A DNA stretch of 57,165 nucleotides from Candidatus Zambryskiibacteriota bacterium. Lineage in GTDB: Bacteria > Patescibacteriota > Minisyncoccia > Phycocordibacterales > Zambryskibacteraceae. Positions 1 through 57,165 of the stretch are shown piece after piece. Made by a program: the position numbers and the translations under genes. Numbering within the stretch: position 1 is the stretch's first letter; each line of letters begins with the position of its first letter. The notes beneath the pieces are model-generated. The model did no database searches. It saw only the letters and a list, made by a program, of their open reading frames with translations, and was not told the DNA's origin. The stretch lies in NCBI GenBank assembly GCA_016180955.1, contig JACPAD010000005.1, positions 1 through 57,165 on the forward strand, read 5' to 3'.

Positions 1-1
1 C

Positions 2-112
2 GGAGGTGATGAAATTGAATTTGGCCCCGGCGAAGTCGGAGTAATACCCGCCGGACACGATTTACGGGTTACAAGCAGTGAACCCGCAGTCTGGTTGGAG
101 ATCAAGCGCTAA
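2..112 (+). CDS. 3' end of a probable cupin-domain protein (partial)
   Basis: Open frame GGDEIEFGPGEVGVIPAGHDLRVTSSEPAVWLEIKR* running off the window start; resembles cupin motif 2. Confidence 0.45.
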   Translation, partial: GGDEIEFGPGEVGVIPAGHDLRVTSSEPAVWLEIKR

Positions 113-167
113 AATCTTATATTTTCAAACAGAAACATTTTTGATTATTGTTATACACATCAAATGT

Positions 168-196
168 TTGACAGCATTTATATTTAGGGATAATAT
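168..196 (+). promoter_or_regulatory. sigma70 promoter of the ArsR operon
   Basis: TTGACA (168-173), 17 bp spacer, TAATAT (191-196). Confidence 0.7.
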
Positions 197-224
197 TTAA
201 GTATTAACGCAAATACTTAAATAT
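193..224. promoter_or_regulatory. Probable ArsR/SmtB operator, 13-6-13 inverted repeat
   Basis: ATATTTAAGTATT (193-205) / AATACTTAAATAT (212-224), overlapping the -10 box and the regulator's start codon. Confidence 0.7.
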
Positions 225-531
225 GTTAAAGTCAGCACAAATATCAAAAATCAAAGACAGTTTAAAAGGAAGGGACTCGTCCTTGATTAATATTTTTAGT
301 GTATTGGGAGATAAAAATCGTTTTCTTATTATGAAGTTACTTCTGGACCAGGGGGAGCTTTGTGTCAGTGATATTGCCGCCGTCTTAGATGTATCCGTTT
401 CGGCTATATCGCAACATCTAAGAATATTGGAAATGTCCCATTTTGTTGAGGGTGAACGAATAGGTCAGATGATGTGCTATAAGCCGAAGGTAGATGACCC
501 GAGTGTTAAGAAGATTATTAATTTAATGTAG
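223..531 (+). CDS. ArsR/SmtB family transcriptional repressor
   Basis: wHTH signature ELCVSDIAAVLDVSVSAISQHLRIL, 102 aa. Confidence 0.9.
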   Translation: MLKSAQISKIKDSLKGRDSSLINIFSVLGDKNRFLIMKLLLDQGELCVSDIAAVLDVSVSAISQHLRILEMSHFVEGERIGQMMCYKPKVDDPSVKKIINLM

Positions 532-538
532 TAAAAAA

Positions 539-775
539 ATGAAAGACGTAACTATTTACACCACGCCAACTTGTCACTTCTGCAAAGCGGCTAAGGCATT
601 CTTTGCTGAGCACAATGTAGAATTTATAAATAAAGATGTTACTACAAATAAAGAGTTTGCAAACGAGATGATTAATAAGTCTGGCCAGATGGGCGTGCCA
701 GTTACTTTTATTGATAATGACATGGTAATAGGTTTTGACGAACCAAAACTTCGAGAACTCCTAGGAATTAAATAA
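539..775 (+). CDS. Glutaredoxin/NrdH-like redoxin
   Basis: CHFC active site and GQMGVPV motif, 78 aa. Confidence 0.9.
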   Translation: MKDVTIYTTPTCHFCKAAKAFFAEHNVEFINKDVTTNKEFANEMINKSGQMGVPVTFIDNDMVIGFDEPKLRELLGIK

Positions 776-777
776 AA

Positions 778-1533
778 ATGCTTGCTCTTGTTATTCCATC
801 TTTTATAGCTGGCCTACTGACATTTTTGGCACCATGCACCCTGCCTATGGTGCCTGCGTATCTCACTTTTATTGGAGGAGTATCGGTAAAAAACTTTGGT
901 GATAAAAAGGAAGAGAGGAAGGTCAGGGCTAAAGTATTTATCAATGGCATTTTCTTCGTATTGGGATTCAGCGCTGTCTTTATAACCTTGGGTCTCTTTG
1001 CTGGAACCATTGGAGGATTTGTAGCTGGGGGTAGATTGTGGTTTGCTCGAATTGGAGGAGTACTTGTAATTCTTTTTGGTCTTACAATGTTCAACATCAT
1101 AAAAATTCCGCAACTACTGTCTGAAAAGAAATTTAATATAAATGCTAATAATGAACGTAGGGGCACTTATGGTTTTTCCTTCCTCCTTGGGATGATATTT
1201 GGTTCAGGTTGGACACCATGTATAGGTCCGGTGCTCGGCTCTATATTGGTTATAGCTGGTTCAAGTGCTACTGCCGGATCAGGAGCATTACTCCTTGCTG
1301 TATTTTCTCTCGGACTTGCTATCCCATTTCTCCTCATCGCCCTCGGCATAGGGAGGTCACAGAAGTTCATTGATAGATATGCCGACAAGTTGGGGTTTGT
1401 AACCAAGATTGGAGGGCTTCTAATAATCGGTCTCGGAATACTGCTTCTCACTGACAGAATGTATTTCCTTGTTTCTTACGGATACAAATTATTAGAGTTT
1501 ATTCATTATGATAGGTTAATAAATTATTTATAA
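778..1533 (+). CDS. ccdA: CcdA/DsbD-type transmembrane electron transporter
   Basis: LTFLAPCTLPMVP and GWTPCIGPVLG motifs, multiple TM helices. Confidence 0.9.
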   Translation: MLALVIPSFIAGLLTFLAPCTLPMVPAYLTFIGGVSVKNFGDKKEERKVRAKVFINGIFFVLGFSAVFITLGLFAGTIGGFVAGGRLWFARIGGVLVILFGLTMFNIIKIPQLLSEKKFNINANNERRGTYGFSFLLGMIFGSGWTPCIGPVLGSILVIAGSSATAGSGALLLAVFSLGLAIPFLLIALGIGRSQKFIDRYADKLGFVTKIGGLLIIGLGILLLTDRMYFLVSYGYKLLEFIHYDRLINYL

Positions 1534-1537
1534 AAAT

Positions 1538-2053
1538 ATGAAAACACAAAATATTATAATATTCGTTGTTATATTGGTACTCATTATTGCTGGTATAAGT
1601 TTTCTATCAAAGGGAGAACTGTCGCCCAATACTGCTGTCACTAACACAGAGAGTGCCCAAACCGCCCCAAATTTCTCTCTTGAAGATTTAAGTGGCAACA
1701 CCATAACTCTTGCTGATTACAAAGGAGTAAAATCCGTAGTTTTGGATTTCTGGGCTACATGGTGTCCAAATTGTCAGAGAGATATGCCTCGTCTAAACAG
1801 TTATTACGAAAAATATAAAGATCAAGTTGAGGTCATAGGAGTAAACTTGCAGGAAAATAAAAATTTGGTTGAGAAATTCGTACAACAAAAAGGACTGACG
1901 TTTCCAATAGTACTTGATCCGACCGGCCTCGTTTCAAGGAATTATAGCGTGAGATACACCAACTACCATGTGGTCATAGACAAAGAAGGAAATGTCGTTA
2001 GAACCATACCGGGGGACATAAGCGAGTCCGATATTCAATCACTAATCAATTAA
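1538..2053 (+). CDS. TlpA/ResA-like membrane-anchored thioredoxin
   Basis: N-terminal TM, APNFSL, LDFWATWCPNC. Confidence 0.88.
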   Translation: MKTQNIIIFVVILVLIIAGISFLSKGELSPNTAVTNTESAQTAPNFSLEDLSGNTITLADYKGVKSVVLDFWATWCPNCQRDMPRLNSYYEKYKDQVEVIGVNLQENKNLVEKFVQQKGLTFPIVLDPTGLVSRNYSVRYTNYHVVIDKEGNVVRTIPGDISESDIQSLIN

Positions 2054-2058
2054 ATTTT

Positions 2059-2232
2059 ATGGGAAAAACAATCAATCATATAAAACAAATAGTCTATACC
2101 TGCCCTGAATGCAAGATGAGGTATCACGACGAGGAAACTGCTAAAAAGTGTGAGGAATGGTGCAGGAAAAACAAGAGTTGCAACCTAGATATCATAAAGT
2201 ACGCAATTAAAGAAGATGAACACTCAAGTTAA
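2059..2232 (+). CDS. Small Cys-rich putative metal-binding protein (57 aa, absent from ORF track)
   Basis: MGKTINHIKQIVYTCPECKMRYHDEETAKKCEEWCRKNKSCNLDIIKYAIKEDEHSS*; fills the operon gap and overlaps the next start. Confidence 0.7.
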   Translation: MGKTINHIKQIVYTCPECKMRYHDEETAKKCEEWCRKNKSCNLDIIKYAIKEDEHSS

Positions 2233-3202
2233 AATTATACTCATAGTCCTCATTCTTCTCGGCATTGGAGCTTTTTGGTATTTCGGGAAAAATAATCAGA
2301 GTGTAAATTCTCAAATAGATTTGTTAAACACCGATTCACCAAAAGAAACTGCCTTTCAAAATAAAGGGTTAAATACTAATACAGCTAAAGCTTCTATACC
2401 TCTTGAAAAAGTTCTGGATGGAGGCCCAGGCAAGGATGGGATACCAGCTCTCATTAATCCTAAATTCATAAGCATAAAAGAAGCAGAGAAAAATATTGAA
2501 GATGATATGGATGGATTAGTCGTCTCCATTGGTAATTCGGTAAAATTCTACCCATACAACATTATGGTCTGGCACGAAATAGTAAATGATGTTGTTGGCG
2601 GTAAACCACTTGCAATCACTTTCTGCCCTTTGTGCGGATCGGCTATAGTTTTTGAAACAACTGATCAATTTGGAGTGTCGGGGAAACTTTATGAATCTAA
2701 CCTCTTGATGTACGACAAGAAAACCGAATCTCTATGGTCGCAATCTATAGGAACTGCTGTTGTTGGAGACAGAACTGGAGAAAAATTAACTGTCTATCCG
2801 TCTCAAGTGCTCTCTTTCAAGACATTCAAGGGGAAATGGCCAAGTGGCTTAGTAATGAGCACAGATACGGGCTTTAACAGAAATTATGAGCTATATCCTT
2901 ATAGAGATTACAACAATAATGATGATGTCTACTTTCCGATTTCAATAAAAGATAGTCGTTTCCCCGCAAAGGAAATTATGTATGTAGTCAATGCCTATAA
3001 TCACTCTGTGGCCTTCCCAGTAAAGCAGTTGGGTGAATCACCCGTATCAGTTGATGTGGGCGGCAATAAGGTCACGGGAGCGATAATTGAGGGAGAAATT
3101 GTTGTAAAAGAGGCATCAGGAAAAATCCTTCCTGGGTATCATGAAATGTGGTTCTCTTGGGTAATTCATCATCAAGAAGATGGAGTTGTTTGGAAAAAAT
3201 AA
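2216..3202 (+). CDS. DUF3179 family protein
   Basis: N-terminal TM; GGPGKDGIPAL, WHEIVND, TFCPLCGS, SGKLYESNLLMYD, SLWSQ motifs. Confidence 0.85.
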   Translation: MNTQVKIILIVLILLGIGAFWYFGKNNQSVNSQIDLLNTDSPKETAFQNKGLNTNTAKASIPLEKVLDGGPGKDGIPALINPKFISIKEAEKNIEDDMDGLVVSIGNSVKFYPYNIMVWHEIVNDVVGGKPLAITFCPLCGSAIVFETTDQFGVSGKLYESNLLMYDKKTESLWSQSIGTAVVGDRTGEKLTVYPSQVLSFKTFKGKWPSGLVMSTDTGFNRNYELYPYRDYNNNDDVYFPISIKDSRFPAKEIMYVVNAYNHSVAFPVKQLGESPVSVDVGGNKVTGAIIEGEIVVKEASGKILPGYHEMWFSWVIHHQEDGVVWKK

Positions 3203-3267
3203 TATGGATAAATATAAAGATATGCACTAAAATTAGTGGATGCGCTTATTAATTAATTATTAAAATT

Positions 3268-3648
3268 ATGTTTACACAACTTCTACAATATAACGACGTC
3301 GGCTTGCTTCTTTTGCGGATCGCTGTCGCAAGCATCTTCCTCTACCACGGCTTACCAAAGCTCTCAAGGTCCAAAGAGATGAGCCAAATGATGGGGATGC
3401 CGGCAGGTATGATATTTATGCTCGGCATAGTAGAAACTCTCGCTTCTCTGGGTGTAGTTTTTGGAGTCTATACTCAACTATCAGCATTACTCCTCGCCAT
3501 TGTGATGATTGGAGCCATGGGTATGAAGATGACGAAATGGAATGTGCCGTTCTCGGCAGTGGATAAAACCGGTTGGGAGTTTGATTTTATCCTGCTATTC
3601 GCGAGTATCGCCATTCTGCTTAATGGCGGAGGGTCTATTGGCTTATAA
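3268..3648 (+). CDS. DoxX family membrane protein
   Basis: LLLLRIAVASIFLYHGLPKL and GWEFDFILL, 4 TM. Confidence 0.85.
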   Translation: MFTQLLQYNDVGLLLLRIAVASIFLYHGLPKLSRSKEMSQMMGMPAGMIFMLGIVETLASLGVVFGVYTQLSALLLAIVMIGAMGMKMTKWNVPFSAVDKTGWEFDFILLFASIAILLNGGGSIGL

Positions 3649-3686
3649 GAAGGTTCGCAATTAAGAATTGTAATTAATTAAATACT

Positions 3687-3869
3687 ATGGATACAATGCA
3701 AAAAGAAGAAAAGAAGTGTATGAAGTGTGGAGGTGAGACGAGGGGGTATAAATGTGATATGTGCGGGGCTGAAGCAGACAAACACGATGCAAACCATTCC
3801 TGCGGAGGAGACCATTGTGTTGCGAAATGTGTGGGTTGCAATGAATCAGAGACCAAGTGTAGTTGTTAA
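3687..3869 (+). CDS. Small Cys/His-rich metallothionein- or zinc-ribbon-like protein
   Basis: 60 aa with 10 Cys (CxxC x3, CxxxxC, CxC) and 3 His; last gene of the ArsR operon. Confidence 0.65.
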   Translation: MDTMQKEEKKCMKCGGETRGYKCDMCGAEADKHDANHSCGGDHCVAKCVGCNESETKCSC

Positions 3870-4030
3870 TAGTAAAAGAGTGGAAGATCATGTACACCCG
3901 GGAAACCCGGAGTTAGATTACAATCACATAATAGATGGTATTTTCATCGGCACACTCCACCCCTCTTTGGATAGACAGCACTAGGACGACCGGCTGCGAG
4001 ACTCACAAGAAAATAAAGTAAGATAAAGGC

Positions 4031-6088
4031 ATGAAGCTTGAGGGCAAACTGACTGATATTTTCCGCATTCTGCCGGCGCAGGAGAAAGCACTTGAGCGCC
4101 TTGGAATTACCAGTGTTAAAGATTTACTCTACCACTTCCCCCACTATTATGCCGACACGGCTGAAGCAAGGAGTATTGCTAATCTGGAAGCAGGCACCGC
4201 CGCCGTAATCTTCGGCAAAATTTCTGGTTTAAAAATTAAGAAAGCTTTTCGCAAAAAGATTCCTATGGCCGAAGGGATAGTTACAGACGCGACCGGTTCT
4301 GTAAAAATTGTCTGGTTCCACCAGCCTTATCTTGCCAAAATGCTCGATGAGGGCGCCTATGTTCGAGTAGAAGGCAAATATTCGGAGAGAGGATTTTCTA
4401 ATCCCAAGATAGAATCCGTTCCCACTCTCTTTTCCAAAAATAAAACTCATTCTCTCTACCCGATTTATCCCGAAACACGCGGGGTCACTTCAAATTGGAT
4501 TTATCACAAGATCCAGCAAATTTTGCCCAAGACCGAATTTGAGGACCCAATACCCCAAGAGATTTTGAAAAAGTATAATCTCCCCTCCTTAAAAACTGCC
4601 CTGGTCTGGATCCATATGCCCAAAAGAATCCAAGATGCCGAGGCGGCGCGCAAGCGCTTTGCTTTCGAAGAAATCTTTTTCATACAGTTAGAAAAGCAGA
4701 TAGTACGGCAGAAATTCAGGGAGCAGAGAGCTTTTGTGATAGAAAAAAGTTACAAAGATGTTGAGAATTTTATAAAAAATTTCTCCTTTCAGGCCACGGG
4801 GGCGCAGAAAAGAGCAATTGAAGCAATTCTCGGAGATTTTAAAAAAGGTTATCCAATGTCAAGACTTTTAGAAGGAGACGTCGGTTCTGGCAAAACTGCC
4901 GTAGCGGCGGTGGCAACATATGCTGTAGTCACACATAAGTTACAAGTTGCCTATATGGCGCCAACGGAAATTCTTGCTCGCCAGCATTTTGAATCGTTTA
5001 TAAAGTATTTCTCCCATCTACCGATTCAGATTGCGCTCATCACAGGGAGCGGCTGTCTCAAGTTTCCCTCCAAAGTAAATCCGAAGAGCTTCACAAATAT
5101 TTCTCGCTCTCAACTTCTTAAGTGGGTGGCTAACGGCGAAATTGCTGTGCTTATCGGCACCCACGCTTTAATTCAGAAATCTGTGAAGTTTAAACACTTG
5201 GCACTCGCTATTGTTGACGAACAGCACCGCTTTGGAACAGCGCAAAGGCAGCAATTGGTCAGTAAAGATGGAGTAACCCCGCATCTTCTCTCTATGACCG
5301 CCACTCCTATTCCTCGTACGCTCGCTCTCACTCTCTATGGCGATCTTGACCTTACGCTTCTTGATGAGATGCCTCTCGGCAGAAAAAAAATTATTACAGA
5401 AATCATCACGCCCGAGAATAGGTCGTTGGCCTATTCTCGCATCAAAGAAGAACTGGAAGCCGGCCGGCAACTATACGTCATCTGCCCGCGCATTAATGAA
5501 CCAGATCCAACTAAAGAATTGGCGGTTCTTGCCAAGTCAGTAAAGAAGGAAGCAGAGAGACTAAAAAACGAAGTCTTTCAAGAATATAAGATTGCTATTC
5601 TTCACTCCAAAATGAAGCCAGTTGAGAAAGAAAGGGTCATGAAAGATTTCCAAGAACATAAAACTGATATCTTAGTTGCCACTTCCGTTGTCGAAGTTGG
5701 AGTCAATGTAGAGAATGCCTCGCTCATTATTATTGAAGGCGCGGAGCGCTTTGGCTTGGCGCAGCTCCACCAATTGCGCGGCCGCGTACTTCGCGGCACA
5801 CACCAGCCGTACTGCTTCGTCTTCTCTGAACATAAGTCTGATAAAACCTTGGAACGCTTGAAAGCCTTGACGACAGCAAAAAATGGTTTCGAATTAGCGG
5901 AATTCGACCTAACACAGCGCGGAGCGGGTGCCCTGTCAGGCACCAAACAATGGGGCATCTCTGATCTCGGCATGGAAGCCATCAAAAATTTGAAGATGGT
6001 CGAAGCGGCCCGATCGGAAGCGCAGAAAATTACTGAAGAGGGCCTGACCTTATCTGGATACACGCCCAAAAAGATTCATTTTGAGTGA
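4031..6088 (+). CDS. recG: ATP-dependent DNA helicase RecG
   Basis: RLLEGDVGSGKT, DEQHRFG, MTATPIPRTL, AERFGLAQLHQLRGRV. Confidence 0.95.
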   Translation: MKLEGKLTDIFRILPAQEKALERLGITSVKDLLYHFPHYYADTAEARSIANLEAGTAAVIFGKISGLKIKKAFRKKIPMAEGIVTDATGSVKIVWFHQPYLAKMLDEGAYVRVEGKYSERGFSNPKIESVPTLFSKNKTHSLYPIYPETRGVTSNWIYHKIQQILPKTEFEDPIPQEILKKYNLPSLKTALVWIHMPKRIQDAEAARKRFAFEEIFFIQLEKQIVRQKFREQRAFVIEKSYKDVENFIKNFSFQATGAQKRAIEAILGDFKKGYPMSRLLEGDVGSGKTAVAAVATYAVVTHKLQVAYMAPTEILARQHFESFIKYFSHLPIQIALITGSGCLKFPSKVNPKSFTNISRSQLLKWVANGEIAVLIGTHALIQKSVKFKHLALAIVDEQHRFGTAQRQQLVSKDGVTPHLLSMTATPIPRTLALTLYGDLDLTLLDEMPLGRKKIITEIITPENRSLAYSRIKEELEAGRQLYVICPRINEPDPTKELAVLAKSVKKEAERLKNEVFQEYKIAILHSKMKPVEKERVMKDFQEHKTDILVATSVVEVGVNVENASLIIIEGAERFGLAQLHQLRGRVLRGTHQPYCFVFSEHKSDKTLERLKALTTAKNGFELAEFDLTQRGAGALSGTKQWGISDLGMEAIKNLKMVEAARSEAQKITEEGLTLSGYTPKKIHFE

Positions 6089-6100
6089 TAGAATTAAAGG

Positions 6101-6523
6101 ATGAATTATTCCGTTCTTGCAAACACAACGGCTGTTACCCACTTCATTATAATCCTTGGCGTAATTGCGGGACTTTTGGTCAGTTTCCGCTACAGACGTT
6201 TCAGGCCGTGGGAAGCAGGTACGCTCGTATCAGTCGTTATCCTCTGGTCCTACTACGGTAATTGCCCCTTGACCATTCTCGAGCAATACTTCCGCGATGC
6301 GGCCGGACAACAAGCCAACCTTACCTCGGTCGGCTTCCTCCCCTACTACGCCGAGAAACTCTTAGATATCAGCCTTTCTTCAAAACTTGTCCAGCACACT
6401 ACTTTCTTTACCGGTGGAGCGCTCTTTACTGCCTCTATCGAATGGCTCGCCCCTTGGATGCACATGGAAGTCTTTAAACTTCGCAAAGCTTTGCGGAAAT
6501 TAACTCGACACTATAGTATTTAA
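6101..6523 (+). CDS. Small membrane protein, DUF2784-like
   Basis: Hydrophobic, with H..II and CPLT.LE motifs. Confidence 0.55.
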   Translation: MNYSVLANTTAVTHFIIILGVIAGLLVSFRYRRFRPWEAGTLVSVVILWSYYGNCPLTILEQYFRDAAGQQANLTSVGFLPYYAEKLLDISLSSKLVQHTTFFTGGALFTASIEWLAPWMHMEVFKLRKALRKLTRHYSI

Positions 6524-6536
6524 CCTTACCACCCTT

Positions 6537-6588
6537 AGTCCCGACGTAAAGTCGGGATCCCGACCTCGAATACTCGAGCGTCGGGACT
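6537..6588. repeat. Double TCCCGAC/GTCGGGA palindrome (REP-like)
   Basis: GTCCCGAC-GTAAA-GTCGGGAT and ATCCCGAC-N15-GTCGGGAC; related palindromes at about 11260, 17031 and 28432. Confidence 0.75.
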
Positions 6589-6593
6589 CAACA

Positions 6594-6855
6594 ATGCCCT
6601 ACGTATATATTCTTAAAACATCTTCAGGAAAATACTACATAGAAAGCACAACAAACTTAGCAAAAAGAATTTTCCATCATAAGGGAGGTTTTACGCCTTC
6701 TACAAAAAGTTTGGGCGAGATCGGTTTGATTTTCAGCCAAGAATACTCTACGCTGAACAATGCAAGGTCTGTAGAAAGAAAACTAAAAAAAGCTAAAAAG
6801 AAAAGACTATATCGAAGCAATAATTCGGGACGGTAAAATCAAACTACAACCTTAA
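6594..6855 (+). pseudogene. GIY-YIG nuclease, frameshifted in an A7 run
   Basis: YVYIL..YYIESTTNL..R..H (G changed to E in the YIG motif). Removing one A from 6785-6791 restores KKLKRKDYIEAIIRDGKIKLQP* ending at 6855. Confidence 0.7.
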
Positions 6856-6857
6856 AT

Positions 6858-6929
6858 CCACCCTTAGCTCAACGGTAGAGCAGTCGCCTTATACGCGATT
6901 GGTTCGGGGTTCGAATCCCTGAGGGTGGA
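6858..6929 (+). tRNA. tRNA-Ile with UAU anticodon
   Basis: Cloverleaf: acceptor CCACCCT/AGGGTGG, D arm GCTC/GAGC, anticodon arm GTCGC-CTTATAC-GCGAT (TAT at 6890-6892), T loop TTCGAAT, discriminator A; CCA not encoded. Confidence 0.92.
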
Positions 6930-6956
6930 CACTTTAAAAGGTGCTAACATATAAAT

Positions 6957-7172
6957 ATGCTTCCGATTGAGACCTTGGTCAACGTTGCAGTGACAGTTGT
7001 ATTTGGCTTCTTTTGGCTTGTCGCTTTCGTCATTATTTACCACCTCGCGCGTTTTGGCATCGGCACAACGCCCAAAAAATTCGCGGCCATCTTTCTTCTG
7101 GGAGGAGTACTCTTGTTTTTCGGCAGTATTCTGCTTTATAACAGCATTGAGCTCAACTCGATACAGCTATGA
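6957..7172 (+). CDS. Small two-TM membrane protein
   Basis: 71-aa hydrophobic ORF; extended -10 box 6 nt upstream; ATGA overlap with the next gene. Confidence 0.7.
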   Translation: MLPIETLVNVAVTVVFGFFWLVAFVIIYHLARFGIGTTPKKFAAIFLLGGVLLFFGSILLYNSIELNSIQL

Positions 7173-7726
7173 TAAGAAGGCTATTTTCCATTTTCAGAGA
7201 ATCGACACAAAGTTTCCACGATCAGGAAGCGGGCGAGAAAGTGGTTCTAATTCTCCGCCGGCATTACTTCACCATTCTTGTGCCCTTGATACTTCTGGGC
7301 CTTGCCGGGTTTGTGCCCGTCGTCGCCTGGACGATTTTCGAAATGCAGTTGAGGATTCTCGGCTTGACGAGCTTGTTCTTCTTTGTCTCAAGTATTTGGT
7401 ACCTGGCTTTGTGGCTTTCTACCTTTTACTTCTTAACTATATATATCTTAAACACGGTAATCGTCACCGACCGGCGCATCATCGACAACGACCAGCATGG
7501 ATTCTTCAACAGAGAGGTTTCGGAACTTCATACCTACCGGGTTCAGGACGTCTCGGTTCATACCAATGGGATTATTGAAACCTTTCTCTCTTTCGGCGAC
7601 ATCGTGGTGCAAACCGCCGCTTCAGAAAAACAGTTTGTCTTCCACCAGATTCCCGAACCAGAGAGAGTCAAAGACATCGTCATGAAAATTGTTTCGGAGC
7701 ATCGGTCGAAGATGCGCTTGTCTTAA
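7169..7726 (+). CDS. Membrane protein with bacterial PH (bPH_2-like) domain
   Basis: Two TM followed by VIVTDRRII..GFFNREVSEL..VQDVSV..G..FGDIVVQTA. Confidence 0.8.
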   Translation: MIRRLFSIFRESTQSFHDQEAGEKVVLILRRHYFTILVPLILLGLAGFVPVVAWTIFEMQLRILGLTSLFFFVSSIWYLALWLSTFYFLTIYILNTVIVTDRRIIDNDQHGFFNREVSELHTYRVQDVSVHTNGIIETFLSFGDIVVQTAASEKQFVFHQIPEPERVKDIVMKIVSEHRSKMRLS

Positions 7727-7780
7727 TGAGTGTTATAATAAAAGACAGGTTGGTGACAACCTTAAAAGCTAATTTATTTT

Positions 7781-7978
7781 ATGAAAATTCATAAACTTAC
7801 CTTCACCCTTCTTATCATAGGGGGTTTGAATTGGGGTCTCGAGGTTTTAGGCTACGGTCTTGGCAACTATTTACCGGCCGGTCTCTTGACCATCGTCTAT
7901 GTTCTAGTGGCTCTTTCAGCCCTTTACGAAATCTTCAGCCACAAGAGTCTCTGCAGGAACTGTTCTCCGCAGATGTAA
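7781..7978 (+). CDS. DUF378 family membrane protein
   Basis: LLIIGGLNWGL...IVYVLVALSALY. Confidence 0.85.
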   Translation: MKIHKLTFTLLIIGGLNWGLEVLGYGLGNYLPAGLLTIVYVLVALSALYEIFSHKSLCRNCSPQM

Positions 7979-7984
7979 GAAGGC

Positions 7985-8035
7985 AAAAAAAACAGCCCTG
8001 TGAAATTAGAAGTGCCATCTCACAGAGCTGTTTTT
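7985..8035. terminator. Bidirectional terminator between DUF378 and ftsH
   Basis: AAAAACAGC-C-CTGTGA...TCACAG-A-GCTGTTTTT. Confidence 0.6.
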
Positions 8036-8051
8036 AATTTCTAATTAGCTA

Positions 8052-9983
8052 TTACGCTTGGTGTTCTATATCTTTCTTTTTCTTGGGAGTAATGCCATGC
8101 GTTATTAATATATCTTCGAACTCTTTCTGTTCAATAGTCTCAACCTCAATAAGCCGGAGAGCGATGGCGTCCAAAACTTTCCTGTGCTCCTTGATTATCT
8201 TTTCCACTTTTTTCATCGCATCCGACATAATACTTGAAACTTCGGCATCTATCGCGGCGCCCACAACTTCCGAGTAATCCCTGTCCCCCACTCCCATGCC
8301 AAAGAGCGGTTTACCGGAAGCGGCCTCGAGAGCAATTGGGCCCATTTTGTCAGACATGCCGTATTTAGTCACCATGTCACGGGCAAGTGCTGTGGTTATC
8401 TGTAGGTCATTGCTCGGGCCGGTAGTAACGTCTCCGAAAATATTTTTTTCTACTACGTAGCCGCCAAGACCCACGGCAATGTCGTCGAGAAATTCTTTTT
8501 TCGACTGGAGCTTACGTTCTTCGAGAGGCAGCTTCATGGTATAACCGAGAGCCCTGCCTCGTGAAATTATCGAAATTTTGTGCACCGGGTCCGCGTATGG
8601 CAGGACGGAAGCGACAAGAGCGTGACCAGCTTCATGATAAGCAGTGAGTTCTTTTTCTTTCTTGCTAAGAAGATGGCTCTTGCGCTCCGGCCCCATGATT
8701 ACCTTCTCAATCGAGCGAATGAGGTCAAACTGGGAAACCTTGCTGCGTTCCTCGCGCGCCGCGAGGATAGCCGCTTCATTCATCAGAGAGTAAAGGTCCG
8801 CGCCGGAGAAACCGGGAGTACGCTCGGCAATAAGCGAGAGATTCACATCTTCGGCAAAAGGTTTTTTCCGTGCATGGATAAGCAAAATCTCTTCCCTATC
8901 CTTCCGGTCCGGTAAGTCCAGCGTCACGCGGCGGTCAAACCGCCCGGGGCGCAGAAGCGCCGGATCGAGCACGTCCGGCCGGTTGGTGGCGGCCATGACG
9001 ATTACTTTCTCATTCGGTTCAAAGCCGTCGAGTTCGACCAGAATCTGGTTTAAGGTCTGTTCGCGCTCGTCATTGCCGCCGCCAACACCCGTGCCGCGCA
9101 CGCGGCCAACTGCATCGATCTCATCGACGAAGATGATGGCGGGCGCCGCTTTTTTCGCCAAGTCAAATAAATCGCGCACGCGCGAGGCCCCCACGCCGAC
9201 AAACATCTCAACAAATTCCGAACCGGAAATCGAGAAGAAAGAAACACCAGCCTCCCCTGCCACCGCACGGGCAAGCAAGGTCTTGCCTGTGCCCGGAGCG
9301 CCCATAAGAAGAATGCCCTTGGGAATGCGAGCCCCGATATCCAGAAATTTTTTCGGATTCTTTAAAAAGTCTACGATTTCGCGTAATTCTTCTTTAGCTT
9401 CTTTAGAGCCCGCCACATCCTTGAAGGTGACACGTTGATTCTTATCGTCCGGAGAGGTCATGCGCGCCTTCGATTGGCCGAAGGTGAAGGCCTGCATGCC
9501 GGCGCCGCGCACCTGACGCGTAAGAAACCAGAGGATAAAGAGAACAAAGACGATCGGCAGAAGTATGGGCGCCAACGACCCAAACCAGTAGAGGAAGCCT
9601 TGGTCATTCTTCACCTCGATTCTTACTTGAGAGAGTTCTTCTGCCCCTACTTCGTAGTTTCTCAGAGTGGTGGAGAGAGCCGTACCTGCTTCTTTCTTAG
9701 AAATCTTTTCGTCACCGTTTTCGTAAGTGACGGCAAGTTTGTCTCCCATCACCACTATCTCGGAAACAGCTCCGGCGGAAATATCCCGGGCAAGCTCGGA
9801 GAGAGAAACTTCTTCCGCTTGTGAACCAATACCGGAGAAAAGCGAATAAGCGCTCACGAGAATAAGAAAGATAATGAGAGCAAGCATTGCCTGTCTAAAG
9901 GGAGAGCGACCAGGCGGCATCGAGCCCTTCGGATGGGTTTTCTTAATAAGCACTTTTTTAGTCTTATTGAGTTGATCTCTCAT
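8052..9983 (-). CDS. ftsH: ATP-dependent zinc metalloprotease FtsH
   Basis: Two [13 protein letters not shown]alker [17 protein letters not shown]. Start placed at ATG 9983; the ORF track extends to 10076, overlapping smpB. Confidence 0.95.
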
Positions 9984-10050
9984 GGTTCGACTTTGCTCAC
10001 CATGACCCTGAGTTTGATCGAATGGGTCATCTGTCGCATTATAATAGGAT

Positions 10051-10491
10051 ATGACAACGTTTGCCAATAATACCAAAGCGTTCTACGATTACGAGCTCAT
10101 AAAGAAATTCGGCGCCGGACTGGAACTCTTGGGCCTGGAAGTGAAGTCTATAAAGGAGGGCAAGATAAGTCTGCGCGGAGCGTTTATAGCGGTGCGCGGT
10201 AACGAAGCGTTTTTAATCGGAGCAGACATTCCCGCCTACCAGCCAAAAAACGCTCCTCAAGATTACGACGCAACAAGACCGCGAAAGCTTCTCCTCTCTA
10301 AATCAGAACTTGAGGAACTAAGAATTGCAGAGGGTACGAAAGGATTGACAATCGTGCCACTTTCGGTGCATAGTAAAGGCAGGTTTCTCAAGCTTGATAT
10401 CGCTATTGCCCGCGGCAAGAAAAAGTTCGACAAACGCCAAGCGATTAGGAAGCGCGATGTCGAGAGAGAACTTAAACGTAGCTTAAATTAA
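10051..10491 (+). CDS. smpB: SsrA-binding protein
   Basis: GLELLGLEVKSIK, RPRKLLL, RGKKKFDKR; adjacent to tmRNA. Confidence 0.95.
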   Translation: MTTFANNTKAFYDYELIKKFGAGLELLGLEVKSIKEGKISLRGAFIAVRGNEAFLIGADIPAYQPKNAPQDYDATRPRKLLLSKSELEELRIAEGTKGLTIVPLSVHSKGRFLKLDIAIARGKKKFDKRQAIRKRDVERELKRSLN

Positions 10492-10515
10492 GTCAAGAGA
10501 ACGTTGTAAATTAGC

Positions 10516-10794
10516 GTGTCCTACTTTGTTTATATCCTTCTTAGTTTAAAAGACAAGAAATTATACGTTGGATGCACAACCAATCTTGAAAAAAGATTGA
10601 TTAGACACAACAACGGTGCGGTATTTGCGACAAAAAGTAGGCGCCCTCTCGAATTAATATATAGTGAGAAATTCGAGAGTAAGACAGAAGCTTTCAATCG
10701 TGAAAGATTTTTAAAAAGTCTGTGGGGCGCCAGATTCAAAAAGAAGGTTTTAGATAAATATAAACAAAGTAGGGCAAGCCATTCATACGGCTAA
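10516..10794 (+). CDS. GIY-YIG nuclease family protein
   Basis: YFVYIL..LYVGCTTNLEKRLIRHN..RRP..E...RERFLK; GTG start. Confidence 0.9.
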   Translation: MSYFVYILLSLKDKKLYVGCTTNLEKRLIRHNNGAVFATKSRRPLELIYSEKFESKTEAFNRERFLKSLWGARFKKKVLDKYKQSRASHSYG

Positions 10795-10849
10795 AACATT
10801 TTTTAGAGAAAAATGTTCGCCCGAACATTTTGTTTACAAAATGTTTTAG
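10791..10849. repeat. Nested inverted repeats just upstream of tmRNA
   Basis: Outer CTAAAACATTTT/AAAATGTTTTAG (12 bp); inner AAAATGTTCG/CGAACATTTT (10 bp). Confidence 0.7.
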
Positions 10850-11250
10850 GGGGGTGTCAGTTTTGACACGAGACATTCTCGATACGTGCAAACGGAGCCA
10901 GAATAACTCCTTAAACTATTCTAAAAATTTAAGTGCTAACTCTATAGTTGCACGGGCAAAGTCAATTGTTTCTCCGTATTTTACGGCGAACGACTTTGTT
11001 TTCGCTTACGCTCGAGCCTAAAACTCGTCTAAGCGAACTTCTATCTCTCTGCCGTCCGGCACAGTTTGATAGATGCTTTATCTGCGGGACTGTAATTCCG
11101 ATACTGCTCTTATCGGGACCAAACTCAGAGCTTTGATTTCTGGATGTTTTGTCTAACTTAAAGTCCGGAGATCGAGAATTAAAGTTAGACTAAGCTTGTA
11201 GACCCGTATCGCGTATCCTCATGGACAGGAGTTCAACCTCCTCACCTCCA
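10850..11250 (+). ncRNA. ssrA: tmRNA
   Basis: 5' GGGGGTG pairs with 3' CACCTCC-A, T-arm AGGAG-TTCAAC-CTCCT, next to smpB; probable tag frame 10935-11021 (ANSIVARAKSIVSPYFTANDFVFAYARA*). Confidence 0.9.
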
Positions 11251-11258
11251 CTAGTAAC

Positions 11259-11290
11259 AAATCCCGCCTTAACGGCGGGGTTTGTGTTTT
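11259..11290 (+). terminator. Terminator after ssrA
   Basis: CCCGCC-TTAAC-GGCGGG followed by a T-rich tract. Confidence 0.6.
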
Positions 11291-11378
11291 TTGATAATCT
11301 TCAGAATAACCTTTTCGGTTACCACAACGTTCATTGTATTTATCATACTAAGAGATATGATTAATAGTGGAGGGACGT

Positions 11379-11564
11379 ATGACTGAATACCAGTCCGACG
11401 ACCTGATCGGCTTTGGCTGTCGAACGATCCTTGGACGCTTCGAGGGACTGAAAAATTGTCTCGCGTATATAGAGTGCCAAGCGCTCTTTAAGAAGCCGGA
11501 AGACAACCGGCTCCAGACTTTAGTTTCGGAGCCAAAGCCCCCAATCAAGTACGTCTCCGAGTAG
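11379..11564 (+). CDS. Small hypothetical protein (61 aa)
   Basis: GGAGGG SD before ATG 11379; strong hairpin directly after the stop. Confidence 0.55.
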   Translation: MTEYQSDDLIGFGCRTILGRFEGLKNCLAYIECQALFKKPEDNRLQTLVSEPKPPIKYVSE

Positions 11565-11570
11565 AGTAGC

Positions 11571-11596
11571 GCGGACAGACCTCAAGGTCTGTCCGC
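11571..11596. terminator. Terminator hairpin between convergent small genes
   Basis: GCGGACAGACC-TCAA-GGTCTGTCCGC, 11-bp stem. Confidence 0.7.
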
Positions 11597-11617
11597 CTTC
11601 TTTCTCTTCTCCTAATT

Positions 11618-11812
11618 TTATTTGGTAAGCTCATCCACCCTTTTTTCCAATTCAGCTATCCTTTCATCATCGGATTTATGATGCAGGATAAACTTTCTAA
11701 TGGTGGGCCAGAGAAGCAGTCCGATTAAGACATCGAAGAGAAAGATTAAAAATACTTCAAACTGCCAGTGGGCCGGATCTTTGAGCAGTGTCCAGAAAGT
11801 TTCGTGTTGCAT
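11618..11812 (-). CDS. Small single-TM hypothetical protein
   Basis: HWQFEVFLIFLFDVLIGLLLWP TM followed by a coiled tail. Confidence 0.7.
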   Translation of the reverse strand: MQHETFWTLLKDPAHWQFEVFLIFLFDVLIGLLLWPTIRKFILHHKSDDERIAELEKRVDELTK

Positions 11813-11834
11813 ATTTAGTCTTATAAGTATTATA

Positions 11835-11868
11835 AATCAAAAAGCAGCCAATTGGCTGCTTTTTGATT
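11835..11868. terminator. Bidirectional terminator
   Basis: AATCAAAAAGCAGCC-AATT-GGCTGCTTTTTGATT, perfect 15-bp inverted repeat. Confidence 0.75.
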
Positions 11869-11884
11869 GTTTGAGATGCGATCT

Positions 11885-12715
11885 TTAATTGCCGGAGGAG
11901 AGCTCGTTGATTTTAGCGCGAGTCTTAGGACCAACAGTGCCGTAACCTGCTACGCCGGGCTTAGCGATGTTGTACTGTTCTTGGAATTTTCTGACGGCCT
12001 GGACGGTAAGACTGCCGAAGGTTTCCGTCTCATTCCCCGGAGAACCGGGGCCGGTTGAGGCGATGATGAAGCCGTGAGTATTTAAGAATTGCTGAAGTGC
12101 CTTGACACTTCCTCCGCGAGAGCCTAGAGAAAGATTAGAAGTAAAGATGACTTTGCCGGTGGCGGCCGTCGGAGCGGCAGTCGCCCCGCCGGTAAGAGCC
12201 GCTATCTGCGCTTGCAGAGCCGCGATGGCCTTAAGAATCGATGCTATCTGCGCCTCTCGTGAAGCTGTCGCGGGGACTAAAGCAACCGTAGTCGCGTCAC
12301 CTCCTCCACCGCTGCTGCTGCTGCTTGATCCTCCAGTACCGCCGCCTTCGGGACAAGTGGTGTTCTTAGGCGTGACAGTTATCGAGATATCGTCCGCGGT
12401 ACCCTTGAAATGGATTGCGGAATTGCCAGTCTCGCAAATACTGCTTACGACGTGAGCACTTGCCCCGTTATGATCAAGTTTTTTGTTGGAAGCCGATTTT
12501 ACCGTTACCTCCGAATTGGAGTCAAGGGTGAACGTGAATGACCCATCGTCAACTCTCAGGGACTCGACAACGTTACTGTCCCCATCGACGTTGATCGTCT
12601 GTCCTTCAGCCTGTATCGAGGTACTGGAAGTTAAGGTGACGTCATTGTAAGCAGCGAAAGCAATTCCCGGCAGAAGCAGAGAAGCGACTAGGCTGGAGGT
12701 TAATAATTTTTTCAT
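11885..12715 (-). CDS. Secreted protein with C-terminal peptidoglycan-binding domain
   Basis: Signal peptide, GS linker, LSLGSRGGSVKALQQFLN...FGSLTVQAVRKFQ...G.VGPKTRAKIN. Confidence 0.85.
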   Translation of the reverse strand: MKKLLTSSLVASLLLPGIAFAAYNDVTLTSSTSIQAEGQTINVDGDSNVVESLRVDDGSFTFTLDSNSEVTVKSASNKKLDHNGASAHVVSSICETGNSAIHFKGTADDISITVTPKNTTCPEGGGTGGSSSSSSGGGGDATTVALVPATASREAQIASILKAIAALQAQIAALTGGATAAPTAATGKVIFTSNLSLGSRGGSVKALQQFLNTHGFIIASTGPGSPGNETETFGSLTVQAVRKFQEQYNIAKPGVAGYGTVGPKTRAKINELSSGN

Positions 12716-12743
12716 GGGCTAAGAGCAATTAGGGAATTAGATT

Positions 12744-13358
12744 TTACGGACAACCACCATAAGCCCAGAGTACTTGTCCTTGGGCAATAGCAGCGCCAGT
12801 GCGGAAGGTGGTAGATGATGCCGCTGCAATAGCTGCCGCGCCAAACTCAAGTCTTACCTGCGTAGCAGTGGAAGTGGCGTACATCTGGATACAGCCGACA
12901 CTCAAAGTCGAGGTAGCTGCGTTTGTGTGAGTAGTGGTAGCAGTCGTGAAGGCGAATCTACTAGTGGTAGTAGCGTTAGTGGCGGTAACATTCTGCAAGG
13001 TAGTTGAGCCACTAGCTAAGTAAGTGGTGGAGAAGAGGTCGGTAGTAGTAGCAGAAGTGCCGGTGGCATACGTGAAGGTAAAGCTCTGAAGAGTAGTAGA
13101 ACCTACTACGAAAAGGTTTCCAGCGCCATTAATGGTTGTAGTGGCCGTACCGCCGAAGAAGGCGGTGTTGTTGACGGAAAGAACGGTGCTTGAAGCGTAA
13201 TTGCTCGTAACCTTGCCGTCTGTCGTAATATTGGTGCTAACTGTCGTAGCGGCTTGAATGAGACCGGTAATAAGCAGAACAGAAACAACTACAGAGAGCA
13301 CTACCGCTACCGGGCCGCGACCGGCGATAGAACTCGTTAAATTTTTTAAGCTTGTCAT
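12744..13358 (-). CDS. Thr/Ser-rich membrane-anchored surface protein
   Basis: N-terminal TM, repeated ASST/ATTT/GSTTL segments. Confidence 0.7.
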   Translation of the reverse strand: MTSLKNLTSSIAGRGPVAVVLSVVVSVLLITGLIQAATTVSTNITTDGKVTSNYASSTVLSVNNTAFFGGTATTTINGAGNLFVVGSTTLQSFTFTYATGTSATTTDLFSTTYLASGSTTLQNVTATNATTTSRFAFTTATTTHTNAATSTLSVGCIQMYATSTATQVRLEFGAAAIAAASSTTFRTGAAIAQGQVLWAYGGCP

Positions 13359-13468
13359 TTGTATGTTACTTAATAATCCGATTAAACTCGGTGTGCTAAG
13401 AATTATACACTATGTAATATAGTGGCTAAGACCTTTAGAAAACAGAAATGGGGATAACTTTAGCGCTC

Positions 13469-14794
13469 TTAGTCTCTGAATGGGGCGAGGAAAGCGGAAA
13501 TTACGTTTGAGATGAGAGATCTGGAGTGATCATAGCTGGTAGGCTGGGTTTGGAAATCTCCTGATGACGGAGGCGCTGTAAATGTTCCTGACTCTGGAAT
13601 AGCGGAGGGAGTCTGATAAGACGCTGGTTGGGAAGACCCCTCGTAATTTTGGTAATTCTGCGTAGGTTGTTGGTATTGCTGATATTGCTGATATTGCTGA
13701 TATTGCTGATAGTCTTCCGGTTTCGGATAGGTAGTCGGCTGCGGATGAGACTGAAGTTCTCCTCCCGAGTTGGCGTCAGGTCTAGGAAAATTTTCTTGAC
13801 CGGGGAAACTTCGCTGACCAGGAAATTGACTCTGGCCTGGAAATTCTTTCTGAAATCTCTGTTCGAATTCGCTTCGGCGCTCTTCGAACTGGCTGTCTCG
13901 TTCTTGTGCCCGCCCTTCGAATTCTTCCTTCATTCGGCGACCGCGCTCTTCAAATTCTCCTTGGCGCTCTTGGAATCGTTTCTCATACTCCTCCCTTTCT
14001 TGCTCAAATCTGCCGGAGTCTTCGAACCCGCCCGGCGGCCTCATTCTTTCAAAATCCTCCTTATGTTCCTTGAAGTTCTTAAGCATTTCTCTTATTTCTT
14101 CAGGAGACTTGCCTGTCTGTTGCGCCCCAAATGAAACACACTCCTCGATCCGCTCAATACTCGAGCAATATTGGTGGCACTCCTTCTCACTCTTACAGCC
14201 TCCGGGGCCGCCGCTTTCTTTTATTTTTTCTCTTATCTTTACGCCGGTTTCATATTGCTTAATCTCCTCTTCTCCAATCAGACCTTTTTCTCTGGCGAAA
14301 GCAAAACATTCGTCCTGGTGAGATTCGTCTTCACAATACGCTCGACACTCTTCTCTCTTACAGCCACCCGGACCTCCTTCTTGCTCGATTGCTTGGAACT
14401 TCCTCATCCTCGCCGCATCTTCGGAGCTGATAAATCCGTTTTTTTCGGCGAAATTCAGGCACTCTTCACGATGGGAAACATCTTGACAGTAAGTTCTGCA
14501 TTCCTCCCCCCTGCAGCCGCCCGGACCGGTTTGATTCAAGAATTTTCTCGCCCTATTCGCTTCCTCCTCTGTCATCAAGCCGTTTTCGACTGCGAAAGTA
14601 AGGCATTCTTCCTTATGGGAATCTTCGTCACAATAGGCGCGACACTCTTTTTTGCTGGTACAATCACCTGGGCCAACGAACGCTTCTTGCGCATGTGCAA
14701 TAAGTGTAGAAGCAAGCAGTAAGAAGCAGGAAGCAAGAATAAGAATTAATACATTATTCTTAAATCCTAAATTGTAAATCTTGAATCTATTCAT
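13469..14794 (-). CDS. Secreted protein with four Cys-rich GPGGC repeats, a charged coiled region and a Q/P-rich tail
   Basis: Four repeats of GPG(G/D)C..EC..YC.....EEC..F; start placed at ATG 14794. Confidence 0.8.
   Translation of the reverse strand: MNRFKIYNLGFKNNVLILILASCFLLLASTLIAHAQEAFVGPGDCTSKKECRAYCDEDSHKEECLTFAVENGLMTEEEANRARKFLNQTGPGGCRGEECRTYCQDVSHREECLNFAEKNGFISSEDAARMRKFQAIEQEGGPGGCKREECRAYCEDESHQDECFAFAREKGLIGEEEIKQYETGVKIREKIKESGGPGGCKSEKECHQYCSSIERIEECVSFGAQQTGKSPEEIREMLKNFKEHKEDFERMRPPGGFEDSGRFEQEREEYEKRFQERQGEFEERGRRMKEEFEGRAQERDSQFEERRSEFEQRFQKEFPGQSQFPGQRSFPGQENFPRPDANSGGELQSHPQPTTYPKPEDYQQYQQYQQYQQYQQPTQNYQNYEGSSQPASYQTPSAIPESGTFTAPPSSGDFQTQPTSYDHSRSLISNVISAFLAPFRD
13674..13709. 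repeat. 9-bp tandem repeat (TATTGCTGA)x4 encoding YQQ repeats
   Basis: Direct reading of the sequence. Confidence 0.9.
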
Positions 14795-14795
14795 A

Positions 14796-15029
14796 CTATT
14801 CGAATGGATTAGTTTTAATGTTTTCGTAAGGATTGGTTGTCTCTTCAAAAGGATTCGCTGGTTTCTCTTGATTGAAGGGGTTAATCTCGTCCGCTTCGGC
14901 CTGAAGAGCTTCACTCCCGGCCTGATTATCCACTGGCGAGCTCTGCCAAAACACTCGATATCCAAAAAATACTCCTAAAATCACAATTACTATTAATACA
15001 ACTATTGTCGTTAATTTACTTTTATCCAT
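14796..15029 (-). CDS. Small membrane-anchored hypothetical protein
   Basis: N-terminal TM, repeated NPF motifs. Confidence 0.7.
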   Translation of the reverse strand: MDKSKLTTIVVLIVIVILGVFFGYRVFWQSSPVDNQAGSEALQAEADEINPFNQEKPANPFEETTNPYENIKTNPFE

Positions 15030-15047
15030 ATATTAATAATAACACGT

Positions 15048-15506
15048 TTATTTCTTGTCAATCTTACGAACTAACTCAAGCAGGAGTTCATTCTGATTTT
15101 CCAGATGAGCTATGATGACCTCCACTTCGTTTTCGGCCTTCTGGTTGATTTCAAAATCCATCTGCGCGCGCCACTCGGCCGCGCGGCCTTCGATATTCTG
15201 CCCGACCATAATGATTGGCAGAAGGATTAGCTGGAGAATATTAGAGGCGAAAAGCCAGATGACAAAGGCCGGTCCGGGGTCGAAGCGCAACTCTACCGGA
15301 CCAAACATGTTCCAAGCAAGCCAGATAATGGTCCAGAAAAATATCAGGAAGAAGAACCCGAGGGAACCCACCATGCGGTGCATGTAGACAGCAAACTTTT
15401 CTGAAGCCGACAAAGACATCAGATGCTGGATGCGGTCGTTTCTAACGGGACGGCGTCTCTGGCGCAGTTCGGCTAGAGTTGGCGGATTATGTTTGTACTC
15501 CATCAC
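15048..15506 (-). CDS. DUF1003 family membrane protein
   Basis: VGSLGFF..W..W..WN..FDP...L..L.PIIMVGQN...D.EIN.KAE. Confidence 0.85.
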   Translation of the reverse strand: MMEYKHNPPTLAELRQRRRPVRNDRIQHLMSLSASEKFAVYMHRMVGSLGFFFLIFFWTIIWLAWNMFGPVELRFDPGPAFVIWLFASNILQLILLPIIMVGQNIEGRAAEWRAQMDFEINQKAENEVEVIIAHLENQNELLLELVRKIDKK

Positions 15507-15549
15507 TTACTAGTCTATAATAAGCCCAACAATAAGTTATACACAGAAG

Positions 15550-16053
15550 TTGCAAGAACCTCTCATCAATCAGCGTATAAGGGCTCGGGAACTGCGCGTT
15601 ATCGGACCGAAAGGAGAGAACTTGGGAATACTCACTCTTGAAGAGGCCTTAAAGATTGCCGAGAAATATTCTTTGGACCTGATTGAAATCTCTCCTAATG
15701 CCACTCCCTCGGTAGCAAAGGTCGCCGACTTCGGCCGCTACCTTTACGAGGAAAATAAGAAAAGTAAGCAGTCAAAAAAGTCCCACTCGGTTGAGGTCAA
15801 AACGGTGCAAGTCAAACTCGGCACCGGCAACCACGACTTGGCCCTGAAGGCCAAAAAGGCCTCCGAATGGCTCTCCGAAGGCAATCGCGTCAAAGTAGAC
15901 CTTTTCTTACCCGGTCGCGCCAAATACCTCGACGAGAAGTTTCTTAAAGAGAGAATCGAGCGTATGTTGAAGCTTGTCTCCGTGGACTACAAAATCGCCG
16001 ACCCAGCCAAAAAGAGCCCTAAGGGCTTGACGATTATCATTGAACGGGCATAA
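15550..16053 (+). CDS. infC: Translation initiation factor IF-3
   Basis: INQRIRARELRVIG, LDLIEISP, DFGRYLYE; TTG start, exact start uncertain. Confidence 0.95.
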   Translation: MQEPLINQRIRARELRVIGPKGENLGILTLEEALKIAEKYSLDLIEISPNATPSVAKVADFGRYLYEENKKSKQSKKSHSVEVKTVQVKLGTGNHDLALKAKKASEWLSEGNRVKVDLFLPGRAKYLDEKFLKERIERMLKLVSVDYKIADPAKKSPKGLTIIIERA

Positions 16054-16066
16054 TAGAGCCTTATCA

Positions 16067-16252
16067 ATGAAAACAAATAAGTCATATTTGAAGCGGATTA
16101 AGGTGACGAAAAGGGGCAAACTTTTGACCCGCAAGGCCGGCCAGAGCCACTTCAACGCCAAGGAGCGCAGACACCAAAAATCGGCTAAAAATCGGAGCTC
16201 TGAATTTCATATGACGAACAAAGAAAGAAGCCGATTTTTGGCAAATTTTTAA
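16067..16252 (+). CDS. rpmI: 50S ribosomal protein L35
   Basis: MKTNKSYLKRIKVTKRGK..RKAGQSHF; located between infC and rplT. Confidence 0.92.
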   Translation: MKTNKSYLKRIKVTKRGKLLTRKAGQSHFNAKERRHQKSAKNRSSEFHMTNKERSRFLANF

Positions 16253-16278
16253 TTTCTAATTGTTCTAATTATTCTAAA

Positions 16279-16620
16279 ATGACTCGGGTTAAAAAAGGGG
16301 TAAATGCACTGAAGACAAGGCGGAATGTTCTCCGCAAGGTGAAGGGTTATCGCTTCGGCCGCTCGAAGAAAGAGCGACAGGCCAATGAAGCAATCTTCCA
16401 CGCCGGCACTTACGCCTTCGCCCACAGGAAGGACAAGAAGGGCGACTTCCGCCGCCTCTGGAATGTCCGTATGTCAGCTCTGCTCAAAGAGAACGGCTTC
16501 TCTTACTCCAAATTCATTTCTATGTTAAAGCGCGCCAATATAGCACTCGACAGAAAAATCCTCGCCGACCTAGCCCAAAACAATCCCGAAACTTTCAAAA
16601 AAATTCTCGAATCGATTTAA
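16279..16620 (+). CDS. rplT: 50S ribosomal protein L20
   Basis: MTRVKKG, KGYRFGRS, FRRLWNVR, LDRKILADLA. Confidence 0.97.
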   Translation: MTRVKKGVNALKTRRNVLRKVKGYRFGRSKKERQANEAIFHAGTYAFAHRKDKKGDFRRLWNVRMSALLKENGFSYSKFISMLKRANIALDRKILADLAQNNPETFKKILESI

Positions 16621-17015
16621 TCATGCAACTTCTTTTTAAAAATGATGAGGCTTGCCGCGATTGCTCCCAGTGTATCGGCCGCTAAGTCACGGCTTGTGTC
16701 CTGCCAATAGGTTTCGCCCCCACCCAAATTAGCGATGTCAAAAATGTATTCGAAGATTTCCCAGCCTATTCCTACCGCCAGAACCAATATTAAAACTATA
16801 AAGATAATACTCTTGAGCTTTGGGGCTTCAGTAAAACTGAAAAATTTGTTGAATATCCAGAACCAAAGCAGTCCCATGGAAAGACCTCCGAGAAAATGTG
16901 TTACGTTATCGAACCACCAGACGGTCCAGTATAGGTAAAAGAAATTTGCCACGAAATTGACACCGGCTACTACTATCACGGAAACGAAGGCCAACAGCAG
17001 GAACTTATTTTCCAT
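16617..17015 (-). CDS. Membrane protein, VanZ/DUF2238-like
   Basis: WFDNVTHFLGG, GIGWEIFEY, DT..DLAAD..GA. Confidence 0.65.
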   Translation of the reverse strand: MENKFLLLAFVSVIVVAGVNFVANFFYLYWTVWWFDNVTHFLGGLSMGLLWFWIFNKFFSFTEAPKLKSIIFIVLILVLAVGIGWEIFEYIFDIANLGGGETYWQDTSRDLAADTLGAIAASLIIFKKKLHD

Positions 17016-17025
17016 CACGGTATTC

Positions 17026-17061
17026 TAACAAAAATCCCGACCAATGTCGGGATTTTTGTTA
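17026..17061. terminator. Perfect 16-bp inverted repeat terminator
   Basis: TAACAAAAATCCCGAC-CAAT-GTCGGGATTTTTGTTA. Confidence 0.8.
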
Positions 17062-17184
17062 GGGTTATTTTGGTATACCCTAGTTTTGAAACTAGGTGGG
17101 TGTCCGCAGATGTATTCCGAGGAACACAGCAATTAAGACTCCCTGAATATGTTTTAGCTAGATAATACCTCAAATAACCCTAAC
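17058..17184 (-). ncRNA. Candidate 6S-like RNA
   Basis: 13-bp closing stem (17058-17070/17172-17184), rod with central bubble, TATAAT at 17187-17192 on the minus strand and a terminator at its 3' end; G-U pairs favour the minus strand. Confidence 0.55.
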
Positions 17185-17252
17185 CTATTATAACGTATGG
17201 AAATAGAAAAGCTGTTAATATCCTATAGACTTCCTCCAAAAAATATTTTGTA

Positions 17253-17834
17253 TTAGTGATCTACGCCGAAACGTTTGTAGTTTAGTGTTTTAACATCGCC
17301 GAACCAGTGGTTTATTTCGTGCCCTGCCTCTTCTGCCGTCTCTGAAGCATGGATAAGGTTCATTACTGCACGCTTCTCGCTGTTGGCAAGAGCGGGAGAA
17401 TCAATAGAGAAATCACCCCTGATAGTTCCCATCTCTGCCTGAAACGGAAGCGTTGGGCCGGAAATCTTCCTAACCGTATCAACGGCATGAAGACCTTGTA
17501 CGATCATGCGGACCAGCGGTGCAGAAGTCATATAATCGATAACCCATTCGCGTACCATCGGGCCGATTTTTACTGGGTTATCACTGCCAACAAGCGGCAC
17601 CGGATCTATGTCGTATTTTTTATAAGTACTTAAACTCTTCTCTCCTAAACGGGTAATCCATGCTTCGTCTTTCGGATAATGAGTATCAATTTGTTCTCTA
17701 GTCGGCTGGAACATTTCCAGCGCCACAATCTTTAAGTCTCTCTGTTCAAAACGCTTTATAATTTCTCCGATCAAACCTTTCTGAACTGCATCCGGTTTTA
17801 TCAGTACAAATGTCTGCTCTTCTTTTAGCTTCAT
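17253..17834 (-). CDS. ndk: Nucleoside-diphosphate kinase (with internal insertion)
   Basis: TFVLIKPDAVQKGLIGEII, GTIRGDF, NLIHAS. Confidence 0.95.
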   Translation of the reverse strand: MKLKEEQTFVLIKPDAVQKGLIGEIIKRFEQRDLKIVALEMFQPTREQIDTHYPKDEAWITRLGEKSLSTYKKYDIDPVPLVGSDNPVKIGPMVREWVIDYMTSAPLVRMIVQGLHAVDTVRKISGPTLPFQAEMGTIRGDFSIDSPALANSEKRAVMNLIHASETAEEAGHEINHWFGDVKTLNYKRFGVDH

Positions 17835-18601
17835 GAAGTTAGTATTATATTTCCTTTTTCGGTAATGGCAACTGTGTGCTCGAAGTGGGCGCTCCGGGAA
17901 CCGTCTTTAGTCTTGATGGTATAACCGTCGGGAGAAATCTTTATTTCCCCACTGCCGACATTCACCATCGGCTCGATGGCAAGCACCATGCCTGCCACTA
18001 ATTTTTCTCCCTTTCCCGCTCTCCCCGCATTGGGCACCAACGGCTCTTCGTGCACTTTGTGCCCTACGCCATGTCCCGCAAGATCTTTGGCAAGAGAGAA
18101 CGGCGTGGCAGAAACCACTTTACTTATAGCGGCGCCAATGTCGCCTATTGTATTACCAGGCTTGGCGGCTTCGATTCCTTTCTCCAAAGCTAGACGTGTT
18201 ATCTCTATAAGCTTCCGTCCTTCGTCGTCGACTGCGCCACACAGTATGGTAATAGCACTATCGGTAATAAGCCCATTGTGAATAAGACCGAGGTCTATCG
18301 AGACGATATCGCCGTCTCTTAATATTCTCTCGGCTTCGTTCGGAATGCCGTGGACAATTTCATCGTTTATGGAAATACAAAGCGCCGCAGGATACGGCCG
18401 CTTGGCGCCGGCCGGCTGATAACCCAAGAAAGCCGCTCTATCTCCGCCTTCTTTGATAAGCCGCAGGGCCTCTTCTTCAAGAATAAGCGTGGAGAGACCG
18501 GGTTTGACCATCCCCGCCAAGACACCGAGTATCTCGGCGTGTCTCCTGCCTCCTTTGCGCATAATCTCTATTTCTTTCTCACTCTTAAGAGTTATAGTCA
18601 T
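17831..18601 (-). CDS. map: Methionine aminopeptidase type I
   Basis: CISINDEIVHGIP, DIVSIDLG, GHGVG, AIEPM, AHFEHT. Confidence 0.96.
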   Translation of the reverse strand: MTITLKSEKEIEIMRKGGRRHAEILGVLAGMVKPGLSTLILEEEALRLIKEGGDRAAFLGYQPAGAKRPYPAALCISINDEIVHGIPNEAERILRDGDIVSIDLGLIHNGLITDSAITILCGAVDDEGRKLIEITRLALEKGIEAAKPGNTIGDIGAAISKVVSATPFSLAKDLAGHGVGHKVHEEPLVPNAGRAGKGEKLVAGMVLAIEPMVNVGSGEIKISPDGYTIKTKDGSRSAHFEHTVAITEKGNIILTS

Positions 18602-19187
18602 ATGCGGCAACGATATCAGAGTGAACTTTTTCTATCGGCTGTTCGCCGTCAATCTCGATGAAGCGATACAGGGAGTTGGTCTTGAAGTATTCGATGGCCG
18701 GCCAGGTATCGGCTTCGAACCAATCCAGACGCTTATTAATTTTGAGAAGCGTCCTATCGTCTGCTCGGCCGCGGCCGAGCAGACGCTCCTCGGCCCACTT
18801 ATGCCCTACCTTTAGATGGATGACTGTCGATTTCTCTCTCTTGTAAAACTGAAGAGCGGTGGAGAGAAGCACCGCTTCGGAGTGAGAGCGCGGTGCACCG
18901 TCAAAGACAAGATGCATGTCTGGCAGAAGCTCTTCTACAAGCACGCTAGCCCACATGAAGCAGGCCAGAAAATCCGGCTGGCGTTCATCCTTGTTATAAA
19001 TTTCTTTCGACAGCTTGGAGGAAAAGCTGTCGCCCCTGACAAAGTTCCTGAAACGTTCTCCCGTCTCGACGTAGAGAATATGCCGCTGCTTCTCATCGTG
19101 ACGCGCAATGCGATTCTTTAAAAGGTCCGCTTGCGTCCCCTTGCCGCAACCGGAGCGACCAATGAAAATAACGGTGTGAAGCATCAT
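18585..19187 (-). CDS. adk: Adenylate kinase (short form)
   Basis: GRSGCGKGTQA P-loop, FDGAPR, IDGEQPIE.V; canonical position before map. Confidence 0.88.
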   Translation of the reverse strand: MMLHTVIFIGRSGCGKGTQADLLKNRIARHDEKQRHILYVETGERFRNFVRGDSFSSKLSKEIYNKDERQPDFLACFMWASVLVEELLPDMHLVFDGAPRSHSEAVLLSTALQFYKREKSTVIHLKVGHKWAEERLLGRGRADDRTLLKINKRLDWFEADTWPAIEYFKTNSLYRFIEIDGEQPIEKVHSDIVAAYDYNS

Positions 19188-19193
19188 CTCTAA

Positions 19194-20156
19194 TTATAGA
19201 CCAGAATTAATTTTTTTAACTAATTTATAAGCATTCCCCCACTTCAGCATTCCTTGATACGAAGCAGTCGACTTCTGTGAAATATTCTTCAGCATCCTTC
19301 TCTTAGCCACCGTTCTCAAAACTCTATGGTCTGGGAAATGCACCCAGCCAAGAAAGTCTACTCCGGAAGAAAGGGTTTTGATAAATACTTTGTCTGGGTG
19401 AAGCTTCAGTTTAAGTTCACTCTGTAAGAAATGTACGATATATCGTATAAATACCTCTAGCTCTGATTTGTTTTGGGAGAAGAACACGAAGTCGTCAGCA
19501 TAGCGGATGTAATGCTTGGCTTTTAGTTTGTGCTTCACAAACTGGTCGAACTCGTTCATGTAGATATTGACCAAGAGCTGGGAGGTGAGGTTGCCAAGTG
19601 GCAGACCTTTGCCTGGAGCGGTGTGGAAACTTTCAATGATTTGGAATAAGAGCCAGTTTATATTTTCATCAGGAATGTATTTTATAACGATATATCGTAG
19701 TAAATTGTGGTCGATAGAGGCGAAGAATTTTTTAATGTCACATTTCAAAACCCAGCATTGCTTTGTGTTGTTCTTGGAGACTTTGTGTGAGAAAGACTCA
19801 AATCTCTCCATTGCTTTGTGCGTGCCTTTGTTCAAGCGACAGGAATAGGAGTCGGAAATAAACTTCTTATCGAAGTACAGATAGATGATTCGATGGATAG
19901 CGTGATGCAAAAGCCTGTCTCGCACAGAAGCTTTGTGAATATTCCTTGGCTTAGGGTCTGAGATGTTGAAGGCAGAATAACTACTATGCCGATAGGTCTT
20001 GTTTAACAAACCCAAATGAAGACTATAAATATTTTCTGAAAGATTTTCAGAGAACTCTGCCACATCTTTGCGCTTTCTCTTGCCTTTAAGAAACTCCACC
20101 CAAGCGTCAAAAAGATTTTCCAAAGATATGATACGCTCATACATATGACTGAGCAT
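19194..20156 (-). CDS. DGR reverse transcriptase 1
   Basis: KPRNIHKASVRDRLLHHAI, DIKKFF, GLPLGNLTSQ, YIRYADDF, GVDFLGW; 320 aa with no maturase X or endonuclease domain. Confidence 0.95.
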   Translation of the reverse strand: MLSHMYERIISLENLFDAWVEFLKGKRKRKDVAEFSENLSENIYSLHLGLLNKTYRHSSYSAFNISDPKPRNIHKASVRDRLLHHAIHRIIYLYFDKKFISDSYSCRLNKGTHKAMERFESFSHKVSKNNTKQCWVLKCDIKKFFASIDHNLLRYIVIKYIPDENINWLLFQIIESFHTAPGKGLPLGNLTSQLLVNIYMNEFDQFVKHKLKAKHYIRYADDFVFFSQNKSELEVFIRYIVHFLQSELKLKLHPDKVFIKTLSSGVDFLGWVHFPDHRVLRTVAKRRMLKNISQKSTASYQGMLKWGNAYKLVKKINSGL

Positions 20157-20531
20157 AGCAATTTACCCCCCCCCGCAAAAGCACCGTCGGTGCTTTTTAA
20201 GGCAAAGGAGACATACTCGTATTGGCTAAAGCTTTACCGAAAAATTGCTAAGCCCGAACGCTTTGGTATTGGAGAAAAGATAGATATTCTGTTTCTGGAA
20301 ATCTTGGAATTAATGCACTCCAGCCGTTATGCTCCTGTTTCTGAAAAACTGCCGTACTTGGAAAAAACTATAGGGAAAATAGATAAAATTAAATTCTTTC
20401 TGGAAATCTCTTGGGAAAATGAATTAATGAGTAGCGGAGAATACGCTCTGATACTTGAAAGACTTGAGGGCATGGGTCGGGAGCTGGGCGGCTGGAAGAA
20501 AGGAATAGTAAACAAAAACCCCATGAGATAG
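20145..20531 (+). CDS. avd: DGR accessory variability determinant (Avd-like four-helix bundle), antisense to TR/RT
   Basis: KPERFGIGEKID...LE...GRELGGW; overlaps the RT1 start head-to-head; C9 tract 20166-20174 encodes PPP. Confidence 0.88.
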   Translation: MTEHSNLPPPAKAPSVLFKAKETYSYWLKLYRKIAKPERFGIGEKIDILFLEILELMHSSRYAPVSEKLPYLEKTIGKIDKIKFFLEISWENELMSSGEYALILERLEGMGRELGGWKKGIVNKNPMR

Positions 20532-20551
20532 CATTTCTATATCTCACGGGG
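20519..20551 (-). promoter_or_regulatory. Conserved hairpin 3' of TR1 (spacer element)
   Basis: CCCCATGAGATA...TATCTCACGGGG; near-identical to 44309-44341 with compensatory changes. Confidence 0.75.
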
Positions 20552-20560
20552 AAAATTCAC

Positions 20561-20671
20561 AGTTTCGAGAAACCACCTGATTGCCAGCGTTCCACCTGTT
20601 CGGGTTCGTCACGGAGTTAGCGTTGACGTTCCAGCCGCCGTTGTCGGCGTTCCAGTTCGCGTTCACGGCCC
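20561..20671 (-). repeat. DGR1 template repeat (TR1)
   Basis: AAC-rich on the minus strand; 14 mismatches versus VR1, 13 of them at TR adenines. Confidence 0.95.
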
Positions 20672-20825
20672 AGAGAAGCTTCGTGCGAAATATCGCCCAT
20701 GCCACTGCCTCTAGATTCACCGGCTAGCGAATTTCAAAGCTGTATCTGATTCGGAGTCCTGCTCCTTAATATTTCACACCAACTATTTCTTTTTTTTGAT
20801 ACCGAATATCGGTATTCATCTATCA

Positions 20826-20869
20826 CTCCAAACCTTAGTCTGGAATGCCAATAGATTATTTAAATTATA
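20826..20869 (-). promoter_or_regulatory. TR1 RNA promoter and conserved 5' leader motif
   Basis: Minus-strand TATAAT (20864-20869) and AATAAT (20855-20860), then GACTAAGGTTTGGAG (20826-20840), shared with DGR2. Confidence 0.6.
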
Positions 20870-20871
20870 AC

Positions 20872-20904
20872 AAAAAGAGCGCCCCGATGTGAATCGAAGC
20901 GCCC
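20872..20904 (-). terminator. Terminator after DGR1 target
   Basis: Minus strand GGGCGCTTCGAT-TCAC-ATCGGGGCGCTC-TTTTT (G-U containing 12-bp stem plus U tract). Confidence 0.7.
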
Positions 20905-20951
20905 GTGACCTCCTTTCAGAGTATCTTCCACCTGAGGCGGAGTCAAAGGGT

Positions 20952-21448
20952 CTAGTTGCGAGAAACCACCCGATAGCCAGCGCTCCACCTGTTCGGGCTC
21001 GCCACGGAGTCAGCGCGGACGTGACAGCCGCCGTCGTCGGCGTTCCAGCCCGCGTTCACGGCCCGCGGTTTGCTGCGAGGAACGCTCGGAACTGGCTCGC
21101 GCTCGTCTCGGCCTTGTCGCCGAGTTCAGCCATGATGGGAGCGTCGAGCGAGGCTTCTTCGAGCTTACAAACTGCGAGCTCGACTTCTTCCGTCGCCGTC
21201 ACTTCGAGGCTGTAGAACTGGTTCTCGAAGTTCGAGCCCGTGAGTTTGACTCCCGCTTCCGCGAAGTATTCCTTGGAAGTGGTAACCGCCGGCTCTGCCG
21301 CGACTTTCACGGTGCGGAGGAGAGTGAGAATCGTCTCGAAGACAATCTTGCCCTGCCCGCCGATGAAGCGAAGGAAGTTGTCCCAACCGCCCATGCGGTT
21401 GATGCATGCTTCCGTTTGTCCACTGGTTACGTCTGGATACTTAGCCAT
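20952..21448 (-). pseudogene. DGR1 target protein, frameshifted at the VR 5' border
   Basis: The 130-aa ORF stops at TGA 21056-21058; the VR-encoded C-terminus is in a different frame ending at TAG 20952; GAGGAG SD upstream. Confidence 0.85.
20954..21064 (-). repeat. DGR1 variable repeat (VR1)
   Basis: 111-bp copy of TR1; encodes AVNAGWNADDGGCHVRADSVASPNRWSAGYRVVSRN*. Confidence 0.95.
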
Positions 21449-21544
21449 GTCTGCTCCTCTTCGGCTGAAAGCCGAGAGCTTCCCTCTGCCCGAGGTTATG
21501 GGGGCCTGAAAACGGGATGTTTCCAGGGCTTGTTATCTTTTTAC

Positions 21545-21573
21545 ATCATACACCTAAACACATATAAAGTCAA
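21545..21573 (-). promoter_or_regulatory. sigma70 promoter of DGR1 target
   Basis: TTGACT-17-TATGAT. Confidence 0.75.
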
Positions 21574-21609
21574 GCTTTTGTTCATTAAATGGCTTAAAAC
21601 AAGAGTTTA

Positions 21610-22881
21610 TTAATATTCTCGGGCGGAAACTTGGGCGTCGATTTTTTTAATAAGATCGATGACAACGGAAACTACGATGAGAAGCGCCGTACCACCGATG
21701 GCAAGAGATTGAATGCCGGTAAGTGAGCGCAGAATGAGCGGCAAAATGGCGATAAGACCGAGGAAAAGCGCGCCAACCAGAGTGAGCCGCGTGAGCACCC
21801 GCGAGATATAGTCAGCCGTTGAGATGCCGGGGCGTACGCCGGGGATAAAAGCGCCAGATTTCTGCAAATTGGTCGAGATGTTGTCCGGGTCGAAAGTGAC
21901 CGCAGTATAAAAGTAGGTAAAGAGCACTACCAAGACGAAGTAGGCAGTAGTGTAGAACCAATTATTGGCGAGGAGGTCCAGAGCAAAAGTCGCCAAAGAG
22001 CTTATTGAGGCGATGGCCGACTGGGCTAAAAACTGAAAAATCATTTGCGGGAACAGAAGTATTGACAGTGCGAAAATAATCGGGATGACTCCGGCCTGAT
22101 TGACCCGCAGGGGAAGATAGGTGGAGATGCCGCCAAAAGCCCGGCCGCCACGGACCTGCTTGGCGTAAGTGATAGGGATGGGTCGCTCCGCTTCCGTCAC
22201 CACCACCACGCCGAAAGTGACCAGAAGCGCTATGGCCAGTCCGGCGATATAGACTGGTATTTGCGAAGGGTCATAGGTCAAGACAGTCTGACTTACGGTC
22301 GTCGGCAGCTGGGCCACAATGCCGGCAAAAATGATGAGGGAAACGCCATTCCCCACTCCAAACTCGGTGATAAGCTCGCCTAACCACATGAGGAGCACAG
22401 AGCCAGCAACGATGACAGTGATGTCGACGGCAAGCGTTCCGAATGTCAGCTGTCCGAGCACTCCTTGTCCCTGCAGGAGCTTGATGAAGGCGTAGCCTTG
22501 AACGATGGCGAGCGGCACGGTCAAGATTCTCGAGTATTGAGAGAAGCGACGTCGGCCCGCCTCGCCCTCTTCTTGATACATTGCTTTAAGCTTGGGCGAC
22601 ATTACCGTCATAAGCTGCATGATGATGGAAGCGGTGATGTAAGGGCCGACTCCGAGCATTACGACAGAAAGATTGGAAAGCCCTCCGCCCGAGAAAAGAT
22701 TCAAAAGATTGAGAAATTCCGAACCAGAGAGCAGACTCTCGAGCCGGAGAGCGTCAATGCCGGGAATGGGAATGGCGGCCAGAACGCGCGTAACGACAAG
22801 AAGGCCCGTGACAAAGAGAATGCGCCTGCGAAGCACTTCGTCAGCAAGGATGAGTCTTAATTTTTCACCGAATTTAGACAT
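21610..22881 (-). CDS. secY: Preprotein translocase SecY
   Basis: SVVMLGVGPYITASIIMQL, GVGNGVSLIIFAGI, AGVIPIIFA, FIPGVRPG, GGTALLIVV. Confidence 0.98.
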   Translation of the reverse strand: MSKFGEKLRLILADEVLRRRILFVTGLLVVTRVLAAIPIPGIDALRLESLLSGSEFLNLLNLFSGGGLSNLSVVMLGVGPYITASIIMQLMTVMSPKLKAMYQEEGEAGRRRFSQYSRILTVPLAIVQGYAFIKLLQGQGVLGQLTFGTLAVDITVIVAGSVLLMWLGELITEFGVGNGVSLIIFAGIVAQLPTTVSQTVLTYDPSQIPVYIAGLAIALLVTFGVVVVTEAERPIPITYAKQVRGGRAFGGISTYLPLRVNQAGVIPIIFALSILLFPQMIFQFLAQSAIASISSLATFALDLLANNWFYTTAYFVLVVLFTYFYTAVTFDPDNISTNLQKSGAFIPGVRPGISTADYISRVLTRLTLVGALFLGLIAILPLILRSLTGIQSLAIGGTALLIVVSVVIDLIKKIDAQVSAREY

Positions 22882-22893
22882 AATGACTAGGGG

Positions 22894-23166
22894 CTAGGTT
22901 TTAGCTGCTGGCTTTTTGGACACGAGATATGTTTTAAGAGTCTTGCCTGTAAGTTTTTTGTGGCGGGATTTGAGCGAGTGTTTGCCGCGTCCACGGAGCT
23001 TCGGCACGCGCTTGATGAAGTCGCGCAACTCTGGACGCTTTTTTCTCCCGGCTCTGGCGTTCTGGCCCTTAGTGCCGCGGCCAGCGGTCTTGCCGCGCTT
23101 ACCGCCGCGGCCGACAAGTCGCGCTTTTTTGTTCTTCGTTTTTCTTTTGAGAGTGTGAAATTGCAT
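22894..23166 (-). CDS. rplO: 50S ribosomal protein L15 (short, N-terminal part only)
   Basis: VGRGGKRGKTAGRGTKGQNARAG; 90 aa. Confidence 0.9.
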   Translation of the reverse strand: MQFHTLKRKTKNKKARLVGRGGKRGKTAGRGTKGQNARAGRKKRPELRDFIKRVPKLRGRGKHSLKSRHKKLTGKTLKTYLVSKKPAAKT

Positions 23167-23169
23167 AAA

Positions 23170-23697
23170 TTAGCTTTTGTTTCGGATTTTCGTGCTTTCA
23201 AGTTTTTTTAACGCTTTGATGGTCACATAAGCATTGTTGACGCTGTTCTTGCTTCTTGAGAGTAGTTTGGCACTAACATCTTTAAGGCCCGCTAATTCAA
23301 GCACGACTCTTACCGAGCTCCCGGCCAAAATCCCTTTGCCGGGAGCAGGCATGATTTTTACAACAGAGGCGGCATATTTTGCTTCAACGTCGTGAGGAAT
23401 AGACATGTGCGGAGTGGCGTTAACCTTAATCATATTCTTTTTAGCATCACGAAAGGCTTTTTCAATCGCAAGCGGAGTATCGGCCGCCTTGCCAAGACCC
23501 ACACCCACCATGCCCTTCCTGTTGCCGGCAACTAAAGCAGCAGAGAAATTGAAGCGGCGGCCACCGGCCATCACGCGAGTAACGCGGCGCAGACTCACGA
23601 TTTTCTGGTCAAATTCAGGCTTCACAGTACTGCCCCGACGAGATGGGCGGCGGGATTGTTTTCGGAAACCTTTGGCTAGAGCTGTTTTGTCTTCCAT
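23170..23697 (-). CDS. rpsE: 30S ribosomal protein S5
   Basis: RRVTRVMAGGRRFNFSA, PAPGKGILAG. Confidence 0.97.
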   Translation of the reverse strand: MEDKTALAKGFRKQSRRPSRRGSTVKPEFDQKIVSLRRVTRVMAGGRRFNFSAALVAGNRKGMVGVGLGKAADTPLAIEKAFRDAKKNMIKVNATPHMSIPHDVEAKYAASVVKIMPAPGKGILAGSSVRVVLELAGLKDVSAKLLSRSKNSVNNAYVTIKALKKLESTKIRNKS

Positions 23698-23701
23698 GAT
23701 A

Positions 23702-24013
23702 TTAGAATTTTAATCCGGCCTTGCGCGCCGCATCTGCCAGCGCTTTGACCTTACCGGTGTAAATGTAGCCGCCTCGATCGAAGACCACCTGCTTTACCTT
23801 AGCGCCTTTGGCGATTTCAGTGCCGACTTTTGCCGCATTTGATCCTTTGGCAGAAGCAAGAGTTTTGCCAGAGATATCATCGATAAGCTGGGCGTAAATA
23901 GCAGTGTTGGATTTGAAAATGGAAAGGCGCGGACGCTTTGCCGTGCCGGAAATCTTTGTCCGGATTCTCTTGTGCCTTCTCTCCCTTTTCTGCTGTTTTA
24001 CATTTTTATTCAT
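23702..24013 (-). CDS. rplR: 50S ribosomal protein L18
   Basis: [28 protein letters not shown]. Confidence 0.97.
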
Positions 24014-24546
24014 TAGACTGACTTCTTGCCCTGCTTTCTCCTGATCACTTCGTCCGCATAGCGCATGCCCTTGCCCTTATAAGGTTCGGGCTTTTTCAGA
24101 GCGCGGAGCTTTGCGGTAAAGGAACCAACCTCTTCTTTGTTCGAGCCTGAAATAGTGATATTGTTTTTCTCGGCAGTTACCTTTAGAGTTTTCGGAATCT
24201 CCACTTCAACAGGATGGGAGAAGCCTAAGGCAAAAATAATTTTATCTCCTTTTACCTCTGATTTGTAGCCAATGCCCTCGAGAATTAGTTTCTTTTCAAA
24301 AGGCTTATTTACACCCGAAACCATGTTGGTAATATGGGAAGCGTAAGTACCCCAAAGCGCTTTGGATTCCAAGGTTTCTTCTTTGGGCGCAAGAGTAACA
24401 GTGTTGCCCTCAACCCTCACTTCAATTACCGGATGCAGCTTCCGGGAGAGTTCTCCAAGCGGACCTTTGACCATGACAAATCCGTCCGAAACTTTTATTT
24501 CGGTTTTTTCGGGGAGAGTTATTAATTTTTTTCCGATTCTTGACAT
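24013..24546 (-). CDS. rplF: 50S ribosomal protein L6
   Basis: [16 protein letters not shown]. Confidence 0.97.
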
Positions 24547-24547
24547 A

Positions 24548-24916
24548 CTACCAAATGTTGAACAACGCCTCTCCTCCTAATTTTGCTCTTTTCGCTTCCC
24601 TACCGGTCATTACTCCTCTTGAAGTTGAGAGAATGAGAGCGCCGTAACCGTTTTTGACCGGACGAATCTCGGTTGCTTTCTTATAAATTCTTTTCGAAGG
24701 CTTGGAAATTCTTTTGACCCCACTGACTTTTGAAGTGGCTATTACTAATATTCGCTTGCCCTTTTCGCTCTTCTCTCCAAAATTTGTAATAAATCCTTCT
24801 TTTTTCAAAACTTCCGCAATGGAGCGTTTGAGATTGGAGAATGGCATAGATACGCTCTCATGTCGAGCGTCGCCCGCATTCTTTAGCTTTATAATCATGT
24901 TTGAAACCGTATCCAT
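24548..24916 (-). CDS. rpsH: 30S ribosomal protein S8
   Basis: MDTVSNMI, RISKPSKRIY, ILSTSRGVMT. Confidence 0.96.
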   Translation of the reverse strand: MDTVSNMIIKLKNAGDARHESVSMPFSNLKRSIAEVLKKEGFITNFGEKSEKGKRILVIATSKVSGVKRISKPSKRIYKKATEIRPVKNGYGALILSTSRGVMTGREAKRAKLGGEALFNIW

Positions 24917-24920
24917 ATTT

Positions 24921-25106
24921 TTACCAACTAGCCTTCTTTACCCCCGGAATCTTTCCCTCATTAGCAAGCTCCCTGAAGCAGATGCGGCAGAGGTCGAAGT
25001 CTCTCATATAGCCGCGCTTTCTTCCGCAGCGGAAGCAACGATTTGTAGCCCGAGTAGAGAACTTGGGCTTCTTTTTGCTTCTTGCGATTACTGACGTCTT
25101 GGCCAT
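24921..25106 (-). CDS. rpsZ: 30S ribosomal protein S14, Zn-binding type Z
   Basis: [28 protein letters not shown]. Confidence 0.96.
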
Positions 25107-25127
25107 AAGAAATGAGATTTTAACACA

Positions 25128-25640
25128 TTATTTGCGGAACGGGAAGCCGAGGTGGGTAAGGAGCTTCACGACTTCGTCCTTGCTCTTGGCGGTAGTGACA
25201 ATGGTAACGGCGAAGCCGAAAACGTCTTTGAGCTCTTCATCTGTTGTTTCCGGAAAAATGCTGTGCTCCTTGATGCTTAATGTATAGTTACCCATTTCGT
25301 CAGCGGCACTAGGAGAGATACCCCTGAAGTCTTTGGTGCGAGGGAGTGCGATATGAATTAATTTCTCCAAGAAATCATACATGCGCTCGCCGTGAAGCGT
25401 CACTTGGTAGCCAACAATATCGCCTTGCCGGCTCTTGAATGAAGCGATAGAAATTTTAGCTCCTCTGGAAGCTGCTTTCTGTCCGGTAATGCGGGCGAGG
25501 CGGTCTTCGACAATTTTAAATTTGTTCTTATCTTTGAAAGAGCCGACGCCGGTAGAAATTACCACCTTGGTAATCCTCGGCACTTGCATCGGGTTCTTGT
25601 AACCCTCAAGTTTTCTTGATTTTGTTCTAAGATTTTCCAT
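25128..25640 (-). CDS. rplE: 50S ribosomal protein L5
   Basis: NPMQVPRITKVVI, VTLHGERMY, PRTKDFRG. Confidence 0.96.
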   Translation of the reverse strand: MENLRTKSRKLEGYKNPMQVPRITKVVISTGVGSFKDKNKFKIVEDRLARITGQKAASRGAKISIASFKSRQGDIVGYQVTLHGERMYDFLEKLIHIALPRTKDFRGISPSAADEMGNYTLSIKEHSIFPETTDEELKDVFGFAVTIVTTAKSKDEVVKLLTHLGFPFRK

Positions 25641-25851
25641 ATAATTTTACATTTGAAGCGTGGATTGGAAACGCTTTCTCTATTATTTGCCCTTTGCCCT
25701 CTTTCTTCTGTCGGCGCTCATGAATCTTTTTGATATTAACCCCTTCGACGAGGACCTGATTTAATTTAGGGAGGGCGCGCAAAATCTTGCCGGTCTTACC
25801 TTTGTCCTTGCCTGTAAGCACTAATACATTATCGTTTTTTTTCACGTGCAT
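25627..25851 (-). CDS. rplX: 50S ribosomal protein L24
   Basis: MHVKKND.V.VLTGKDKGKTG, PIHASNV. Confidence 0.95.
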   Translation of the reverse strand: MHVKKNDNVLVLTGKDKGKTGKILRALPKLNQVLVEGVNIKKIHERRQKKEGKGQIIEKAFPIHASNVKLYGKS

Positions 25852-25855
25852 AAAT

Positions 25856-26227
25856 TTAGACCACTTCGGGTGCAAGCGAAATTATTTTCTGGAAACCTTC
25901 CTCCCCTATCTCTCGCGGTACCGGCCCGAAAATACGTCCAGCCAAAGGCTCTTTTTTGGTACTGTCGAGAATAACTACTGCGTTCTCGTCGAAACGTACA
26001 TAAGTGCCATCTTTCCGGCGGTAAGGTGCTTTCTGTCGCACTACTACGGCATAGAGAATGTCCTTTTTTTTGACCTGTTTTCTCGGTTCAGCTTTCTGCA
26101 CCGACAGCACTACGAGTTCTCCGAGCGACGCGTAGCGCTTTTTGGAGCTACCGAGCACTTTGAAGACTCTGCCGAGTTTGGCGCCGGAGTTGTCTGCAAT
26201 CTGGACGATGGAGCGGGGTTGAATCAT
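25856..26227 (-). CDS. rplN: 50S ribosomal protein L14
   Basis: MIQPRS...ADNSGA, FDENAVV, RIFGPVPRE. Confidence 0.97.
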   Translation of the reverse strand: MIQPRSIVQIADNSGAKLGRVFKVLGSSKKRYASLGELVVLSVQKAEPRKQVKKKDILYAVVVRQKAPYRRKDGTYVRFDENAVVILDSTKKEPLAGRIFGPVPREIGEEGFQKIISLAPEVV

Positions 26228-26237
26228 ATGTCGAATC

Positions 26238-26471
26238 TTACAAATTAGATCGAACCAATACAAAATGCTTGTCTTTCGAGATCGGGCGAGTCTCGGCGAT
26301 CTGTACTTTATCACCAATCTTCCTAGTGTTGCCGGCATCGTGGACTTTGAATTTCTTGGAGCGTTTGATAAATTTCTGGTATTTTGGATGTTTGACGAAA
26401 GCATCCACCTTAACTACAGCGGTATCTTTCATTTTGTTAGAAACAATGATTCCGGAAAGTATTTTGGGCAT
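26238..26471 (-). CDS. rpsQ: 30S ribosomal protein S17
   Basis: KMKDTAVV, HPKYQK, ETRPISKDK. Confidence 0.96.
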   Translation of the reverse strand: MPKILSGIIVSNKMKDTAVVKVDAFVKHPKYQKFIKRSKKFKVHDAGNTRKIGDKVQIAETRPISKDKHFVLVRSNL

Positions 26472-26472
26472 G

Positions 26473-26655
26473 TTATTTTTTGTTCAATTCGGTCATAATA
26501 CGGGCAATCTCTTTGCGAAGCATGCTGCCCTCTTTGACATTTCTGGTCTTCGAGCCAGCTTCACCGAAGCGGAAATTTCTCAAAGTTTCTCTCTTTTCAT
26601 AAAGAGCTTTGACGAGGTTCTCCTTTGATTGGCCGTGATAGGCAGTCTTTTTCAT
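26473..26655 (-). CDS. rpmC: 50S ribosomal protein L29
   Basis: LRNFRF...RKEIARIMTEL; operon position. Confidence 0.9.
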   Translation of the reverse strand: MKKTAYHGQSKENLVKALYEKRETLRNFRFGEAGSKTRNVKEGSMLRKEIARIMTELNKK

Positions 26656-26656
26656 A

Positions 26657-27073
26657 TTACCTTGCAACTATCTTAGTCTTCATCGGGAGCTTAGTGCCCG
26701 CTTTACGCAAGGCTTCGCGCGCCACTGGCTCGGTAGTGCCATCGACCTCAAAGATTACTCGACCGGCAAGCACTGGCGCCACGTATCCTTCCAGATCCCC
26801 CTTGCCTTTGCCAAGTTTAACTTCGGCAGGCTTTCTGGTATAAGGCATGTCCGGGAAAATGCGTATCCAAAGACGTCCGGTTTTACCTATCGAGCGCGAC
26901 AAAACTTTCCTCGCTGCCTCAATCTGTTGGGAGCGGACGCGGGCAGGCTGTAGCGCCTTCAGACCGTACGAACCGAAAGCGACTGTGGCGCCGCGCGAGG
27001 CCACACCCACTTTCTTAGGGTTTTTCCTCATCGTCTGCCATTTTCTATATTTAACTTTCTTCGGGAATAACAT
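26657..27073 (-). CDS. rplP: 50S ribosomal protein L16
   Basis: MLFPKKVKYRK, WIRIFPD, GKGKG, KLPMKT. Confidence 0.97.
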   Translation of the reverse strand: MLFPKKVKYRKWQTMRKNPKKVGVASRGATVAFGSYGLKALQPARVRSQQIEAARKVLSRSIGKTGRLWIRIFPDMPYTRKPAEVKLGKGKGDLEGYVAPVLAGRVIFEVDGTTEPVAREALRKAGTKLPMKTKIVAR

Positions 27074-27074
27074 G

Positions 27075-27728
27075 CTATTCAAAAATATCGCCTTTATATA
27101 TCCAAACTTTTACGCCTACAGATCCCAGTGGAAGACAGGCCCTGCCTTGAGCATAATCAACGTTAGCCCGCAGAGTTTGAAGCGGGATACGTCCTTTTTT
27201 ATGGGTTTCGGTACGAGCCATGCCGCCGCCAATCATTCCAGAGAGCACAACCTTTACTCCCAAAACATCTCGGTTGGCAATGACTTTTTCCACAGTCTGC
27301 TTCATCACACGACGGAAAGGCAGACGTTTTTCGAGACCTTCTACCACCATCTGAGCGACAATAGCGGCGTTTGCTTCAGCATTTTTAACCTCTTTGATAT
27401 CGAGTTTGATGTCGATCTTGTCCTGAAGAAGATTATTTTTCATCAAAAGCTTTTTGACTTCTGCTCTTAGTTTCTCTGCTCCATCTCCCTGGCGTCCGAT
27501 AATCATCCCCGGACGGGAGCTTGAAACGATGATGCGCAGCGCTTTAGCGCTTCTCTCTATCTCGATATCAGCCAAGAAAAAACTCTTGAGTTTTTTCTCA
27601 AGAAACTGACGAATAAGCACATCGCTGCGGAGCGCTTCTTTGTATTTGCCTTTCGGCGAAAACCAGCGCGATTTCCAGTCGTACAAGATACCCAAACGAT
27701 GCGAATATGGATGAACGGTATGAGTCAT
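27075..27728 (-). CDS. rpsC: 30S ribosomal protein S3
   Basis: VHPYSHRLG, RPGMIIG, GRIPLQTLRA, GVKVWIYKG. Confidence 0.97.
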   Translation of the reverse strand: MTHTVHPYSHRLGILYDWKSRWFSPKGKYKEALRSDVLIRQFLEKKLKSFFLADIEIERSAKALRIIVSSSRPGMIIGRQGDGAEKLRAEVKKLLMKNNLLQDKIDIKLDIKEVKNAEANAAIVAQMVVEGLEKRLPFRRVMKQTVEKVIANRDVLGVKVVLSGMIGGGMARTETHKKGRIPLQTLRANVDYAQGRACLPLGSVGVKVWIYKGDIFE

Positions 27729-27729
27729 G

Positions 27730-28053
27730 TTACTTTCCTTCGGCAAGAATTACACTGACACGGCTTGTTCTTTTACGAATGGGGTTAGCCATACCACGAG
27801 AGCGCGGCTGGCGACGGTAGAGAGTGGGGCCGGCATTGACCTGAATTTCTTTTATAAAGAGATTGTCATTTTTCCCGCCGTTAGCATAAGCTGAAGCAAT
27901 AAGTTTTTTTAGCGGAAGTGAGGAACGTTTAGGTATAAAATCGAGAAGAATCAAAGCTTCCTCGACTCTTTTACCTCGCACGGTGTCAGCCACCACCCTG
28001 ACCTTCCTCGGGGATTGCCGGTAATTTTTCAATTCTGCTTTGATTTCTGGCAT
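27730..28053 (-). CDS. rplV: 50S ribosomal protein L22
   Basis: RQSPRKVRVVAD, NAGPTL, IRKRTS. Confidence 0.97.
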   Translation of the reverse strand: MPEIKAELKNYRQSPRKVRVVADTVRGKRVEEALILLDFIPKRSSLPLKKLIASAYANGGKNDNLFIKEIQVNAGPTLYRRQPRSRGMANPIRKRTSRVSVILAEGK

Positions 28054-28078
28054 GTTGTTACTTCTTACTCCCTACTTC

Positions 28079-28420
28079 TTACTTCTTGGATTCCGCCGCG
28101 CCCTTAGCGGCTTTGGCTGCGGCAATCTCGGTCTCCTTCTGCTTCATTTCAAGCTCCTTTTGCATTTTACCGCCGTGGCGAACGAATTTGCGCGTCAGCG
28201 CAAATTCACCGAGGCGGTGTCCGACCATGTCCTCGGTGACGAATACTTCTATATGCTGGCGACCGTTATGGACCCCGAAGGTAAAGCCGACCATTTCCGG
28301 AGCGATCTGACAGGCCCTCGACCACGTCTTAATCACCCCCGTTGCAGCGGGATTCTTACCCTCGATTTTTTTGAGTACTCGAGGGTCGACGTATGGACCT
28401 TTTATAGATGAGCGAGTCAC
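28079..28420 (-). CDS. rpsS: 30S ribosomal protein S19
   Basis: [24 protein letters not shown]. Confidence 0.97.
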
Positions 28421-28479
28421 TTGAGTTAAATAATCCCGCCTTGGCGGGATTCCGAGTTATAGTATAGAAATAAAGGGGA

Positions 28480-28515
28480 AAAAGCAACCCCGCCCTGCAA
28501 AAGCAGGGCGGGGTT
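28480..28515 (-). terminator. Terminator after the inserted TM-helix gene
   Basis: AACCCCGCCCTGC-AAAA-GCAGGGCGGGGTT, 13-bp stem with a minus-strand T tract. Confidence 0.7.
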
Positions 28516-28557
28516 AAAAACACAAAGGTATTATCTAGCTAAAATAATACCAATGTT

Positions 28558-29253
28558 CTAGCTGTTGTGTCTGCCGCTCATTTCGCCGCGAAGCTTCTCG
28601 ATGAAGCGAGCTGCCGCTTCCTGGCCGCCTAGGCCGAAGGAGAGACCAAGTGCCAAAGAAATGGCGATGACCACACCAGTAAAGAGGGTTTGACTGAAGG
28701 CAGTAGCGATACCTAGTTGCGAGAGGGCAACGAGAATGGCAAATACCCAGACGGCCCACTTGGCGATAGCGCCGGCGAAATGCGCCGATTCCACGCCCGC
28801 CGTTTTAGCCGCAGTGACAACCACGCGACCGGCCACATCACCCACTACGCCTCCTACAAGAAGGACGAGAGCAGCCGCTATTACTCGAGGCAAGTAGCCA
28901 AGGACTACATCCTGAAGGAAGAGGTTGACCTGGGTAAGGCCCAAAACGTCGAAAGCCGCGACTAAGAAGACGACGATTACAAACCACCTGACCAGAGCTC
29001 CGACGAAAGCGCCCGAATCAAGATTGACGCCTCCGCGGCGCAAGAATGATTCGAAGCCGGCGCGGCGCAAAGCGTCGTCGATCCTAAGAGACTTGAGTAC
29101 TTGCCAGACCGCGCGGCCGAGAAGGGCTCCGATGAGCCATCCAAGGACGAGAATGACGAGAGCAATCACAAGGTTCGGGACAAAATTAACCACTCCAATC
29201 CAAAGATTTTGGAAAGAAACGGTCAATACTTCTCCCCATGTGTTTAATAACAT
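28558..29253 (-). CDS. MscS-related TM-helix repeat membrane protein (CmpX-like)
   Basis: FVPNLVIALVILVLGW and YLPRVIAAALVLLVG repeats, LSFGLGG. Confidence 0.8.
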   Translation of the reverse strand: MLLNTWGEVLTVSFQNLWIGVVNFVPNLVIALVILVLGWLIGALLGRAVWQVLKSLRIDDALRRAGFESFLRRGGVNLDSGAFVGALVRWFVIVVFLVAAFDVLGLTQVNLFLQDVVLGYLPRVIAAALVLLVGGVVGDVAGRVVVTAAKTAGVESAHFAGAIAKWAVWVFAILVALSQLGIATAFSQTLFTGVVIAISLALGLSFGLGGQEAAARFIEKLRGEMSGRHNS

Positions 29254-29350
29254 AAGTTCTTGACTGAATATCTGTGCAAATGCACTTACTATTAATTTAC
29301 CACTCTAAAAGGGGTATGAAATAATTATACACCCAAAAATAAAGCAATTT

Positions 29351-29950
29351 TCAAGCCTGTGGATATCCAGGCGCTACGGCCGGCGCCGGTTGAAGGCTTA
29401 ATTTATTGAGAATTTTCTCGTGTCGGGACTCTAAAATATCTCTAATAAGCTTGTCGTAGATACCCAGACGATAGTTGAAATCGCTTGTTTCAAAGACGGC
29501 ATAGCGCAATTCCGACCCTAATTCCGCTTCAATGGAAGACATGATGGAGAGAAGTTTACCCTGCCTGATGTTGTCTCCCACGACCAGAAGATCCACCCGC
29601 GAGTCAGGGTCGTGGAGAAAAACTCCTGAAATAAGAACGAGCTTGATATTGCCGCTAGCGGAGAGCCTTTTGACAATCTCCTTCTCGGAAAGAGGAGCGG
29701 CGTCGATGAGAAAGTTGCCGATGGCCGGCAGGTAGCGGTAATTCTTGTTTAGAGTAAAGGTTTTACCGCGCTTTCTGACGAGGCCGGCCCTGATAAGGTC
29801 GGCGAGTTCGCGTCGAGCGACGGGTGGACGCGTTTTAGCCCTCTGGGCAACCTCCGAGGAGGTGAAGGCGAGGTTAGGATTAAAGATGAAAAGACGCATG
29901 ATCTTGACCTTCCCTTCCCCGCCGAAGATATGGGCCACCGACTTTTGCAT
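29351..29950 (-). CDS. Putative regulator with wHTH plus nucleotidyltransferase-like domain
   Basis: N-terminal IFG...KIMRLF..N; C-terminal SG.F....DLLVVGD...ELRY. Confidence 0.55.
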   Translation of the reverse strand: MQKSVAHIFGGEGKVKIMRLFIFNPNLAFTSSEVAQRAKTRPPVARRELADLIRAGLVRKRGKTFTLNKNYRYLPAIGNFLIDAAPLSEKEIVKRLSASGNIKLVLISGVFLHDPDSRVDLLVVGDNIRQGKLLSIMSSIEAELGSELRYAVFETSDFNYRLGIYDKLIRDILESRHEKILNKLSLQPAPAVAPGYPQA

Positions 29951-29962
29951 GCCCCTATATTA

Positions 29963-30367
29963 CTACTTGAGCGTCACTTTTCCACCCGCTACTTCCACCT
30001 GTTTCTTCAGCGCTTCGGCTTCTTCCTTCTTCATGTCTTGCTTCAACATCGACGGAGCGGCGTCGACAAGATCCTTGGCTTCCTTGAGACCAAGGCCCAG
30101 AACTTCTTTAACAACCTTGATGATGGCGATCTTATTGGCACCACTGTCAGTGAGTTCAACACTGGCTGTCAATTTCTCTTCTATCACCTCGCCAGAGCCT
30201 TGTGCGGAGGCGGGCCCAGCAACAGCCGTTGCACTGACGCCGAACTTCTCTTCGAAGGCTTTAACAAGTTCATTGAGTTCCAAGACTGACATATCCTCTA
30301 TTTCTTTGACAATTTTCGCGAATTTAGCTGGAACTGCCATTTCTTTCTTTTCTTCTGTATTTTCCAT
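29963..30367 (-). CDS. rplL: 50S ribosomal protein L7/L12
   Basis: [34 protein letters not shown]. Confidence 0.97.
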
Positions 30368-30465
30368 TTTGTTAATTTCTAATTTCTAATTTCTAATTGT
30401 TCTAATTTCTAACTAAATCCCGATTCCTAATTTTTAGGTTAATTAGGTTAATTAGAATAATTAGG

Positions 30466-30954
30466 TTAATTGCGAGCCTTTGCTATTTCGTTTAAGGCGA
30501 TAGCAACTCTCTGCAAAGGCGAGTTAATGATGTTGACAAACTTACCGCGCAGGACCAGAAGCGTCGGAATCTTGGCTATTTCGGTAATCTCGTCGGCGCT
30601 CATATAGCGGCCTTCAAAGATACCACCGAGAATTTTCAAGTTATCGGGAAATTTCTTGACGAAGGTGTAGACTTCGCGGGCCGGAGCGACTAAATCTTCA
30701 CCCCAGGCGAGAGCAAGCTCTCCTGGAAGTTCTAGCTTCTCTCCCTCGAACTTTTGTTCATCTAGAGCGCGAGCTGTCAGAGTCTTCTTCGCTACGGTGT
30801 AAGAAACGCCCTCTTTCTTAAGATTGCGTCGCATTTCTGTAGTATTTCCTACGGTCAAACCGCGAAAATTAACGAAGACAACTGAAGCCGCGCTTTTGAA
30901 CGCGCTTTTCAACTTATCAATTATTTCTCCTTTTTTAGCTTTAGTAATTGCCAT
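30466..30954 (-). CDS. rplJ: 50S ribosomal protein L10
   Basis: MAITKAKK, FRGLTV, VAKKTL, GG.FEG. Confidence 0.95.
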   Translation of the reverse strand: MAITKAKKGEIIDKLKSAFKSAASVVFVNFRGLTVGNTTEMRRNLKKEGVSYTVAKKTLTARALDEQKFEGEKLELPGELALAWGEDLVAPAREVYTFVKKFPDNLKILGGIFEGRYMSADEITEIAKIPTLLVLRGKFVNIINSPLQRVAIALNEIAKARN

Positions 30955-30987
30955 TGTTTTTAACTATTTTTAGACAAATAAAATCGA

Positions 30988-31058
30988 CCCATAAGGCCGT
31001 AGAGATGATCTCGGCCGGCAATTAAGGGTATACCCTCCGGCTGTCTTTGACCTTATGG
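30988..31058 (-). promoter_or_regulatory. L10 leader (autogenous control element)
   Basis: Minus strand CCATAAGG-TCAAAGAC-AGCCGG...TTAA-TTG-CCGGC-CGAG...CCTTATGG upstream of rplJ; TTGCCT-17-TAAGGT promoter at 31063-31091. Confidence 0.65.
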
Positions 31059-31291
31059 CACTACCTTACAGGAAATAAAAGAGTAAGGCAAATTATCCCC
31101 AGTTGCACTTTAAATAAAATTTACCAGGTATATCATTAATGCCGGTATGAAGGTGGCTCATTCTTGGAGACAATCGAGCGATTGTTGGGGATGAGTCAGG
31201 ATAATCTGAGGAGGAGAATGGCAAAGAAGACTGCGAAGAGCCAAATGGCGATGAAGAGCTAAATCGCAAAGTCGTTCGTCGACTCATCGGT

Positions 31292-31322
31292 GGGGTGCTC
31301 AACGTGAGCACCCCCTTTTTTT
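31292..31322 (+). terminator. Plus-strand terminator, antisense to the r-protein operon
   Basis: GGGGTGCTCA-ACG-TGAGCACCCC-C-TTTTTTT. Confidence 0.7.
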
Positions 31323-31330
31323 AATATGAT

Positions 31331-32170
31331 TTACTTCTTCCCAACCTTTCTGCGAGAAATAATAAACTTATTTGAATACTTTTTGGCGCGGCGGGATTTC
31401 TGGCCTTTGCCGACTGGAGTGCCGTAGACGTTGACGTCGCGGCGGCGGCCACGGCCGGAACGGCCTTCTCCGCCGCCGCGCGGATGGTCCGCCGGATTCA
31501 TAGCGGAACCGCGCACAGTGGGACGAATGCCCAGCCAGCGAGAGCGTCCAGCCTTACCGATATTTATCAAACGGTTTTCATTATTGGATACTTCTCCAAT
31601 CGAAGCCCATGCATTGGCCGGTGCTTTGCGTATTTCGCTTGAAGGTAATCTTATATCTACGTAGCCGCCATCTTTTGCCAAAATCTCGGCATAATCACCC
31701 CCAGAGCGCGCAACCTTTGCGCCTCCTCTGCTCTTGAGTTCAACGTTATATACGAAAGTCCCAACGACCATATTGCCCAGAGGCAGGCGATTGCCTGGAA
31801 TTTGAGGCGCCCTTTCGGAAACTACATAAACATCGCCTACACGAGCATTATTGTGGAGAAGAACATAACGCTTCTCGCCATCAGCGTATTGAGCAAGACC
31901 GATAAAGCCGGAACGGTTCGGATCATATTCAATAGTTTTTATAGTGAAAGGCACGTCGTACTTGTTGTAAGAGAAATCCACGTCGCGGTACAAGCGCTTG
32001 TGCCCGCCGCCCTTGTGGCGAGTGGTGATGATACCGGAAATGTTTCTGCCCCGTGCGCGGCGGGAGCCGTGAGTCAGGGATTTCTCTGGTTTATCGGCAG
32101 TGAGAAACTCGCGAAAGTTGATTCCAGACATCTGGCGGCGCGATTTAGTTGTCGGCTTGTAGTGTTTCAT
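31331..32170 (-). CDS. rplB: 50S ribosomal protein L2
   Basis: RHKGGGHKR, EYDPNRS, VRGSAMNPADHPRGGGEG. Confidence 0.97.
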   Translation of the reverse strand: MKHYKPTTKSRRQMSGINFREFLTADKPEKSLTHGSRRARGRNISGIITTRHKGGGHKRLYRDVDFSYNKYDVPFTIKTIEYDPNRSGFIGLAQYADGEKRYVLLHNNARVGDVYVVSERAPQIPGNRLPLGNMVVGTFVYNVELKSRGGAKVARSGGDYAEILAKDGGYVDIRLPSSEIRKAPANAWASIGEVSNNENRLINIGKAGRSRWLGIRPTVRGSAMNPADHPRGGGEGRSGRGRRRDVNVYGTPVGKGQKSRRAKKYSNKFIISRRKVGKK

Positions 32171-32463
32171 TACAAGAGTTCTATTTTGTCTCCTTTCTTG
32201 AGATATACGTATGCTTTCTTGCCGCCCCTTTTTACTCCTTTTTTGCCACGGATGAAAACTGCTTTATCAGGAATGTTAGCCACGCGCACCTTAACCGGTA
32301 TTACCTTGTAAGCCGCACGTACCGAAGCGGCGATAGAGGACTTAGTAGCCTTCGAAGCGACTTCGAAGACATAAGTATTGTTTTTGTCGGCGCTTAAAGC
32401 TGCCTTCTCGGTTATGCGAGGACGCAGTAGAACATTTTTCGCCTTTAAATTAAGATTTAGCAT
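32170..32463 (-). CDS. rplW: 50S ribosomal protein L23
   Basis: RPRITEKA, YVFEV, KKAYVYL. Confidence 0.96.
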   Translation of the reverse strand: MLNLNLKAKNVLLRPRITEKAALSADKNNTYVFEVASKATKSSIAASVRAAYKVIPVKVRVANIPDKAVFIRGKKGVKRGGKKAYVYLKKGDKIELL

Positions 32464-33109
32464 TTTTTATTTTCGGTAATGCCTTAAGAGAAATTTCCGG
32501 ATTCTCAAGAATTATATATTTGTACTGGAGAAGTGTAAGGGGGTTAAGGTTCCTCGCTTCCAGTACTTCAACATTGCTTAGATTCCTGAAGGCGCGTTCA
32601 GTTTCCTTATTCTTAGAGCCCAACGCAATGGCTGCTGCATTTTTCTTTTTCGACATAATTTTGAAATCAGAGAAAGCATTCAATGTTTTAATAGCTTGTT
32701 TAGTTTTAGCTTGAGGCATTGTAAGAGCGTCTACAAAAAGCACTTCTCCATCGTGCAATTTTCTCGAAAGAATGGTGTGGAGGGCCTTGATACGCATAGT
32801 CTTTCCAACCTTGCGCTCATAATTTTTATCAGTGCGCGGGCCGTGAGCGACACCGCCATGCCGCCAAAGTGGTGAGCGTATCGAACCATGACGGGCTCGA
32901 CCTGTTCCTTTCTGCTTCCAGGGTTTTCTGCCGCCGCCTCGTACCTTCCCTCTAGTCTTGGTGTGCGCGATATTCTTTCTTTTGGATGAAAGCAGCGAGT
33001 CAGCGACTTGCTTGACCAAGTCGGCATTCCACTTAACGCCGAAAATATTTTCCGGCAAATTGACTGTGCCCGCTTTCTTACCTTCCAGATTGTAGAGCGC
33101 CGTTTCCAT
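32450..33109 (-). CDS. rplD: 50S ribosomal protein L4
   Basis: KTRGKVRGGGRKPWKQKGTGRARHGSIRSP. Confidence 0.97.
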   Translation of the reverse strand: METALYNLEGKKAGTVNLPENIFGVKWNADLVKQVADSLLSSKRKNIAHTKTRGKVRGGGRKPWKQKGTGRARHGSIRSPLWRHGGVAHGPRTDKNYERKVGKTMRIKALHTILSRKLHDGEVLFVDALTMPQAKTKQAIKTLNAFSDFKIMSKKKNAAAIALGSKNKETERAFRNLSNVEVLEARNLNPLTLLQYKYIILENPEISLKALPKIKNAKS

Positions 33110-33133
33110 ATTACTTATAGTGAGTTTATCGAA

Positions 33134-33592
33134 CTACTTGCTCTTAATTTCGAGAAACGTTCCTCTACGTCCGGGAATTGCACCGCTAATGAAGATTTCT
33201 TTTGTCTCCGGAAGAATCTTCACTACGCGAAGATTTTTGACTGTTACTCTTTCCCCGCCCATGCGGCCGGCCATGCGCATACCCTTGGCCACCTTGCCGC
33301 CGGCGCGTCCGCCGCCCCCAATCGAGCCCGGCTCGCGCTCGGAGTGTTTCTGCCCGTGCGAGCGCGGGCCACCTTTGAAGCCATGCCGCTTCACCACGCC
33401 TTGGAAACCTTTGCCCTTCGAGATACCGGAAACGGAAACAATATCGCCTTCTTTCAAGACCCCCTCCGCCTGCGGCACCTCCCCCTTGGCAAGGGGGAGA
33501 TTGGTGGGGGTCTCAAGTACCACCAAAGTCACCGGCTCGACTACGCCGGAATCAGAAAAGATTTGGGTCATGTTTATTTTCTTGGCTTTCAT
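33134..33592 (-). CDS. rplC: 50S ribosomal protein L3 (internally shortened, with a palindrome insertion)
   Basis: KKINMTQIF, KGKGFQGVVKRHGF, GMRMAGRMG, GAIPG; only 152 aa. Confidence 0.93.
   Translation of the reverse strand: MKAKKINMTQIFSDSGVVEPVTLVVLETPTNLPLAKGEVPQAEGVLKEGDIVSVSGISKGKGFQGVVKRHGFKGGPRSHGQKHSEREPGSIGGGGRAGGKVAKGMRMAGRMGGERVTVKNLRVVKILPETKEIFISGAIPGRRGTFLEIKSK
33458..33499 (+). repeat. 42-bp palindromic element inside rplC
   Basis: GACCCCCTCCGCCTGCGGCACCTCCCCCTTGGCAAGGGGGAG; 38/42 identical to the reverse complement of 45931-45972. Confidence 0.85.
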
Positions 33593-33611
33593 CTACGGCG
33601 AATGGGTCGAA

Positions 33612-34007
33612 CTATACCATTTTGACGTCGATATTAACACCCGAAGGCAATGACAAGTTAGTCAGCGCCTCTATTACCTTCTGAGAAGGATTCACGATAT
33701 CGATAAGCCGTTTGTGGATTCGCATTTCGAATTGTTCTCGCGCATTCTTATACACGAACGCCGCGCGATTTACCGTGTAAATTTTTTTCTCCACAGGCAG
33801 CGGGACAGGGCCCACTACCTTTGCATCGTAGCGGAGAGCAGTATCCATAATCTGTTTGACCGAAAGGTCGAGAATCTTGGATTCGTAGGCACGAACTCTG
33901 ATGCGCAGTCGGGAGATTACTTCTTCAGTCTTGGCCTTTTTCAAGGTCTTTCCTGCCCGGCCTGCCTTCGAGGCAGTCGGGTTAAGTTTTGACGGAACTT
34001 TCGCCAT
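33612..34007 (-). CDS. rpsJ: 30S ribosomal protein S10 with N-terminal extension
   Basis: RLRIRVRAY, GPVPLP, AREQFEMRIHKRLIDI. Confidence 0.96.
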   Translation of the reverse strand: MAKVPSKLNPTASKAGRAGKTLKKAKTEEVISRLRIRVRAYESKILDLSVKQIMDTALRYDAKVVGPVPLPVEKKIYTVNRAAFVYKNAREQFEMRIHKRLIDIVNPSQKVIEALTNLSLPSGVNIDVKMV

Positions 34008-34013
34008 TGTTGA

Positions 34014-35207
34014 TTAGGCGACTATTTTGGTTACCACTCCTGCGCCGACGGTTTTGCCGCCTTCGCGAATGGCGAAGCGTCGCTGCTCTTCGAGAGCGAC
34101 CGGAGCGACCAACTTCACCTTAAAGGTTGCCGTGTCGCCGGGCATGACCATCTCAACGCCTTCAGCTAGAGCCACTTCGCCCGTGACGTCGGTGGTACCA
34201 ATGTAGAATTGCGGTTTGTAGCCAGTAAAGAACGGGGTGTGGCGGCCGCCTTCTTCTTTCTTCAGAACATAAACCTCGGCGCTAAACTCGGTGTGAGGAG
34301 TGATTGAGCCCGGCTTGGCCAATACCTGGCCGCGGTGGAGGTCTTCTTTCTTGGTGCCGCGCAGAAGTATGCCGGCATTGTCTCCGGCCACGCCCTCCTG
34401 AAGCGACTTATTGAACATTTCGATGCCGGTAATAGTCGTCTTCATCGTATCTTTGATGCCGATGATCTCGACTTCTTCGCCAACTTTAACTTTGCCTCGT
34501 TCAATCCTGCCGGTAACCACTGTGCCGCGGCCTTCGATAGAGAAGATATCCTCGATAGGCATGAGGAACGGCTTGTCAAGGTCGCGGACCGGAATCGGAA
34601 AGTAAGTGTCGAGAGCGTCGGTAAGCTCAAGAATCTTTTTGGACCATTCATCGTCTATACCAGAGGCCTCAAGGGCTTTAAGGGCCGAGCCCTGGATAAC
34701 CGGAGCGTTGGCGCCATCGTATTCGTATTTCTTGAGAAGGTCGCGAACCTCTTCCTCCACGAGAGCGATGAGTTCTTTGTCACTGACCTGATCGCATTTG
34801 TTGAGAAAGACGACGATCTTCGGCACCCCGACCTGCTTTGCCAATAGGATATGCTCTCTGGTTTGAGGCATCACGCCGTCAGTGGCGGCGACCACGAGGA
34901 TTGCGCCGTCCATCTGGGCGGCGCCAGTGATCATATTTTTGATGTAGTCAGCGTGTCCCGGAGCATCAACGTGCGCGTAGTGGCGCGCATCGGTTTCGTA
35001 TTCGGAGTGATGGAGAGAAATGGTAATACCTCGGGCTTTCTCTTCCGGAGTATTGTCAATCTGACCAACATTCTCTAGCTTCACTTTTTTGCCTGCGCGG
35101 TTAAGCACATTCAAAATTGCGGCGGTGAGAGTAGTCTTGCCGTGATCAACGTGTCCAATGGTACCGACGTTGATGTGCGGCTTGGAACGATCAAATTCTG
35201 CTGCCAT
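34014..35207 (-). CDS. tuf: Elongation factor Tu
   Basis: [28 protein letters not shown]. Confidence 0.99.
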
Positions 35208-35443
35208 ATGTTTAGTTTAGTAAGGTTAATAAGGTGATAAGGTAATAAATTTTCCTGAAACAAAGAAAGCGCGCGAGAACCTTTGCTTTCTCCGGTTCAA
35301 GAGCGCGCTAAACCATAAAAACGTCCTATTGAGACAATCCTCAAAGAGCATTAAACGGTATAACGCGTAAGCGCCATATTATACAAAGGTCTGGGAAATG
35401 TAAAGGGCCGGGTTCCGTTAGGAACTCCGGCCCTCCTTTTACT

Positions 35444-35472
35444 ACTATACACCTATTTCATATAAAAGTCAA
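35444..35472 (-). promoter_or_regulatory. sigma70 promoter upstream of tuf
   Basis: TTGACT-17-TATAGT, followed by a GC hairpin at 35404-35434. Confidence 0.7.
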
Positions 35473-35558
35473 GGATTTTGAGATAAAACCCTTATTTGAA
35501 GTCATTTTATTAAAACTTCAGCTTGTTACATTTCGCAAGAACCGTTCTTGCGAAAGTT

Positions 35559-37715
35559 TTATTTACTTCCTGTACGTGCCTCGATTATGGTTTGTGCCAC
35601 ATTAGTCGGAACGACAGCGTAGTGGTCGAACTCCATAGTTGAGGAGCCGCGGCCTTCGGTCATGGAACGCAGTGAAGTAACATAACCAAACATTTCGGAG
35701 AGAGGCACTTTGGCCCGGACCACTTTGAGCTCGCCTCTGTCTTCCATCGCCTCGATCTGCCCGCGTTTGCCGCTCAAATTCCCGGTAATATCGCCCATAA
35801 ATTTCTCCGGTACAACCACTTCTATCTTCATGATTGGTTCGAGAAGCACCGGCTTGGCGCGTCTGGCCGCTTCTTGGAACGCTTGCGAGGCGGCAATCTT
35901 GTAAGCAATCTCGGAAGAGTCGACATCGTGGTATGAACCGTAATTAAGCTCGCAGGAAATGTCGGTCATTTTATAGCTTGCCAAGATTCCCCTGTCCATC
36001 GCTTCTCTTACACCCTTCTCAACTGCCGGAATAAACTCTTGAGGTATGACACCTCCCTTAATGGCATTAACAAATTCAAATCCCGGCTCTCGATGCGCAT
36101 TCTTCGGTATTTTCTCTTCCGGGTCATAATGAGGCAAGGGCTTAATTTTGATTTTGACGTGACCATACTGGCCCTTGCCTCCGGTCTGCTTGATGTATTT
36201 ATTTTCCACCTCCGCTTCACCTTGAATGGTTTCTTTGTAAGCCACTTGCGGTTTGCCGACATTGGCCCCCACTCCGAACTCGCGCTTCATGCGGTCGACG
36301 ATAATTTCCAAGTGGAGTTCTCCCATGCCCATGATGACCGTCTCGCCGGTCTCTTGGTCTGATTTAATTTTGAAAGTCGGGTCTTCGTCGGAGAGGCGCT
36401 TCAAAGCCATGCCCATTTTTTCCTGATCGGCTTTGGTCTTCGGCTCAATACGGAGCGAGATAACCGGTTCGGGGAAAGTTATCTCTCCGAGAATAATCGG
36501 ATTATCCTCATCGCAAAATGTATGAGAGGTCTTAGCTTCCTTAAGGCCTACTGCCGCGGCAATTTCGCCGGCAAAAACTTTTTTCACTTCTTCACGCTGG
36601 TTGGCCTGCAAGCGTACGATGCGACCCAATCGCTCTTTGGTTTTGGTTGTAGAGTTGTATAAGTAAGTGCCGGACTCAATGGTGCCGGAATAAACGCGGA
36701 AAAATGTCAGTTGGCCGACAAAGGGATCCGCTTGTAGTTTGAAGGCAAGTGCGGAGAATGGTTCATCATCGGAAGCGTGCCTTTCTATCTCTTCGCCTGT
36801 ATTGGGATCTACGCCCTTGACCGGCGGGATATCGAGAGGAGACGGTAGGTAGTCGACAACGGCATCGAGCACAAGCTGGACACCCTTATTCTTCAAAGCC
36901 GAGCCGGTAAAGACTGGGAAAACTTTATTTTCTATCACTGCTTCGCGGAGAACTTTCTTCAGACTTTCGATATCAATCTCCTTGCCTCCCAAGTATTGGT
37001 GCATGAGCGCTTCATCATTCTCTATAATTCTCTCAATAAGTTCAGTGCGATATTTTTCTGCATCCGCTTTGAGATTTTCGGGAATTCCTGCCTGCGCAGA
37101 CAGGTCTTTTTCAACTACTTTATTGCCAGTATCACCCTCGAAGTAGTAAGCCTTCATTTTTAGAAGATCTATGATACCCTCATGCTTTTCTTCTTCGCCG
37201 ATTGGGATTTGCATGCGCACGGCTTTTTTGGAGAGACGATTGAGAATGGATTTGTATGAGCGCTCAAAGGAAGCACCTGTTCGGTCAAGCTTGTTGATGA
37301 AGCAAATGCGCGGCACTTTGGCCTCTTCTGCATAGCGCCAATTAGTCTCAGACTGCGGCTCAACGCCCGCCACGCCGTCGAAAACTACCACTGCTCCGTC
37401 GAGCACACGCAGAGAGCGTTTTACCTCGACGGTAAAGTCAATGTGGCCTGGAGTATCGATGATATTGAAACGATATTTTTGGTCTCCGTCAGTTTTTTGC
37501 CAGAAGCAAGTGATAGCGGCAGCCGTGATAGTAATGCCTCGTTCACGCTCCTGTTCCATCCAGTCGGTAGTAGTATCCCCCTCGTGCACCTCACCGATTT
37601 TGTGCTGAGAACCGGTATAGAAAAGTACGCGTTCGGAAGTAGTGGTCTTCCCCGCGTCGATATGGGCAATGATGCCGAAGTTTCGAACTCGTTCTAATGG
37701 ATAATCCCGTTGCAT
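35559..37715 (-). CDS. fusA: Elongation factor G
   Basis: [31 protein letters not shown]. Confidence 0.99.
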
Positions 37716-37742
37716 AAATTATTTATAGTGAGCACAGTCGAA

Positions 37743-38213
37743 CTACCAAGCAAAATGCGCAAATGCTTTGTTGGCTTCCGCCATCTTATGAGTATTTTCA
37801 CGCTTTCTAACTGCGTCACCTTCGTTATTGGCAGCTGCGATGATTTCTTCCGCCAGTTTTTCTGCCATCGGCTTGCCCTTTTTGGCGCGGGCGGCGTCGA
37901 TAATCCATTTCATGGAGAGAAACTGGCGTCTCTCCGGTCTTACTTCGCGAGGGATTTGATAGTTAGCACCCCCGACGCGGCGAGAGCGCACTTCCATTGT
38001 AGGACCGGTATTTTTAAGTGCTGTTTCAAATATTTCTAGAGGATTCTGATTTTTGGTTTTCTCCTTGATGACGTCAAAAGAGGTGTAAATAATTTTCCGC
38101 GCAATCGCCTTCTTGCCTTCCTGCATGACATAATTAATAAACTTTGACACCCTTTCAGAGTCATAGGCGTAGTCGGGAGTTAGTTTTGGTTTTGTCTTAA
38201 GTTTTCTTCGCAT
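37743..38213 (-). CDS. rpsG: 30S ribosomal protein S7
   Basis: [24 protein letters not shown]. Confidence 0.98.
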
Positions 38214-38245
38214 TATTCTTAAATCTTAAATCCTGAATCTTAAAT

Positions 38246-38659
38246 CTACTTCCTCTTCGGCTTCTTCGCTCCATACTGGCTCCTCGCCTGCTTTCTATTC
38301 TCGACACCGGTGGCATCAAGCACGCCGCGCACAATAGTATAACGGAGCCCGACGTCCTTCACGCGACCGCCACGCAAGAGTACTACCGAGTGTTCCTGCA
38401 AATTATGGCCAATCCCCGGGATATAAGCCGTTACTTCCATGCCGTTAGTCAAACGCACACGAGCAATCTTTCTAATAGCGGAGTTAGGTTTCTTGGGAGT
38501 CTTGGTAGTCACTTTGGTAGCCACACCTCTTTTGAATGGCGCATTGAAAAAGACGGGGCGGTTTTTGAGAGTGTTGAAGCCACGTGTCAAAGCGACCGCC
38601 TTGGTTTTGCGGGAGAGCTTCTTTCTTTTCCTTTTGACTAGCTGATTAATAGTTGACAT
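38246..38659 (-). CDS. rpsL: 30S ribosomal protein S12
   Basis: [29 protein letters not shown]. Confidence 0.98.
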
Positions 38660-38689
38660 TTACAAAAATACTCCCAAGGGGAGAGAAAT

Positions 38690-38718
38690 ACTCTACTAAA
38701 ATAAAAGCGTAAATGCAA
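38690..38718 (-). promoter_or_regulatory. Promoter of the str operon
   Basis: TTGCAT-17-TAGAGT. Confidence 0.6.
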
Positions 38719-38719
38719 A

Positions 38720-38746
38720 TGGGCCGCTCGCTACGCGAGCGGCCCA
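38720..38746 (-). terminator. Terminator after the 40-aa peptide gene
   Basis: TGGGCCGCTCGC-N3-GCGAGCGGCCCA, 12-bp stem. Confidence 0.65.
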
Positions 38747-38750
38747 AAAG

Positions 38751-38873
38751 TTATCGATTCCAATGGGGCTGTAGTGGCGCGTAGGCGAGCGCCATTACTG
38801 CAAGACAGAGAAGACCGACAGCAACTGCCACAAGTAGCAGCCAGTCACAGTTCTCGTCAAACCATTTGATCAT
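38751..38873 (-). CDS. 40-aa single-TM peptide (absent from ORF track)
   Basis: MIKWFDENCDWLLLVAVAVGLLCLAVMALAYAPLQPHWNR*; GAGGTA SD; TTGACA-17-TACAGT promoter at 38891-38919. Confidence 0.65.
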   Translation of the reverse strand: MIKWFDENCDWLLLVAVAVGLLCLAVMALAYAPLQPHWNR

Positions 38874-38922
38874 ATTTTACCTCTTTTATTACTGTACATT
38901 TAAACTTAATTTTTGTCAATAA

Positions 38923-39522
38923 CTATAATGAAACCCCCGTAATAAGACGGAAAAATAACACTACTAAAGGAAAGAGGAACTGCCAGAGGAAAAAGATGAA
39001 AAAAAGGAGAAGAATGAGCCCATATCGTTCGAAAAGTCCTCTTAATTCGACAAATCTCTCCGGAAAGAGGGCGAAGAGTATTTTAGAGCCGTCGAGAGGA
39101 GGGACAGGTATAAGGTTAAAGAGAGCAAGGAGGATGTTAATAAAGACTAAAGCACTGGTAACTTCAATGAGCGCAAGATTCGTCGGACCAGTACGTAGAA
39201 AGAGTCCGAAGATGAGCGCCACGACAATGTTTGAAAACGGTCCGGCGCCAGCGACAATCGCTTCCGAGAACCTACCGGGGCGCAGATTGTACGGATTATA
39301 AGGCACAGGTTTAGCCCAACCGATGATAAAGCCACCGAAACTATAAGAAAGGAACGGAATTAGGAAGGAGCCGACAGGATCGAGATGTTTAAGAGGATTA
39401 AGAGTGAGTCTCCCTTGATAGCGCGCCGTCTCATCGCCCAAGTAACTTGCCGCATAGCCGTGCGAGACCTCATGAATGACCACCGACATGATGAGAATGG
39501 CGATTTGAAATAGGAATTCCAC
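38923..39522 (-). CDS. Site-2 protease (M50 family)
   Basis: HEVSH, AGP..N, FNLIPVPPLDG; GTG start 6 nt after TATACT. Confidence 0.93.
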   Translation of the reverse strand: MEFLFQIAILIMSVVIHEVSHGYAASYLGDETARYQGRLTLNPLKHLDPVGSFLIPFLSYSFGGFIIGWAKPVPYNPYNLRPGRFSEAIVAGAGPFSNIVVALIFGLFLRTGPTNLALIEVTSALVFINILLALFNLIPVPPLDGSKILFALFPERFVELRGLFERYGLILLLFFIFFLWQFLFPLVVLFFRLITGVSL

Positions 39523-39542
39523 TCTGATAGTATAACGCAGCA

Positions 39543-39785
39543 ATGGCCAAAGTATGTCCGGTACTAAATAAGGGTTCCAAGATCGGCGGGGGCTACTCCA
39601 ACAGGACTCGCGCTACCCAATTTAACCCCACTGGATTTATCAGGAAGTATCCCAATCTCCAGAAAAAGCGCATTTACGTTCCAGAGCTCAAAAAAACTCT
39701 GACCCTCACCCTTTCTACCCGCGCTTGGAAGACTATCTCCAAACGCGGCGCTCACAGTGTTCTCAAGAAAGCCGGGGTTATTTAA
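39543..39785 (+). CDS. rpmB: 50S ribosomal protein L28
   Basis: MAKVCP..K....G..SN...R...PNLQKKR.....L.LS.R..KT. Confidence 0.88.
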   Translation: MAKVCPVLNKGSKIGGGYSNRTRATQFNPTGFIRKYPNLQKKRIYVPELKKTLTLTLSTRAWKTISKRGAHSVLKKAGVI

Positions 39786-39788
39786 GAC

Positions 39789-40655
39789 TCACTTAAGACG
39801 CAATATTTCTCCATCTGTTTCGAATTTTATGGTGCCAATTTCGGCGGTGCTGAGGATTTTCGCGCTCACTCGTTCTAGGATATTTAAAACTTCCTTGTGT
39901 GGGTGGCCGTAAGTGTTGTCGCGGCCAGCGGAGATGACGGCATACTCCGGAGATACTGCTCCGGCATAAGTAAGCGAAGTAGAAGTGCGCGAGCCGTGGT
40001 GGCCTGTTTTCAAAACATCTGAATCCAGAAGTTCTGAATTTAAATTAAGCAAAATGTTTTCCGCTTTTATGGTCGAGTCGCCGGTCAGAAGAAAAGAACT
40101 GTTGCCATATTCGAGCTTAGCCACTATTGAAGCTTCATTAGTATCCCAGTTTGAAACGTCGCGGTCAGGGAAAAGAACGGTAAGTTTTGCTCCGTCGCCG
40201 AAATTAACTATCATTCCCCTTCTGGCGAGAACCTCCGGAATATTTTTCTCTTTCACCCTCTTTTCCAATTCATTATCCAGAGTATTGTCGGATTCAACGC
40301 CTGATTGGAAGATTAGCCCGACATCATAGCGACTCACCACTTCCGGCAAACCGCCGATATGGTCTGCGTCCGGATGCGTGGCGATGATAACATCGATAGC
40401 TTTATCGCCAAAAGACATTATTTTACCCAGTTCTGAAATTACCTTGCGATTCTTGCCGCCATCTATGAGCATCTGTCGCTTGTTCGGAGTCTCGATAAAG
40501 ATCGCTTCTCCCTGTCCAACATCGAGAAAGTAGACCTTGAGCAAACCCGTCTTATTTTGGTATAAAATGAGCCAGATGAAGATATTGGCGGCAAGAAGGC
40601 CGATTAAAATGTACTCCTGCCAATATCTTAAGGTATAATTTTTATATGAAAACAT
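39789..40655 (-). CDS. ComEC/Rec2-type metallo-beta-lactamase fold protein
   Basis: FLDVGQGEA, THPDADHIGG, LTGD, LKTGHHGS, YGHPH. Confidence 0.92.
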   Translation of the reverse strand: MFSYKNYTLRYWQEYILIGLLAANIFIWLILYQNKTGLLKVYFLDVGQGEAIFIETPNKRQMLIDGGKNRKVISELGKIMSFGDKAIDVIIATHPDADHIGGLPEVVSRYDVGLIFQSGVESDNTLDNELEKRVKEKNIPEVLARRGMIVNFGDGAKLTVLFPDRDVSNWDTNEASIVAKLEYGNSSFLLTGDSTIKAENILLNLNSELLDSDVLKTGHHGSRTSTSLTYAGAVSPEYAVISAGRDNTYGHPHKEVLNILERVSAKILSTAEIGTIKFETDGEILRLK

Positions 40656-41179
40656 TTGAAGAAAAAAAGTTTAATATCCCTAAGCTTAAAGGAATAAGCG
40701 AGAAAAATATAGAAGAGCACTTGAAGCTCTATGCCGGCTATGTCAAAAACGTTAATGAACTATTGAGCGAGAAGGAATATAATCGCCGCTTTCCATTTGA
40801 ATTTAACGGCATGAGAAATCATGAGGTTTACTTCTCGCATTTCGAAGGGGGTTCGACTCCGCTCACTCCAGGCGGTCCTCTCATCCAAGCTGGGTTTGAC
40901 CTAGAGAGGTTTAAGAAGATAGCTCTCACCCGCGGAATAGGTTGGGCCATGCTGTATTACGATAGAGCTTCAAAACAACTCATACACAGTTGGGTAGATG
41001 AGCAACACTTAGGCCAACTCTCCGGCTGTACTCTGATTCTGGCGCTCGATATGTGGGAGCATTCTTATGTCGCTGATTATCAGCCTAGCGGCAAAAAAGA
41101 TTATGTTGAAGATTTCTTTGTGAATTTAAATTGGGGAAATGTAGAAGAGAATTTTATAACTGCCACAAAAATTAAATAG
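40646..41179 (+). CDS. Fe/Mn superoxide dismutase (compact)
   Basis: EEHLKLY, NHEVYF, DMWEHSY metal ligands. Confidence 0.9.
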   Translation: MKTFEEKKFNIPKLKGISEKNIEEHLKLYAGYVKNVNELLSEKEYNRRFPFEFNGMRNHEVYFSHFEGGSTPLTPGGPLIQAGFDLERFKKIALTRGIGWAMLYYDRASKQLIHSWVDEQHLGQLSGCTLILALDMWEHSYVADYQPSGKKDYVEDFFVNLNWGNVEENFITATKIK

Positions 41180-42525
41180 ACCGAAATTACTATCCAGATA
41201 GAAACGAGTGGAGTTTTTATTGTCGCGAAGAAAAGATTACCGAGTGTATGGGAAACAAGCAGAATCCAAGAAAGTAATATGTGCGAGACGTATGCCAGAG
41301 GCCAAGCGATGATGGTGCTGACAAACGCAACAAGCGTAGCAAGAAACCCCACAAGCATTGTGTACGGGACGATGAGGAGGATGAGCATATTGGCGGGAAT
41401 AGAGACCAGGGAGACATCTCCGCTCATATAAATAAGGAGCGGGAGCACCATAAGCTGTGTGGCAAGCGTTTGCGAGAGAATTTCTCTGATCTTGAGGCGT
41501 TGGGTTACCCGAGTTAATCTTTTCTCAATCGGCGGCATGAAGTAGATAAGGCCAAGAGTGGCGAGGAAAGAGAGTTGGAAGGAGGGATCGAAAATAAGGA
41601 TCTTGGGATTGTGGATAATCATGAGGCATGCCGCAAAGATAAGAGCCCGCGGGGCGGAATACTTCCTGCCGAAAAGCTTGGCGCTGGTCGCAACTCCTGC
41701 CATGATGGCCGCCCGCACGATGCTTGCCTCCGCTCCCGTCATAATGACGAAAAGAATTATGCCTATAAGCGGAATTTTGTTGCTTTTGGAAACTCTTCTT
41801 AGAAAATCCGCTATCAAGGTGATGTTAAATCCGGAAAGCACCACGATATGGATCACGCCGGCGCGGCGGAATTCTTCAAGAATATCTTTCGGCAACGCTT
41901 CCCTGCCGGAAACAATCAGCCCCATGAGTAAACTGGCGTATGGTTCGGCCAAAATTTCTTTGGCTTTTGCCACAAAGCTTCTTTTGAGTTTAAAAAGGGC
42001 TGATTTTAGAGAATTGCCGTGCCCGCTTGATAAGATTTCTACTTTCGCGAAACTCAGGGTGTAATAAATGTCGTCTTTAGCCAGATATTTGCTGTAATCA
42101 AACGGCCGAGCGCCATTTTCCTCTTCAATAATTCCCGGCTTTTCCAGTTTGCCATCCACTTCCACTCTATCTCCATACTGTACCGGGCTATAAAGCGGCG
42201 CGGAAACTAAAATCTTTTCATTATTATCGGATAAATACACAAATCTTCTGAAATTATCTTTGTCTTCAGGTTCACTTACTACGATACCCGTAGACGCCGG
42301 CTTGAGTGGCTCGTGGAAATCTTTAATAGAGTAGCGCAGAGCACCTAGGCTGAAAGAAATTAAGATAACGGACAGTAAAATAACTTCTTTATTTCTCTCT
42401 GGTATAAGAATGACGGCCCCGACAATTAAAATCAAAACAGAAATAAGCGGCGGAAGAAAAATAAACGACGAAAGAGCGATACCGGAGGCGAAACTAAAGA
42501 TAGCGATAAGAATTGCGCGGCCCAT
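41101..42525 (-). CDS. comEC: ComEC/Rec2 competence membrane channel
   Basis: HIVVLSGFN, TGAEASIVRAAIM, SFQLSFLAT, PAN. Confidence 0.93.
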   Translation of the reverse strand: MGRAILIAIFSFASGIALSSFIFLPPLISVLILIVGAVILIPERNKEVILLSVILISFSLGALRYSIKDFHEPLKPASTGIVVSEPEDKDNFRRFVYLSDNNEKILVSAPLYSPVQYGDRVEVDGKLEKPGIIEEENGARPFDYSKYLAKDDIYYTLSFAKVEILSSGHGNSLKSALFKLKRSFVAKAKEILAEPYASLLMGLIVSGREALPKDILEEFRRAGVIHIVVLSGFNITLIADFLRRVSKSNKIPLIGIILFVIMTGAEASIVRAAIMAGVATSAKLFGRKYSAPRALIFAACLMIIHNPKILIFDPSFQLSFLATLGLIYFMPPIEKRLTRVTQRLKIREILSQTLATQLMVLPLLIYMSGDVSLVSIPANMLILLIVPYTMLVGFLATLVAFVSTIIAWPLAYVSHILLSWILLVSHTLGNLFFATIKTPLVSIWIVISVYLIFVAVIKFSSTFPQFKFTKKSST

Positions 42526-42973
42526 TATATAAATCGATAGTTAGTCCGTCGGCGAAGCTGGTGGCAATCTCGTCAGAGCGTTCGTTAGCTTTGTCTCCAT
42601 TGTGTCCTGCTACATATTTCCATTCAATCTGCTGACCTTCGGTAACCAGAAGAAGCATTTGCCATAAATCTTTATTTAAAACCTGCTTTTTCCCCGCAGT
42701 TTTCCAGCCTTTTTTCTGCCAATTCTTGACCCAAAGCGTGATACCCTTCATGACATATTCAGAATCTGTATTGACTTGTATTTCTGAAAATTGAAAATTG
42801 TTAATTGCAAATTCAAGCGAGCGTATCACAGCTGTCAATTCCATGCGATTGTTGGTCGTGTGAACTTCATCCCCGCCTATCTCCATCACTCTCTCTTCGC
42901 TCGCGATAATCCCTGCCCATCCTCCCGGTCCGGGATTCCCCCTCGCCGCCCCGTCTGTGTAGATGGTTACCAT
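42494..42973 (-). CDS. rnhA: Ribonuclease HI
   Basis: YTDGAARGNPGPGG, TTNNRMELTA, TDSEY, VAGH....NERSD. Confidence 0.96.
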   Translation of the reverse strand: MVTIYTDGAARGNPGPGGWAGIIASEERVMEIGGDEVHTTNNRMELTAVIRSLEFAINNFQFSEIQVNTDSEYVMKGITLWVKNWQKKGWKTAGKKQVLNKDLWQMLLLVTEGQQIEWKYVAGHNGDKANERSDEIATSFADGLTIDLYNGPRNSYRYL

Positions 42974-43967
42974 TTGTAAATTATATCATCTACAGATTTC
43001 CTTATTTTGTAAGTATTCCCGTGTTTCAACATTCCTAAATACGAAACCAGCGATTCGGAAGAAAATTTTTCACTCAATCTTTTAAACATTCTTCTTTTTG
43101 TCGATGTTCTCAACACTCTATGGCCAGGGAAATACACCCAACCCAGAAAATCCACTCCGGAGGATAAAGTTTTTATAAAGACCTTGTCTGGATGAAAAGA
43201 AAGTTTGAGCTTGTTTGCTAGAAACTTTTCAAGAGCAGTGAGTAAAAGTGTTAAATACTGGCGGTCGCTGGTAAAAAAGACGAAATCATCAGCGTAACGT
43301 ATGTAATACTTTATTTTGAGATTATGTTTCGCGAACTGGTCAAATTCATTCATGTAGATATTGACTAAAAGCTGGGAAGTGAGGTTGCCAAGAGGCAAGC
43401 CTTTGCCAGGCACAGAATGGAAACTTTCTATTATCTGGGTTATAAGCCAATTAACATCTTCATCTGGAATGTATTTTGTAACGATATATCGTAGTGAATT
43501 GTGGTCGATAGTGGCGAAGAATTTCTTGATATCACACTTAAGTATCCAGCATTGCTTGGTGTTGTTCTTGGAGACTTTGCGGGAGAAAGACTTAAATTTC
43601 TCCATGGCTTTATGCGTACCTTTGTTTAGTCGGCAAGAGTAGGAATCGAAAATAAACTTCTTATCGAAGTAGGGATAAAGAATTCTATAGATAGCATGGT
43701 GCAAAAGCCTGTCCCGGACGGAAGCTTTGTGGATATTCCTAGGCTTGGGATCGGAGATGTTGAAAGTGTGGTAAGCGGAGTGCTTATATGTCTTATTTTT
43801 CAAATCTTCGTGTAGAGAAATAATGTTATCCATCAAGTTTCTCTGGAAAAGCTGGACATCTCTTCTCTTTCTCTTGCCATTCAGGAATTCCTGCCAAGCT
43901 TCGAGAAGATTTTCGAGCGAGATGATATCATCGTATGTATGAATACACCTTTTAAAGCCCCCCCCAA
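42967..43967 (-). CDS. DGR reverse transcriptase 2 (true start upstream of the ORF-track start)
   Basis: YIRYADDF intact; the frame is open upstream through HTYDDIISLENLLEAW; TTG 43967 is in frame only with G9 (G8 here), otherwise only CTG 43980 or ATT 43944 are available. Confidence 0.9.
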
Positions 43968-43973
43968 CGGATT

Positions 43974-44321
43974 TTGCCAGTCTTTGTTTATCTCAAGGAG
44001 TTGTATATTATCTGGCATCTCAAGTTTTATAAATTCCCGAAGAATTCGCGATTCTCAATAGGTATAAAGATTGACTCTTTGTTCGTGGAGACAATAGAAG
44101 AGGTAGCTCTGGCCAGTTTTACGCAAGATTCAGAAAAAATGGCGCATATCAAACAAGCTCTAAGTCTAACAGATACCTTGAAGATATTTCTACAAATCGC
44201 ATGGGAATTGAAACTTCTCGAAGTAAAGCATTATGCGGAAATATCAGAGAAAATGGATGCTGTGGGGAAAATGCTGGGTGGATGGTACGGACAAACTTTC
44301 AAACAAAACCACGTGAGATAG
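43974..44321 (+). CDS. avd: DGR Avd-like protein 2, antisense to TR/RT
   Basis: FPKNSRFSIGIKID, LQIAWEL, VGKMLGGW; TTG start as assembled, ATG 43939 in frame with C9. Confidence 0.87.
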   Translation: MPVFVYLKELYIIWHLKFYKFPKNSRFSIGIKIDSLFVETIEEVALASFTQDSEKMAHIKQALSLTDTLKIFLQIAWELKLLEVKHYAEISEKMDAVGKMLGGWYGQTFKQNHVR

Positions 44322-44341
44322 TATTTCTACATCTCACGTGG
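44309..44341 (-). promoter_or_regulatory. Conserved hairpin 3' of TR2
   Basis: CCACGTGAGAT...ATCTCACGTGG, 11-bp stem overlapping the avd stop; 9 nt from the TR end, as in DGR1. Confidence 0.78.
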
Positions 44342-44350
44342 AAATAAACA

Positions 44351-44487
44351 TATTTGCGGAGACGAAACACGACCTCGTTCTCAAGATTCCACTTGTCATC
44401 CGGATTCGTTCAGTTGGTGTTGAGCCACGTCTTGCCGTCATCGTTCCGGTTGAGTTTGAACACGTACGGATTGCCGTCGGAATCGGT
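44351..44487 (-). repeat. DGR2 template repeat (TR2)
   Basis: 15 mismatches versus VR2, 13 at TR adenines; contains an in-frame TGA at 44410-44412. Confidence 0.95.
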
Positions 44488-44615
44488 TGTGTGCATTAAT
44501 CCGCCAAAGCCACTGCCCTTCAAATGTTCGATAGGCTGAATCTTATCCGTGATCGTAATCACTTAGAGAAATGCACCAAGTTTGTTTATTTTTTAGTTAT
44601 TTTATAATCACTCCG

Positions 44616-44649
44616 CTCCAAACCTTGGTCAGAAACGCTCTCGATTATA
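44616..44649 (-). promoter_or_regulatory. TR2 RNA promoter and conserved 5' leader motif
   Basis: Minus-strand TATAAT (44644-44649), then GACCAAGGTTTGGAG (44616-44630). Confidence 0.65.
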
Positions 44650-44720
44650 AAATACTGGATTCGGCAGCAGGAAACCTGAGTCGTCCGCATATTCGCCTAG
44701 TACCGAAATAATTTTCATAC

Positions 44721-44751
44721 AAAAACGGCGTGTGCACAAGTGCACACGCCG
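44721..44751 (-). terminator. Terminator after DGR2 target
   Basis: CGGCGTGTGCA-CTTG-TGCACACGCCG-TTTTT. Confidence 0.8.
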
Positions 44752-44807
44752 GTAATTCAAGTGATTCAAGGGACCGAAGCCTTAACCGAAGTCCGAAGAA
44801 CCAAAAC

Positions 44808-45476
44808 CTACTTGCGGAGACGAAACACGACCTCGTTCTCAAGATTCCACCGGTCATCCGGATTCGTTCAGCTGGCGTTGAGCCACGTCTTGCCGTCATC
44901 GAACCGGTGGAGTAGGAACACGTCCGGATAGCCGAAGGAAGCGGTGATCTGCTTCATGGCCGTCCAGCAGACGGTTCCCTTCGGCTGATCCTTCCATTCC
45001 CGACGGAGAGCGGGCCCATCGCCAGGTTCGCAGAGTGCGTGGCCAAGTTCTTCGATCCGCTTCCAGAGTTCGCGGGTCGTCGGCGGTTTGGTGAAGCCGA
45101 GGTCGCGGACCGAGGACTTGCCGAACCTGACGGTCTCCTTATTGCCCGGCTTCCACGCGTCCTTCCCCATGATGTTCCGTGAGTACTCGGAGGCGAACAT
45201 GCCGTTCGCTTCGATCTCCGCGACGAGCTCATCCTTGGACTTGCCACCGACCTCGATCTCGAGGAAGACCGGGAACACCGGCCCTTTCTGCGAGAACTGG
45301 CGGATGAGTTCGCGGAGTGCCGGCGCGACCGCCGGATTCTCGTTGAAGTACTGACCGCAGTCCTCATCGAGAGCGACGGCATTGTACGCGTCGCGGAAGA
45401 GATCGGTTGCCTGTCGACCCTTGCGGCTATCAGCCGTGAGACCAGACGCTTTCAACGTTTTCGACGTCGACATCAT
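44808..45476 (-). CDS. DGR2 target protein, prematurely stopped at TGA 44868-44870 inside the VR
   Basis: AAGGA SD before ATG 45476; 202 aa to the TGA; the frame continues TNPDDRWNLENEVVFRLRK* to TAG 44808. Confidence 0.88.
44809..44945 (-). repeat. DGR2 variable repeat (VR2)
   Basis: Copy of TR2 at offset +458. Confidence 0.95.
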
Positions 45477-45537
45477 CTTTATCCTTTCTCTAGCTGTCCT
45501 GATGCGGGAAACCCGCACTCATCAGCTATCTTTACAT

Positions 45538-45566
45538 ATTATACACCCAAACAGGTTTTATGTCAA
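45538..45566 (-). promoter_or_regulatory. Consensus sigma70 promoter of DGR2 target
   Basis: TTGACA-17-TATAAT. Confidence 0.85.
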
Positions 45567-45587
45567 GGACACCTATTTTACTCTTAT

Positions 45588-47267
45588 TTATGGCTCTATA
45601 TTAACAATTCTTAGGCGAAGTTCCGGGCGGTTTCTGAAATAGGATTTCTCTAAGTGGGCGTGGAGGGTGCATTGGGTGGATTTAGGATTTAGGAAGTACG
45701 ATTCAGGAGAGGAGAAGAAGGAGATGGCTTTGATGCCATTCGATAAACTCAATTCTAAGTGATTATTTTCTTTGCCGAACTGGCGGATATTTTTTATCGG
45801 AGCATTCGAGATTTTAAAAATCGGTTTTTCGTTACCAGTACCAAACGGCGCAAATTGAGAAACCGTTTGCCAAAGATTTTCTCCAATATCAGCAAGAGAA
45901 ACATGCAGTGCCCTCTCCACCCCCACCAGCCTCCCCCTTATCAAGGGGGAGGCGCCGAAGGCGGAGGGGGTCGGTGAGGTCAGTTTTGCAAGAGCGCTGG
46001 ATAATTTTTCTTCCAAAGTTGTCAGTTGCTCCAGTGTGACGGAGAAACCGCCCGCACCGGCATGTCCTCCAAACTCGGTGAAAGATTCTTTCGCGCCTTC
46101 CATAAGTTGGAAAAGGTCATAGCCATTATATGAGCGGCATGAACCCTTGAGCATATTGTCTCCATCCCGTCCCCAAACGAAAACCGGCCGCAAGTATTCT
46201 TCTACCAAAGAGTTGGCAACCAATCCCGCCAAGGCGGGACGCCACTCCGGATTGCCAATAACAATCACTTCCGGCAGACTTTCCCGTTTAGACAACTCTG
46301 ACTTGGCTGCTTTGACGATGCTTGCCACCATTCCTTTGCGTTCATTATTGATTCTCTCGAGATGCTCGGTTAATTTTTCCGCCTCAACTTGATTATCGGT
46401 TGACAGAAGTTTGAAAGCGTCTTCCGGCCTGCCCATGCGTGAAGCCGCGTTGATGCGCGGCGTAATCATAAATGCCACATCATCTTCAGAAAGGGTACGT
46501 GGGTCAAGATTCAGTTTCTTAAAAAGACTAGCTAGGCCAGCACGCGGCGACTTGCGTAGCACCTCAAGCCCGAAGCGAGCGAGGATTCTATTTTCATCAA
46601 TAAGCGGCACTAAATCCGAAAGCGTGGCAATACCTACCATATCAAGCGACCATTTCTCCATACCCGCTTTAACACCGAATGATTCTTTGGTGAGAACTGC
46701 TTGCACCAACTTGAAAGCGGTAGCGGAACCGCATATCCCCTTAAATGGGTAAAGACTATCTGCCCGTTTAGGATTAACGATAGCAAAGGCTTTCGGCAAA
46801 GTTTCGGGTGGTTCATGGTGGTCAGTAATGATGACATCAATACCTTTTTCATTAGCGAGAGCAATTTCTTCTGCGTCGGAGATACCGCAATCGATAGTAA
46901 CGATTAATTTCGCTCCGCGTAGAGCACACTCTTCAATCGCTTCTGTATTTAATCCGTAGCCTTCGTCGTGCCGATGCGGGATATAGAAAGAAATATTTCC
47001 GTACTTAATGCGTTTGAAAAAGTCCGAGAGCACCACCGCGCCCGGGATACCATCTGCGTCATAATCGGAGAAAACAACTATGTGCTCGTTACTCTTGATT
47101 GCTTCAATAACTCGATCGCGAGCTTTCTTTATGTCGGGCAAGAGAAGCGGGTCATGAAGCCGCGCGTAGTCAGGATTGAGAAAATGGTCTTGAGACGAAT
47201 GGTCTAGGCCACGCTCTTTTAGCAGCAATTCGAAAATTTCCGGGAAACTGGTGCCGGCGATAGACAT
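45588..47267 (-). CDS. recJ: ssDNA exonuclease RecJ
   Basis: DYDADG, PHRHDEGYG, TDHH, GTLSD-like motif, PRINAASR, GSCRS, FGGHAGAGG. Confidence 0.95.
   Translation of the reverse strand: MSIAGTSFPEIFELLLKERGLDHSSQDHFLNPDYARLHDPLLLPDIKKARDRVIEAIKSNEHIVVFSDYDADGIPGAVVLSDFFKRIKYGNISFYIPHRHDEGYGLNTEAIEECALRGAKLIVTIDCGISDAEEIALANEKGIDVIITDHHEPPETLPKAFAIVNPKRADSLYPFKGICGSATAFKLVQAVLTKESFGVKAGMEKWSLDMVGIATLSDLVPLIDENRILARFGLEVLRKSPRAGLASLFKKLNLDPRTLSEDDVAFMITPRINAASRMGRPEDAFKLLSTDNQVEAEKLTEHLERINNERKGMVASIVKAAKSELSKRESLPEVIVIGNPEWRPALAGLVANSLVEEYLRPVFVWGRDGDNMLKGSCRSYNGYDLFQLMEGAKESFTEFGGHAGAGGFSVTLEQLTTLEEKLSSALAKLTSPTPSAFGASPLIRGRLVGVERALHVSLADIGENLWQTVSQFAPFGTGNEKPIFKISNAPIKNIRQFGKENNHLELSLSNGIKAISFFSSPESYFLNPKSTQCTLHAHLEKSYFRNRPELRLRIVNIEP
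45931..45972 (-). repeat. 42-bp palindromic element inside recJ
   Basis: Minus strand GACCCCCTCCGCCTTCGGCGCCTCCCCCTTGATAAGGGGGAG, read as TPSAFGASPLIRGR. Confidence 0.85.
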
Positions 47268-47281
47268 GTTATTATTTTAGC

Positions 47282-48178
47282 ATGAGCACTAAATGGCAGC
47301 GCGGCGAGAGCAACCTCGAGGGCATAGTGATACTCCTGGTAATCATTATGGTCATTATTATCTCTCCTAAAAACGACCCTTCCGACTCATACCAGGGACA
47401 TGATCCCGAAGCCACAATCTCGAGCTCGGGTAGCTTTGAAATACTTTTAAGCACGGGCAACGCCTCTTACTCATATCAGCCGTATGAAGAATACGTGACT
47501 ATCGAGAATCTCGGGAGAGCGGCGGTTAACATTACCGGCTGGCAACTCAAAAATGGCAAAGACGAGCGAATTTACTATTTGGGCGGTCAGCTCCAGCGGT
47601 TCTCCGCAGATGTAGCCGTCATCCCGCAGGCAAGCGTGTTCCTCTTGCCATCTGGCAATTCTTTTTTGCAAGATATCATCCTCTCAAGCGGCGAGAGAGC
47701 CGTCGTTACCACTGGCTCTATTGGAGTGCGTTCGCCTTATAACATCACGAGCTTTAAGGAGAACAAATGCACCGGCTACATTGATGTCTTGCCAGAGTAC
47801 ACTTTTACTCCATCGCTTTCCCGAAACTGCCCACGGCCCGAGTTCGAACCGGGTATCGAGGGGCTCGACACGCAATGCCGCACTTTTATAAGACGCCTCA
47901 ATAGCTGTGGGACACCGGTATTTGAAGCAAAGGATAGGAACGGAGAGCCGTGCGACACTTGCATCAAAAATGAGCGCCTTTCGAGCCCTTGTGCCGCCTT
48001 CATCAAAGAGCACTTTAGCTACCGTGGATGCATCGCCTATCATGCCGGTGACCAGAACTTTTCAGGCAAAACATGGAGAATTTTCCTCGACCGAAAGTGG
48101 GAAATGTGGGCCAAGGACTATGAAACTATCGAGCTCTTCGACCGTTTTGGCCAATTAATGAGCTTTAGAAATTATTGA
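47282..48178 (+). CDS. Cys-containing surface protein with lamin-tail-like domain and pilin-like N-terminus
   Basis: RG|ESNLE plus hydrophobic helix; EEYVTIEN....VNITGWQL. Confidence 0.65.
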   Translation: MSTKWQRGESNLEGIVILLVIIMVIIISPKNDPSDSYQGHDPEATISSSGSFEILLSTGNASYSYQPYEEYVTIENLGRAAVNITGWQLKNGKDERIYYLGGQLQRFSADVAVIPQASVFLLPSGNSFLQDIILSSGERAVVTTGSIGVRSPYNITSFKENKCTGYIDVLPEYTFTPSLSRNCPRPEFEPGIEGLDTQCRTFIRRLNSCGTPVFEAKDRNGEPCDTCIKNERLSSPCAAFIKEHFSYRGCIAYHAGDQNFSGKTWRIFLDRKWEMWAKDYETIELFDRFGQLMSFRNY

Positions 48179-48193
48179 TACGAATCTACACGA

Positions 48194-48592
48194 ATGAAAT
48201 CGAATGATACGAACTGCATTTTTTGTAAGATAGTTGCCGGAGAAATTCCTTCATACAAAGTTTATGAGGATGAAAATTTTCTGGCTTTTCTAGACATACA
48301 TCCGCAAACACCAGGACACACGCAGGTAATCCCGAAAGAGCACTACCGCTGGGTTTGGGATGTGCCGAACGTCGGTAAATATTTTGAGGTCGTAAAGAAA
48401 GTCGCTTTAGCGCAACAGAAAGCATTCAATACCGATTACATCCTCTCAAGAATCATCGGCGAAGAAATTCCCCACGCTCACATCTGGGTCTGGCCGCATC
48501 TATCAGTCGGCAACCCTCCTTCGCAAAGCTTCGGCGTGGCAAGCAAAAATGATTTCGAAGAAAACGCGGAGAAGATAAAGAAAAATCTTTAA
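48194..48592 (+). CDS. HIT family hydrolase
   Basis: CIFCKI, FLDIHP..PGH..VIPK, IPHAHIW. Confidence 0.9.
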   Translation: MKSNDTNCIFCKIVAGEIPSYKVYEDENFLAFLDIHPQTPGHTQVIPKEHYRWVWDVPNVGKYFEVVKKVALAQQKAFNTDYILSRIIGEEIPHAHIWVWPHLSVGNPPSQSFGVASKNDFEENAEKIKKNL

Positions 48593-48652
48593 TTCACCTC
48601 ACCCGCTCTTCGACGAGCTCAGAGCACCTTCTCCTAGGCGTAAGGAGAAGGT
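48593..48652 (+). repeat. BoxC-like palindromic repeat, copy A
   Basis: ATTCACCTCACCC-GCTCT..AGAGC-ACCTTCTCCT-AGGCGTA-AGGAGAAGGT. Confidence 0.75.
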
Positions 48653-48687
48653 AAATTGACAATGATTAAAAATTCTATATTCTTTCT

Positions 48688-49032
48688 ACAGATCAGGAGA
48701 GACACGGGAATGTCTGATGGTACCTATTAAGTAACTCCGTGGGCGGACCGGAAGCCCGGTCTAGCACTCAGCTTCCAGATAAACGCGGGTGAGGAATCGG
48801 TTCTCGATTTCGAATACCAGAATCGGTTTGGGGCCCGATTTAAGACAAGACTGGGAGAAGACAAGAACCTGGCCACGGGCCAGCTGAGTCTCGAAAGTCT
48901 CTCTGATGGGTGGGCGGCGCTCTCCTGGAGCGGAGGTTGTGGACATGTAATACTGCATAGGTCCAATGCAGAGCCTGCAACCTCAGTTCCCGACCACACT
49001 CTGGCTGTCGCACAAATTGCGACGGCTTTTTT
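48688..49032 (+). ncRNA. Candidate structured RNA of unknown class (alternative: small minus-strand ORF 48761-48946)
   Basis: TTGACA-16-TATTCT promoter (48656-48683), many hairpins, 5'/3' pairing, terminator 49004-49032. Confidence 0.35.
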
Positions 49033-49093
49033 ATTCACCTCACCCGCTTCTCGATTTACTCGAAGCACCCTCTCCTAGACGTAAGGAGAGGGT
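49033..49093 (+). repeat. BoxC-like palindromic repeat, copy B (overlaps the DUF559 3' end)
   Basis: ATTCACCTCACCC-GCTTC..GAAGC-ACCCTCTCCT-AGACGTA-AGGAGAGGGT. Confidence 0.75.
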
Positions 49094-49420
49094 TTGTTTT
49101 ATATGTTTGATTACTTTTTCTAAATTATTTTTAATTTCCTGGTTCTTTATTCTTGCCGTCTGATAACCCAATTCCTTAAAATATTTATCTCTTATAGCAT
49201 CGTATTGTTTATCGTGAGATTTACTATCGAGTTCAATAATCAATCTCGCCTTGAAGCAGTAAAAATCGAGAATATATCCGCCAATGCTATGCTGTCTTCT
49301 GAATCTGCATCCAAGCTTGTTGTTTCTCAGTTCATTCCACAGTATTTCTTCTTCTGGAGTAGAAAATTTTCGTAATTCTTTTCTTCTTTCCAGCAGTTTT
49401 TTGGAATTATGAACTTTCAT
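49040..49420 (-). CDS. DUF559 / Vsr-like endonuclease domain protein
   Basis: LRKFSTPEEEILWNELR..FRRQHSIGGYILDFYC...IIELD...HD..RD. Confidence 0.9.
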   Translation of the reverse strand: MKVHNSKKLLERRKELRKFSTPEEEILWNELRNNKLGCRFRRQHSIGGYILDFYCFKARLIIELDSKSHDKQYDAIRDKYFKELGYQTARIKNQEIKNNLEKVIKHIKQTLSLRLGEGASSKSRSG

Positions 49421-49426
49421 TGATAT

Positions 49427-49467
49427 GCACCCCTCTCCTTACGTCTAGGAGAGGGGTTGGGGTGAGG
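49427..49467 (-). repeat. BoxC-like palindromic repeat, copy C (upstream of DUF559)
   Basis: Minus strand ACCTCACCCCAACCCCTCTCCT-AGACGTA-AGGAGAGGGGTG. Confidence 0.75.
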
Positions 49468-50490
49468 TTATTTAAGAGCCTCGATTCCAGGCAATGTACC
49501 CGCAGCGAGAAATTCGAGCATGGCGCCGCCGCCGGTTGAAACGAAAGAAAACTTGTCGAGAGTACCGAGCTCGTCTATCGCCGCCAGCGTATCGCCTCCG
49601 CCAACGATGGATTCATGCCCGAATTCCGCAATTAATCCAGCTAGAGCGAGGGTGGATACTTTATAACCAATCTCATAGTGGCCTAAAGGACCGTTCCAAA
49701 GAATGAGCTTCGCGCCCGATATTTTCGATTTCAGATTCTCCAGAGTTCTGGGACCAACATCAAGAATCCGGCCATGCTCCACGATAGTATCTTCCGGCAA
49801 GATAATCTTGCCGGTCTTTAAAAGCTCTGGAAGACTAAACTCGCCCTCACTTACCAGTGAACTACCCACATCCTTCCCTTGTTCCTTGAAGAAATTATTG
49901 GCCAGAGCTCCACCAACAAAGATTTCGTCCGCGATATTGACGAACTTTTTCAAAAGCGGCAGCTTAGTATCAAATTTCGCGCCGCCCAGGATAAAGAGAA
50001 ACGGATGCTTGGGATAGAAGGCTTTGGAAAGCTCTTTGATCTCAAGTGCGAGCCGCAAGCCGGCAAAGCTGGGGAGAATCTTCGGCACTCCCACGATAGA
50101 GGCGTACCGGCGATGAGACTCCGGAAACGCTTCGTTGACAAACACGTCCCCCCGACTTGCCAGTTCGCTGACAAAACTTTTCGAATTAGCTTTCTCGCCT
50201 TTATTAAAACGCAGATTTTCAAGAAGCATTAGGTCGCTCGGCTCGATAAACGTCAAAGGAAGGAGGCTCTTAACGTGCTCGAATATAGGAAGAAGCGACT
50301 GGTCGTCTCTTTCCGCATGGCTTAGAAGAATTATCTTAGCTCCCGCTTTTTGCAGATATTCTATAGTTGGAAAGGTCTTCCTAATCTGGTAATCATTTAT
50401 GACCTTGCCGTTTTGCGTCGGCACGCTCCAGTCCACCCGCATCAGAACGCGTTTACCCTTCAAGTCCCTCGCTTCAGTGACGGGTCTCAT
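49468..50490 (-). CDS. pgk: Phosphoglycerate kinase (compact, 340 aa)
   Basis: LKGKRVLMRVD, LLENLRF, GGAKFDTK, WNGPLG, GGGDT, STGGGA. Confidence 0.95.
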   Translation of the reverse strand: MRPVTEARDLKGKRVLMRVDWSVPTQNGKVINDYQIRKTFPTIEYLQKAGAKIILLSHAERDDQSLLPIFEHVKSLLPLTFIEPSDLMLLENLRFNKGEKANSKSFVSELASRGDVFVNEAFPESHRRYASIVGVPKILPSFAGLRLALEIKELSKAFYPKHPFLFILGGAKFDTKLPLLKKFVNIADEIFVGGALANNFFKEQGKDVGSSLVSEGEFSLPELLKTGKIILPEDTIVEHGRILDVGPRTLENLKSKISGAKLILWNGPLGHYEIGYKVSTLALAGLIAEFGHESIVGGGDTLAAIDELGTLDKFSFVSTGGGAMLEFLAAGTLPGIEALK

Positions 50491-51248
50491 GTTTTTGAAA
50501 GTGATTCTGCGATGGCATTAAAACTTTTTGCATCAAGGGAGGCGTGCCCGACCAGAAAGCCTCTGATACCGGAATTTCTCATTAACTCATTGGCATTGTC
50601 CGGCTCGACCGAGCCGCCATAGAGAATAGCAATAGCTTCGGCCGTCTTTCTGCCGAAAAGGTCAGCTAGAACTTTTTTTATAAATATGACGGTCTGGGAA
50701 AGCTCGGTAAGATTGATTGCATCTTTAGCGCTCTTACCTATCGCCCAGACTGGTTCGTACGCGATTGCCGTTTTGGCGGCTGCTTTGGCATTGAGTCCGG
50801 CAAGCGAGGACTTGAGTTGTTCGCGCAGGAATTCAAAATGTTCACCCTCGGCATCACGTTCCTTTTCTCCAATACAGACCAGAGGCGCAATACCCGAACG
50901 CAAGGCGGCTTTAACCTTTTTGGCAATGTGTTCCGAGGTTTCTCCAAACCCGCGGCGTTCGCTGTGGCCTAGGATACAAAGCCGGACTCCAAAATTTTTT
51001 AGAATATCCGGGGTAACTTGCCCGGTATAATTTCCTGGCGGCAGAGAGGAGATATTCTGGGCGGCTAACCGACCGAAACCGGTGATGCGTTCGGAAACCG
51101 ATTCGAAATAAGTGAACGGCGGCGCGATAAAAAGAGTGGTTTTCTTGAAAAGTTTGCGCTTCTTAGAAAGTTCCTTGAGAAGCTTTTTTGCTTCTTCGGG
51201 CGAGCTGGGGTGATTCTTCCAGTTCGCAACCAAAATGGGTTTCGCCAT
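50487..51248 (-). CDS. tpiA: Triosephosphate isomerase
   Basis: ANWK, GHSERR, AYEPVWAIG, LYGGSV, LVGHASL. Confidence 0.96.
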   Translation of the reverse strand: MAKPILVANWKNHPSSPEEAKKLLKELSKKRKLFKKTTLFIAPPFTYFESVSERITGFGRLAAQNISSLPPGNYTGQVTPDILKNFGVRLCILGHSERRGFGETSEHIAKKVKAALRSGIAPLVCIGEKERDAEGEHFEFLREQLKSSLAGLNAKAAAKTAIAYEPVWAIGKSAKDAINLTELSQTVIFIKKVLADLFGRKTAEAIAILYGGSVEPDNANELMRNSGIRGFLVGHASLDAKSFNAIAESLSKT

Positions 51249-51261
51249 AATACAAAGTATA

Positions 51262-52560
51262 CTACTCTATTTCTCTCCAATTCAAAATTTCATAGCCCCC
51301 ACTGGGGCCGGAATCAAAAAGGAGATTAGTGATACCAGTGTCATACACTATCTGGGCGGTGTTTTTCAGCCGGATCCGATACGCCGATACCTCCTTAAGA
51401 TTAACGCTGTTGTGAAGCCTAATCTCACCATGCCCGGCATATACTAAGAGATTCCCTGAAACTGAATTTTTTACATCCATCGCCGCTAGGCTACCCCAAC
51501 CCTGCTGCGCGCTTCGATTTCCTGAAATCATCAATACGTAAGATCCCGGCGAGCCGGAACCCTGGAATACTGCCGAATTTTCAATCAAAATTACACCGCT
51601 GGTAATTGGATTAGAAGGATTGTCTGCAATTGCGACAACTCCCTTGTTGCCGAAAGCGGAAGCGGCTCTAATTGTTGGCGAGTTTCTGATTATGATGTTG
51701 CCCTTCACCCACACATTGCCGTTGAGAGTAACCGTGTAGTTATTCCCAGTTATCTCAAGATCACAATTGATTTTAACCGGACCAATTGTTGCCGTTCCCG
51801 TAATTTTATACGGGCAGGGTGAGGAAATTGTTCCGCCATCCAGCGCTACTTGTTCCCATTCCTCTATCTGCTCATCAGAAATAGGAAGCACCGAAACAGA
51901 CTGGTCCGGACTACCCGGGTAGGAAATGCCGAGTACAGTGGTATTGAAAATGGTTTGATAATAAGCATCCCCGTCGATTTCAGATTCTTTGATAGTGTGC
52001 GCGTACGCAGAGCTAGTGGCATGAAGTTTCTCGATAAGTCCGTTGGCGCCGGCAGAAACAATGCTGCCGCGGACAATATTATTTAATGGCCCAGATCCTA
52101 TCACTCTCCCATTCGAATATACGTTTCCTAGGATTGAGGAAGTATTTTCCATGATAACCCCGCCTGCTCCAGCTTGCACTCCGAAGTGAAAGGAAGCTCC
52201 CGAGCCAATAGTTATATTAGTTCGTACTTTGCGCACCGCTTCGTTGATGTCTGCTGTTGCCACAATTTGTTTACCATCGGATGTATCCGTAGTGATTGTT
52301 GTAGCAATGCCACCGCCGATGTTTAAAACCTCGGTAGATGAGACTGGTTGGCCGGTTTTGAGCCGGTAGAGAACATCTTCAAGGCCTGCTTCTGCAAGAA
52401 AGTAGCTCTGACGCGAAGAGATTAGGTCGGAAGCAATGGCTCGCTGTCTTAAGACCGGGCCAGTAAGACCGAGGATAAGCGCCAAAGAAATAACCAGAAA
52501 GAAGATGGTCGCCACGATCATGGCTTGTCCCGCTTCTAGATGTTTATTGATATTAGTCAT
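51262..52560 (-). CDS. PilX-like large minor pilin / tip protein
   Basis: G|QAMI plus TM, SYFLAEAGLED, C-terminal beta-rich region ending WREIE. Confidence 0.75.
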   Translation of the reverse strand: MTNINKHLEAGQAMIVATIFFLVISLALILGLTGPVLRQRAIASDLISSRQSYFLAEAGLEDVLYRLKTGQPVSSTEVLNIGGGIATTITTDTSDGKQIVATADINEAVRKVRTNITIGSGASFHFGVQAGAGGVIMENTSSILGNVYSNGRVIGSGPLNNIVRGSIVSAGANGLIEKLHATSSAYAHTIKESEIDGDAYYQTIFNTTVLGISYPGSPDQSVSVLPISDEQIEEWEQVALDGGTISSPCPYKITGTATIGPVKINCDLEITGNNYTVTLNGNVWVKGNIIIRNSPTIRAASAFGNKGVVAIADNPSNPITSGVILIENSAVFQGSGSPGSYVLMISGNRSAQQGWGSLAAMDVKNSVSGNLLVYAGHGEIRLHNSVNLKEVSAYRIRLKNTAQIVYDTGITNLLFDSGPSGGYEILNWREIE

Positions 52561-53066
52561 CGCAATATAGCTGAAGAGTAAAAGTCATCTGTGCGATAAT
52601 AAGTACTCGTGCCGCTCTCAATAGTTATCTCGGCCCGAATGCCGAAAGTGTCCGGACCAGAAAAACGATGGAAGACCATACTGGTTACTCTGGCGTTTGA
52701 CTCGGAAAGAGCTCCTAAATCTAGACCGTTTTCCTTCAAAACAATCGCTTCTGATGAGAGGCGGAATTCAATCGTCCGAGAATTGCCGAACTCATCGGTA
52801 CCATTAAGAACAAGTGCGCCGGGACTGATATCAAAAACGCTTGAGAGAGCATCAATGCTGTCGGCCTGACGTATTTCTCTAACCAAGCGTTCAAGGATAG
52901 TTAGAGCAGAATTTTCAATACTTCTGGACGACTGGATTGTACGTTCTGAACGAAAGAGAGAAACTGTAATATTCATAATAACCACCAACATAAATGCCAG
53001 GATGGAGATGTAGATAAGCATCTCTACCAGAGAAAACCCCCTTTGTTTTCTAAAATCCTTAGTCAT
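52557..53066 (-). CDS. Type IV minor pilin (PilW-like)
   Basis: RG|FSLVEML prepilin motif, LERLVREIRQA. Confidence 0.88.
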   Translation of the reverse strand: MTKDFRKQRGFSLVEMLIYISILAFMLVVIMNITVSLFRSERTIQSSRSIENSALTILERLVREIRQADSIDALSSVFDISPGALVLNGTDEFGNSRTIEFRLSSEAIVLKENGLDLGALSESNARVTSMVFHRFSGPDTFGIRAEITIESGTSTYYRTDDFYSSAILR

Positions 53067-53067
53067 T

Positions 53068-53550
53068 TCAATCTTCAGATAGGTTGGTGATATAAGTGGG
53101 GATTGATTTCGTAGTCGTGGCCGCGCCTCTCTTCCAGGAAACAATCGCAGTGACCATTCTAGTGTCAGGATCAAGCGTCCCGCCGGAAGAGACTATTTGA
53201 GCGGAGGGATCCCGATAAACTTCTGAAAATATTATTTTTCTTTCAAAAATACCGTCTATAAAAATGCTGGTAGTCGTGGCTTGCCACAAGTTATTTTCGA
53301 AGGTCAGGTTGTAATCGACTTCTGGAGAAAGTGTGAGGATATTCCCCTCCCATGAAGAGTTTCTTAGAAATTTCACCACTTCGATGCCCTCTTCCGCAAG
53401 ATACGCAGCCTTAACTATATCAGTGCTGGCAAAAGCCATTTTCATAAACGTGTTGTAAGTGCCGATAAGCGCCACGAGAAAGGTGAGGATAATGGCAGTG
53501 GCTATCATCACTTCCACCAAAGTAAGCCCAGGGCTTGAATTTTTATCCAT
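53068..53550 (-). CDS. Type IV minor pilin (PilV-like)
   Basis: G|LTLVEVMIA, AAYLAEEGIE. Confidence 0.88.
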   Translation of the reverse strand: MDKNSSPGLTLVEVMIATAIILTFLVALIGTYNTFMKMAFASTDIVKAAYLAEEGIEVVKFLRNSSWEGNILTLSPEVDYNLTFENNLWQATTTSIFIDGIFERKIIFSEVYRDPSAQIVSSGGTLDPDTRMVTAIVSWKRGAATTTKSIPTYITNLSED

Positions 53551-53568
53551 TAAATTACTCATAAATTT

Positions 53569-54030
53569 TTACAAACTTATTTCTGCCAGACCGGCGGCGT
53601 TAATAGTAATGATAAGCAAGGTCTCGGGGGAAGATTTCAAAAATAGTTCGATTGTCCCCGACTCGGCAGTCTCACCCGTAAGACGCCTGAATACGACATT
53701 TGTACCGCCGCCGGAGAGTTCGACATCTCCAATACCGACTAAAGGATTTATCTCTGTTGGGATATTAAGAGGGTCTGCCGGCGAGAAACTTGCGCCTTTA
53801 AACAATACAACCTGCGAGCTTTCGAAATGGACTCCATATTGAGAACCATTTGCAGAAGAAAGAGTCAGAGAGCGCGCTTCGTTCAAAACCGAGGTGATTA
53901 GAGAGGCGCTTTGCTTGAGCGCTTTCGATGAGTTGAGTTTTGAAAATGAAATGACAACAATACTGATAGCAACGGACAGAATGGCGATAGCAAATAACAG
54001 CTCGATGACAGAGAAGCCGCGAATTCTCAT
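53569..54030 (-). CDS. Type IV minor pilin (FimT/GspH-like)
   Basis: RG|FSVIELL, LNEARS; the start could lie at 54048-54057. Confidence 0.85.
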   Translation of the reverse strand: MRIRGFSVIELLFAIAILSVAISIVVISFSKLNSSKALKQSASLITSVLNEARSLTLSSANGSQYGVHFESSQVVLFKGASFSPADPLNIPTEINPLVGIGDVELSGGGTNVVFRRLTGETAESGTIELFLKSSPETLLIITINAAGLAEISL

Positions 54031-54056
54031 ACTTTGTAAATGCATCATTCTAACCA

Positions 54057-55268
54057 TTAAATATGCTCTACTAACGAATAGGTAGGTGCGAGCATCGAGA
54101 TGGCGAAGACTCCGACAGCGGCGCCGATAATAATCATGAGAACCGGCTCAATAATGGTCGAGAGGTCTTTGGTCTTCTGATCTACTTGGTCTTCGTAGAA
54201 GTTGGCAACGCCCTTAAGCATTTCTGAAATCTTACCGGTCTCCTCTCCCACCGCAATCATCTCGCCGACAAAAATCGGGAAGAGGCGCTCATGTTCGATA
54301 AACACCGCCGACATCGGCTCACCTTTCTCTATGGCGGCACGGGCGCGCTCCAGCGCTTTTTTGTAAAGATGATTCTGCAGAACGGCTATGGTGGAATCGA
54401 GCGCCACCACAATCTCGACGCCGGCGGCAAGAAGCGAGGAGAGGGTGCGGGTGGCGCGGGCAGACTCGAACTCCTTGACCATTTCGCCTATAACCGGAAT
54501 GCGGATAGAGACGATGTCGCCAAACTTCCTGCCGGACGAGCTGCGCAAAAAGAGCGTCATGACAATAATCACTAACATTAGGATAGACAAAACAAGAAGT
54601 GTATGCCCGATCAGAAAGTTGCTCAAATATATGATGATGCGGGTCGAGAGAGGCAGTTCGGCTCCGATACCTTCGAAGGTGACGGTCAAGGTCGGCACCA
54701 TAAAGATAAGAAGGAGAATGGCAAGCACAATCATGACCGAGACAATCACCGCCGGGTAAATCATGGCGCCACGTACCTTCTTTGCCAATAAATACGACTT
54801 CTCCATCTGGCCGGCAACAATGGCGAGCGAGCTTGAAACATTGCCCGATTCTTCGCCGGCCTTGACCATGGAGACAAACAGGGCAGAGAAGACTTTTGGC
54901 CTTTTTCCCAATGATTCTGAAAGCGTTTTACCACTTTTAACATCCTCTTCGAGGCCGGAGACAAGTCTCTTGAACGGCTTACTTTTGGACTGCTTCCCCA
55001 TTACCGCAAGCGCTCTGGTTACGGGCAGGCCGGCCTCTATCATGAGCCCCAGATTTTTGGCGAAGACGATTTTTTGATGAGTCTTGATGCCGCCGAAGAT
55101 GCTATCGAGGGAAAAAGCGGGCGTGATGCTCTTGGCTTCGCGGATAGAAACAACAGTGCCGCCCTCATCGCGGATTATTCCGTAGAGAGCGGCACGATCT
55201 TTGGCCTCAACGCTCCGCTCGTACTCCTTGCCTTCCTTATCCTTCGCTTTGTATTTGTAAAGAGTCAT
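54057..55268 (-). CDS. pilC: Type IV pilus inner-membrane platform protein (GspF/PilC)
   Basis: AGEESG, KVRGAMIYP, GEETG, EP.LMI..G..VG. Confidence 0.95.
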   Translation of the reverse strand: MTLYKYKAKDKEGKEYERSVEAKDRAALYGIIRDEGGTVVSIREAKSITPAFSLDSIFGGIKTHQKIVFAKNLGLMIEAGLPVTRALAVMGKQSKSKPFKRLVSGLEEDVKSGKTLSESLGKRPKVFSALFVSMVKAGEESGNVSSSLAIVAGQMEKSYLLAKKVRGAMIYPAVIVSVMIVLAILLLIFMVPTLTVTFEGIGAELPLSTRIIIYLSNFLIGHTLLVLSILMLVIIVMTLFLRSSSGRKFGDIVSIRIPVIGEMVKEFESARATRTLSSLLAAGVEIVVALDSTIAVLQNHLYKKALERARAAIEKGEPMSAVFIEHERLFPIFVGEMIAVGEETGKISEMLKGVANFYEDQVDQKTKDLSTIIEPVLMIIIGAAVGVFAISMLAPTYSLVEHI

Positions 55269-55270
55269 AA

Positions 55271-57040
55271 TTATTCCGAAACAACGCGCAGCACTTCTTC
55301 GATAGTAGTAATACCCTGCGCCGCTTTGAAGACGCCGTCTTCGATCATGGTCATCATACCCTCTGACTTGGCTTGTTCCTCAAGCTCGGAAGACGTGGCA
55401 TCCTTCATAATAAGCGCTCTTATGGTTGGCGTTACCTTAAGAACTTCGTGGATACCGATGCGGCTTGAATAGCCGTCCTCCGAACCTTCCCCCGGACTCG
55501 GTTTCCAAAAAGGAACCTCGTCCCAGCCGCCTTTCGCATCAATGACCTTTTCTTCCCGCAAAAGCGAGAGCATTCTATTAAGAGAAATAACATTGCCTAA
55601 AGAAGAAAGCTCTTCTTCATTTAGAAAGTACTTGACCTTGTTCGCCGAAAGTTTCCGCACCAGACGCTGGGCAATAACAATATTCAAAGTTGAAACGAGA
55701 AGGAACGGCTCGGCTTTCATGTCGAGAAGACGCGGGATGGCGCCGGCGGCGGAGTTGGTGTGGAGCGTCGAGAGTACCAAGTGACCCGTTAGGGCAGCAT
55801 TGATGGCCAGACCCGCCGTCTCGGTGTCGCGAATTTCTCCCACCATGATGATGTCCGGGTCTTGGCGCACTAGAGTGCGGAGGCCGTTGGCGAAAGTAAG
55901 GCCTATTTCCGGACGCACTTGTGTCTGATTGATGCGCGTCATCTGATATTCGATAGGATCTTCGATGGTCGAGATATTGACATCAGGGGTGTTTAAAATA
56001 TCAAGCATAGTGTAGAGAGTGGTAGTCTTGCCGGAGCCGGTCGGCCCGGTGGCCAGTATCATACCGGTGGTAAACTTGAGCGCTTTATGGATATCTTCGA
56101 GACCATGGCTATGGAAGCCAAGTCCTTCGAGGGTAAAACCGGAAACATTTTCGCGCAAAAGGCGCATCACCGTCTTCTCCCCGTAATACGTCGGCAGAGT
56201 AGAAACTCTGAAGGAGACCTTCTCCCCTTCGGCATCGATTTTGAACCGGCCATCCTGTGGCAGACGTTTCTCGTCGAGCTTCAAGTTCGAGAGCACCTTG
56301 ATGCGGGCAGTGATGCCCGGAGTGGTACTTTTCGGCAAGATCATGGCGTCACGGAGGAGCCCGTCGATGCGGTAGCGGATAAGCACCTGATTTTCCTCCG
56401 GTTCAATGTGGATGTCGGAAGCATCCTGAATAATGGCATGCTTCAAGAGAGTGTCGACAATACGCACGACCGGAATATCCTCGGCCAGTTTTTTGAGGTC
56501 GGCCTCCGGGGTCTCGTCCCCTAACTTGTCGCTTAAATGCTTCCACGTGGAAGTATTCTTGAGAGCGGATGCCTGCTCTTGGATGATGTCTCCAAACTCG
56601 GCTTTTAAGGTCTTTTGATAAGAAAGCAGAGCCCACTTCATACTCTCGTCGTCGGTAAGCCGCGGCAGAATCTTTAATCCCACTTTCTTTTTGACGAAGT
56701 CGATGGCGGTAAGGTCTTCGGTGTTGAGCATGGCCACTTCAAGCGCGTCTTCGGTTTTCCTAAAGGCGACAATATTGTGGTTTCGAGCAATCGGCTCGGG
56801 GATAAGGGAGAGGGTCGCAAAATCAAGCTTTTGATTTTTCAGATTGACGAAAGGAATGCCCAAAATATAGGCTTGCATTCGCCGCAGATCGTCATCCGTC
56901 AGAGTGCCTCTCGAGAGCAGTACCGAGCCTATGCTTACGTTCTTTTCCTTGGCAGCAGCTTTAACGTCCTCCATCTCCCCTCTCGAGACGAGCCCCGAAT
57001 CGATGATAAAATTCTCAATCTGGCTTTCGTCAATGTGCAT
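55271..57040 (-). CDS. pilB: Type IV pilus assembly ATPase (PilB/GspE)
   Basis: ASDIHIEP, RLPQDGR, GPTGSGKTT, RQDPDIIMVGEIRD, TGHLVLSTLHTN; the zinc-binding Cys are absent. Confidence 0.95.
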   Translation of the reverse strand: MHIDESQIENFIIDSGLVSRGEMEDVKAAAKEKNVSIGSVLLSRGTLTDDDLRRMQAYILGIPFVNLKNQKLDFATLSLIPEPIARNHNIVAFRKTEDALEVAMLNTEDLTAIDFVKKKVGLKILPRLTDDESMKWALLSYQKTLKAEFGDIIQEQASALKNTSTWKHLSDKLGDETPEADLKKLAEDIPVVRIVDTLLKHAIIQDASDIHIEPEENQVLIRYRIDGLLRDAMILPKSTTPGITARIKVLSNLKLDEKRLPQDGRFKIDAEGEKVSFRVSTLPTYYGEKTVMRLLRENVSGFTLEGLGFHSHGLEDIHKALKFTTGMILATGPTGSGKTTTLYTMLDILNTPDVNISTIEDPIEYQMTRINQTQVRPEIGLTFANGLRTLVRQDPDIIMVGEIRDTETAGLAINAALTGHLVLSTLHTNSAAGAIPRLLDMKAEPFLLVSTLNIVIAQRLVRKLSANKVKYFLNEEELSSLGNVISLNRMLSLLREEKVIDAKGGWDEVPFWKPSPGEGSEDGYSSRIGIHEVLKVTPTIRALIMKDATSSELEEQAKSEGMMTMIEDGVFKAAQGITTIEEVLRVVSE

Positions 57041-57165
57041 GATAATATTTTAACATATGTTGAGAAGTATTATTCTCATTTTGATTGTTTCGGGAATTTT
57101 ATTTTTAGGATTTCGCCACCGAGAAGCTTCTGAAATAGATAAGATTAAATCCCTGCAAACGACTG

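Follow-up and report, generated by a model that had tools for sequence, protein, structure and literature searches.

A covarying RNA leader 5′ of the TR in two DGR cassettes of a Candidatus Zambryskiibacteriota genome and in related Patescibacteria loci

The window, a 57,165-nt stretch of DNA from a Candidatus Zambryskiibacteriota genome, contains two DGR cassettes. In cassette 1, the RT (19194–20156, minus strand; Pfam RVT_1, E = 1e-25) is followed by Avd on the plus strand (20145–20531), antisense to the TR RNA, and by a 111-nt TR (20561–20671, minus strand), which a repeat search paired with a VR at 20954–21064 (87% identity; 13 of 14 mismatches at TR adenines). Cassette 2 consists of an RT (42967–43836, minus strand; RVT_1, E = 4e-25), an antisense Avd (43974–44321, plus strand), a 149-nt TR (44346–44494, minus strand) and a VR at 44804–44952 (87% identity; 13 of 16 mismatches at TR adenines). 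The cassette 2 Avd matched the bAvd family (PF22296) with 50.7 bits, above the 40-bit cut-off, and the cassette 1 Avd scored 24.9 bits, below it, but shares 35% identity with that of cassette 2. Each cassette has an RVT_1 RT, Avd and an adenine-biased TR/VR pair whose VR ends the target gene on its 3′ side, and both have the order TR, reverse-strand avd, RT, which is architecture B3, TR-(avd)-RT, as defined in Wu et al. 2018 (PMC5758913). More than 528 relatives of the RT were found in Patescibacteria genomes. The layout VR, ~350 nt, TR, antisense Avd and RT was present in 65 of 80 loci found through the RT, and TR/VR mismatches in these 65 lay almost solely at TR adenines.

Three motifs occur on the minus strand of both cassettes, at the places given by an earlier, sequence-only reading. 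Motif 1 is GACTAAGGTTTGGAG at 20840–20826 in cassette 1 and GACCAAGGTTTGGAG at 44630–44616 in cassette 2, and these were the sole close matches in the 488-kb genome. Motif 2, GGCAGTGGC, lies at 20709–20701 and at 44517–44509. Motif 3 is a 33-nt hairpin (20551–20519 and 44341–44309) with the same nucleotide at 30 of 33 positions; its copies differ by one compensatory C-G/A-U change, and one copy has G-U at two positions, pairs that form solely in minus-strand (TR-strand) RNA. The reported distance of 9 nt between TR and hairpin was also found in cassette 1, taking 20561 as the end of TR/VR homology. Because the RTs of the two cassettes are 74% and the Avd proteins only 35% identical, the motif blocks exceed the background for these two sequences.

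The structure of the RNA was tested on alignments of related loci that were built with MAFFT without structural information. In the core and tail (43 loci), 88.2% of cells were paired, as against 39–55% with slid partners, and covariation was 0.63, as against 0.13–0.22, a value reached by 0 of 500 shuffles. The corresponding figures for the 5′ module (31 loci) were 97.1% of cells paired (slid controls, 31–53%) and a covariation of 0.71, again reached by 0 of 500 shuffles. Nine helices are supported by covariation in total. Among those of the core and tail, the long-range helix H2 reached 95.9% pairing, and 10 of its 12 pairs showed double changes; H3 (94.0%) and H4 (94.3%) also covaried; and H1 was 83.7% paired, with double changes at seven of nine pairs. 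H1 is formed by an A-rich leader strand and the ~9 nt between TR and hairpin, and a few nucleotides further along, this leader strand and the stretch immediately preceding the TR form H2, so that the TR is looped out. The H1 pairs were AAAUGAAGA/UCUUCAUUU in most loci, AAAUAAACA/UGUUUAUUU in cassette 2 and L028, AACAAAGA/UCUUUGUU in L034, and AACGAAGA/UCUUCGUU in L044 and L068. An extension of H1 towards H2 (pairs 16-139, 18-137, 19-136 and 20-135) is possible, and its pairs are nearly invariant, so that covariation cannot confirm it. A protein-coding leader was set aside, since 88–97% pairing with double changes is a signature of RNA structure.

In cassette 1, the target-gene terminator (20904–20877, minus strand; 12 pairs and a T-run, from a consensus scan) overlaps the predicted promoter of the TR RNA, TTCACA-18 nt-TATAAT (20893–20864, minus strand; 11 of 12 consensus matches, TG present). 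This layout is the same in the same-subtype relatives L015, L017 and L046, and transcription is predicted to start near 20857. All elements that follow are on the minus strand. Hairpin B, read from the sequence, has a stem of 20847–20841 with 20830–20824 and the loop GACUAAGGUU (20840–20831), and it holds motif 1; the homologous hairpin was 98.9% paired in 31 loci, with two-sided changes at all six pairs. Just before the A-run, the sequence and the MFE fold give a local hairpin, AUACCGA-UAU-UCGGUAU (20799–20815), which is peculiar to the short-leader subtype and has analogs in L015 and L017. The 5′ strand of H1 comprises AAAA (20793–20790) and AUAGUU (20786–20781), as placed by RNAduplex, reading by base and family covariation. 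Its 3′ strand, placed by RNAduplex and family covariation, comprises AACUGU (20564–20559) and UUUU (20555–20552) and covers the “9-nt spacer” between TR and hairpin. This H1 is weak, with 4 + 6 bp around a 3 × 3 internal loop; it is weaker than in relatives and is absent from the MFE fold of cassette 1. The core domain (20683–20779; covariance model R1 match at 20677–20799, 77.3 bits, E = 3e-14) is closed by H2 (20779–20768 with 20694–20683), which the MFE fold predicts and family covariation supports. It encloses H3 (20765–20762 with 20756–20753) and H4 (20740–20736 with 20711–20707, holding an extra inner hairpin), both helices placed by family covariation, together with the conserved single strand GAAUCAGAUACA and an invariant GUG (20705–20703). 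After the TR come the 3′ hairpin (20551–20519; 12-bp stem and 9-nt loop, from sequence and MFE fold) and the U-run UUUUUGUUU (20518–20510). The stop codon of avd (20529–20531, plus strand) falls in the 3′ arm of this hairpin.

Cassette 2 has its target-gene terminator at 44751–44726 (minus strand, consensus scan). A promoter-like TG...GAAAAT at ~44722–44711 (minus strand) was placed by alignment to the family consensus, in which TGnTAnAAT sits 6–7 nt before GGUAGUAGG, and a transcription start near 44705 is predicted. The 5′ module (44601–44705), like the rest of the RNA on the minus strand, was resolved by alignment into Pa (44697–44695 with 44665–44663), hairpin A with the loop CGACUCAGGUUU (stem 44688–44684 with 44671–44667), helix Pb and hairpin B, the loop of which contains GACCAAGGUU (stem 44637–44632 with 44619–44614; motif 1 at 44630–44616). 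The two strands of H1, AAAUAAACA at 44591–44583, with a possible extension to 44577, and UGUUUAUUU at 44350–44342, were identified from an inverted repeat, the MFE fold and covariation; the repeat is 15 nt long and 87% complementary to 44342–44356. Covariation and an R1 match at 44485–44596 (90.5 bits, E = 3e-17) define the core domain (44485–44576), and covariation places H2 (44576–44565 with 44502–44491), H3 (44562–44558 with 44553–44549) and H4 (44536–44532 with 44519–44515) in it. The invariant GUG of the core (44513–44511) lies within motif 2. The 3′ hairpin (44341–44309, from sequence and fold) is followed by the U-run UUUUGUUUG (44308–44300).

Covariance model R1 gave one match each in 72 of the 80 RT loci, in the expected place, and 31 of these were outside the training set. 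In its own genome, it matched the two cassettes only. Among 401 sampled genomes of the phylum, 57 had R1 matches, and Avd or RT adjoined 10 of the 12 that were inspected. About one-seventh to one-quarter of the sampled Patescibacteria genomes had B3-type (antisense-avd) DGRs. The same structure, maintained by compensatory changes, was kept in 60–70 loci with RTs of 51–78% identity, and in 46 of 320 sampled genera. Together, the alignments and searches show how the RNA is structured and arranged, that it is linked to TR, Avd and RT, and that it is widespread. Rfam 15 had no family at gathering score within the window and, at E up to 10, nothing relevant in either cassette; MIR5148, TEG147, TCV_H4 and sau-6072 were discarded as chance-level matches on terminator hairpins.

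These results place the motifs in a different light. The proposal that they are part of a conserved non-coding scaffold of the DGR RNA is borne out by the covariation across relatives. The test set beforehand, that the blocks be better conserved than their neighbours, gave a negative result against the leader in 31–43 related loci, where mean conservation was 0.76 for motif 1 vs 0.79 over all columns, and 0.77 vs 0.70 for motif 2. In more than 60 related Patescibacteria DGRs, the motifs do not stand out because the whole 150–230 nt upstream of the TR is conserved RNA, and their stem halves covary rather than being fixed. An exact or near-exact search of the 80 loci found the leader motif in only ~15–20, GGCAGTGGC in ~8 and the hairpin in none; a reading of this as poor conservation was dropped after the alignments, in which the variable parts were covarying stems. 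Motif 1 had been taken for the start of a leader behind a promoter, but it belongs to a hairpin, of which it forms the apical loop (GAYYAMGGUUU) and the 3′ arm; cassette 2 and most relatives have this hairpin twice. The supposed −10 box of cassette 2, TATAAT at 44649–44644, is a strand of the covarying helix Pb inside the RNA (UUUAUAAU at 44651–44644 with AUUAUAAA at 44608–44601, aligned to CCAUACAU/GUGUAUG in relatives), and the promoter and leader-start reading of the cassette 2 motifs is therefore rejected. A conserved promoter-like TGnTAnAAT lies ~70 nt upstream of this TATAAT. Motif 2 is the 3′ arm of a hairpin, i.e. half of a helix, plus the invariant GUG. For motif 3, the hairpin pattern had a credible match in 0 of 80 related loci; its sequence is peculiar to this genome, and what relatives keep is a hairpin and U-run, not the sequence. 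A role of this hairpin as priming site was not upheld, as it has the shape of a terminator and the position of the Avd-binding stem-loop of BPP-1. The sequence-only reading had overlooked the long-range helices H1 (leader with post-TR strand) and H2 (12 bp), the likeliest determinants of where cDNA synthesis begins and ends.

In DGRs of the BPP-1 type, cDNA is primed in cis from the 2′-OH of an internal RNA nucleotide, and Avd and RT bind defined RNA elements. The cis-priming was described for BPP-1 by Handa et al. 2018 (PMC6182149). The BPP-1 RNA consists of the avd 3′ end, the TR and a 140-nt spacer, Sp (Rfam RT-10); one strand of the spacer contributes first to the TR template:primer duplex and then, after 2 nt, to a duplex with a segment upstream of the TR, and an Avd-binding stem-loop directly follows the TR (Handa et al., bioRxiv 10.1101/2023.10.23.563531). 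The cassettes resemble it in several respects: an essential non-coding RNA flanks the TR, one continuous strand forms a duplex at the TR 3′ edge and 2–6 nt later another upstream of the TR, a 9–12-bp stem-loop comes directly after the template strand, and the stop strand is followed by a short hairpin, an A-rich single strand and a longer stem-loop. H1 and H2 are thus adjacent duplexes as in BPP-1, an arrangement also seen in a further DGR of this genome, on contig C4. The parts follow another order. Here the TR is preceded by the bridging strand and all RT-side elements, which in BPP-1 lie 3′ of it; the RNA would end with a hairpin and U-run right after the TR; avd is antisense; and one or two GAYYAMGGUUU-loop hairpins make up an additional 5′ module. 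In both cassettes, the TR is followed only by ~9 nt, one hairpin, a U-run and then antisense avd, instead of a BPP-1-type spacer between TR and RT, and neither showed sequence or covariance-model similarity to the BPP-1 spacer (Rfam RT-10). The choice of the BPP-1 RNA for comparison was sound; the scaffold precedes the TR rather than lying in a spacer 3′ of it.

With moderate confidence, we propose that each cassette encodes a stand-alone DGR RNA that is a circular permutation of the BPP-1 RNA, in which H1 would be the primer duplex and H2 the stop duplex. Such a permutation would fit the antisense avd. The RNA would extend from its own promoter to the hairpin and U-run, over ~345 nt in cassette 1 and ~400 nt in cassette 2, with the order, from 5′ to 3′, of one or two GAYYAMGGUUU-loop hairpins, the A-rich bridging strand, the H2-closed core, the TR, the H1 3′ strand and the hairpin. 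The compact core would hold H3, H4, two conserved single strands and the invariant GUG. As a template:primer duplex, H1 would place the 3′ edge of the TR in the RT active site, and a leader nucleotide at the 3′ terminus of H1 would act as the cis primer for the cDNA. H2 would be the counterpart of the “cPRT Stop” duplex and bring cDNA synthesis to a halt at the TR 5′ edge. The RT may be held by the domain inside H2 and by the 5′ hairpins, and the terminal hairpin would end transcription and bind the Avd pentamer. The roles of H1 and H2 are proposed purely from topology; promoter use, termination, protein contacts and priming chemistry are inferred.

Whether the leader primes at all is the point on which a first rival differs. 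The leader may only recruit and clamp, H1 and H2 holding the TR ends and binding RT-Avd, with priming that occurs de novo, uses the 3′ end of the same RNA or, as for group II introns, starts at a nick in the target DNA. The structure and the TR/RT linkage are just as compatible with this reading, the H1 core terminates at a non-invariant nucleotide (pair 14-141 is AU in 28 loci, UA in four, CG in three and GC in two), and the free U-run at the RNA end lies beside the A-rich leader strand. Nevertheless, the same two-duplex arrangement places the primer in the one DGR that has been studied, DGR RTs are without endonuclease or DNA-binding domains according to the published text, and H1 has the right polarity, the 3′ end of its leader strand facing the 3′ edge of the TR; we therefore regard a purely clamping leader as rather unlikely. 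A regulatory 5′ element outside the reverse-transcription machinery, such as a riboswitch-like or protein-binding attenuator or a stability element that sets the amount of TR RNA, would suit the transcript 5′ end and the conserved loops, and in most relatives the H1 strand UGAAGA could instead pair with an upstream ACUUCA, a possible switch. However, the pairing in H1 and H2 spans the TR and reaches its two edges, for which an upstream regulator gives no reason, a downstream ORF to regulate is absent, and Rfam gave no riboswitch match, all of which makes such an element improbable. That the shared motifs are functionless leftovers of common ancestry or of gene conversion between the cassettes is hardly credible in view of a compensatory-change structure retained across so many genera and such divergent RTs, even though the hairpins, alike at 30 of 33 positions and unlike those of the 80 relatives, suggest that exchange between the cassettes took place there.

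The terminal hairpin admits a narrower alternative. A hairpin with U-run was found 3′ of the TR in 66 of 67 loci (median stem 9 bp, loop 4 nt), and on the transcribed strand it has the form of an intrinsic terminator, a stable G+C-containing stem directly followed by the U-run. The terminator consensus scan, limited to loops of ≤8 nt, missed the hairpins of the window only because their loop is 9 nt; they were confirmed by eye, by folding and by a separate hairpin scan. We propose that this element is both an intrinsic terminator and the equivalent of the Avd-binding stem-loop. It may instead be nothing but a terminator that parts the TR RNA from the convergent avd, with Avd bound elsewhere, e.g. 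at the GAYYAMGGUUU loops. The near-universal U-run, kept also in an orphan unit without avd (L092), and the freedom of the stem sequence to vary speak for this, but the hairpin lies directly 3′ of the H1 template strand, as the Avd-binding stem-loop does in BPP-1, its typical 9 bp and tetraloop match the size of that stem-loop and of the predictions of Handa et al., and both cassettes of the window have a near-identical atypical hairpin despite Avd proteins of low identity. This shared atypical form hints at a function beyond termination, and we consider the terminator-only alternative unlikely, if still a serious one.

The comparison of TR and VR bears on the start of the cDNA. TR/VR identity ends at CG(C/A)AA just 5′ of H1. 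In ~18 loci, the TR has CGA where the VR has CGC; both encode Arg, and the VR always has C. Because the C is constant despite the synonymy, this position is apparently not copied, which is consistent with a cDNA start at or before the invariant G. The fixed differences could also reflect selection on an IMH-like DNA signal rather than a limit of copying. The 3′-most mutated adenine does not locate the cDNA start, since adenines are nearly absent from the final ~15 nt of the TRs, and only the fixed differences at CG(C/A)AA(C/G) bound it.

The B3-type DGRs of CPR bacteria described by Wu et al. 2018 (PMC5758913) and Paul et al. 2017 have, like the cassettes, a reverse-strand avd between TR and RT, and CPR DGRs sometimes adjoin ribosomal protein genes; these reports deal with genes, repeats and IMH-like ends, and the text consulted mentions no RNA structure 5′ of the TR. 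Avd-binding stem-loops and cPRT Stop duplexes were predicted in 207 of 278 DGRs by Handa et al. (bioRxiv 10.1101/2023.10.23.563531), including, also in CPR DGRs, a tetraloop stem-loop of ~9 bp just downstream of the TR that corresponds to the terminal hairpin here. Their survey folded 40 nt upstream and 100 nt downstream of the TR; the 150–230-nt leader, H1 and the real H2 fell outside it, and the downstream 100 nt is antisense avd here. The cassette RNAs also resemble retron msr-msd RNA, being stand-alone and structured, with a priming element 5′ of the template in the same molecule and long-range pairing that holds the template ends. Unlike in retrons, the RT is of the DGR clade and works with Avd, and a protein-coding repeat serves as the template, to be copied into a target gene with mutagenesis at adenines; the cassette RNAs showed neither an msr-type structure nor a branching-G context.

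A very large share of natural DGRs belongs to CPR bacteria, in which the antisense avd between TR and RT leaves no room for a BPP-1-like spacer. As far as we found in the literature, RNA control of DGR reverse transcription has been detailed for one phage element only. The order of parts here apparently differs from that of the only DGR RNA studied so far, which makes the cDNA start testable in a very common class, and it offers a natural test of the two-duplex clamp principle under permuted RNA element order. The covariation-backed model provides H1, H2, the conserved loops, the invariant GUG and the terminal hairpin as targets for mutation, and the compact combination of RNA and RT may be of interest for the engineering of targeted mutagenesis. 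As a tentative generalization, which we hold to be quite possible though not yet probable, the RNA of B3-type Patescibacteria DGRs would be a circular permutation of that of BPP-1, with the primer strand, stop strand and RT-binding domain 5′ of the template and with leader-primed cDNA, in a self-contained RNA gene from promoter to terminator, and orphan template RNAs (L092 and L095) would perhaps work in trans. If this is true, template RNAs can exist away from RT genes, as L092 and L095 do, because the unit is self-contained. The covariance model finds DGR template RNAs, orphans included, without needing the RT. L092 has kept promoter, leader, TR, H1 strand, hairpin and U-run and has ruvA next to it, without avd or RT. 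Its conservation ends at the U-run, which would mark the 3′ edge of the RNA unit.

The DGR on contig C4, the third of the genome, has no leader recognized by R1, even with filters off. Its fold still contains the same H1 (AAAAACU/AGUUUUU), followed after 2 nt by an H2 of 11 bp, and a hairpin with U-run; the likeness of its leader to those of the two cassettes is topological only.

The genome that contains the window belongs to the Patescibacteria (CPR) and comprises 488 kb in 7 contigs. In DGR cassette 1, the variable repeat (VR) of the target gene (20954-21064), the template repeat (TR, 20561-20671) and the reverse transcriptase (RT) gene (19194-20156) are located on the minus strand, as are their counterparts in cassette 2 (VR, 44804-44952; TR, 44346-44494; RT, 42967-43836). 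In both cassettes the gene for the accessory protein Avd is antisense, on the plus strand (20145-20531 and 43974-44321), between the TR and RT. This gene order is that of B3, a known architecture with antisense avd between TR and RT (Wu et al. 2018, PMC5758913). The RTs of the two cassettes shared 74% identity, and the Avd proteins only 35%. Cassette 1 is flanked by secY (21610-22881) and adk (18585-19187), within a conserved ribosomal-protein (spc) gene row (18585-22881); an association of CPR DGRs with ribosomal protein genes was already noted by Wu et al. 2018 (PMC5758913). The only Rfam families detected at gathering score in the window were tmRNA (10850-11253, 103.8 bits) and tRNA (6858-6929).

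Scanning the RT against one genome per species yielded more than 528 relatives, the best 80 of which were kept; all were from Patescibacteria, with RTs 62-78% identical. A TR/VR pair with mismatches almost all at TR adenines was found in 65 of the 80 loci, which shared the order VR, about 350 nt, TR, antisense Avd and RT. Exact motif searches in the 80 loci gave few matches at first. Alignment of the related loci showed that the region from the target-gene terminator to the TR is conserved throughout, with obvious compensatory changes. To count pairs, the structure was read from the sequences and scored on MAFFT alignments built without structural input: A3 (core plus tail, 43 loci, TR removed) and A5 (5′ module in 31 loci of the majority class). 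In A3, 88.2% of the cells were paired, compared with 39-55% when partners were slid, and the covariation score was 0.63 (0.13-0.22 slid); none of 500 shuffles matched these values.

H2 (95.9% of cells paired in A3) is a 12-bp duplex whose 3′ strand stops just before the TR and which showed both-sided changes at 10 of its 12 pairs. It encloses two hairpins, H3 (94.0%) and H4 (94.3%), the latter having a conserved loop, GAGAGUAUUCAA, and being followed by an invariant GUG. In H1 (83.7%), an A-rich leader strand located six nucleotides before H2 (two in a third cassette, on contig C4) pairs with the approximately 9 nt that separate the TR from the post-TR hairpin, H5; both-sided changes occurred at 7 of 9 pairs. 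H1 of cassette 1 is weak, consisting of AAAA/UUUU and AUAGUU/AACUGU around a 3 × 3 loop. H5 itself was paired in 75.8% of cells, its variable-length stems aligning poorly. The 5′ module (97.1% paired, covariation 0.71 in A5) is composed of a 3-bp helix, Pa, a hairpin A and a helix Pb enclosing a hairpin B, and the loop GAYYAMGGUUU is present in both hairpins. Cassette 2 carries the full module; cassette 1 belongs with loci L015, L017 and L046 to a short leader subtype, which has hairpin B only and a predicted promoter directly upstream. In majority-class leaders (e.g. L066, 2190-2240; A5 columns 113-127), an alternative partner for UGAAGA, the H1 leader strand, is an upstream ACUUCA on the other side of an A-run (ACUUCA-AAAAA-UGAAGA); this pairing could represent a folding intermediate or a switch competing with H1.

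This structure accounts for three motifs that a sequence-only reading had placed around the two TRs, and all three were present there: a leader block (20840-20826; 44630-44616) corresponding to the loop and 3′ arm of hairpin B, a block before the TR (20709-20701; 44517-44509) corresponding to the H4 3′ arm (GGC, covarying), a purine and the invariant GUG, and a hairpin (20551-20519; 44341-44309) corresponding to H5. Neither the leader motif nor the hairpin had another close match in the genome. The compensatory change described in the hairpin was confirmed as one C-G to A-U difference between the copies, and two hairpin positions are G-U in one copy, pairs that form only in TR-strand RNA. The covarying structure supports the motifs as parts of a conserved DGR RNA scaffold, but not as three separate islands, the blocks being no better conserved than their surroundings (0.76 versus 0.79; 0.77 versus 0.70); the island picture arose because only two cassettes, of different leader subtypes, had been compared. 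What had been taken for a 9-nt spacer between TR and hairpin is the 3′ strand of H1. In cassette 2, the TATAAT read as a -10-like box is actually the 5′ strand of Pb, in which UUUAUAAU pairs at every position with AUUAUAAA and corresponds in the alignment to CCAUACAU/GUGUAUG of other loci; the conserved promoter-like box of the family, TGnTAnAAT, lies about 70 nt further upstream.

At the 3′ end, the window hairpins have 12-bp stems and 9-nt loops, and are followed by UUUUUGUUU and UUUUGUUUG. A hairpin with a U-run (at least 4 U's within the next 6 nt) followed the TR in 66 of the 67 loci scanned, with medians of 9 bp for the stem, 4 nt for the loop and 12 nt for the distance from the end of TR/VR identity. 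Read antisense, the hairpin and U-run encode the C-terminal tail of Avd (often KQNSP..GEK); retention of the U-run for Avd coding was ruled out by an orphan unit, L092 (1340-1900, minus), which retains it without avd. Its source genome (G177, 96% complete) lacks an RT altogether, and the unit keeps a target with an A-mutated VR, a predicted promoter, the full leader, the TR, the H1 strand UCUUCAUUU, the hairpin and UUUUGUU, with ruvA directly next. Since conservation in L092 extends up to the U-run, with ruvA next, the 3′ limit of the functional unit can be placed there. At the sequence level, these features support the TR RNA as a probable stand-alone, terminated RNA. Further orphan template-RNA units with no adjacent Avd or RT were seen (L095; genome G161), and such units may be either remnants or RNAs served in trans. 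The two window hairpins are identical at 30 of 33 positions, unlike those of the 80 relatives, and this despite the 35% Avd identity and different leader subtypes, which suggests gene conversion at that spot or a shared trans-acting partner.

A covariance model was built from the leader core (R1; 112 positions, 22 pairs) and found widely in CPR genomes. R1 matched 72 of the 80 RT loci, 31 of them outside the training set, once each, upstream of the RT and on the same strand; in the genome that contains the window it matched only the two window cassettes. Among 401 evenly sampled genomes of the phylum, 57 had a match (46 of 320 genera), and Avd or RT adjoined 10 of 12 examined matches, with RTs 51-60% identical. 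The RT clade was present in 93 of the 401 genomes, and those with an RT but no R1 match had mostly more distant RTs. This leader RNA is not described in Rfam 15, nor in the literature as far as searchable. The leader feature is a real, widespread, uncatalogued structured RNA. One locus, L007 (RT at 3001-3798), has 3 kb of upstream sequence, yet neither an R1 match nor a TR/VR pair, and could be a cassette that has decayed or been rearranged. Across many genomes of the phylum, RT matches fell into two halves (about residues 1-140 and residues 141-285), approximately 50-160 nt apart in one open frame (e.g. G075:C3:31896-32846 and G399:C5:39545-40495), which points to a possible in-frame insertion at one constant position within the RT.

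By analogy, the most fitting description of the leader feature is a permuted variant of the DGR RNA already known. In the BPP-1 RNP solved by Handa et al. (bioRxiv 10.1101/2023.10.23.563531), spacer residues 47-56 and TR 117-129 form the template:primer duplex, with priming at spacer A56; two nucleotides on, residues 59-70 form the 'cPRT Stop' duplex with an avd segment just upstream of the TR, and are followed by a short stem-loop, the A-minor adenosines, a single-stranded 'Thumb Ring' of 13 nt and a long stem that binds the RT. The Avd pentamer is bound by a stem-loop of 11 bp located immediately 3′ of the TR. The CPR RNA shares this topology: a single strand pairs first with the 3′ edge of the TR (H1) and next with the sequence preceding the TR (H2). 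Beyond the H2 strand lie H3, a short hairpin, then 12 nt of A-rich single strand (GAAUAAGAUACA) and the longer stem-loop H4, and a 9-12-bp stem-loop follows the H1 template strand. Unlike in BPP-1, the bridging strand and everything attached to it are placed 5′ of the TR. The CPR order results if the BPP-1 RNA is cut between the Avd stem-loop and the primer strand and its ends are joined. The survey of Handa et al. folded just the 40 nt before and the 100 nt after each TR (bioRxiv 10.1101/2023.10.23.563531), so it would catch the hairpin but miss the CPR leader.

H1 has the right polarity for priming, because the 3′ end of the leader strand faces the TR, and in this model cDNA would start at or just before an invariant G near the TR 3′ end. 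The identity between TR and VR stops at CG(C/A)AA, a few nt on the 5′ side of H1. By reading, about 18 loci, cassette 1 among them, have CGA in the TR but invariably CGC in the VR, both of which encode Arg; a fixed difference fits a position that is never copied, and hence the putative start at or just before the G. In full, these loci have CGAAAC in the TR and always CGCAAC in the VR (20562-20567 and 20955-20960 in cassette 1), and most others have CGCAAC and CGCAAG, respectively; this 3′-end difference resembles an asymmetry of the IMH/IMH* type.

A third RT, 51% identical to that of cassette 2, is encoded outside the window on contig C4, in a cassette (L098, 2800-4724) with the gene order of the window cassettes: VR, 2825-2943; TR, 3191-3309; antisense Avd, 3308-3709; and RT, 3654-4724. 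R1 did not match its leader, even with filters off. In the minimum-energy fold, AAAAACU is paired to the AGUUUUU that immediately follows the TR; after a gap of 2 nt comes an 11-bp helix, the 3′ strand of which stops 4 nt before the TR, and the fold ends in a terminal hairpin with a U-run. As in the window cassettes, two adjacent duplexes are predicted to loop out the TR.

Follow-up and report, generated by a model that had tools for sequence, protein, structure and literature searches.

Repeats of the BoxC type, also termed PIT (potential intrastrand triplex) or TMECO, have been known since the 1990s, and to our knowledge no origin, mover or function has been established for them. Rickettsia palindromic elements (RPEs), reportedly described by Ogata et al. 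in 2000, are ~100–150 bp long; as far as we know they occur only in Rickettsia, and no partner protein is known for them. Homing endonucleases, said (by Dassa et al. in 2009) to include Vsr-like and PD-(D/E)XK enzymes, are carried by introns or inteins and aim at a single empty allele.

RPEs have been reviewed (PMC10969869), and BoxC/PIT/TMECO repeats have been described from E. coli and many bacteria (Holder et al. 2015, PMC4666352), following earlier work by Bergler, Bachellier and Hoyne cited there. The published triplex consensus reads CCCTCNCCC N3-6 GGGNGAGGG N3 GGGNGAGGG, and the "palindromic" configurations are inverted TMECO copies on opposite strands (PMC4666352). These repeats are always intergenic in E. 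coli MG1655, and no mobile element or enzyme has been linked to them (PMC4666352).

The repeat analysed here belongs by layout to the BoxC/PIT/TMECO repeats, in a four-block version, and is not an RPE by descent. It shares with the former the 9–10-nt pyrimidine and purine blocks, the hairpin pair with a mirror-repeat neighbour, short loops between the first three blocks, and a near-invariant multi-copy sequence: exact element blocks were found in at least 119 stretches from many phyla, ranging from Cellvibrio and Photobacterium to Clostridia and the CPR. Unlike them, it lies in frame in rplC, recJ and dnaG rather than between genes, in its 53-nt form the purine blocks are separated by an additional 12-nt hairpin, and its copies share sequence with the ends of DUF559 genes. 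In-frame residence in housekeeping genes is general in CPR, where 17 of 23 matches lay deep in ORFs vs 18 of 62 in other phyla (p 4e-4). An earlier note on this DNA had likened it to RPEs, and the likeness holds insofar as both are palindromic repeats in frame in unrelated, often essential genes, with the frame left open, no transposase in the element, and the copy kept and presumably translated as an extra surface segment. Compared by description, RPEs differ: the present element is only 46–54 nt, is built of pyrimidine and purine blocks, occurs in many phyla and matches the ends of nuclease cassettes.

A repeat shared by rplC and recJ

The window, meaning the whole 57,165-nt stretch of DNA analysed, contains two copies of the element in these host genes:

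33134..33592, minus strand: rplC (ribosomal protein L3), 152 aa; Pfam PF00297, S10-operon context, orthologue loops
33458..33511, minus strand: element copy 1, in frame in rplC; encodes TPTNLPLAKGEVPQAEGV
45588..47267, minus strand: recJ, 559 aa; insert in the linker between DHHA1 (336–427) and RecJ_OB (455–555)
45919..45972, plus strand: element copy 2, inside recJ; minus-strand recJ reads its reverse complement as TPSAFGASPLIRGRLVGV

The copies are 54 nt long, inverted relative to one another and identical at 48 of 54 positions (inverted-repeat scan of the window; blastn), forming the longest inverted repeat within the window. Match scores were 81.4 bits for copy 1 and 85.8 bits for copy 2. 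Chance similarity is excluded, since the central hairpin pattern had no match in 100 shuffles of the window. The earlier note had described a 42-bp element; its 38/42 identity between 33458–33499 and 45931–45972 was recovered after reverse-complementing one of them, so the repeat is real, but 42 bp is too short, as the match runs 12 nt further to give a unit of 53–54 nt. Our translations also agree with the peptides it gave, LPLAKGEVPQAEGV in L3 and TPSAFGASPLIRGR in RecJ, and with the opposite orientations it reported: both genes are on the minus strand, and the element faces opposite ways in the two. Read on the minus strand, copy 1 is ACCCCCACCAAT-CTCCCCCTTgccAAGGGGGAG-GTGCCGCAGGCG-GAGGGGGT(C). 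Alignment of five full copies gave a conserved core of 53 nt (ACCCCC...GGGGGT) with base 54 variable and with differences mainly in the loops. A third, diverged copy lies in frame in dnaG (contig C7, 21221–21293).

Core lengths of 46, 48, 49, 53 or 54 nt were observed, so the suggestion that coding copies would have lengths divisible by three fails as an intrinsic property. No stop codon occurs in any of the six frames of the core, so the lack of stops in the frames used is weak evidence by itself.

Insertion sites in the host proteins

The L3 of this genome is the short form typical of the genus and is encoded by a single-copy gene. Its insert falls in a hypervariable loop between VTLVV and EGDxVxVSG, which is 20 aa here vs 9 aa in the three nearest sister species, a net gain of 11 aa. 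RecJ homologues at 78–79% identity are 541–543 aa long and lack the insert, a net gain of 16 aa here, and they align with a gap of 14 columns where the insert lies. In the AlphaFold model of RecJ (mean pLDDT 84.9), values fall below 50 at residues 432–451, which correspond to the insert (433–450). LigA has the insert in genome G010 and lacks it in G005, and the DnaG linker that carries a copy is equal in length to the linker of its orthologues.

Clean 14-aa indels had been expected in orthologue alignments. Orthologues are indeed shorter, but not by clean 14- or 18-aa blocks (+16 in RecJ, +11 in L3): the net gain is 2–11 codons below the element length, and reading frames are intact across the inserts. 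Element boundaries are uncertain by 1–2 nt because no closely related empty site exists, the best RecJ homologue being at 79%. Inspection of 38 copies revealed no target-site duplication, direct repeat or common flank sequence. The loss of a few host codons per site, together with the lack of target duplication in these copies, suggests insertion through break repair. The same loops in L3, RecJ, LigA and DnaG also host palindromes of other families.

Block layout and fold

The element is laid out as pyrimidine block, pyrimidine block, purine block, small hairpin, purine block; the four blocks are ACCCCCACC, CTCCCCCTT, AAGGGGGAG and GGAGGGGGT, and the small hairpin is additional. Blocks 2 and 3 pair (aligned copies; Watson-Crick folding), blocks 3 and 4 form a mirror repeat (AGGGGGAGG and GGAGGGGGT), and blocks 1 and 2 do likewise (alignment inspection). 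Spacers 1-2 and 2-3 are 3 nt each. Spacer 3-4 varies: the 53-nt form has a 12-nt mini-hairpin there, the 48–49-nt forms have 5 nt, and most non-CPR copies have 3 nt. The terminal inverted repeats, ACCCCCACC vs GGAGGGGGT, pair at 8 of 9 positions, with covariation in this outer stem.

Single-strand DNA folds of the copies reached -20 to -21.6 kcal/mol with z of -3.7 to -5.1 (copy 1: -20.3, z -3.7; copy 2: -21.5, z -5.1), computed for Watson-Crick pairing only, the triplex assignment being by block layout. Over 102 distinct matches, 96% of cells were paired, against 62–74% with the partners slid, and 18 of 21 pairs had changed on both sides. Compensatory changes leave pyrimidines 5' and purines 3' (CG to UA). 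The single strand is predicted to fold into a three-way junction.

Spread over genes and genomes

Sister species carry copies of the element in CysS (G043), LigA (G010), GatB (G020) and an S1-domain protein (G042). The search for further copies that had been proposed thus succeeded, with copies in dnaG, in seven further genomes within the genus and, order-wide, in 42 of 401 genomes (31 of 223 genera, up to 13 matches per genome). Of the 38 best unique matches, 29 are located well inside ORFs of 180 aa or more, with both orientations and several frames represented. With near-identical in-frame copies in unrelated housekeeping genes, also in other species, and orthologues without the insert, the description as a coding-compatible mobile palindrome was apt.

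Relation to DUF559 cassettes

Further along the window lies the only DUF559 gene of the assembly, encoding a Vsr-fold, PD-(D/E)XK-type nuclease by its Pfam and PDB matches:

49040..49420, minus strand: DUF559 nuclease gene, 126 aa, subfamily i; Pfam PF04480 E 4e-31, PDB 3HRL E 2e-13, tblastn
49033..49093, plus strand: 3'-side flank of the DUF559 gene; pyrimidine block ACCTCACCC, small hairpin, ACC, hairpin CCCTCTCCTagacgtaAGGAGAGGG
49428..49470, plus strand: 5'-side flank of the DUF559 gene; inverted hairpin copy, then purine block GGGTGAGGT
48593..48653, plus strand: gene-less copy of the subfamily-i end, directly after a HIT-family gene; 82% identical to 49029–49093

The layout had been said to match the repeats around this gene, and inverted copies of the same blocks do frame 49040–49420: the hairpin in the 5'-side flank (25 nt) is 100% complementary to 49068–49092, and GGGTGAGGT is the inverted partner of ACCTCACCC. 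The 3'-side flank encodes the C-terminal tail of the nuclease, TLSLRLGEGASSKSRSG (then stop). On the minus strand, the decayed remnant of a DUF559 C-terminus (48602–48733) overlaps the gene-less copy.

Without exception, the short DUF559 genes of the genus have inverted block-and-hairpin copies on both sides; framing of this kind extends across the order and was found in 23 further genera. There are three DUF559 subfamilies in the genus, each with its own flank sequence. Kinship goes beyond layout, since the sequence of the element recurs at the end of one subfamily in sister genomes: the L3 copy matches the 3' end of the DUF559 gene at 37 of 41 positions in G042 and 38 of 43 in G005, and the L3 peptide LPLAKGEVPQAEGV parallels the DUF559 tail LLPAKGEVPKAEGVN (then stop). 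Genomes G096 and G148, with nine and seven gene-less copies, each have a DUF559 gene with CCTCCCCCTT-type ends. DUF559 was present in 29 of 40 genomes with gene-less copies vs 15 of 361 without (odds ratio 61, Fisher p 3e-24, uncorrected for relatedness), although both the element and DUF559 could simply track genomes rich in mobile DNA. At the level of loci, a DUF559 gene was present in only 5 of 80 eight-kb regions around exact block matches.

Similar arrangements are known. As with MITEs, what is probably a short non-autonomous derivative has its terminal inverted repeats in common with a unit that bears a gene; as with REP/REPIN-RAYT systems, a gene is flanked by its own inverted repeat, and gene and repeat co-occur at the genome level. 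The framed gene here, however, encodes neither a DDE nor a HUH transposase but a Vsr-fold PD-(D/E)XK nuclease. MITEs also differ in that no target-site duplication was seen for the element. Its ends are shared (37/41) with cassettes of DUF559, which is not a known transposase. REPs are extragenic whereas the element is intragenic, and the RAYT-like genes of this genome carry other hairpins. Homing endonucleases are alike in being small nucleases of the same broad fold, the sole protein of a selfish element in or near essential genes; unlike theirs, the sites here are many and different, splicing elements are absent, and the majority of copies carry no gene.

Origin of the inserts

We read the repeat as derived from a DUF559 cassette in the manner of a MITE or an RPE. 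Our explanation, which we hold to be probable, is that the inserts are copies of a non-autonomous BoxC/PIT/TMECO-type repeat that arose from such cassettes and are tolerated and translated in surface loops. The source would be the ends of ~450-bp cassettes that encode only a DUF559 nuclease and are framed by inverted blocks, and the 53-nt form would be a cassette that has lost the stretch between its two central hairpins, much as a MITE derives from its transposon. Block order relative to the DUF559 gene differs between lineages, which means that internal deletion by one and the same scheme cannot explain every cassette. Copies would have landed in loops or linkers of L3, RecJ and DnaG in the lineage of this genome, where they would survive because the net insertion keeps the frame, the core lacks stops and the protein tolerates the 18 extra residues as a surface loop; they would thus be translated, as RPEs are. 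Because the element matches DUF559 gene ends in sister species, DUF559 is a testable candidate for the spreader. We propose tentatively, giving it somewhat less than even chances, that the nuclease recognises or cuts the element ends and thereby multiplies them.

The repeat might instead be mobile and in frame but have another mover, either RAYT-like Y1 (HUH) transposases acting in trans or template switching at hairpins, with DUF559 genes merely homing into or nesting between pre-existing repeats. We judge this unlikely, though likelier than the other alternatives. This genome (G000) has three Y1_Tnp-like genes with intact HUH motifs, but the hairpins beside these genes, TTTCGCAAGAACCGTTCTTGCGAAA and AATATCAAGGGCTACCCTTGATATT, are their own and unrelated to this element. 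The genome also contains 142 perfect hairpins whose stems reach 10 bp or more, vs 2–9 in shuffles; about half are inside ORFs, and many are unique palindromes for which no dedicated mover is needed. The various palindrome families at the same L3, RecJ, LigA and DnaG loops fit a general hairpin-directed process, yet template switching cannot put the same 53 nt into unrelated genes of different species. Full-length gene-less copies in the genus occur in G000, G043, G010 and G020, where DUF559 is of subfamilies i or iii only; subfamily ii, whose ends match the element, is absent from these four genomes, G000 being only 85% complete. These copies without their cognate subfamily, and the 11 of 40 genomes with gene-less copies and no DUF559 at all, favour another mover; the strong genome-level co-occurrence (29/40 vs 15/361) and the way DUF559 subfamilies and flank sequences change together argue against it.

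That the insert is translated is part of our explanation, and we consider it very probable. Precedents exist for the absence of such a segment from a finished protein, whether by removal from mRNA or by ribosome skipping: GC-rich "byp" elements are skipped in Magnusiomyces mitochondria, as is a gap in T4 gene 60, and the strong hairpin of the element could stall ribosomes. For the present inserts we find this highly improbable. The frame is open across the element in every intragenic copy examined, which skipping or removal would make unneeded, and net insertion is always frame-preserving despite a core of 46–54 nt; the insert has no intron-like, take-off or landing codon features, and rplC is single-copy. 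We give almost no credence to a reading without mobile DNA (a selected peptide module, rplC–recJ gene conversion or, in a 7-contig metagenome-assembled draft, an assembly artefact), since the two orientations yield unrelated peptides and conservation is therefore at the DNA level, reading frames are intact, and the same 53 nt recurs in other genes in independent assemblies of other species, the element being present in genes of sister species and in 42 of 401 genomes of the order.

The link to DUF559 gives BoxC-type repeats a candidate partner enzyme (shared ends; odds ratio 61 over 401 genomes). In-frame residence in essential CPR genes, comparable to that of RPEs, is a lifestyle undescribed for BoxC-type repeats, and different hairpin families strike the same loops repeatedly. 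For annotation and alignment of CPR proteins, this means that such elements may have left behind the hypervariable linkers seen in ribosomal and replication proteins.

A broader reading, which we regard as rather doubtful, is that DUF559 and BoxC/triplex-motif repeats together form an unrecognised class of bacterial mobile element. Its nuclease would be structure-specific, with its own folded pyrimidine/purine-block ends as substrate, and break repair would then give rise to the gene-less copies. Such copies would persist in CPR mainly as translated loop inserts, repeatedly overwriting one another at shared permissive sites of essential proteins such as L3, RecJ, DnaG, LigA, GatB and CysS in ultra-small genomes with almost no intergenic space, and would be a main source of linker variation.

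A BoxC-like repeat in frame within host genes

The assembly of the genome under study (G000) comprises 488 kb in 7 contigs and is 85% complete; the window is contig C6. Two stretches of the window had been described in the earlier note as 38/42-identical copies of a 42-bp palindrome. Both are present once one is reverse-complemented, but the unit had been drawn too short. Inverted-repeat search and blastn of the window showed similarity continuing 12 nt past the reported ends, so that the copies span 33458-33511 and 45919-45972, each of 54 nt and 48/54 complementary, forming the longest inverted repeat of the window. The pattern of the central hairpin had no matches across 100 shuffles of the window. 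The opposite orientations noted earlier also hold: the two host genes are both on the minus strand, with the element reversed between them.

33134-33592 (-), rplC, 152 aa, Pfam Ribosomal_L3, in the gene order rpsJ-rplC-rplD-rplW
45588-47267 (-), recJ, 559 aa, with DHH, DHHA1 and RecJ_OB domains

Because of the opposite orientations, the element-encoded peptide reads TPTNLPLAKGEVPQAEGV in L3 and TPSAFGASPLIRGRLVGV in RecJ. Genome scans with blastn-short and a covariance model produced the further copies that the earlier note had anticipated, both in sister genomes and across the order, and in G000 a third, diverged copy in dnaG (contig C7 21221-21293). The dnaG copy uses the same reading frame as in L3, and has a 20-nt palindrome in place of the small hairpin.

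The original observation is thus confirmed and extended. Judged by its sequence, the element is a BoxC/TMECO-type repeat, found in this CPR bacterium within essential genes and in frame with them; its predicted peptide is very likely translated. There is good support for its being mobile DNA that is kept in frame: the proposal of a coding-compatible mobile palindrome gains from in-frame copies in different genes of other genomes. The element works like a Rickettsia palindromic element, the analogy drawn at the outset, the likeness being that it is in frame in host genes.

Anatomy and fold

Alignment of five full copies from four species defined a 53-nt core, ACCCCCACC-nnn-CTCCCCCTT-nnn-AAGGGGGAG-G-(small hairpin)-GGAGGGGGT, with variation mostly in the loops. 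We refer to its pyrimidine/purine runs as blocks 1 to 4; the small hairpin falls between blocks 3 and 4. For either strand as single-stranded DNA, the predicted structure is a three-way junction in which an outer stem joins a central hairpin of 9-11 bp and a side hairpin of 3-4 bp. Computed free energies lie between -20 and -21.6 kcal/mol, with z-scores from -3.7 to -5.1. A covariance model was trained on the five full copies. In the alignment of its 102 distinct matches, which is biased towards structure by having been fitted to the model, 96% of cells at paired positions were paired and both-sided changes occurred at 18 of the 21 pairs; with slid partners as control, 62-74% were paired. Through these compensatory changes the 5' arm stays pyrimidine and the 3' arm stays purine.

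Blocks 1/2 and blocks 3/4 are mirror repeats, by sequence the signature of the BoxC/PIT/TMECO intrastrand-triplex repeats, whose consensus is CCCTCNCCC N3-6 GGGNGAGGG N3 GGGNGAGGG (PMC4666352). The G000 element differs from these in having four blocks plus an added hairpin. A length that is intrinsically a multiple of three, as had been supposed for coding copies, was rejected, core lengths being 46-54 nt. The core is free of stop codons in all six frames, so the lack of stops is a by-product of base composition. Frame-keeping must be due to selection on which insertions survive.

Spread across genes, genomes and phyla

Within the genus, 8 of 37 genomes had element matches, with full copies in frame in CysS (G043), LigA (G010) and GatB (G020), and a half copy in an S1-domain protein of G042. 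Across the order, matches were found in 42/401 genomes and 31/223 genera, at most 13 match rows per genome. After opposite-strand duplicates and gene-adjacent matches were taken out, the gene-less copies, those without an adjoining DUF559 gene (see below), were most numerous in G096 (nine) and G148 (seven). For 29 of the 38 best unique matches the location was deep within a long ORF (180 aa or more), with both orientations and several frames represented. These genomes are about 90% coding, which is not far from that fraction, and therefore the element is not excluded from genes. By contrast, all 23 TMECO copies in E. coli are intergenic (PMC4666352).

The exact block pattern was found in at least 119 stretches from many phyla and groups, including Cellvibrio, Photobacterium, Aeromonas, Clostridia, Fibrobacterota, Spirochaetota and several CPR classes. 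In this set the deep-in-ORF fraction was 17/23 for CPR vs 18/62 for other phyla (p 4e-4). Viral carriers were rejected, with no exact block matches in viral contigs. At the same GatB site, after EDTAKSxH, members of this element family occur in two genera (G020 L037 and G201 L117), with variant and reading frame differing between the two.

Insertion evidence in orthologues

The closest RecJ homologues in a search of 5.8 billion proteins, with source labels Candidatus Zambryskibacteria or Patescibacteria, are 541-543 aa long and 78-79% identical (78% by BLASTP, 79% by MAFFT). They have a 14-column gap opposite the insert, in the linker between the DHHA1 and OB domains. In the AlphaFold model of RecJ (mean pLDDT 84.9), values fall below 50 at residues 432-451; the insert occupies 433-450. 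The L3 loop has 20 aa in G000 vs 9 aa in the three nearest sister species, and the element was found in L3 of 0/22 sister species of the genus.

Net gains were +16 aa for RecJ, +11 aa for L3, about +13 aa for LigA and +7 aa for CysS, always 2-11 codons short of the element length. Clean 14-aa indels had been expected; the RecJ and L3 orthologues are indeed shorter, but these gains rule out clean indels of either 14 or 18 aa. A few host codons were apparently lost with each insertion. DnaG showed no net gain relative to orthologues; its linker is hypervariable in all species, so an indel cannot be called there. The protein search yielded no RecJ relative closer than 79% that would give an exact empty site, and at that identity boundaries and target duplication cannot be fixed.

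L3 is itself short in the genus, with open frames of ~146-215 aa and mature lengths of ~140-157 aa (window 33134-33592, loci L002-L030); in other families of the order it has about 205-215 aa. The genus proteins lack roughly 55-60 globular-domain residues between 'VTLVV' and 'VSGxSKGKGF', and the palindromic inserts are located at this scar.

A second palindrome family in the same loops

Another element of ~42 nt with two hairpins, AAAGGTCAGACCTTAAGTACTGATTCCCAAGGTCTGACCTTG, encodes the peptide KGQTLSTDSQGLTL. In about ten sister species it occupies the L3 loop, three of them having the exact sequence and the others at least one substitution (L3 loci L005, L007, L010, L011, L012 and L016). It also occupies the RecJ linker of another organism (P0016) and the DnaG linker of G014 (L154). 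The ligA gene of G000 contains a unique, perfect palindrome of 43 nt (21-bp stem; C7:41705-41747), in frame and encoding STEARPMFNIGLASV; the same LigA loop has the 53-nt element in G010 and nothing in G005. Such sharing of loops could result from a strong selective filter for few permissive loops, or resident hairpins could draw the next insertion.

DUF559 nucleases and mobility

The earlier note had matched the element layout to repeats around a DUF559 gene of the window, and inverted block/hairpin flanks are found there. DUF559 is a Vsr-fold nuclease family, with subfamilies i, ii and iii in the genus; the window gene belongs to subfamily i.

49040-49420 (-), DUF559 gene, Pfam E 4e-31; PDB 3HRL 'endonuclease-like protein' E 2e-13
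49033-49093, flank with pyrimidine block, small hairpin and central hairpin, also encoding the DUF559 C-terminal tail
49428-49470, flank with a perfect inverted copy of the central hairpin and the matching purine block

All short DUF559 genes of the genus are framed by inverted block/hairpin copies, each of the three subfamilies with its own block and hairpin sequence. The same framing principle was seen in 23 further genera, block order relative to the gene varying by lineage. Subfamily-ii genes (G042, G005, G015) end in the element sequence seen in rplC and recJ: the L3 copy matches the gene end at 37/41 positions in G042 and 38/43 in G005, and the DUF559 tail LLPAKGEVPKAEGVN* parallels the L3 peptide LPLAKGEVPQAEGV. 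By appearance, the element would be a miniature form derived from DUF559 nuclease cassettes.

With DUF559-adjacent copies left out, DUF559 was present in 29/40 genomes with gene-less copies vs 15/361 without, among 401 genomes (odds ratio 61, Fisher p 3e-24, a statistic that ignores kinship). G096 and G148, richest in gene-less copies, each have a DUF559 gene whose ends are of the CCTCCCCCTT type. We tentatively propose DUF559 as a candidate mover of the element. A full-text literature search found no paper tying DUF559 to repeats or mobility, and no associated enzyme was found for TMECO (PMC4666352).

Several points weigh against the nuclease moving the element. All four genomes of the genus that have full-length gene-less copies contain DUF559 genes of non-cognate subfamilies only; one is G000, with its single subfamily-i gene, the cognate subfamily ii being absent from an assembly that is 85% complete. 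Gene-less copies occur without any DUF559 in 11/40 genomes, and only 5/80 loci around exact block matches have a DUF559 gene. No target duplication, shared or preferred target sequence, or common flank was seen among the copies inspected. Varied palindrome families share the same loops of L3, RecJ, DnaG and LigA, and perfect hairpins with stems of 10 bp or more and loops of up to 9 nt number 142 in G000 vs 2-9 in shuffles, with about half of them (~70) deep inside ORFs. In addition, three genes of G000 encode RAYT-like Y1 (HUH) transposases, with scores just over the Pfam cut-off:

C5:3257-4021
C5:8325-8987
C3:36459-37145

Two of the three have their own REP-like hairpins, unrelated to the element. 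One lies between two related TTTCGCAAGAACCGTTCTTGCGAAA-type copies, with a further copy of this type in the window at 35531-35555, between tuf and fusA; the other has AATATCAAGGGCTACCCTTGATATT just upstream. Recurring small hairpin families in G000 include GAAGCYCGGCTTCC..GGAAGCCGRGCTTC, CCACTTGGCGGTCCAACCGCCAAGTGG and AGGGTGTCGACCTGGCAGGTCGACACCCT.

Order-wide matches included complete DUF559 domains inside open frames of 540-1142 aa (G405:C9:70370-70681, G148:C44:12283-12582, G227:C26:12326-12637 and G313:C17:7061-7381). Entire nuclease cassettes, too, appear to be located in frame in bigger host genes of the order.

Other repeats in the window

Direct copies of the DUF559-type end lie on both sides of the 377 nt at 48654-49030, whose last part is a terminator-like hairpin with a T run after it. 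A decayed DUF559 gene was rejected here, as past the first ~85 nt there is no similarity (46%, equal to shuffled sequence); the segment had no Rfam match at E <=1 and no credible ORF. Elsewhere, paralogous regions at 19480-21064 and 43274-44952 have a common 300-nt repeat of 81% identity, and near each is an 87% pair (20561-20671 with 20954-21064; 44346-44494 with 44804-44952). This is, putatively, the layout of template and variable repeats of a diversity-generating retroelement.

Follow-up and report, generated by a model that had tools for sequence, protein, structure and literature searches.

Can a single homopolymer switch two genes of a DGR on and off together? The question is raised by the second DGR (DGR2) of the window, as the whole analyzed stretch of 57,165 nucleotides from Candidatus Zambryskiibacteriota bacterium (GCA_016180955.1 JACPAD010000005.1:1-57165) is called here, in which a run of eight C residues lies between avd and RT, two genes read in opposite directions from overlapping 5' ends. 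The first-pass annotation had proposed that one base in this run decides whether both genes are in frame and that the tract is a phase-variable master switch for hypermutation, with a homopolymer sequencing error or simple conservation of Pro codons as the alternatives. The window belongs to a genome of 488 kb in 7 contigs, 85% complete, whose closest relatives are Patescibacteria/CPR MAGs. DGR2 has the components of a B3-type DGR: a DGR-type RT, an Avd, and, in a target gene, a VR2 that is 87% identical to TR2 and departs from it mostly at TR adenines. In both cassettes of the window, TR and RT flank an avd on the reverse strand, in the B3 layout TR-(avd)-RT that is typical of CPR and that they share with the CPR DGRs surveyed by Wu et al. 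2018 (PMC5758913). A conserved inverted repeat (CCACGTGAGAT...ATCTCACGTGG, 44311-44342) overlaps the avd stop codon just 3' of the TR on the other strand, as does a matching one in DGR1 (20521-20553); these elements may function as bidirectional terminators or as DGR RNA structures. The features of the loci are collected in Table 1.

Table 1. Features of the DGR loci discussed in the text; positions refer to the window unless a locus or contig is named.
Feature	Position	Strand	Remarks
DGR1 avd box TGATACGCT	20129-20137	+	
DGR1 tract C9/G9	20166-20174		In frame in avd1, 128 aa, ATG 20145
RT body (DGR2)	42967-43959	-	Pfam RVT_1, E 8.5e-25; conserved N-terminus FKRCIHTYDDIISLENLLEAW starts directly after the run
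Extended -10-like box for avd, TGATATCAT	43923-43931	+	Embedded in RT codons D-D-I-I
ATG, probable leaderless avd start	43939-43941	+	7 nt past the box; complementary to the conserved RT His codon
C8 (plus strand)/G8 (minus strand) tract	43958-43965		Common to the 5' ends of avd and RT
TTG adjoining the run	43965-43967	-	RT start of the first-pass annotation; same frame as ATG 44018
Avd body (DGR2)	43974-44321	+	115 aa from TTG 43974, the first canonical start; Pfam bAvd, E 2.9e-13
ATG, probable leaderless-type RT start	44016-44018	-	Antisense of Avd Trp-His (TGG CAT)
TATAAA, -10-like hexamer	44026-44031	-	7 nt upstream of ATG 44018
TR2, template repeat	44346-44494	-	
VR2, variable repeat	44804-44952	-	At the 3' end of the target gene 44868-45518
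Third DGR (L003)	G000 contig C4:3338-4664		avd minus, RT plus; outside the window
Replacement repeats	L093:1390-1480, L110:1425-1470, L061:1470-1485		
N-terminus types tied to in-phase relatives (expected)			MNTPFKAPPQR... and MPDNIQLLEINK...

The head-to-head overlap of avd and RT at DGR2 extends for about 80 nt and contains the C8 tract, as the first-pass annotation had it. On the plus strand, ATG 43939 opens in the C8 state a 40-aa ORF that ends at 44061 and is not in the Avd frame (ORF table), while the Avd frame itself has a TAA directly 5' of the run, is open from 43956 on and across the run, and finds its first canonical start 8 nt past it, at TTG 43974. On the minus strand, the RT open frame spans 341 aa, and its body is intact apart from the run; in the G8 state, it reads *DKQRLAKSVGGGFKRCIHTYDDIIS / ...*DKQRLAKSVGGGFKRCIHTYDDIISLENLLEAW, with no ATG, GTG, or TTG between the stop and TTG 43836, a start that would cost about 40 conserved residues. 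A start at ATT 43944 is rejected, since relatives have TGT, GGT, TCT, or GCT at this codon, and the gene caller recovers the RT at G8 only from an internal ATG, as a protein of 288 aa (P0001; RT call on L034). The claim that C8 leaves Avd a TTG and the RT only CTG/ATT is borne out. TTG 43967 and ATG 44018 share one frame, which stops after 45 aa in the G8 state. One added C joins both genes at once, ATG 43939 to Avd, which would read MNTPFKAPPQRILPVF..., and TTG 43967 and ATG 44018 to the RT, which would read M(PDNIQLLEINKDWQNPL)GGGFKRCIHTYDD... (hand translations), so that the effect predicted for C9 on ATG 43939 and TTG 43967 holds upon translation.

The two frames are bound to each other by the geometry of the junction. 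On the opposite strand, each of the candidate starts, ATG 43939 and ATG 44018, reads as a His codon within the frame of its partner, so that one tract length sets both frames and the coupling is strict, in agreement with the proposal that RT and Avd switch together. Specifically, both genes of DGR2 in the window are out of frame by the same base, and in the related locus L005, where the geometry is the same, both are in frame at G8 with one extra base in the adjacent T-run. At DGR1, the C9 tract is in frame within a 128-aa avd, as claimed beforehand; on the minus strand, TAAATT (20165-20160) directly follows the run and precedes the RT1 ATG (20144-20142). The third DGR has a G9 between avd and RT (C4:3680-3688), and its RT frame is joined across the run to an upstream ATG (MIGATFFPSGGGPDRSIFNHIVS).

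Tracts of this length are exceptional in the genome. G/C runs of 4, 5, 6, and 7 nt number 1227, 275, 35, and 1, respectively, with a drop of about 4-5 fold per base, and the only three runs of at least 8 nt in the 488 kb are found at the avd/RT junctions of the three DGRs, an association far beyond chance. To place the junction among its relatives, loci were pooled from the genus and the order, from 185,579 species genomes, and from metagenomes, yielding 146 non-redundant loci, 137 of them with enough upstream sequence; a G-run of 7-14 nt occupies the same spot in 119 of these 137 Patescibacteria loci, many of which are related, so that the counts are not independent events. Lengths of 9, 10, and 11 nt prevail (35, 34, and 22 loci), followed by 8 (14), 12 (6), 7 (5), 14 (2), and 13 (1). 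In three loci, the G-run is replaced by other repeats, namely (TGATTGC)12 in L093, (CTGG)8 in L110, and (GA)6 in L061. The Avd N-termini of L093 and L110 are about 93% identical by eye over the compared stretch and their repeats differ, indicating that a slippery repeat is conserved rather than a particular sequence. The alternative that Pro codons are conserved as protein fails, as each of the three possible phases of the run with respect to the upstream ATGs occurs among the loci (33, 44, and 53 of 111; 16, 33, and 31). Moreover, the flank AACGGA(A)TTTT is conserved even though the Avd frame across it differs in L026 and L027. Some related RT genes are split in two adjacent pieces or contain stops (G006:C5, G021:C9, G028:C31, G020:C14) and are possibly copies that are decayed or frameshifted at other places of the gene. 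An exact protein look-up with the 115-aa Avd returned no match, nor did a DNA pattern of the tract flank among viral contigs or metagenome contigs.

The start of avd is recorded in the codons of its partner. Across 100 loci, the bases 5' of the avd-strand ATG follow T-G-A-T-A-T-c-n-T at -16 to -8, and ATG 43939 is antisense to the His codon of a conserved RT motif, H-x-Y-x-x-I-I-S. Within this motif, 100 of 102 loci encode His by CAT (57.7% in the RT body; p 1e-21), 103 of 107 have a T-ending codon (NAT) before I-I (p 2e-16), and 100 of 135 use ATC for the first Ile (29% in the RT body; p 6e-27). Judging from this codon usage, selection acts on three synonymous sites of the RT in favor of retaining TGnTAnnnT-N7-ATG on the avd strand, and this selection, together with the leaderless signature, makes ATG 43939 probably a real, leaderless avd start. 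The retention of A over G at the first base of the ATG points to an AUG start codon and not merely to a transcription start, and the ORF from this ATG is open as far as the run in 80 of 81 loci. Gene callers at related loci place the avd start 3' of the run instead (GTG at the P0044 locus, TTG at the P0112 locus); 26 of 111 loci have no in-frame canonical avd start near the run, and about 45% of relatives have TTG at the post-run Leu codon by a hand tally, a retention that suggests that Avd may not be fully off at C8. In the window, the RT codons D-D-I-I (43920-43931) form a perfect 12-nt palindrome, GATGATATCATC, that supplies the antisense avd box. A scan for sigma-70 promoters around both tracts of the window (DGR1 and DGR2) gives no more matches than shuffled sequences.

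The genome as a whole carries the signature of such starts. Shine-Dalgarno-like motifs are not enriched before its long ORFs (13.6% vs 11.7% of random windows), and in 91 of 406 long ORFs (about 22%) the first ATG is preceded by TANNNT at a distance of 6-7 nt, compared with about 12 ORFs per other offset, from which the organism seems to rely largely on leaderless mRNAs.

On the RT side, the related loci fall into two subclasses that appear to use the tract differently. DGR2 of the window belongs to the smaller one (28 loci), which has no RT start after the run. On the RT strand, relatives have TATAAA, TATTAT, or TATCAT followed by N7-ATG; an ATG with such a box upstream of the run is found in 19 of the 28 loci of the DGR2 subclass vs 8 of 81 in the larger one (Fisher 8e-9), and the Avd residues W-H, with His encoded by CAT, in 18 of 24 vs 17 of 84. 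In relatives that are in frame, the RT begins MP(D/Q/E/S)(N/E)I...GGG(A)F(K/N)R.... The RT of the DGR2 subclass therefore has a probable start upstream of the run, to judge from these patterns. The earlier choice of TTG 43967 is right as to the frame, while ATG 44018 is the better candidate for the start itself, since a boxed upstream ATG is typical of the subclass; of 12 close relatives, 11 have a TTG or GTG next to the run, and in 3 this codon is in frame. The TATAAA box of DGR2 is weaker than the avd box, as the conserved final T is missing.

In the larger subclass, the run is followed by an ATG of the RT itself in 81 of 119 cases, most often at 13 nt. Of 116 loci, 41 show TANNNT exactly at +1 past the G-run, compared with about 3 for each other offset; the ATG follows 7 nt past the hexamer, and the spacing to an xGGYAA farther upstream has a mean of 17.2 nt (sd 1.6). 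By this arrangement, the run of the larger subclass would lie in the spacer of the RT promoter, and a spacing role is plausible for the RT there only; at DGR2 in the window, no TANNNT follows the run and no significant sigma-70 match is present. RT proteins at least 90% identical have the same body, with N-termini that are either joined through GGG to an upstream start or truncated, the truncated forms, found for instance on 29, 14, and 6 contigs, beginning from an ATG inside the gene. A function of the poly-G as the Shine-Dalgarno site of the RT was considered and rejected, given a genome without an SD signal and a run-to-ATG distance ranging from 4 to 53 nt; likewise, compensation between run length and the adjacent spacer is not significant (r = -0.30, p = 0.17). 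In P0127, a DGR1-type RT N-terminus (MYERIISLENLF...) is fused to the body of another RT cluster, and in L244, the RT body of one cluster is joined to a different junction sequence, which suggests recombination between paralogous DGR cassettes near the tract.

The length of the tract varies in nature, even between near-identical populations. Independent assemblies of single aquifer populations were gathered by exact-protein look-up and may share raw data; with this proviso, a locus of the DGR2 subclass (cluster 3) has G9 in 8 assemblies and G10 in 4, with 0-1 mismatches over 1.6 kb of flanks in the 8 loci compared. The P0044 locus, a close relative of DGR1, has G9 in 4 assemblies, G10 in 5, and one further variant with a T-to-G change, and here the change in length shifts the avd call from 130 aa, with an ATG adjoining the RT start, to 115 aa. 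Similarly, the P0112 locus has G11 in at least four assemblies and G10 in at least one, with L210 differing from L212/L213 in nothing but tract length across about 2.1 kb, and the pair L090/L169, of 99.5% identity, has G11 vs G8. A control locus with a decayed G5 is identical in all 10 assemblies. One contig-naming scheme runs through assemblies whose lengths differ by sample, hence the pipeline is probably not the cause. The first-pass annotation had asked whether tract length varies within CPR DGR populations, and among the related loci near-identical assemblies differ as G9/G10, G10/G11, and G8/G11; the one other assembly of DGR2 itself has C8, like the window.

The distribution of phases is skewed away from the in-frame state. 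The avd alleles are in frame in 16 of 80 loci (p 0.006 vs one third), with 33 and 31 in the other two phases, and the RT alleles of the DGR2 subclass in 4 of 19. At the P0112 locus, in cluster 3, and in the L090/L169 pair, neither of the lengths seen is in frame with the leaderless ATG (by hand), indicating that in several populations much of the length change proceeds without ON/OFF toggling. In line with this deficit of in-frame alleles, Roux et al. 2021 (PMC8144416) found the Patescibacteria clade of DGRs to be less active than average. The deficit fits a diversifier that is off in most cells, and it fits equally well a model in which the out-of-frame tract attenuates expression.

Taken together, the selection on the starts, the coupling of the frames, the conservation of the tract, and its change in length between otherwise identical populations support, at the level of sequence, the earlier reading of the tract as a phase-variable master switch. 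A tract length that sets both frames, in a run that is kept and length-variable in relatives, probably amounts to a random on/off switch, and a contingency-type slippage switch for hypermutation, with DGR2 of the window in its off phase, is the explanation that is favored here with somewhat better than even confidence. At DGR2, the C8 run exceeds the approximately 7 nt from which a G/C homopolymer is prone to slip, and it is located in a 5' coding position where a change of one unit alters the frame, as is expected of a contingency locus. In the proposed mechanism, C8/G8 would be a hypermutable repeat in the overlap of two divergent, probably leaderless ORFs, and slipped-strand mispairing during replication would change it by about one base. 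C9 (or C6, or C12) would allow both genes to be read, and C8 neither, yielding instead the 40-aa and 45-aa peptides, and in most members of the population the diversifier would be off, with a minority having it on. The practical result for the window would be that DGR2 is represented by an off allele and DGR1 by one in phase for avd. Domains of MutS (PF00488) and MutL (PF01119) were not found in the 85%-complete genome; with no mismatch-repair genes detected, slippage would be favored, and homopolymers would be especially unstable. If the switch operates in this way, switching would be reversible and frequent in vivo, off alleles would make no functional Avd or RT, and the system would have been selected for gating hypermutation.

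The main rival to the switch model is an attenuator, in which slippage of the RNA polymerase or the ribosome on the run gives a small in-frame share of product at any DNA length, and the out-of-frame state is the normal setting of low expression. It accounts well for the predominance of out-of-frame alleles and the equal frequency of their two phases (33 and 31, vs 16 in frame), for length changes that often connect two out-of-frame states, and for RT and Avd bodies that stay intact and conserved in out-of-frame loci. However, the best-documented cases of slippage by bacterial RNA polymerase concern A/T runs, and the run here is made of G/C. Programmed ribosomal frameshifting finds no fixed direction of shift or stimulatory motif, as the window needs a shift opposite to that of L008, L013, and L014 and the two out-of-frame phases are balanced; moreover, heritable alleles of DNA length do exist. 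The attenuator, which could coexist with a switch, is accordingly judged unlikely as the explanation of the locus. The chance is small that the tract is a non-coding spacer, with Avd starting from TTG 43974, the RT starting near or after the run, and tract length tuning transcription as part of a promoter or leader. This reading takes its strength from the larger subclass, in which TANNNT at +1, the ATG 7 nt on, and the approximately 17 nt to xGGYAA are those of a promoter and most RTs have their own ATG after the run (81 of 119), and from the gene callers that use a post-run TTG or GTG for avd. It is weakened at DGR2, which has neither TANNNT nor a canonical RT start after the run, by the selection for ATG over GTG on the avd strand and an ORF that is open to the run, by the lack of a Shine-Dalgarno signal to serve an internal TTG, and by the 26 of 111 loci devoid of an in-frame canonical avd start near the run; in addition, the 34-84 nt repeats of L110 and L093 cannot form a 17-nt promoter spacer.

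Two further readings would deprive the C8 state of any regulatory meaning. DGR2 may be dying, one deletion having knocked out both genes in a tract that has no switching role: neither gene has an in-frame start, the genome holds two other DGRs, and the RTs of some relatives are split or interrupted by stops. Yet the ORF bodies are intact apart from the run, with a 341-aa RT frame and a Pfam-positive Avd, the TR/VR pair still has adenine-specific differences, and the sole lesion falls on the one site that is length-variable in relatives, so that irreversible decay is very improbable. An error of sequencing or assembly, with C9 as the true length, would repair both genes at a stroke, and homopolymers are prone to such errors. 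The Logan assembly of SRR12113430, however, also has C8 and matches the window at 100% identity across 3,916 nt, which argues against an assembler-specific error, with the proviso that it may derive from the same reads as the window assembly. Furthermore, the out-of-frame state prevails among related loci sequenced in many projects, and no error need be invoked; this alternative, which the first-pass annotation had raised, can be given hardly any weight.

Among known systems, the slippage switch favored here has its mechanistically nearest relatives, by analogy, in the poly-G/C contingency genes of Campylobacter, Neisseria, Haemophilus, and Helicobacter (PMC8355987, PMC5084427), in which a G/C run of 8-11 nt is likewise located near the 5' end of an ORF, a one-base change shifts the frame, different lengths coexist in close relatives, and such tracts are otherwise rare in the genome. 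Unlike in these genes, the DGR tract would gate a machine for targeted hypermutation rather than a surface or restriction gene, and it serves, on its two strands, two divergent genes that overlap, appear leaderless, and show a predominance of out-of-frame alleles. For the control of two divergent genes by a single repeat, the nearest case is that of the H. influenzae hifA and hifB genes, for which van Ham and colleagues are said to have described, in 1993, a (TA)n repeat between the -35 and -10 elements of overlapping divergent promoters. That repeat reportedly acts on promoter spacing only, whereas that of the DGR2 subclass would act on reading frames. Hypermutable repeats with reversible frameshifts outside the classical pathogens are also reported for phage contingency loci in a preprint (PMC12633550), where they concern other genes and hosts and show no dual-strand coupling. 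Two surveys of DGRs (PMC5758913, PMC8144416) make no mention of homopolymers or phase variation, and a search for DGRs together with phase variation, homopolymers, or contingency placed no DGR paper among its top-ranked matches, nor did a search on DGRs in CPR bring up such a mention; in the literature searched, no published description of the DGR junction tract was found.

DGRs are the most extreme natural diversifiers of proteins, and the control of their activity is hardly understood, least of all in the uncultivated CPR, where they are abundant. The dual coding of promoter and start in the synonymous sites of the partner gene, in a genome with no SD signal, matters for gene calling in CPR, and the reliance on leaderless mRNAs matters for gene calling throughout the genome to which the window belongs. 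If the switch is real, annotation pipelines would routinely truncate or miss the starts of avd and RT in CPR genomes. Extended to the whole Patescibacteria DGR clade, a claim that is held tentatively and with slightly less than even confidence, a hypermutable repeat read on two strands, with leaderless starts in the codons of the partner gene, would gate targeted hypermutation, in such a way that most cells would be frozen and an ever-renewed minority would diversify a surface protein, a two-tier form of bet-hedging maintained through second-order selection. A slippage switch, if conserved, would account for the seeming inactivity of many CPR DGRs in population data (PMC8144416), and tract length would then be a simple handle to predict which populations are diversifying.

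Follow-up and report, generated by a model that had tools for sequence, protein, structure and literature searches.

DGR cassettes of the window

The window analysed here is a stretch of 57,165 nt of DNA, contig C6 of a genome of 488 kb that was assembled into 7 contigs with a G+C content of 46%. The nearest relatives of its proteins belong to Paceibacteria/Parcubacteria-type CPR bacteria. Two paralogous DGR cassettes lie in the window. The first, DGR1, is composed of the reverse transcriptase RT1 (19194-20156, minus strand), Avd1 (20145-20531, plus strand), the template repeat TR1 (~20561-20671) and the variable repeat VR1 (~20954-21064). The second, DGR2, comprises RT2 (42967-43941, minus strand), Avd2 (43974-44321, plus strand), the template repeat TR2 (44346-44494, minus strand), the variable repeat VR2 (44804-44952, minus strand) and a target gene (44868-45476, minus strand).

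RT2 is a DGR-type reverse transcriptase, 73% identical to RT1. It matches RVT_1 (7.6e-25), and its translation contains an LGNLTSQ motif, LPLGNLTSQLLVN and YADD, while its scores against the group II intron, retron and Drt models stayed under the cut-offs. Avd2, which as assembled starts at a TTG and encodes 115 aa, was recognized by the bAvd family PF22296 (2.9e-13, 50.7 bits, cut-off 40). TR2 and VR2 form a direct repeat (D2), offset by 458 nt and 87% identical, and their roles follow from the repeat, from the table of mismatches between them and, for TR2, from a comparison with the templates of the family. TR2 is A-rich, and its translation in the frame of the target reads TDSDGNPYVFKLNRNDDGKTWLNTN, a stop, and TNPDDKWNLENEVVFRLRK. 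VR2 is located inside the coding sequence of the target, at its C-terminal end, and makes up the last 45 or so codons of an ancestral frame of 222 codons. No further copies of TR2 and no remote extra targets were found in the 488-kb genome.

A hairpin lies 9-10 nt after TR2, in the 3' region of the DGR RNA (44309-44341, minus strand; dG -20.4 kcal/mol, z -5.3). The hairpin after TR1 is similar (-23.3 kcal/mol, z -5.3), with a shared stem core, GUGAGAU/AUCUCA, and a similar loop.

The other cassettes of the genome differ in their state. The 130-aa target ORF of DGR1 (21056-21448) closes with a TGA just within VR1 and is out of frame with respect to the VR1 frame, which ends in AVNAGWNADDGGCHVRADSVASPNRWSAGYRVVSRN and a stop, so that the target of the first cassette is broken too. 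From TR1 to VR1, 13 of 29 adenines have changed, together with one non-adenine position. A third DGR is found on another contig of the genome (C4:2825-4559). Its VR occupies 2825-2943 and its TR 3191-3309, and its reverse transcriptase shares 52% identity with RT1. This cassette looks intact: its target frame runs unbroken to GHWGARDGFDVDCCDSARRLPRLRSRRVWA and the stop, and the core mismatches between TR and VR are mostly at adenine sites. Neither of the other two cassettes has an intact target. The G+C content also varies along DGR2, from ~53% or more in the region of the target gene (44868-45518) to ~39% in RT2 and Avd2 (42967-44321), as compared with 46% for the genome, and a similar contrast was seen around DGR1.

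TGA in both repeats of the second cassette

The letters tca at 44410-44412 and at 44868-44870 of the plus strand are TGA on the minus strand, which is the coding strand, and they occupy the homologous codon of TR2 and VR2. The minus strand reads AAC ACC AAC TGA ACG AAT CCG GAT GAC AAG TGG in TR2, and AAC GCC AGC TGA ACG AAT CCG GAT GAC CGG TGG in VR2. Translated in the target frame, TR2 gives DDGKTWLNTN, the stop, and TNPDDKWNLENEVVFRLRKYV, and VR2 gives DDGKTWLNAS, the stop, and TNPDDRWNLENEVVFRLRK up to a second stop. In VR2, the TGA ends the target gene prematurely. The part that is cut off (44808-44867, minus strand), as identified by translation and alignment, consists of the 19 open codons of TNPDDRWNLENEVVFRLRK and the ancestral stop TAG (44808-44810), at the exact point where every homologue ends. 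The presence of the same stop at the same codon of both repeats, as claimed in an earlier note on this DNA, is thus confirmed in the assembly. Since the two codons are homologous positions of one TR/VR pair, their agreement is not a chance coincidence.

Could one of the two codons, most likely that of TR2, have been mis-assembled, or be a minority base drawn from mixed repeat reads? TR2 and VR2 share long identical stretches, and the two Logan contigs that cover the cassette both break in the shared 3' end. One of them (L023, from an independent assembly of SRR12113430) reproduces VR2, including its TGA, with 100% identity. The other (L024) covers RT2 and Avd2 up to 44383 and ends 27 nt short of the TGA in TR2. 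This codon is therefore supported by the genome assembly alone, and look-ups with the 50-aa ORF of the TR and with Avd2 for an independent copy of it found nothing. However, the TGA of TR2 lies only 4 nt and 16 nt from bases that tell TR2 from VR2, so that every covering k-mer of ~21 or longer is specific to one copy, and the genome assembly ties each TGA to its own copy-specific neighbours. An error of assembly or consensus is, therefore, decidedly unlikely.

TGA as a stop codon in this genome

The codon would carry a different meaning if TGA was decoded as an amino acid, by recoding to Trp or Gly, as selenocysteine or through efficient read-through, because a full-length protein would then be made. 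Some CPR lineages, such as Gracilibacteria and Absconditabacteria, translate TGA as Gly, and near-cognate read-through of UGA by tRNA-Trp would insert exactly the ancestral residue. In addition, the 19 codons past the TGA of VR2 are open and end at the ancestral stop.

Recoding of TGA, which the earlier note had named as fatal to its interpretation, was looked for and not found. Genome-wide, 97 of the 344 ORFs of at least 200 aa terminate in TGA, and the median extension by read-through is as short for TGA (15 codons) as for TAA (26 codons) and TAG (18 codons). Among the 37 tRNAs predicted by ARAGORN, the tRNA-Trp has the anticodon CCA, and neither a tRNA with a UCA anticodon nor a tRNA-Sec was detected in the genome, on which ground selenocysteine at this codon was rejected. 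A prfB-like gene (323.6 bits) encodes an RF2 with the tripeptide SPF and the GGQ motif. Stop usage, tRNAs and RF2 place the genome outside the lineages that recode TGA (genetic codes 4 and 25). The open tail can be explained without recoding, since it was recently copied from the TR. TGA is a genuine stop in this genome, and decoding of the codon as an amino acid is highly improbable. It follows that the assembled allele of the target encodes a truncated protein, low-level near-cognate read-through apart.

The target protein and its relatives

As assembled, the target gene (44868-45476, minus strand) encodes 202 aa, beginning with MMSTSK and ending with WLNAS before the stop, as compared with 222 aa in the full-length form. 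A search with the read-through protein retrieved 57 relatives, most of them of 216-224 aa and most spanning the whole 222-aa query. More than 50 of the homologues are full length and end in VVFRLRK. The column of the TGA is nearly invariant, with Trp in at least 90% of the aligned homologues, in agreement with the earlier expectation of a Trp at this place. Moreover, the tail W..PD..W.L..EVVFRLRK is the best-conserved part of the family, and the proteins stop exactly at RLRK. In the collection, no protein other than the product of the target gene of this genome (P0001/P0058) ends at the TGA. The strain is represented by the truncated form only among 5.8 billion clustered proteins, and no full-length allele of it was present.

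AlphaFold2 models based on the family alignment agree with a role of the tail in the fold, though such models are no stability test. The 222-aa form was predicted with a mean pLDDT of 82.8 and a pTM of 0.66, including a confident last strand at residues 215-219 (VVFRL). With the same relatives, the 201-aa form reached a pLDDT of only 59.5 and a pTM of 0.34, and residues 149-201 fell below 50. Together with the conservation of the tail, this supports the previous suggestion that the 20 lost residues probably complete the fold. The truncated protein is probably misfolded and would presumably have lost its function.

Foldseek searches against PDB and BFVD gave only weak matches, the best of them to C-type lectin domains at non-significant scores (E 0.39, TMt 0.39; E 0.34, probability 0.60). 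A profile search of PDB sequences with the target returned no match, and neither did Pfam or NCBIfam. When the rest of the target was checked for relaxed constraint, it deviated from its family at 18 of 99 highly conserved columns, compared with 1-10 in the closest group and 16-25 in distant members, and it is itself an outlier with at most 60% identity.

The gene is otherwise well preserved. It is preceded by a sigma-70-like promoter (45538-45566, minus strand) of the form TTGACA-17-TATAAT, which agrees with the consensus at 12 of 12 positions. Direct reading of the sequence shows a Shine-Dalgarno-like GAAAGGA upstream of the ATG, and the gene has no other stop or frameshift. Downstream of VR2, an intrinsic terminator is formed by a hairpin of 11 bp and a T-run (44726-44751, minus strand), with a second hairpin between the terminator and VR2.

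A protein of 196 aa (P0055, L057:5001-5591) is 93% identical to the target of the window over its first ~60 residues and unrelated in the remainder. It adjoins another reverse transcriptase (L057, 6639-7487) in a type IV pilus cluster with T2SSE, T2SSF, a prepilin peptidase and N_methyl pilins. This suggests an N-terminal module common to DGR targets, possibly pilus-associated.

Template repeats of related elements

The templates of related elements were surveyed at 52 loci, 20 genomic and 32 metagenomic, by reading the TRs that lie beside homologous targets. They encode 19 distinct peptides, with the consensus TDSDGNPNVF.V.RNDDGK.WLN.NW.NPD..WNLDNE.VFRLR. including its final variable position. 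All of the 17 W-type peptides have TGG at the codon in question, and the two distant ones have AAC or GAC. Such a search of other templates for in-frame stops had been proposed in the earlier note. None was found among the 19 distinct TRs, and we conclude that the stop is private to this genome, derived from TGG, and not shared by related elements, whereas a selected switch would be expected to be conserved among them.

At conserved sites, TR2 carries two private changes. One of them is the change of the Trp to the stop (TGG to TGA), and the other turns NPN into NPY (AAC to TAC). The second is located at 44466, where TR2 has TAC (Tyr), 16 of the 19 family TRs have AAC, and VR2 has GAC, so that the change of TR2 is absent from VR2. 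As far as can be read from these bases, either the last cDNA was integrated only in its 3' part, or the TAC change may be younger.

In the same protein family, two JGI metagenome contigs of one strain from two samples (L025 and L026) are identical over their first 4011 nt except for 16 sites. All 16 differences fall in the VR (3068-3144), at positions of TR adenines. At one of them, L025 has a premature TAG that arose from the TR codon AAG, and L026 has AGG. This pair is direct evidence of live diversification and of natural nonsense alleles in this protein family.

Direction and timing of the copying

The mismatches between TR2 and VR2 bear the mark of mutagenic homing. In the 115 nt at 44351-44465 (VR2 tract 44809-44923), 10 of the 36 TR adenines have changed, and none of the other bases. 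Over the longer interval 44347-44478, changes were found at 12 of 39 adenines and 3 of 93 non-adenine positions. All three non-adenine mismatches fall outside the 115-nt tract and close to the repeat's edges, at 44466 and 44478 on the 5' side and at 44350 at the very 3' end. Downstream of the TGA, two adenines have been replaced (AAG to CGG), and the rewritten tract thus spans the stop. The table of mismatches also agrees with the view of the earlier note that the TGA has a TR adenine as its third base, from which homing can yield TGG, TGC, TGT or TGA.

The measured misincorporation of the reverse transcriptase of BPP-1 is 30.65% per adenine (PMC12875486). With 28-31% of its adenines changed, VR2 matches this value and has the appearance of one copy of the present TR2 that has not passed through selection. 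The simplest history, as read from the two repeats, is that TR2 would have mutated first and that homing then wrote the stop into VR2. Of the two alternatives put forward in the earlier note, the favoured one is therefore the second, in which a G-to-A mutation of the TR reached the VR by homing, because the W-type templates of the relatives have TGG and the adenines that flank the codon exclude a transfer from VR to TR.

The reverse order, with the stop appearing first in VR2 and reaching TR2 by gene conversion, is conceivable in so far as repeats that lie 458 nt apart and are 87% identical may recombine. However, on either side of the TGA, TR2 has adenines of its own where VR2 differs: upstream at 44414 and 44418 (by 2 and 6 nt), and downstream at 44393 and 44394 (by 16-17 nt). 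A conversion tract from VR2 to TR2 would need to be at most 19 nt long. The flow of information in DGRs from TR to VR is, furthermore, the established mechanism, as outlined in PMC3240598. Two independent TGAs would require two identical hits on one invariant codon, which is very improbable. Both gene conversion from VR to TR and an independent double mutation were rejected, on the basis of the flanking copy-specific bases, and there is very little chance that either applies.

Reverse transcriptase and Avd genes

RT2 and Avd2 overlap head to head, and a run of eight C (C8, 43958-43965) lies within the overlap. As assembled, the ATG starts of both genes are out of frame. Upstream of a TTG at 43836, RT2 has no ATG, GTG or TTG, yet its homology to RT1 reaches to 43941, and the conserved N-terminus of RT2 is thus left without a canonical start. 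The start of Avd2 is 13 residues short of that of Avd1. A ninth C would restore, at the same time, an ATG-initiated RT2 of 350 aa (ATG 44018) and an Avd2 of 127 aa (ATG 43939). The same C8 is present in the Logan contig L024 (SRR12113430). There are two readings of the run, a shared knock-out and a switch that works by slippage.

Both RT1 and Avd1 are intact. With an RT1 that is 73% identical to RT2 and with hairpins that are alike after the two templates, RT1 could possibly act in trans on the second cassette.

Fate of the second cassette

The reading that, in our view, best accounts for cassette 2 as a whole is that a G-to-A mutation of the template was homed into VR2 and truncated the target, and that the cassette is now in early decay or off. 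We give this reading a probability of roughly 0.7. By a spontaneous mutation in TR2, the Trp codon TGG, invariant and free of adenine, would have become TGA. Mutagenic retrohoming would then have taken place at least once, with the RNA of TR2 copied into an adenine-error-prone cDNA that replaced VR2. In this way, the target gene would have received the 3' 115 nt of the template. Copying presumably left the adenine of the TGA unchanged, the likeliest outcome given that ~72% of the adenines in the tract were retained. The target now ends 20 codons early and lacks the tail W..PD..W.L..EVVFRLRK.

The template would hereby be poisoned. Assuming an error of ~0.28-0.31 per adenine, spread evenly over G, C and T, we estimate that further homing would yield TGA in ~70% of the events, TGG (Trp) in 10% and TGC or TGT (Cys) in 20%. 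We infer the order of these events, as well as the enzyme that made the copy, either RT2 before its frameshift or RT1/Avd1 acting in trans. The earlier proposal that a stop homed from the template is both a sign of activity and a route to self-poisoning gains support from the rewritten tract, which spans the TGA, and from the family templates, which have TGG.

Early decay or a switched-off state is indicated by the TGA in combination with the frames of RT2 and Avd2, broken at the C8, and the non-adenine mismatches at the edges of the repeats. Because the rest of the target, its promoter and its terminator are intact, the decay, if so, would be very recent, and with the remainder of the target in this condition a revertible off state is also possible. 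DGRs with frameshifted reverse transcriptases and yet clean, A-only repeats are on record (PMC3521204).

The first alternative of the earlier note was a stochastic on/off or length switch. In a programmed switch of this kind, selection would maintain the TGA in the template so that each homing decides whether the target is full length, and the C8/C9 run might add a second level for RT and Avd. Such a switch is mechanistically possible, as the A of this codon, being a TR adenine, is open to mutation, and adenines in the stop codons of an engineered TR were mutated in reporter assays (PMC12875486). The intact promoter, terminator and remaining ORF of the target would also suit a gene that can be turned on again, as would the single slip of the C-run that restores RT2 and Avd2 at once. 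Against this stand the private nature of the stop, with 0 of the 17 distinct W-type templates of the family carrying one, and the absence of a full-length allele of the strain from the clustered proteins. Moreover, the Trp form is estimated to arise in only ~10% of events, each of which would at the same time scramble the binding site. The non-adenine mismatches and the broken RT and Avd frames also weigh against a switch. Taken together, these results did not bear out the switch, which we regard as unlikely, and the evidence points toward the stop being an accident here, with nothing that suggests selection.

There is, likewise, only a slim chance that a reversible gate in the template (off with TGA, and full-length and on with Trp or Cys) is combined with a C8/C9 run that gates homing itself. 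If this two-tier arrangement were true, a reduced CPR genome would have a variable surface protein under stochastic control at two levels.

Comparison with known DGRs and implications

Cassette 2 shares many features with canonical DGRs, such as the brt/avd/TR/mtd system of the Bordetella phage BPP-1 and the cellular DGRs of CPR/Patescibacteria. These include a reverse transcriptase with the LGxxxSQ motif, a bAvd protein, a TR and VR with mismatches at adenines, a C-terminal VR in the target, a hairpin after the TR and one-way copying from TR to VR. The change of ~0.3 per adenine also resembles the value measured in BPP-1 (PMC12875486). In contrast to canonical DGRs, the Avd gene of cassette 2 lies head to head with the RT gene on the opposite strand, and its TR has an in-frame stop at an invariant Trp codon that is otherwise free of adenine. 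Usually, TRs avoid nonsense codons and keep essential codons A-free (10.1101/2023.09.22.558884; PMC12875486).

Parallels are also found in DGRs that have been inactivated or are degenerate (Wu et al. 2018, PMC5758913; DiGReF survey, PMC3521204). Like these, cassette 2 has a premature stop in the target, a frameshifted reverse transcriptase and few non-adenine mismatches, and its repeats are otherwise clean and A-only, which implies a recent inactivation. Unlike in these, the nonsense codon of cassette 2 lies in the template and was spread by the cassette's own homing, and the lesion thereby records a homing event after the mutation of the template. DGR2 is thus a well-documented case of a known class, the recently inactivated DGRs.

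Ordinary nonsense alleles, such as that of L025 as opposed to L026, are comparable in that a VR allele with a stop reached the assembly consensus in a natural population. The stop of L025, however, arose from a sense codon of the TR, and would most likely be erased at the next homing, whereas the stop of the window would most likely be rewritten each time. The C8 is reminiscent of phase variation by homopolymers at contingency loci, as it lies where the 5' ends of RT2 and Avd2 overlap and sets both frames, and one additional C restores both. It differs from such loci in that the run has no counterpart at the corresponding site of the paralogous DGR1.

For annotation, it is advisable to mark the target as cut short by a premature stop rather than as a short gene, and not to count DGR2 as a functional DGR. 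If VR2 represents one homing event, the repeats also provide an estimate, reached without population data and by inference, of an error of ~0.28-0.31 per adenine for a CPR DGR. The general rule that templates avoid stops is unchanged by this exception, and the rest of the protein family obeys it. The pair of TGAs dates the activity of the cassette, as homing must postdate the mutation of the template. Above all, cassette 2 provides a natural record of a failure mode of the DGR mechanism, in which a G-to-A change in an essential, adenine-free codon of the template results in a defect that the element rewrites into its own target, and will keep rewriting, because the template is the only heritable copy.
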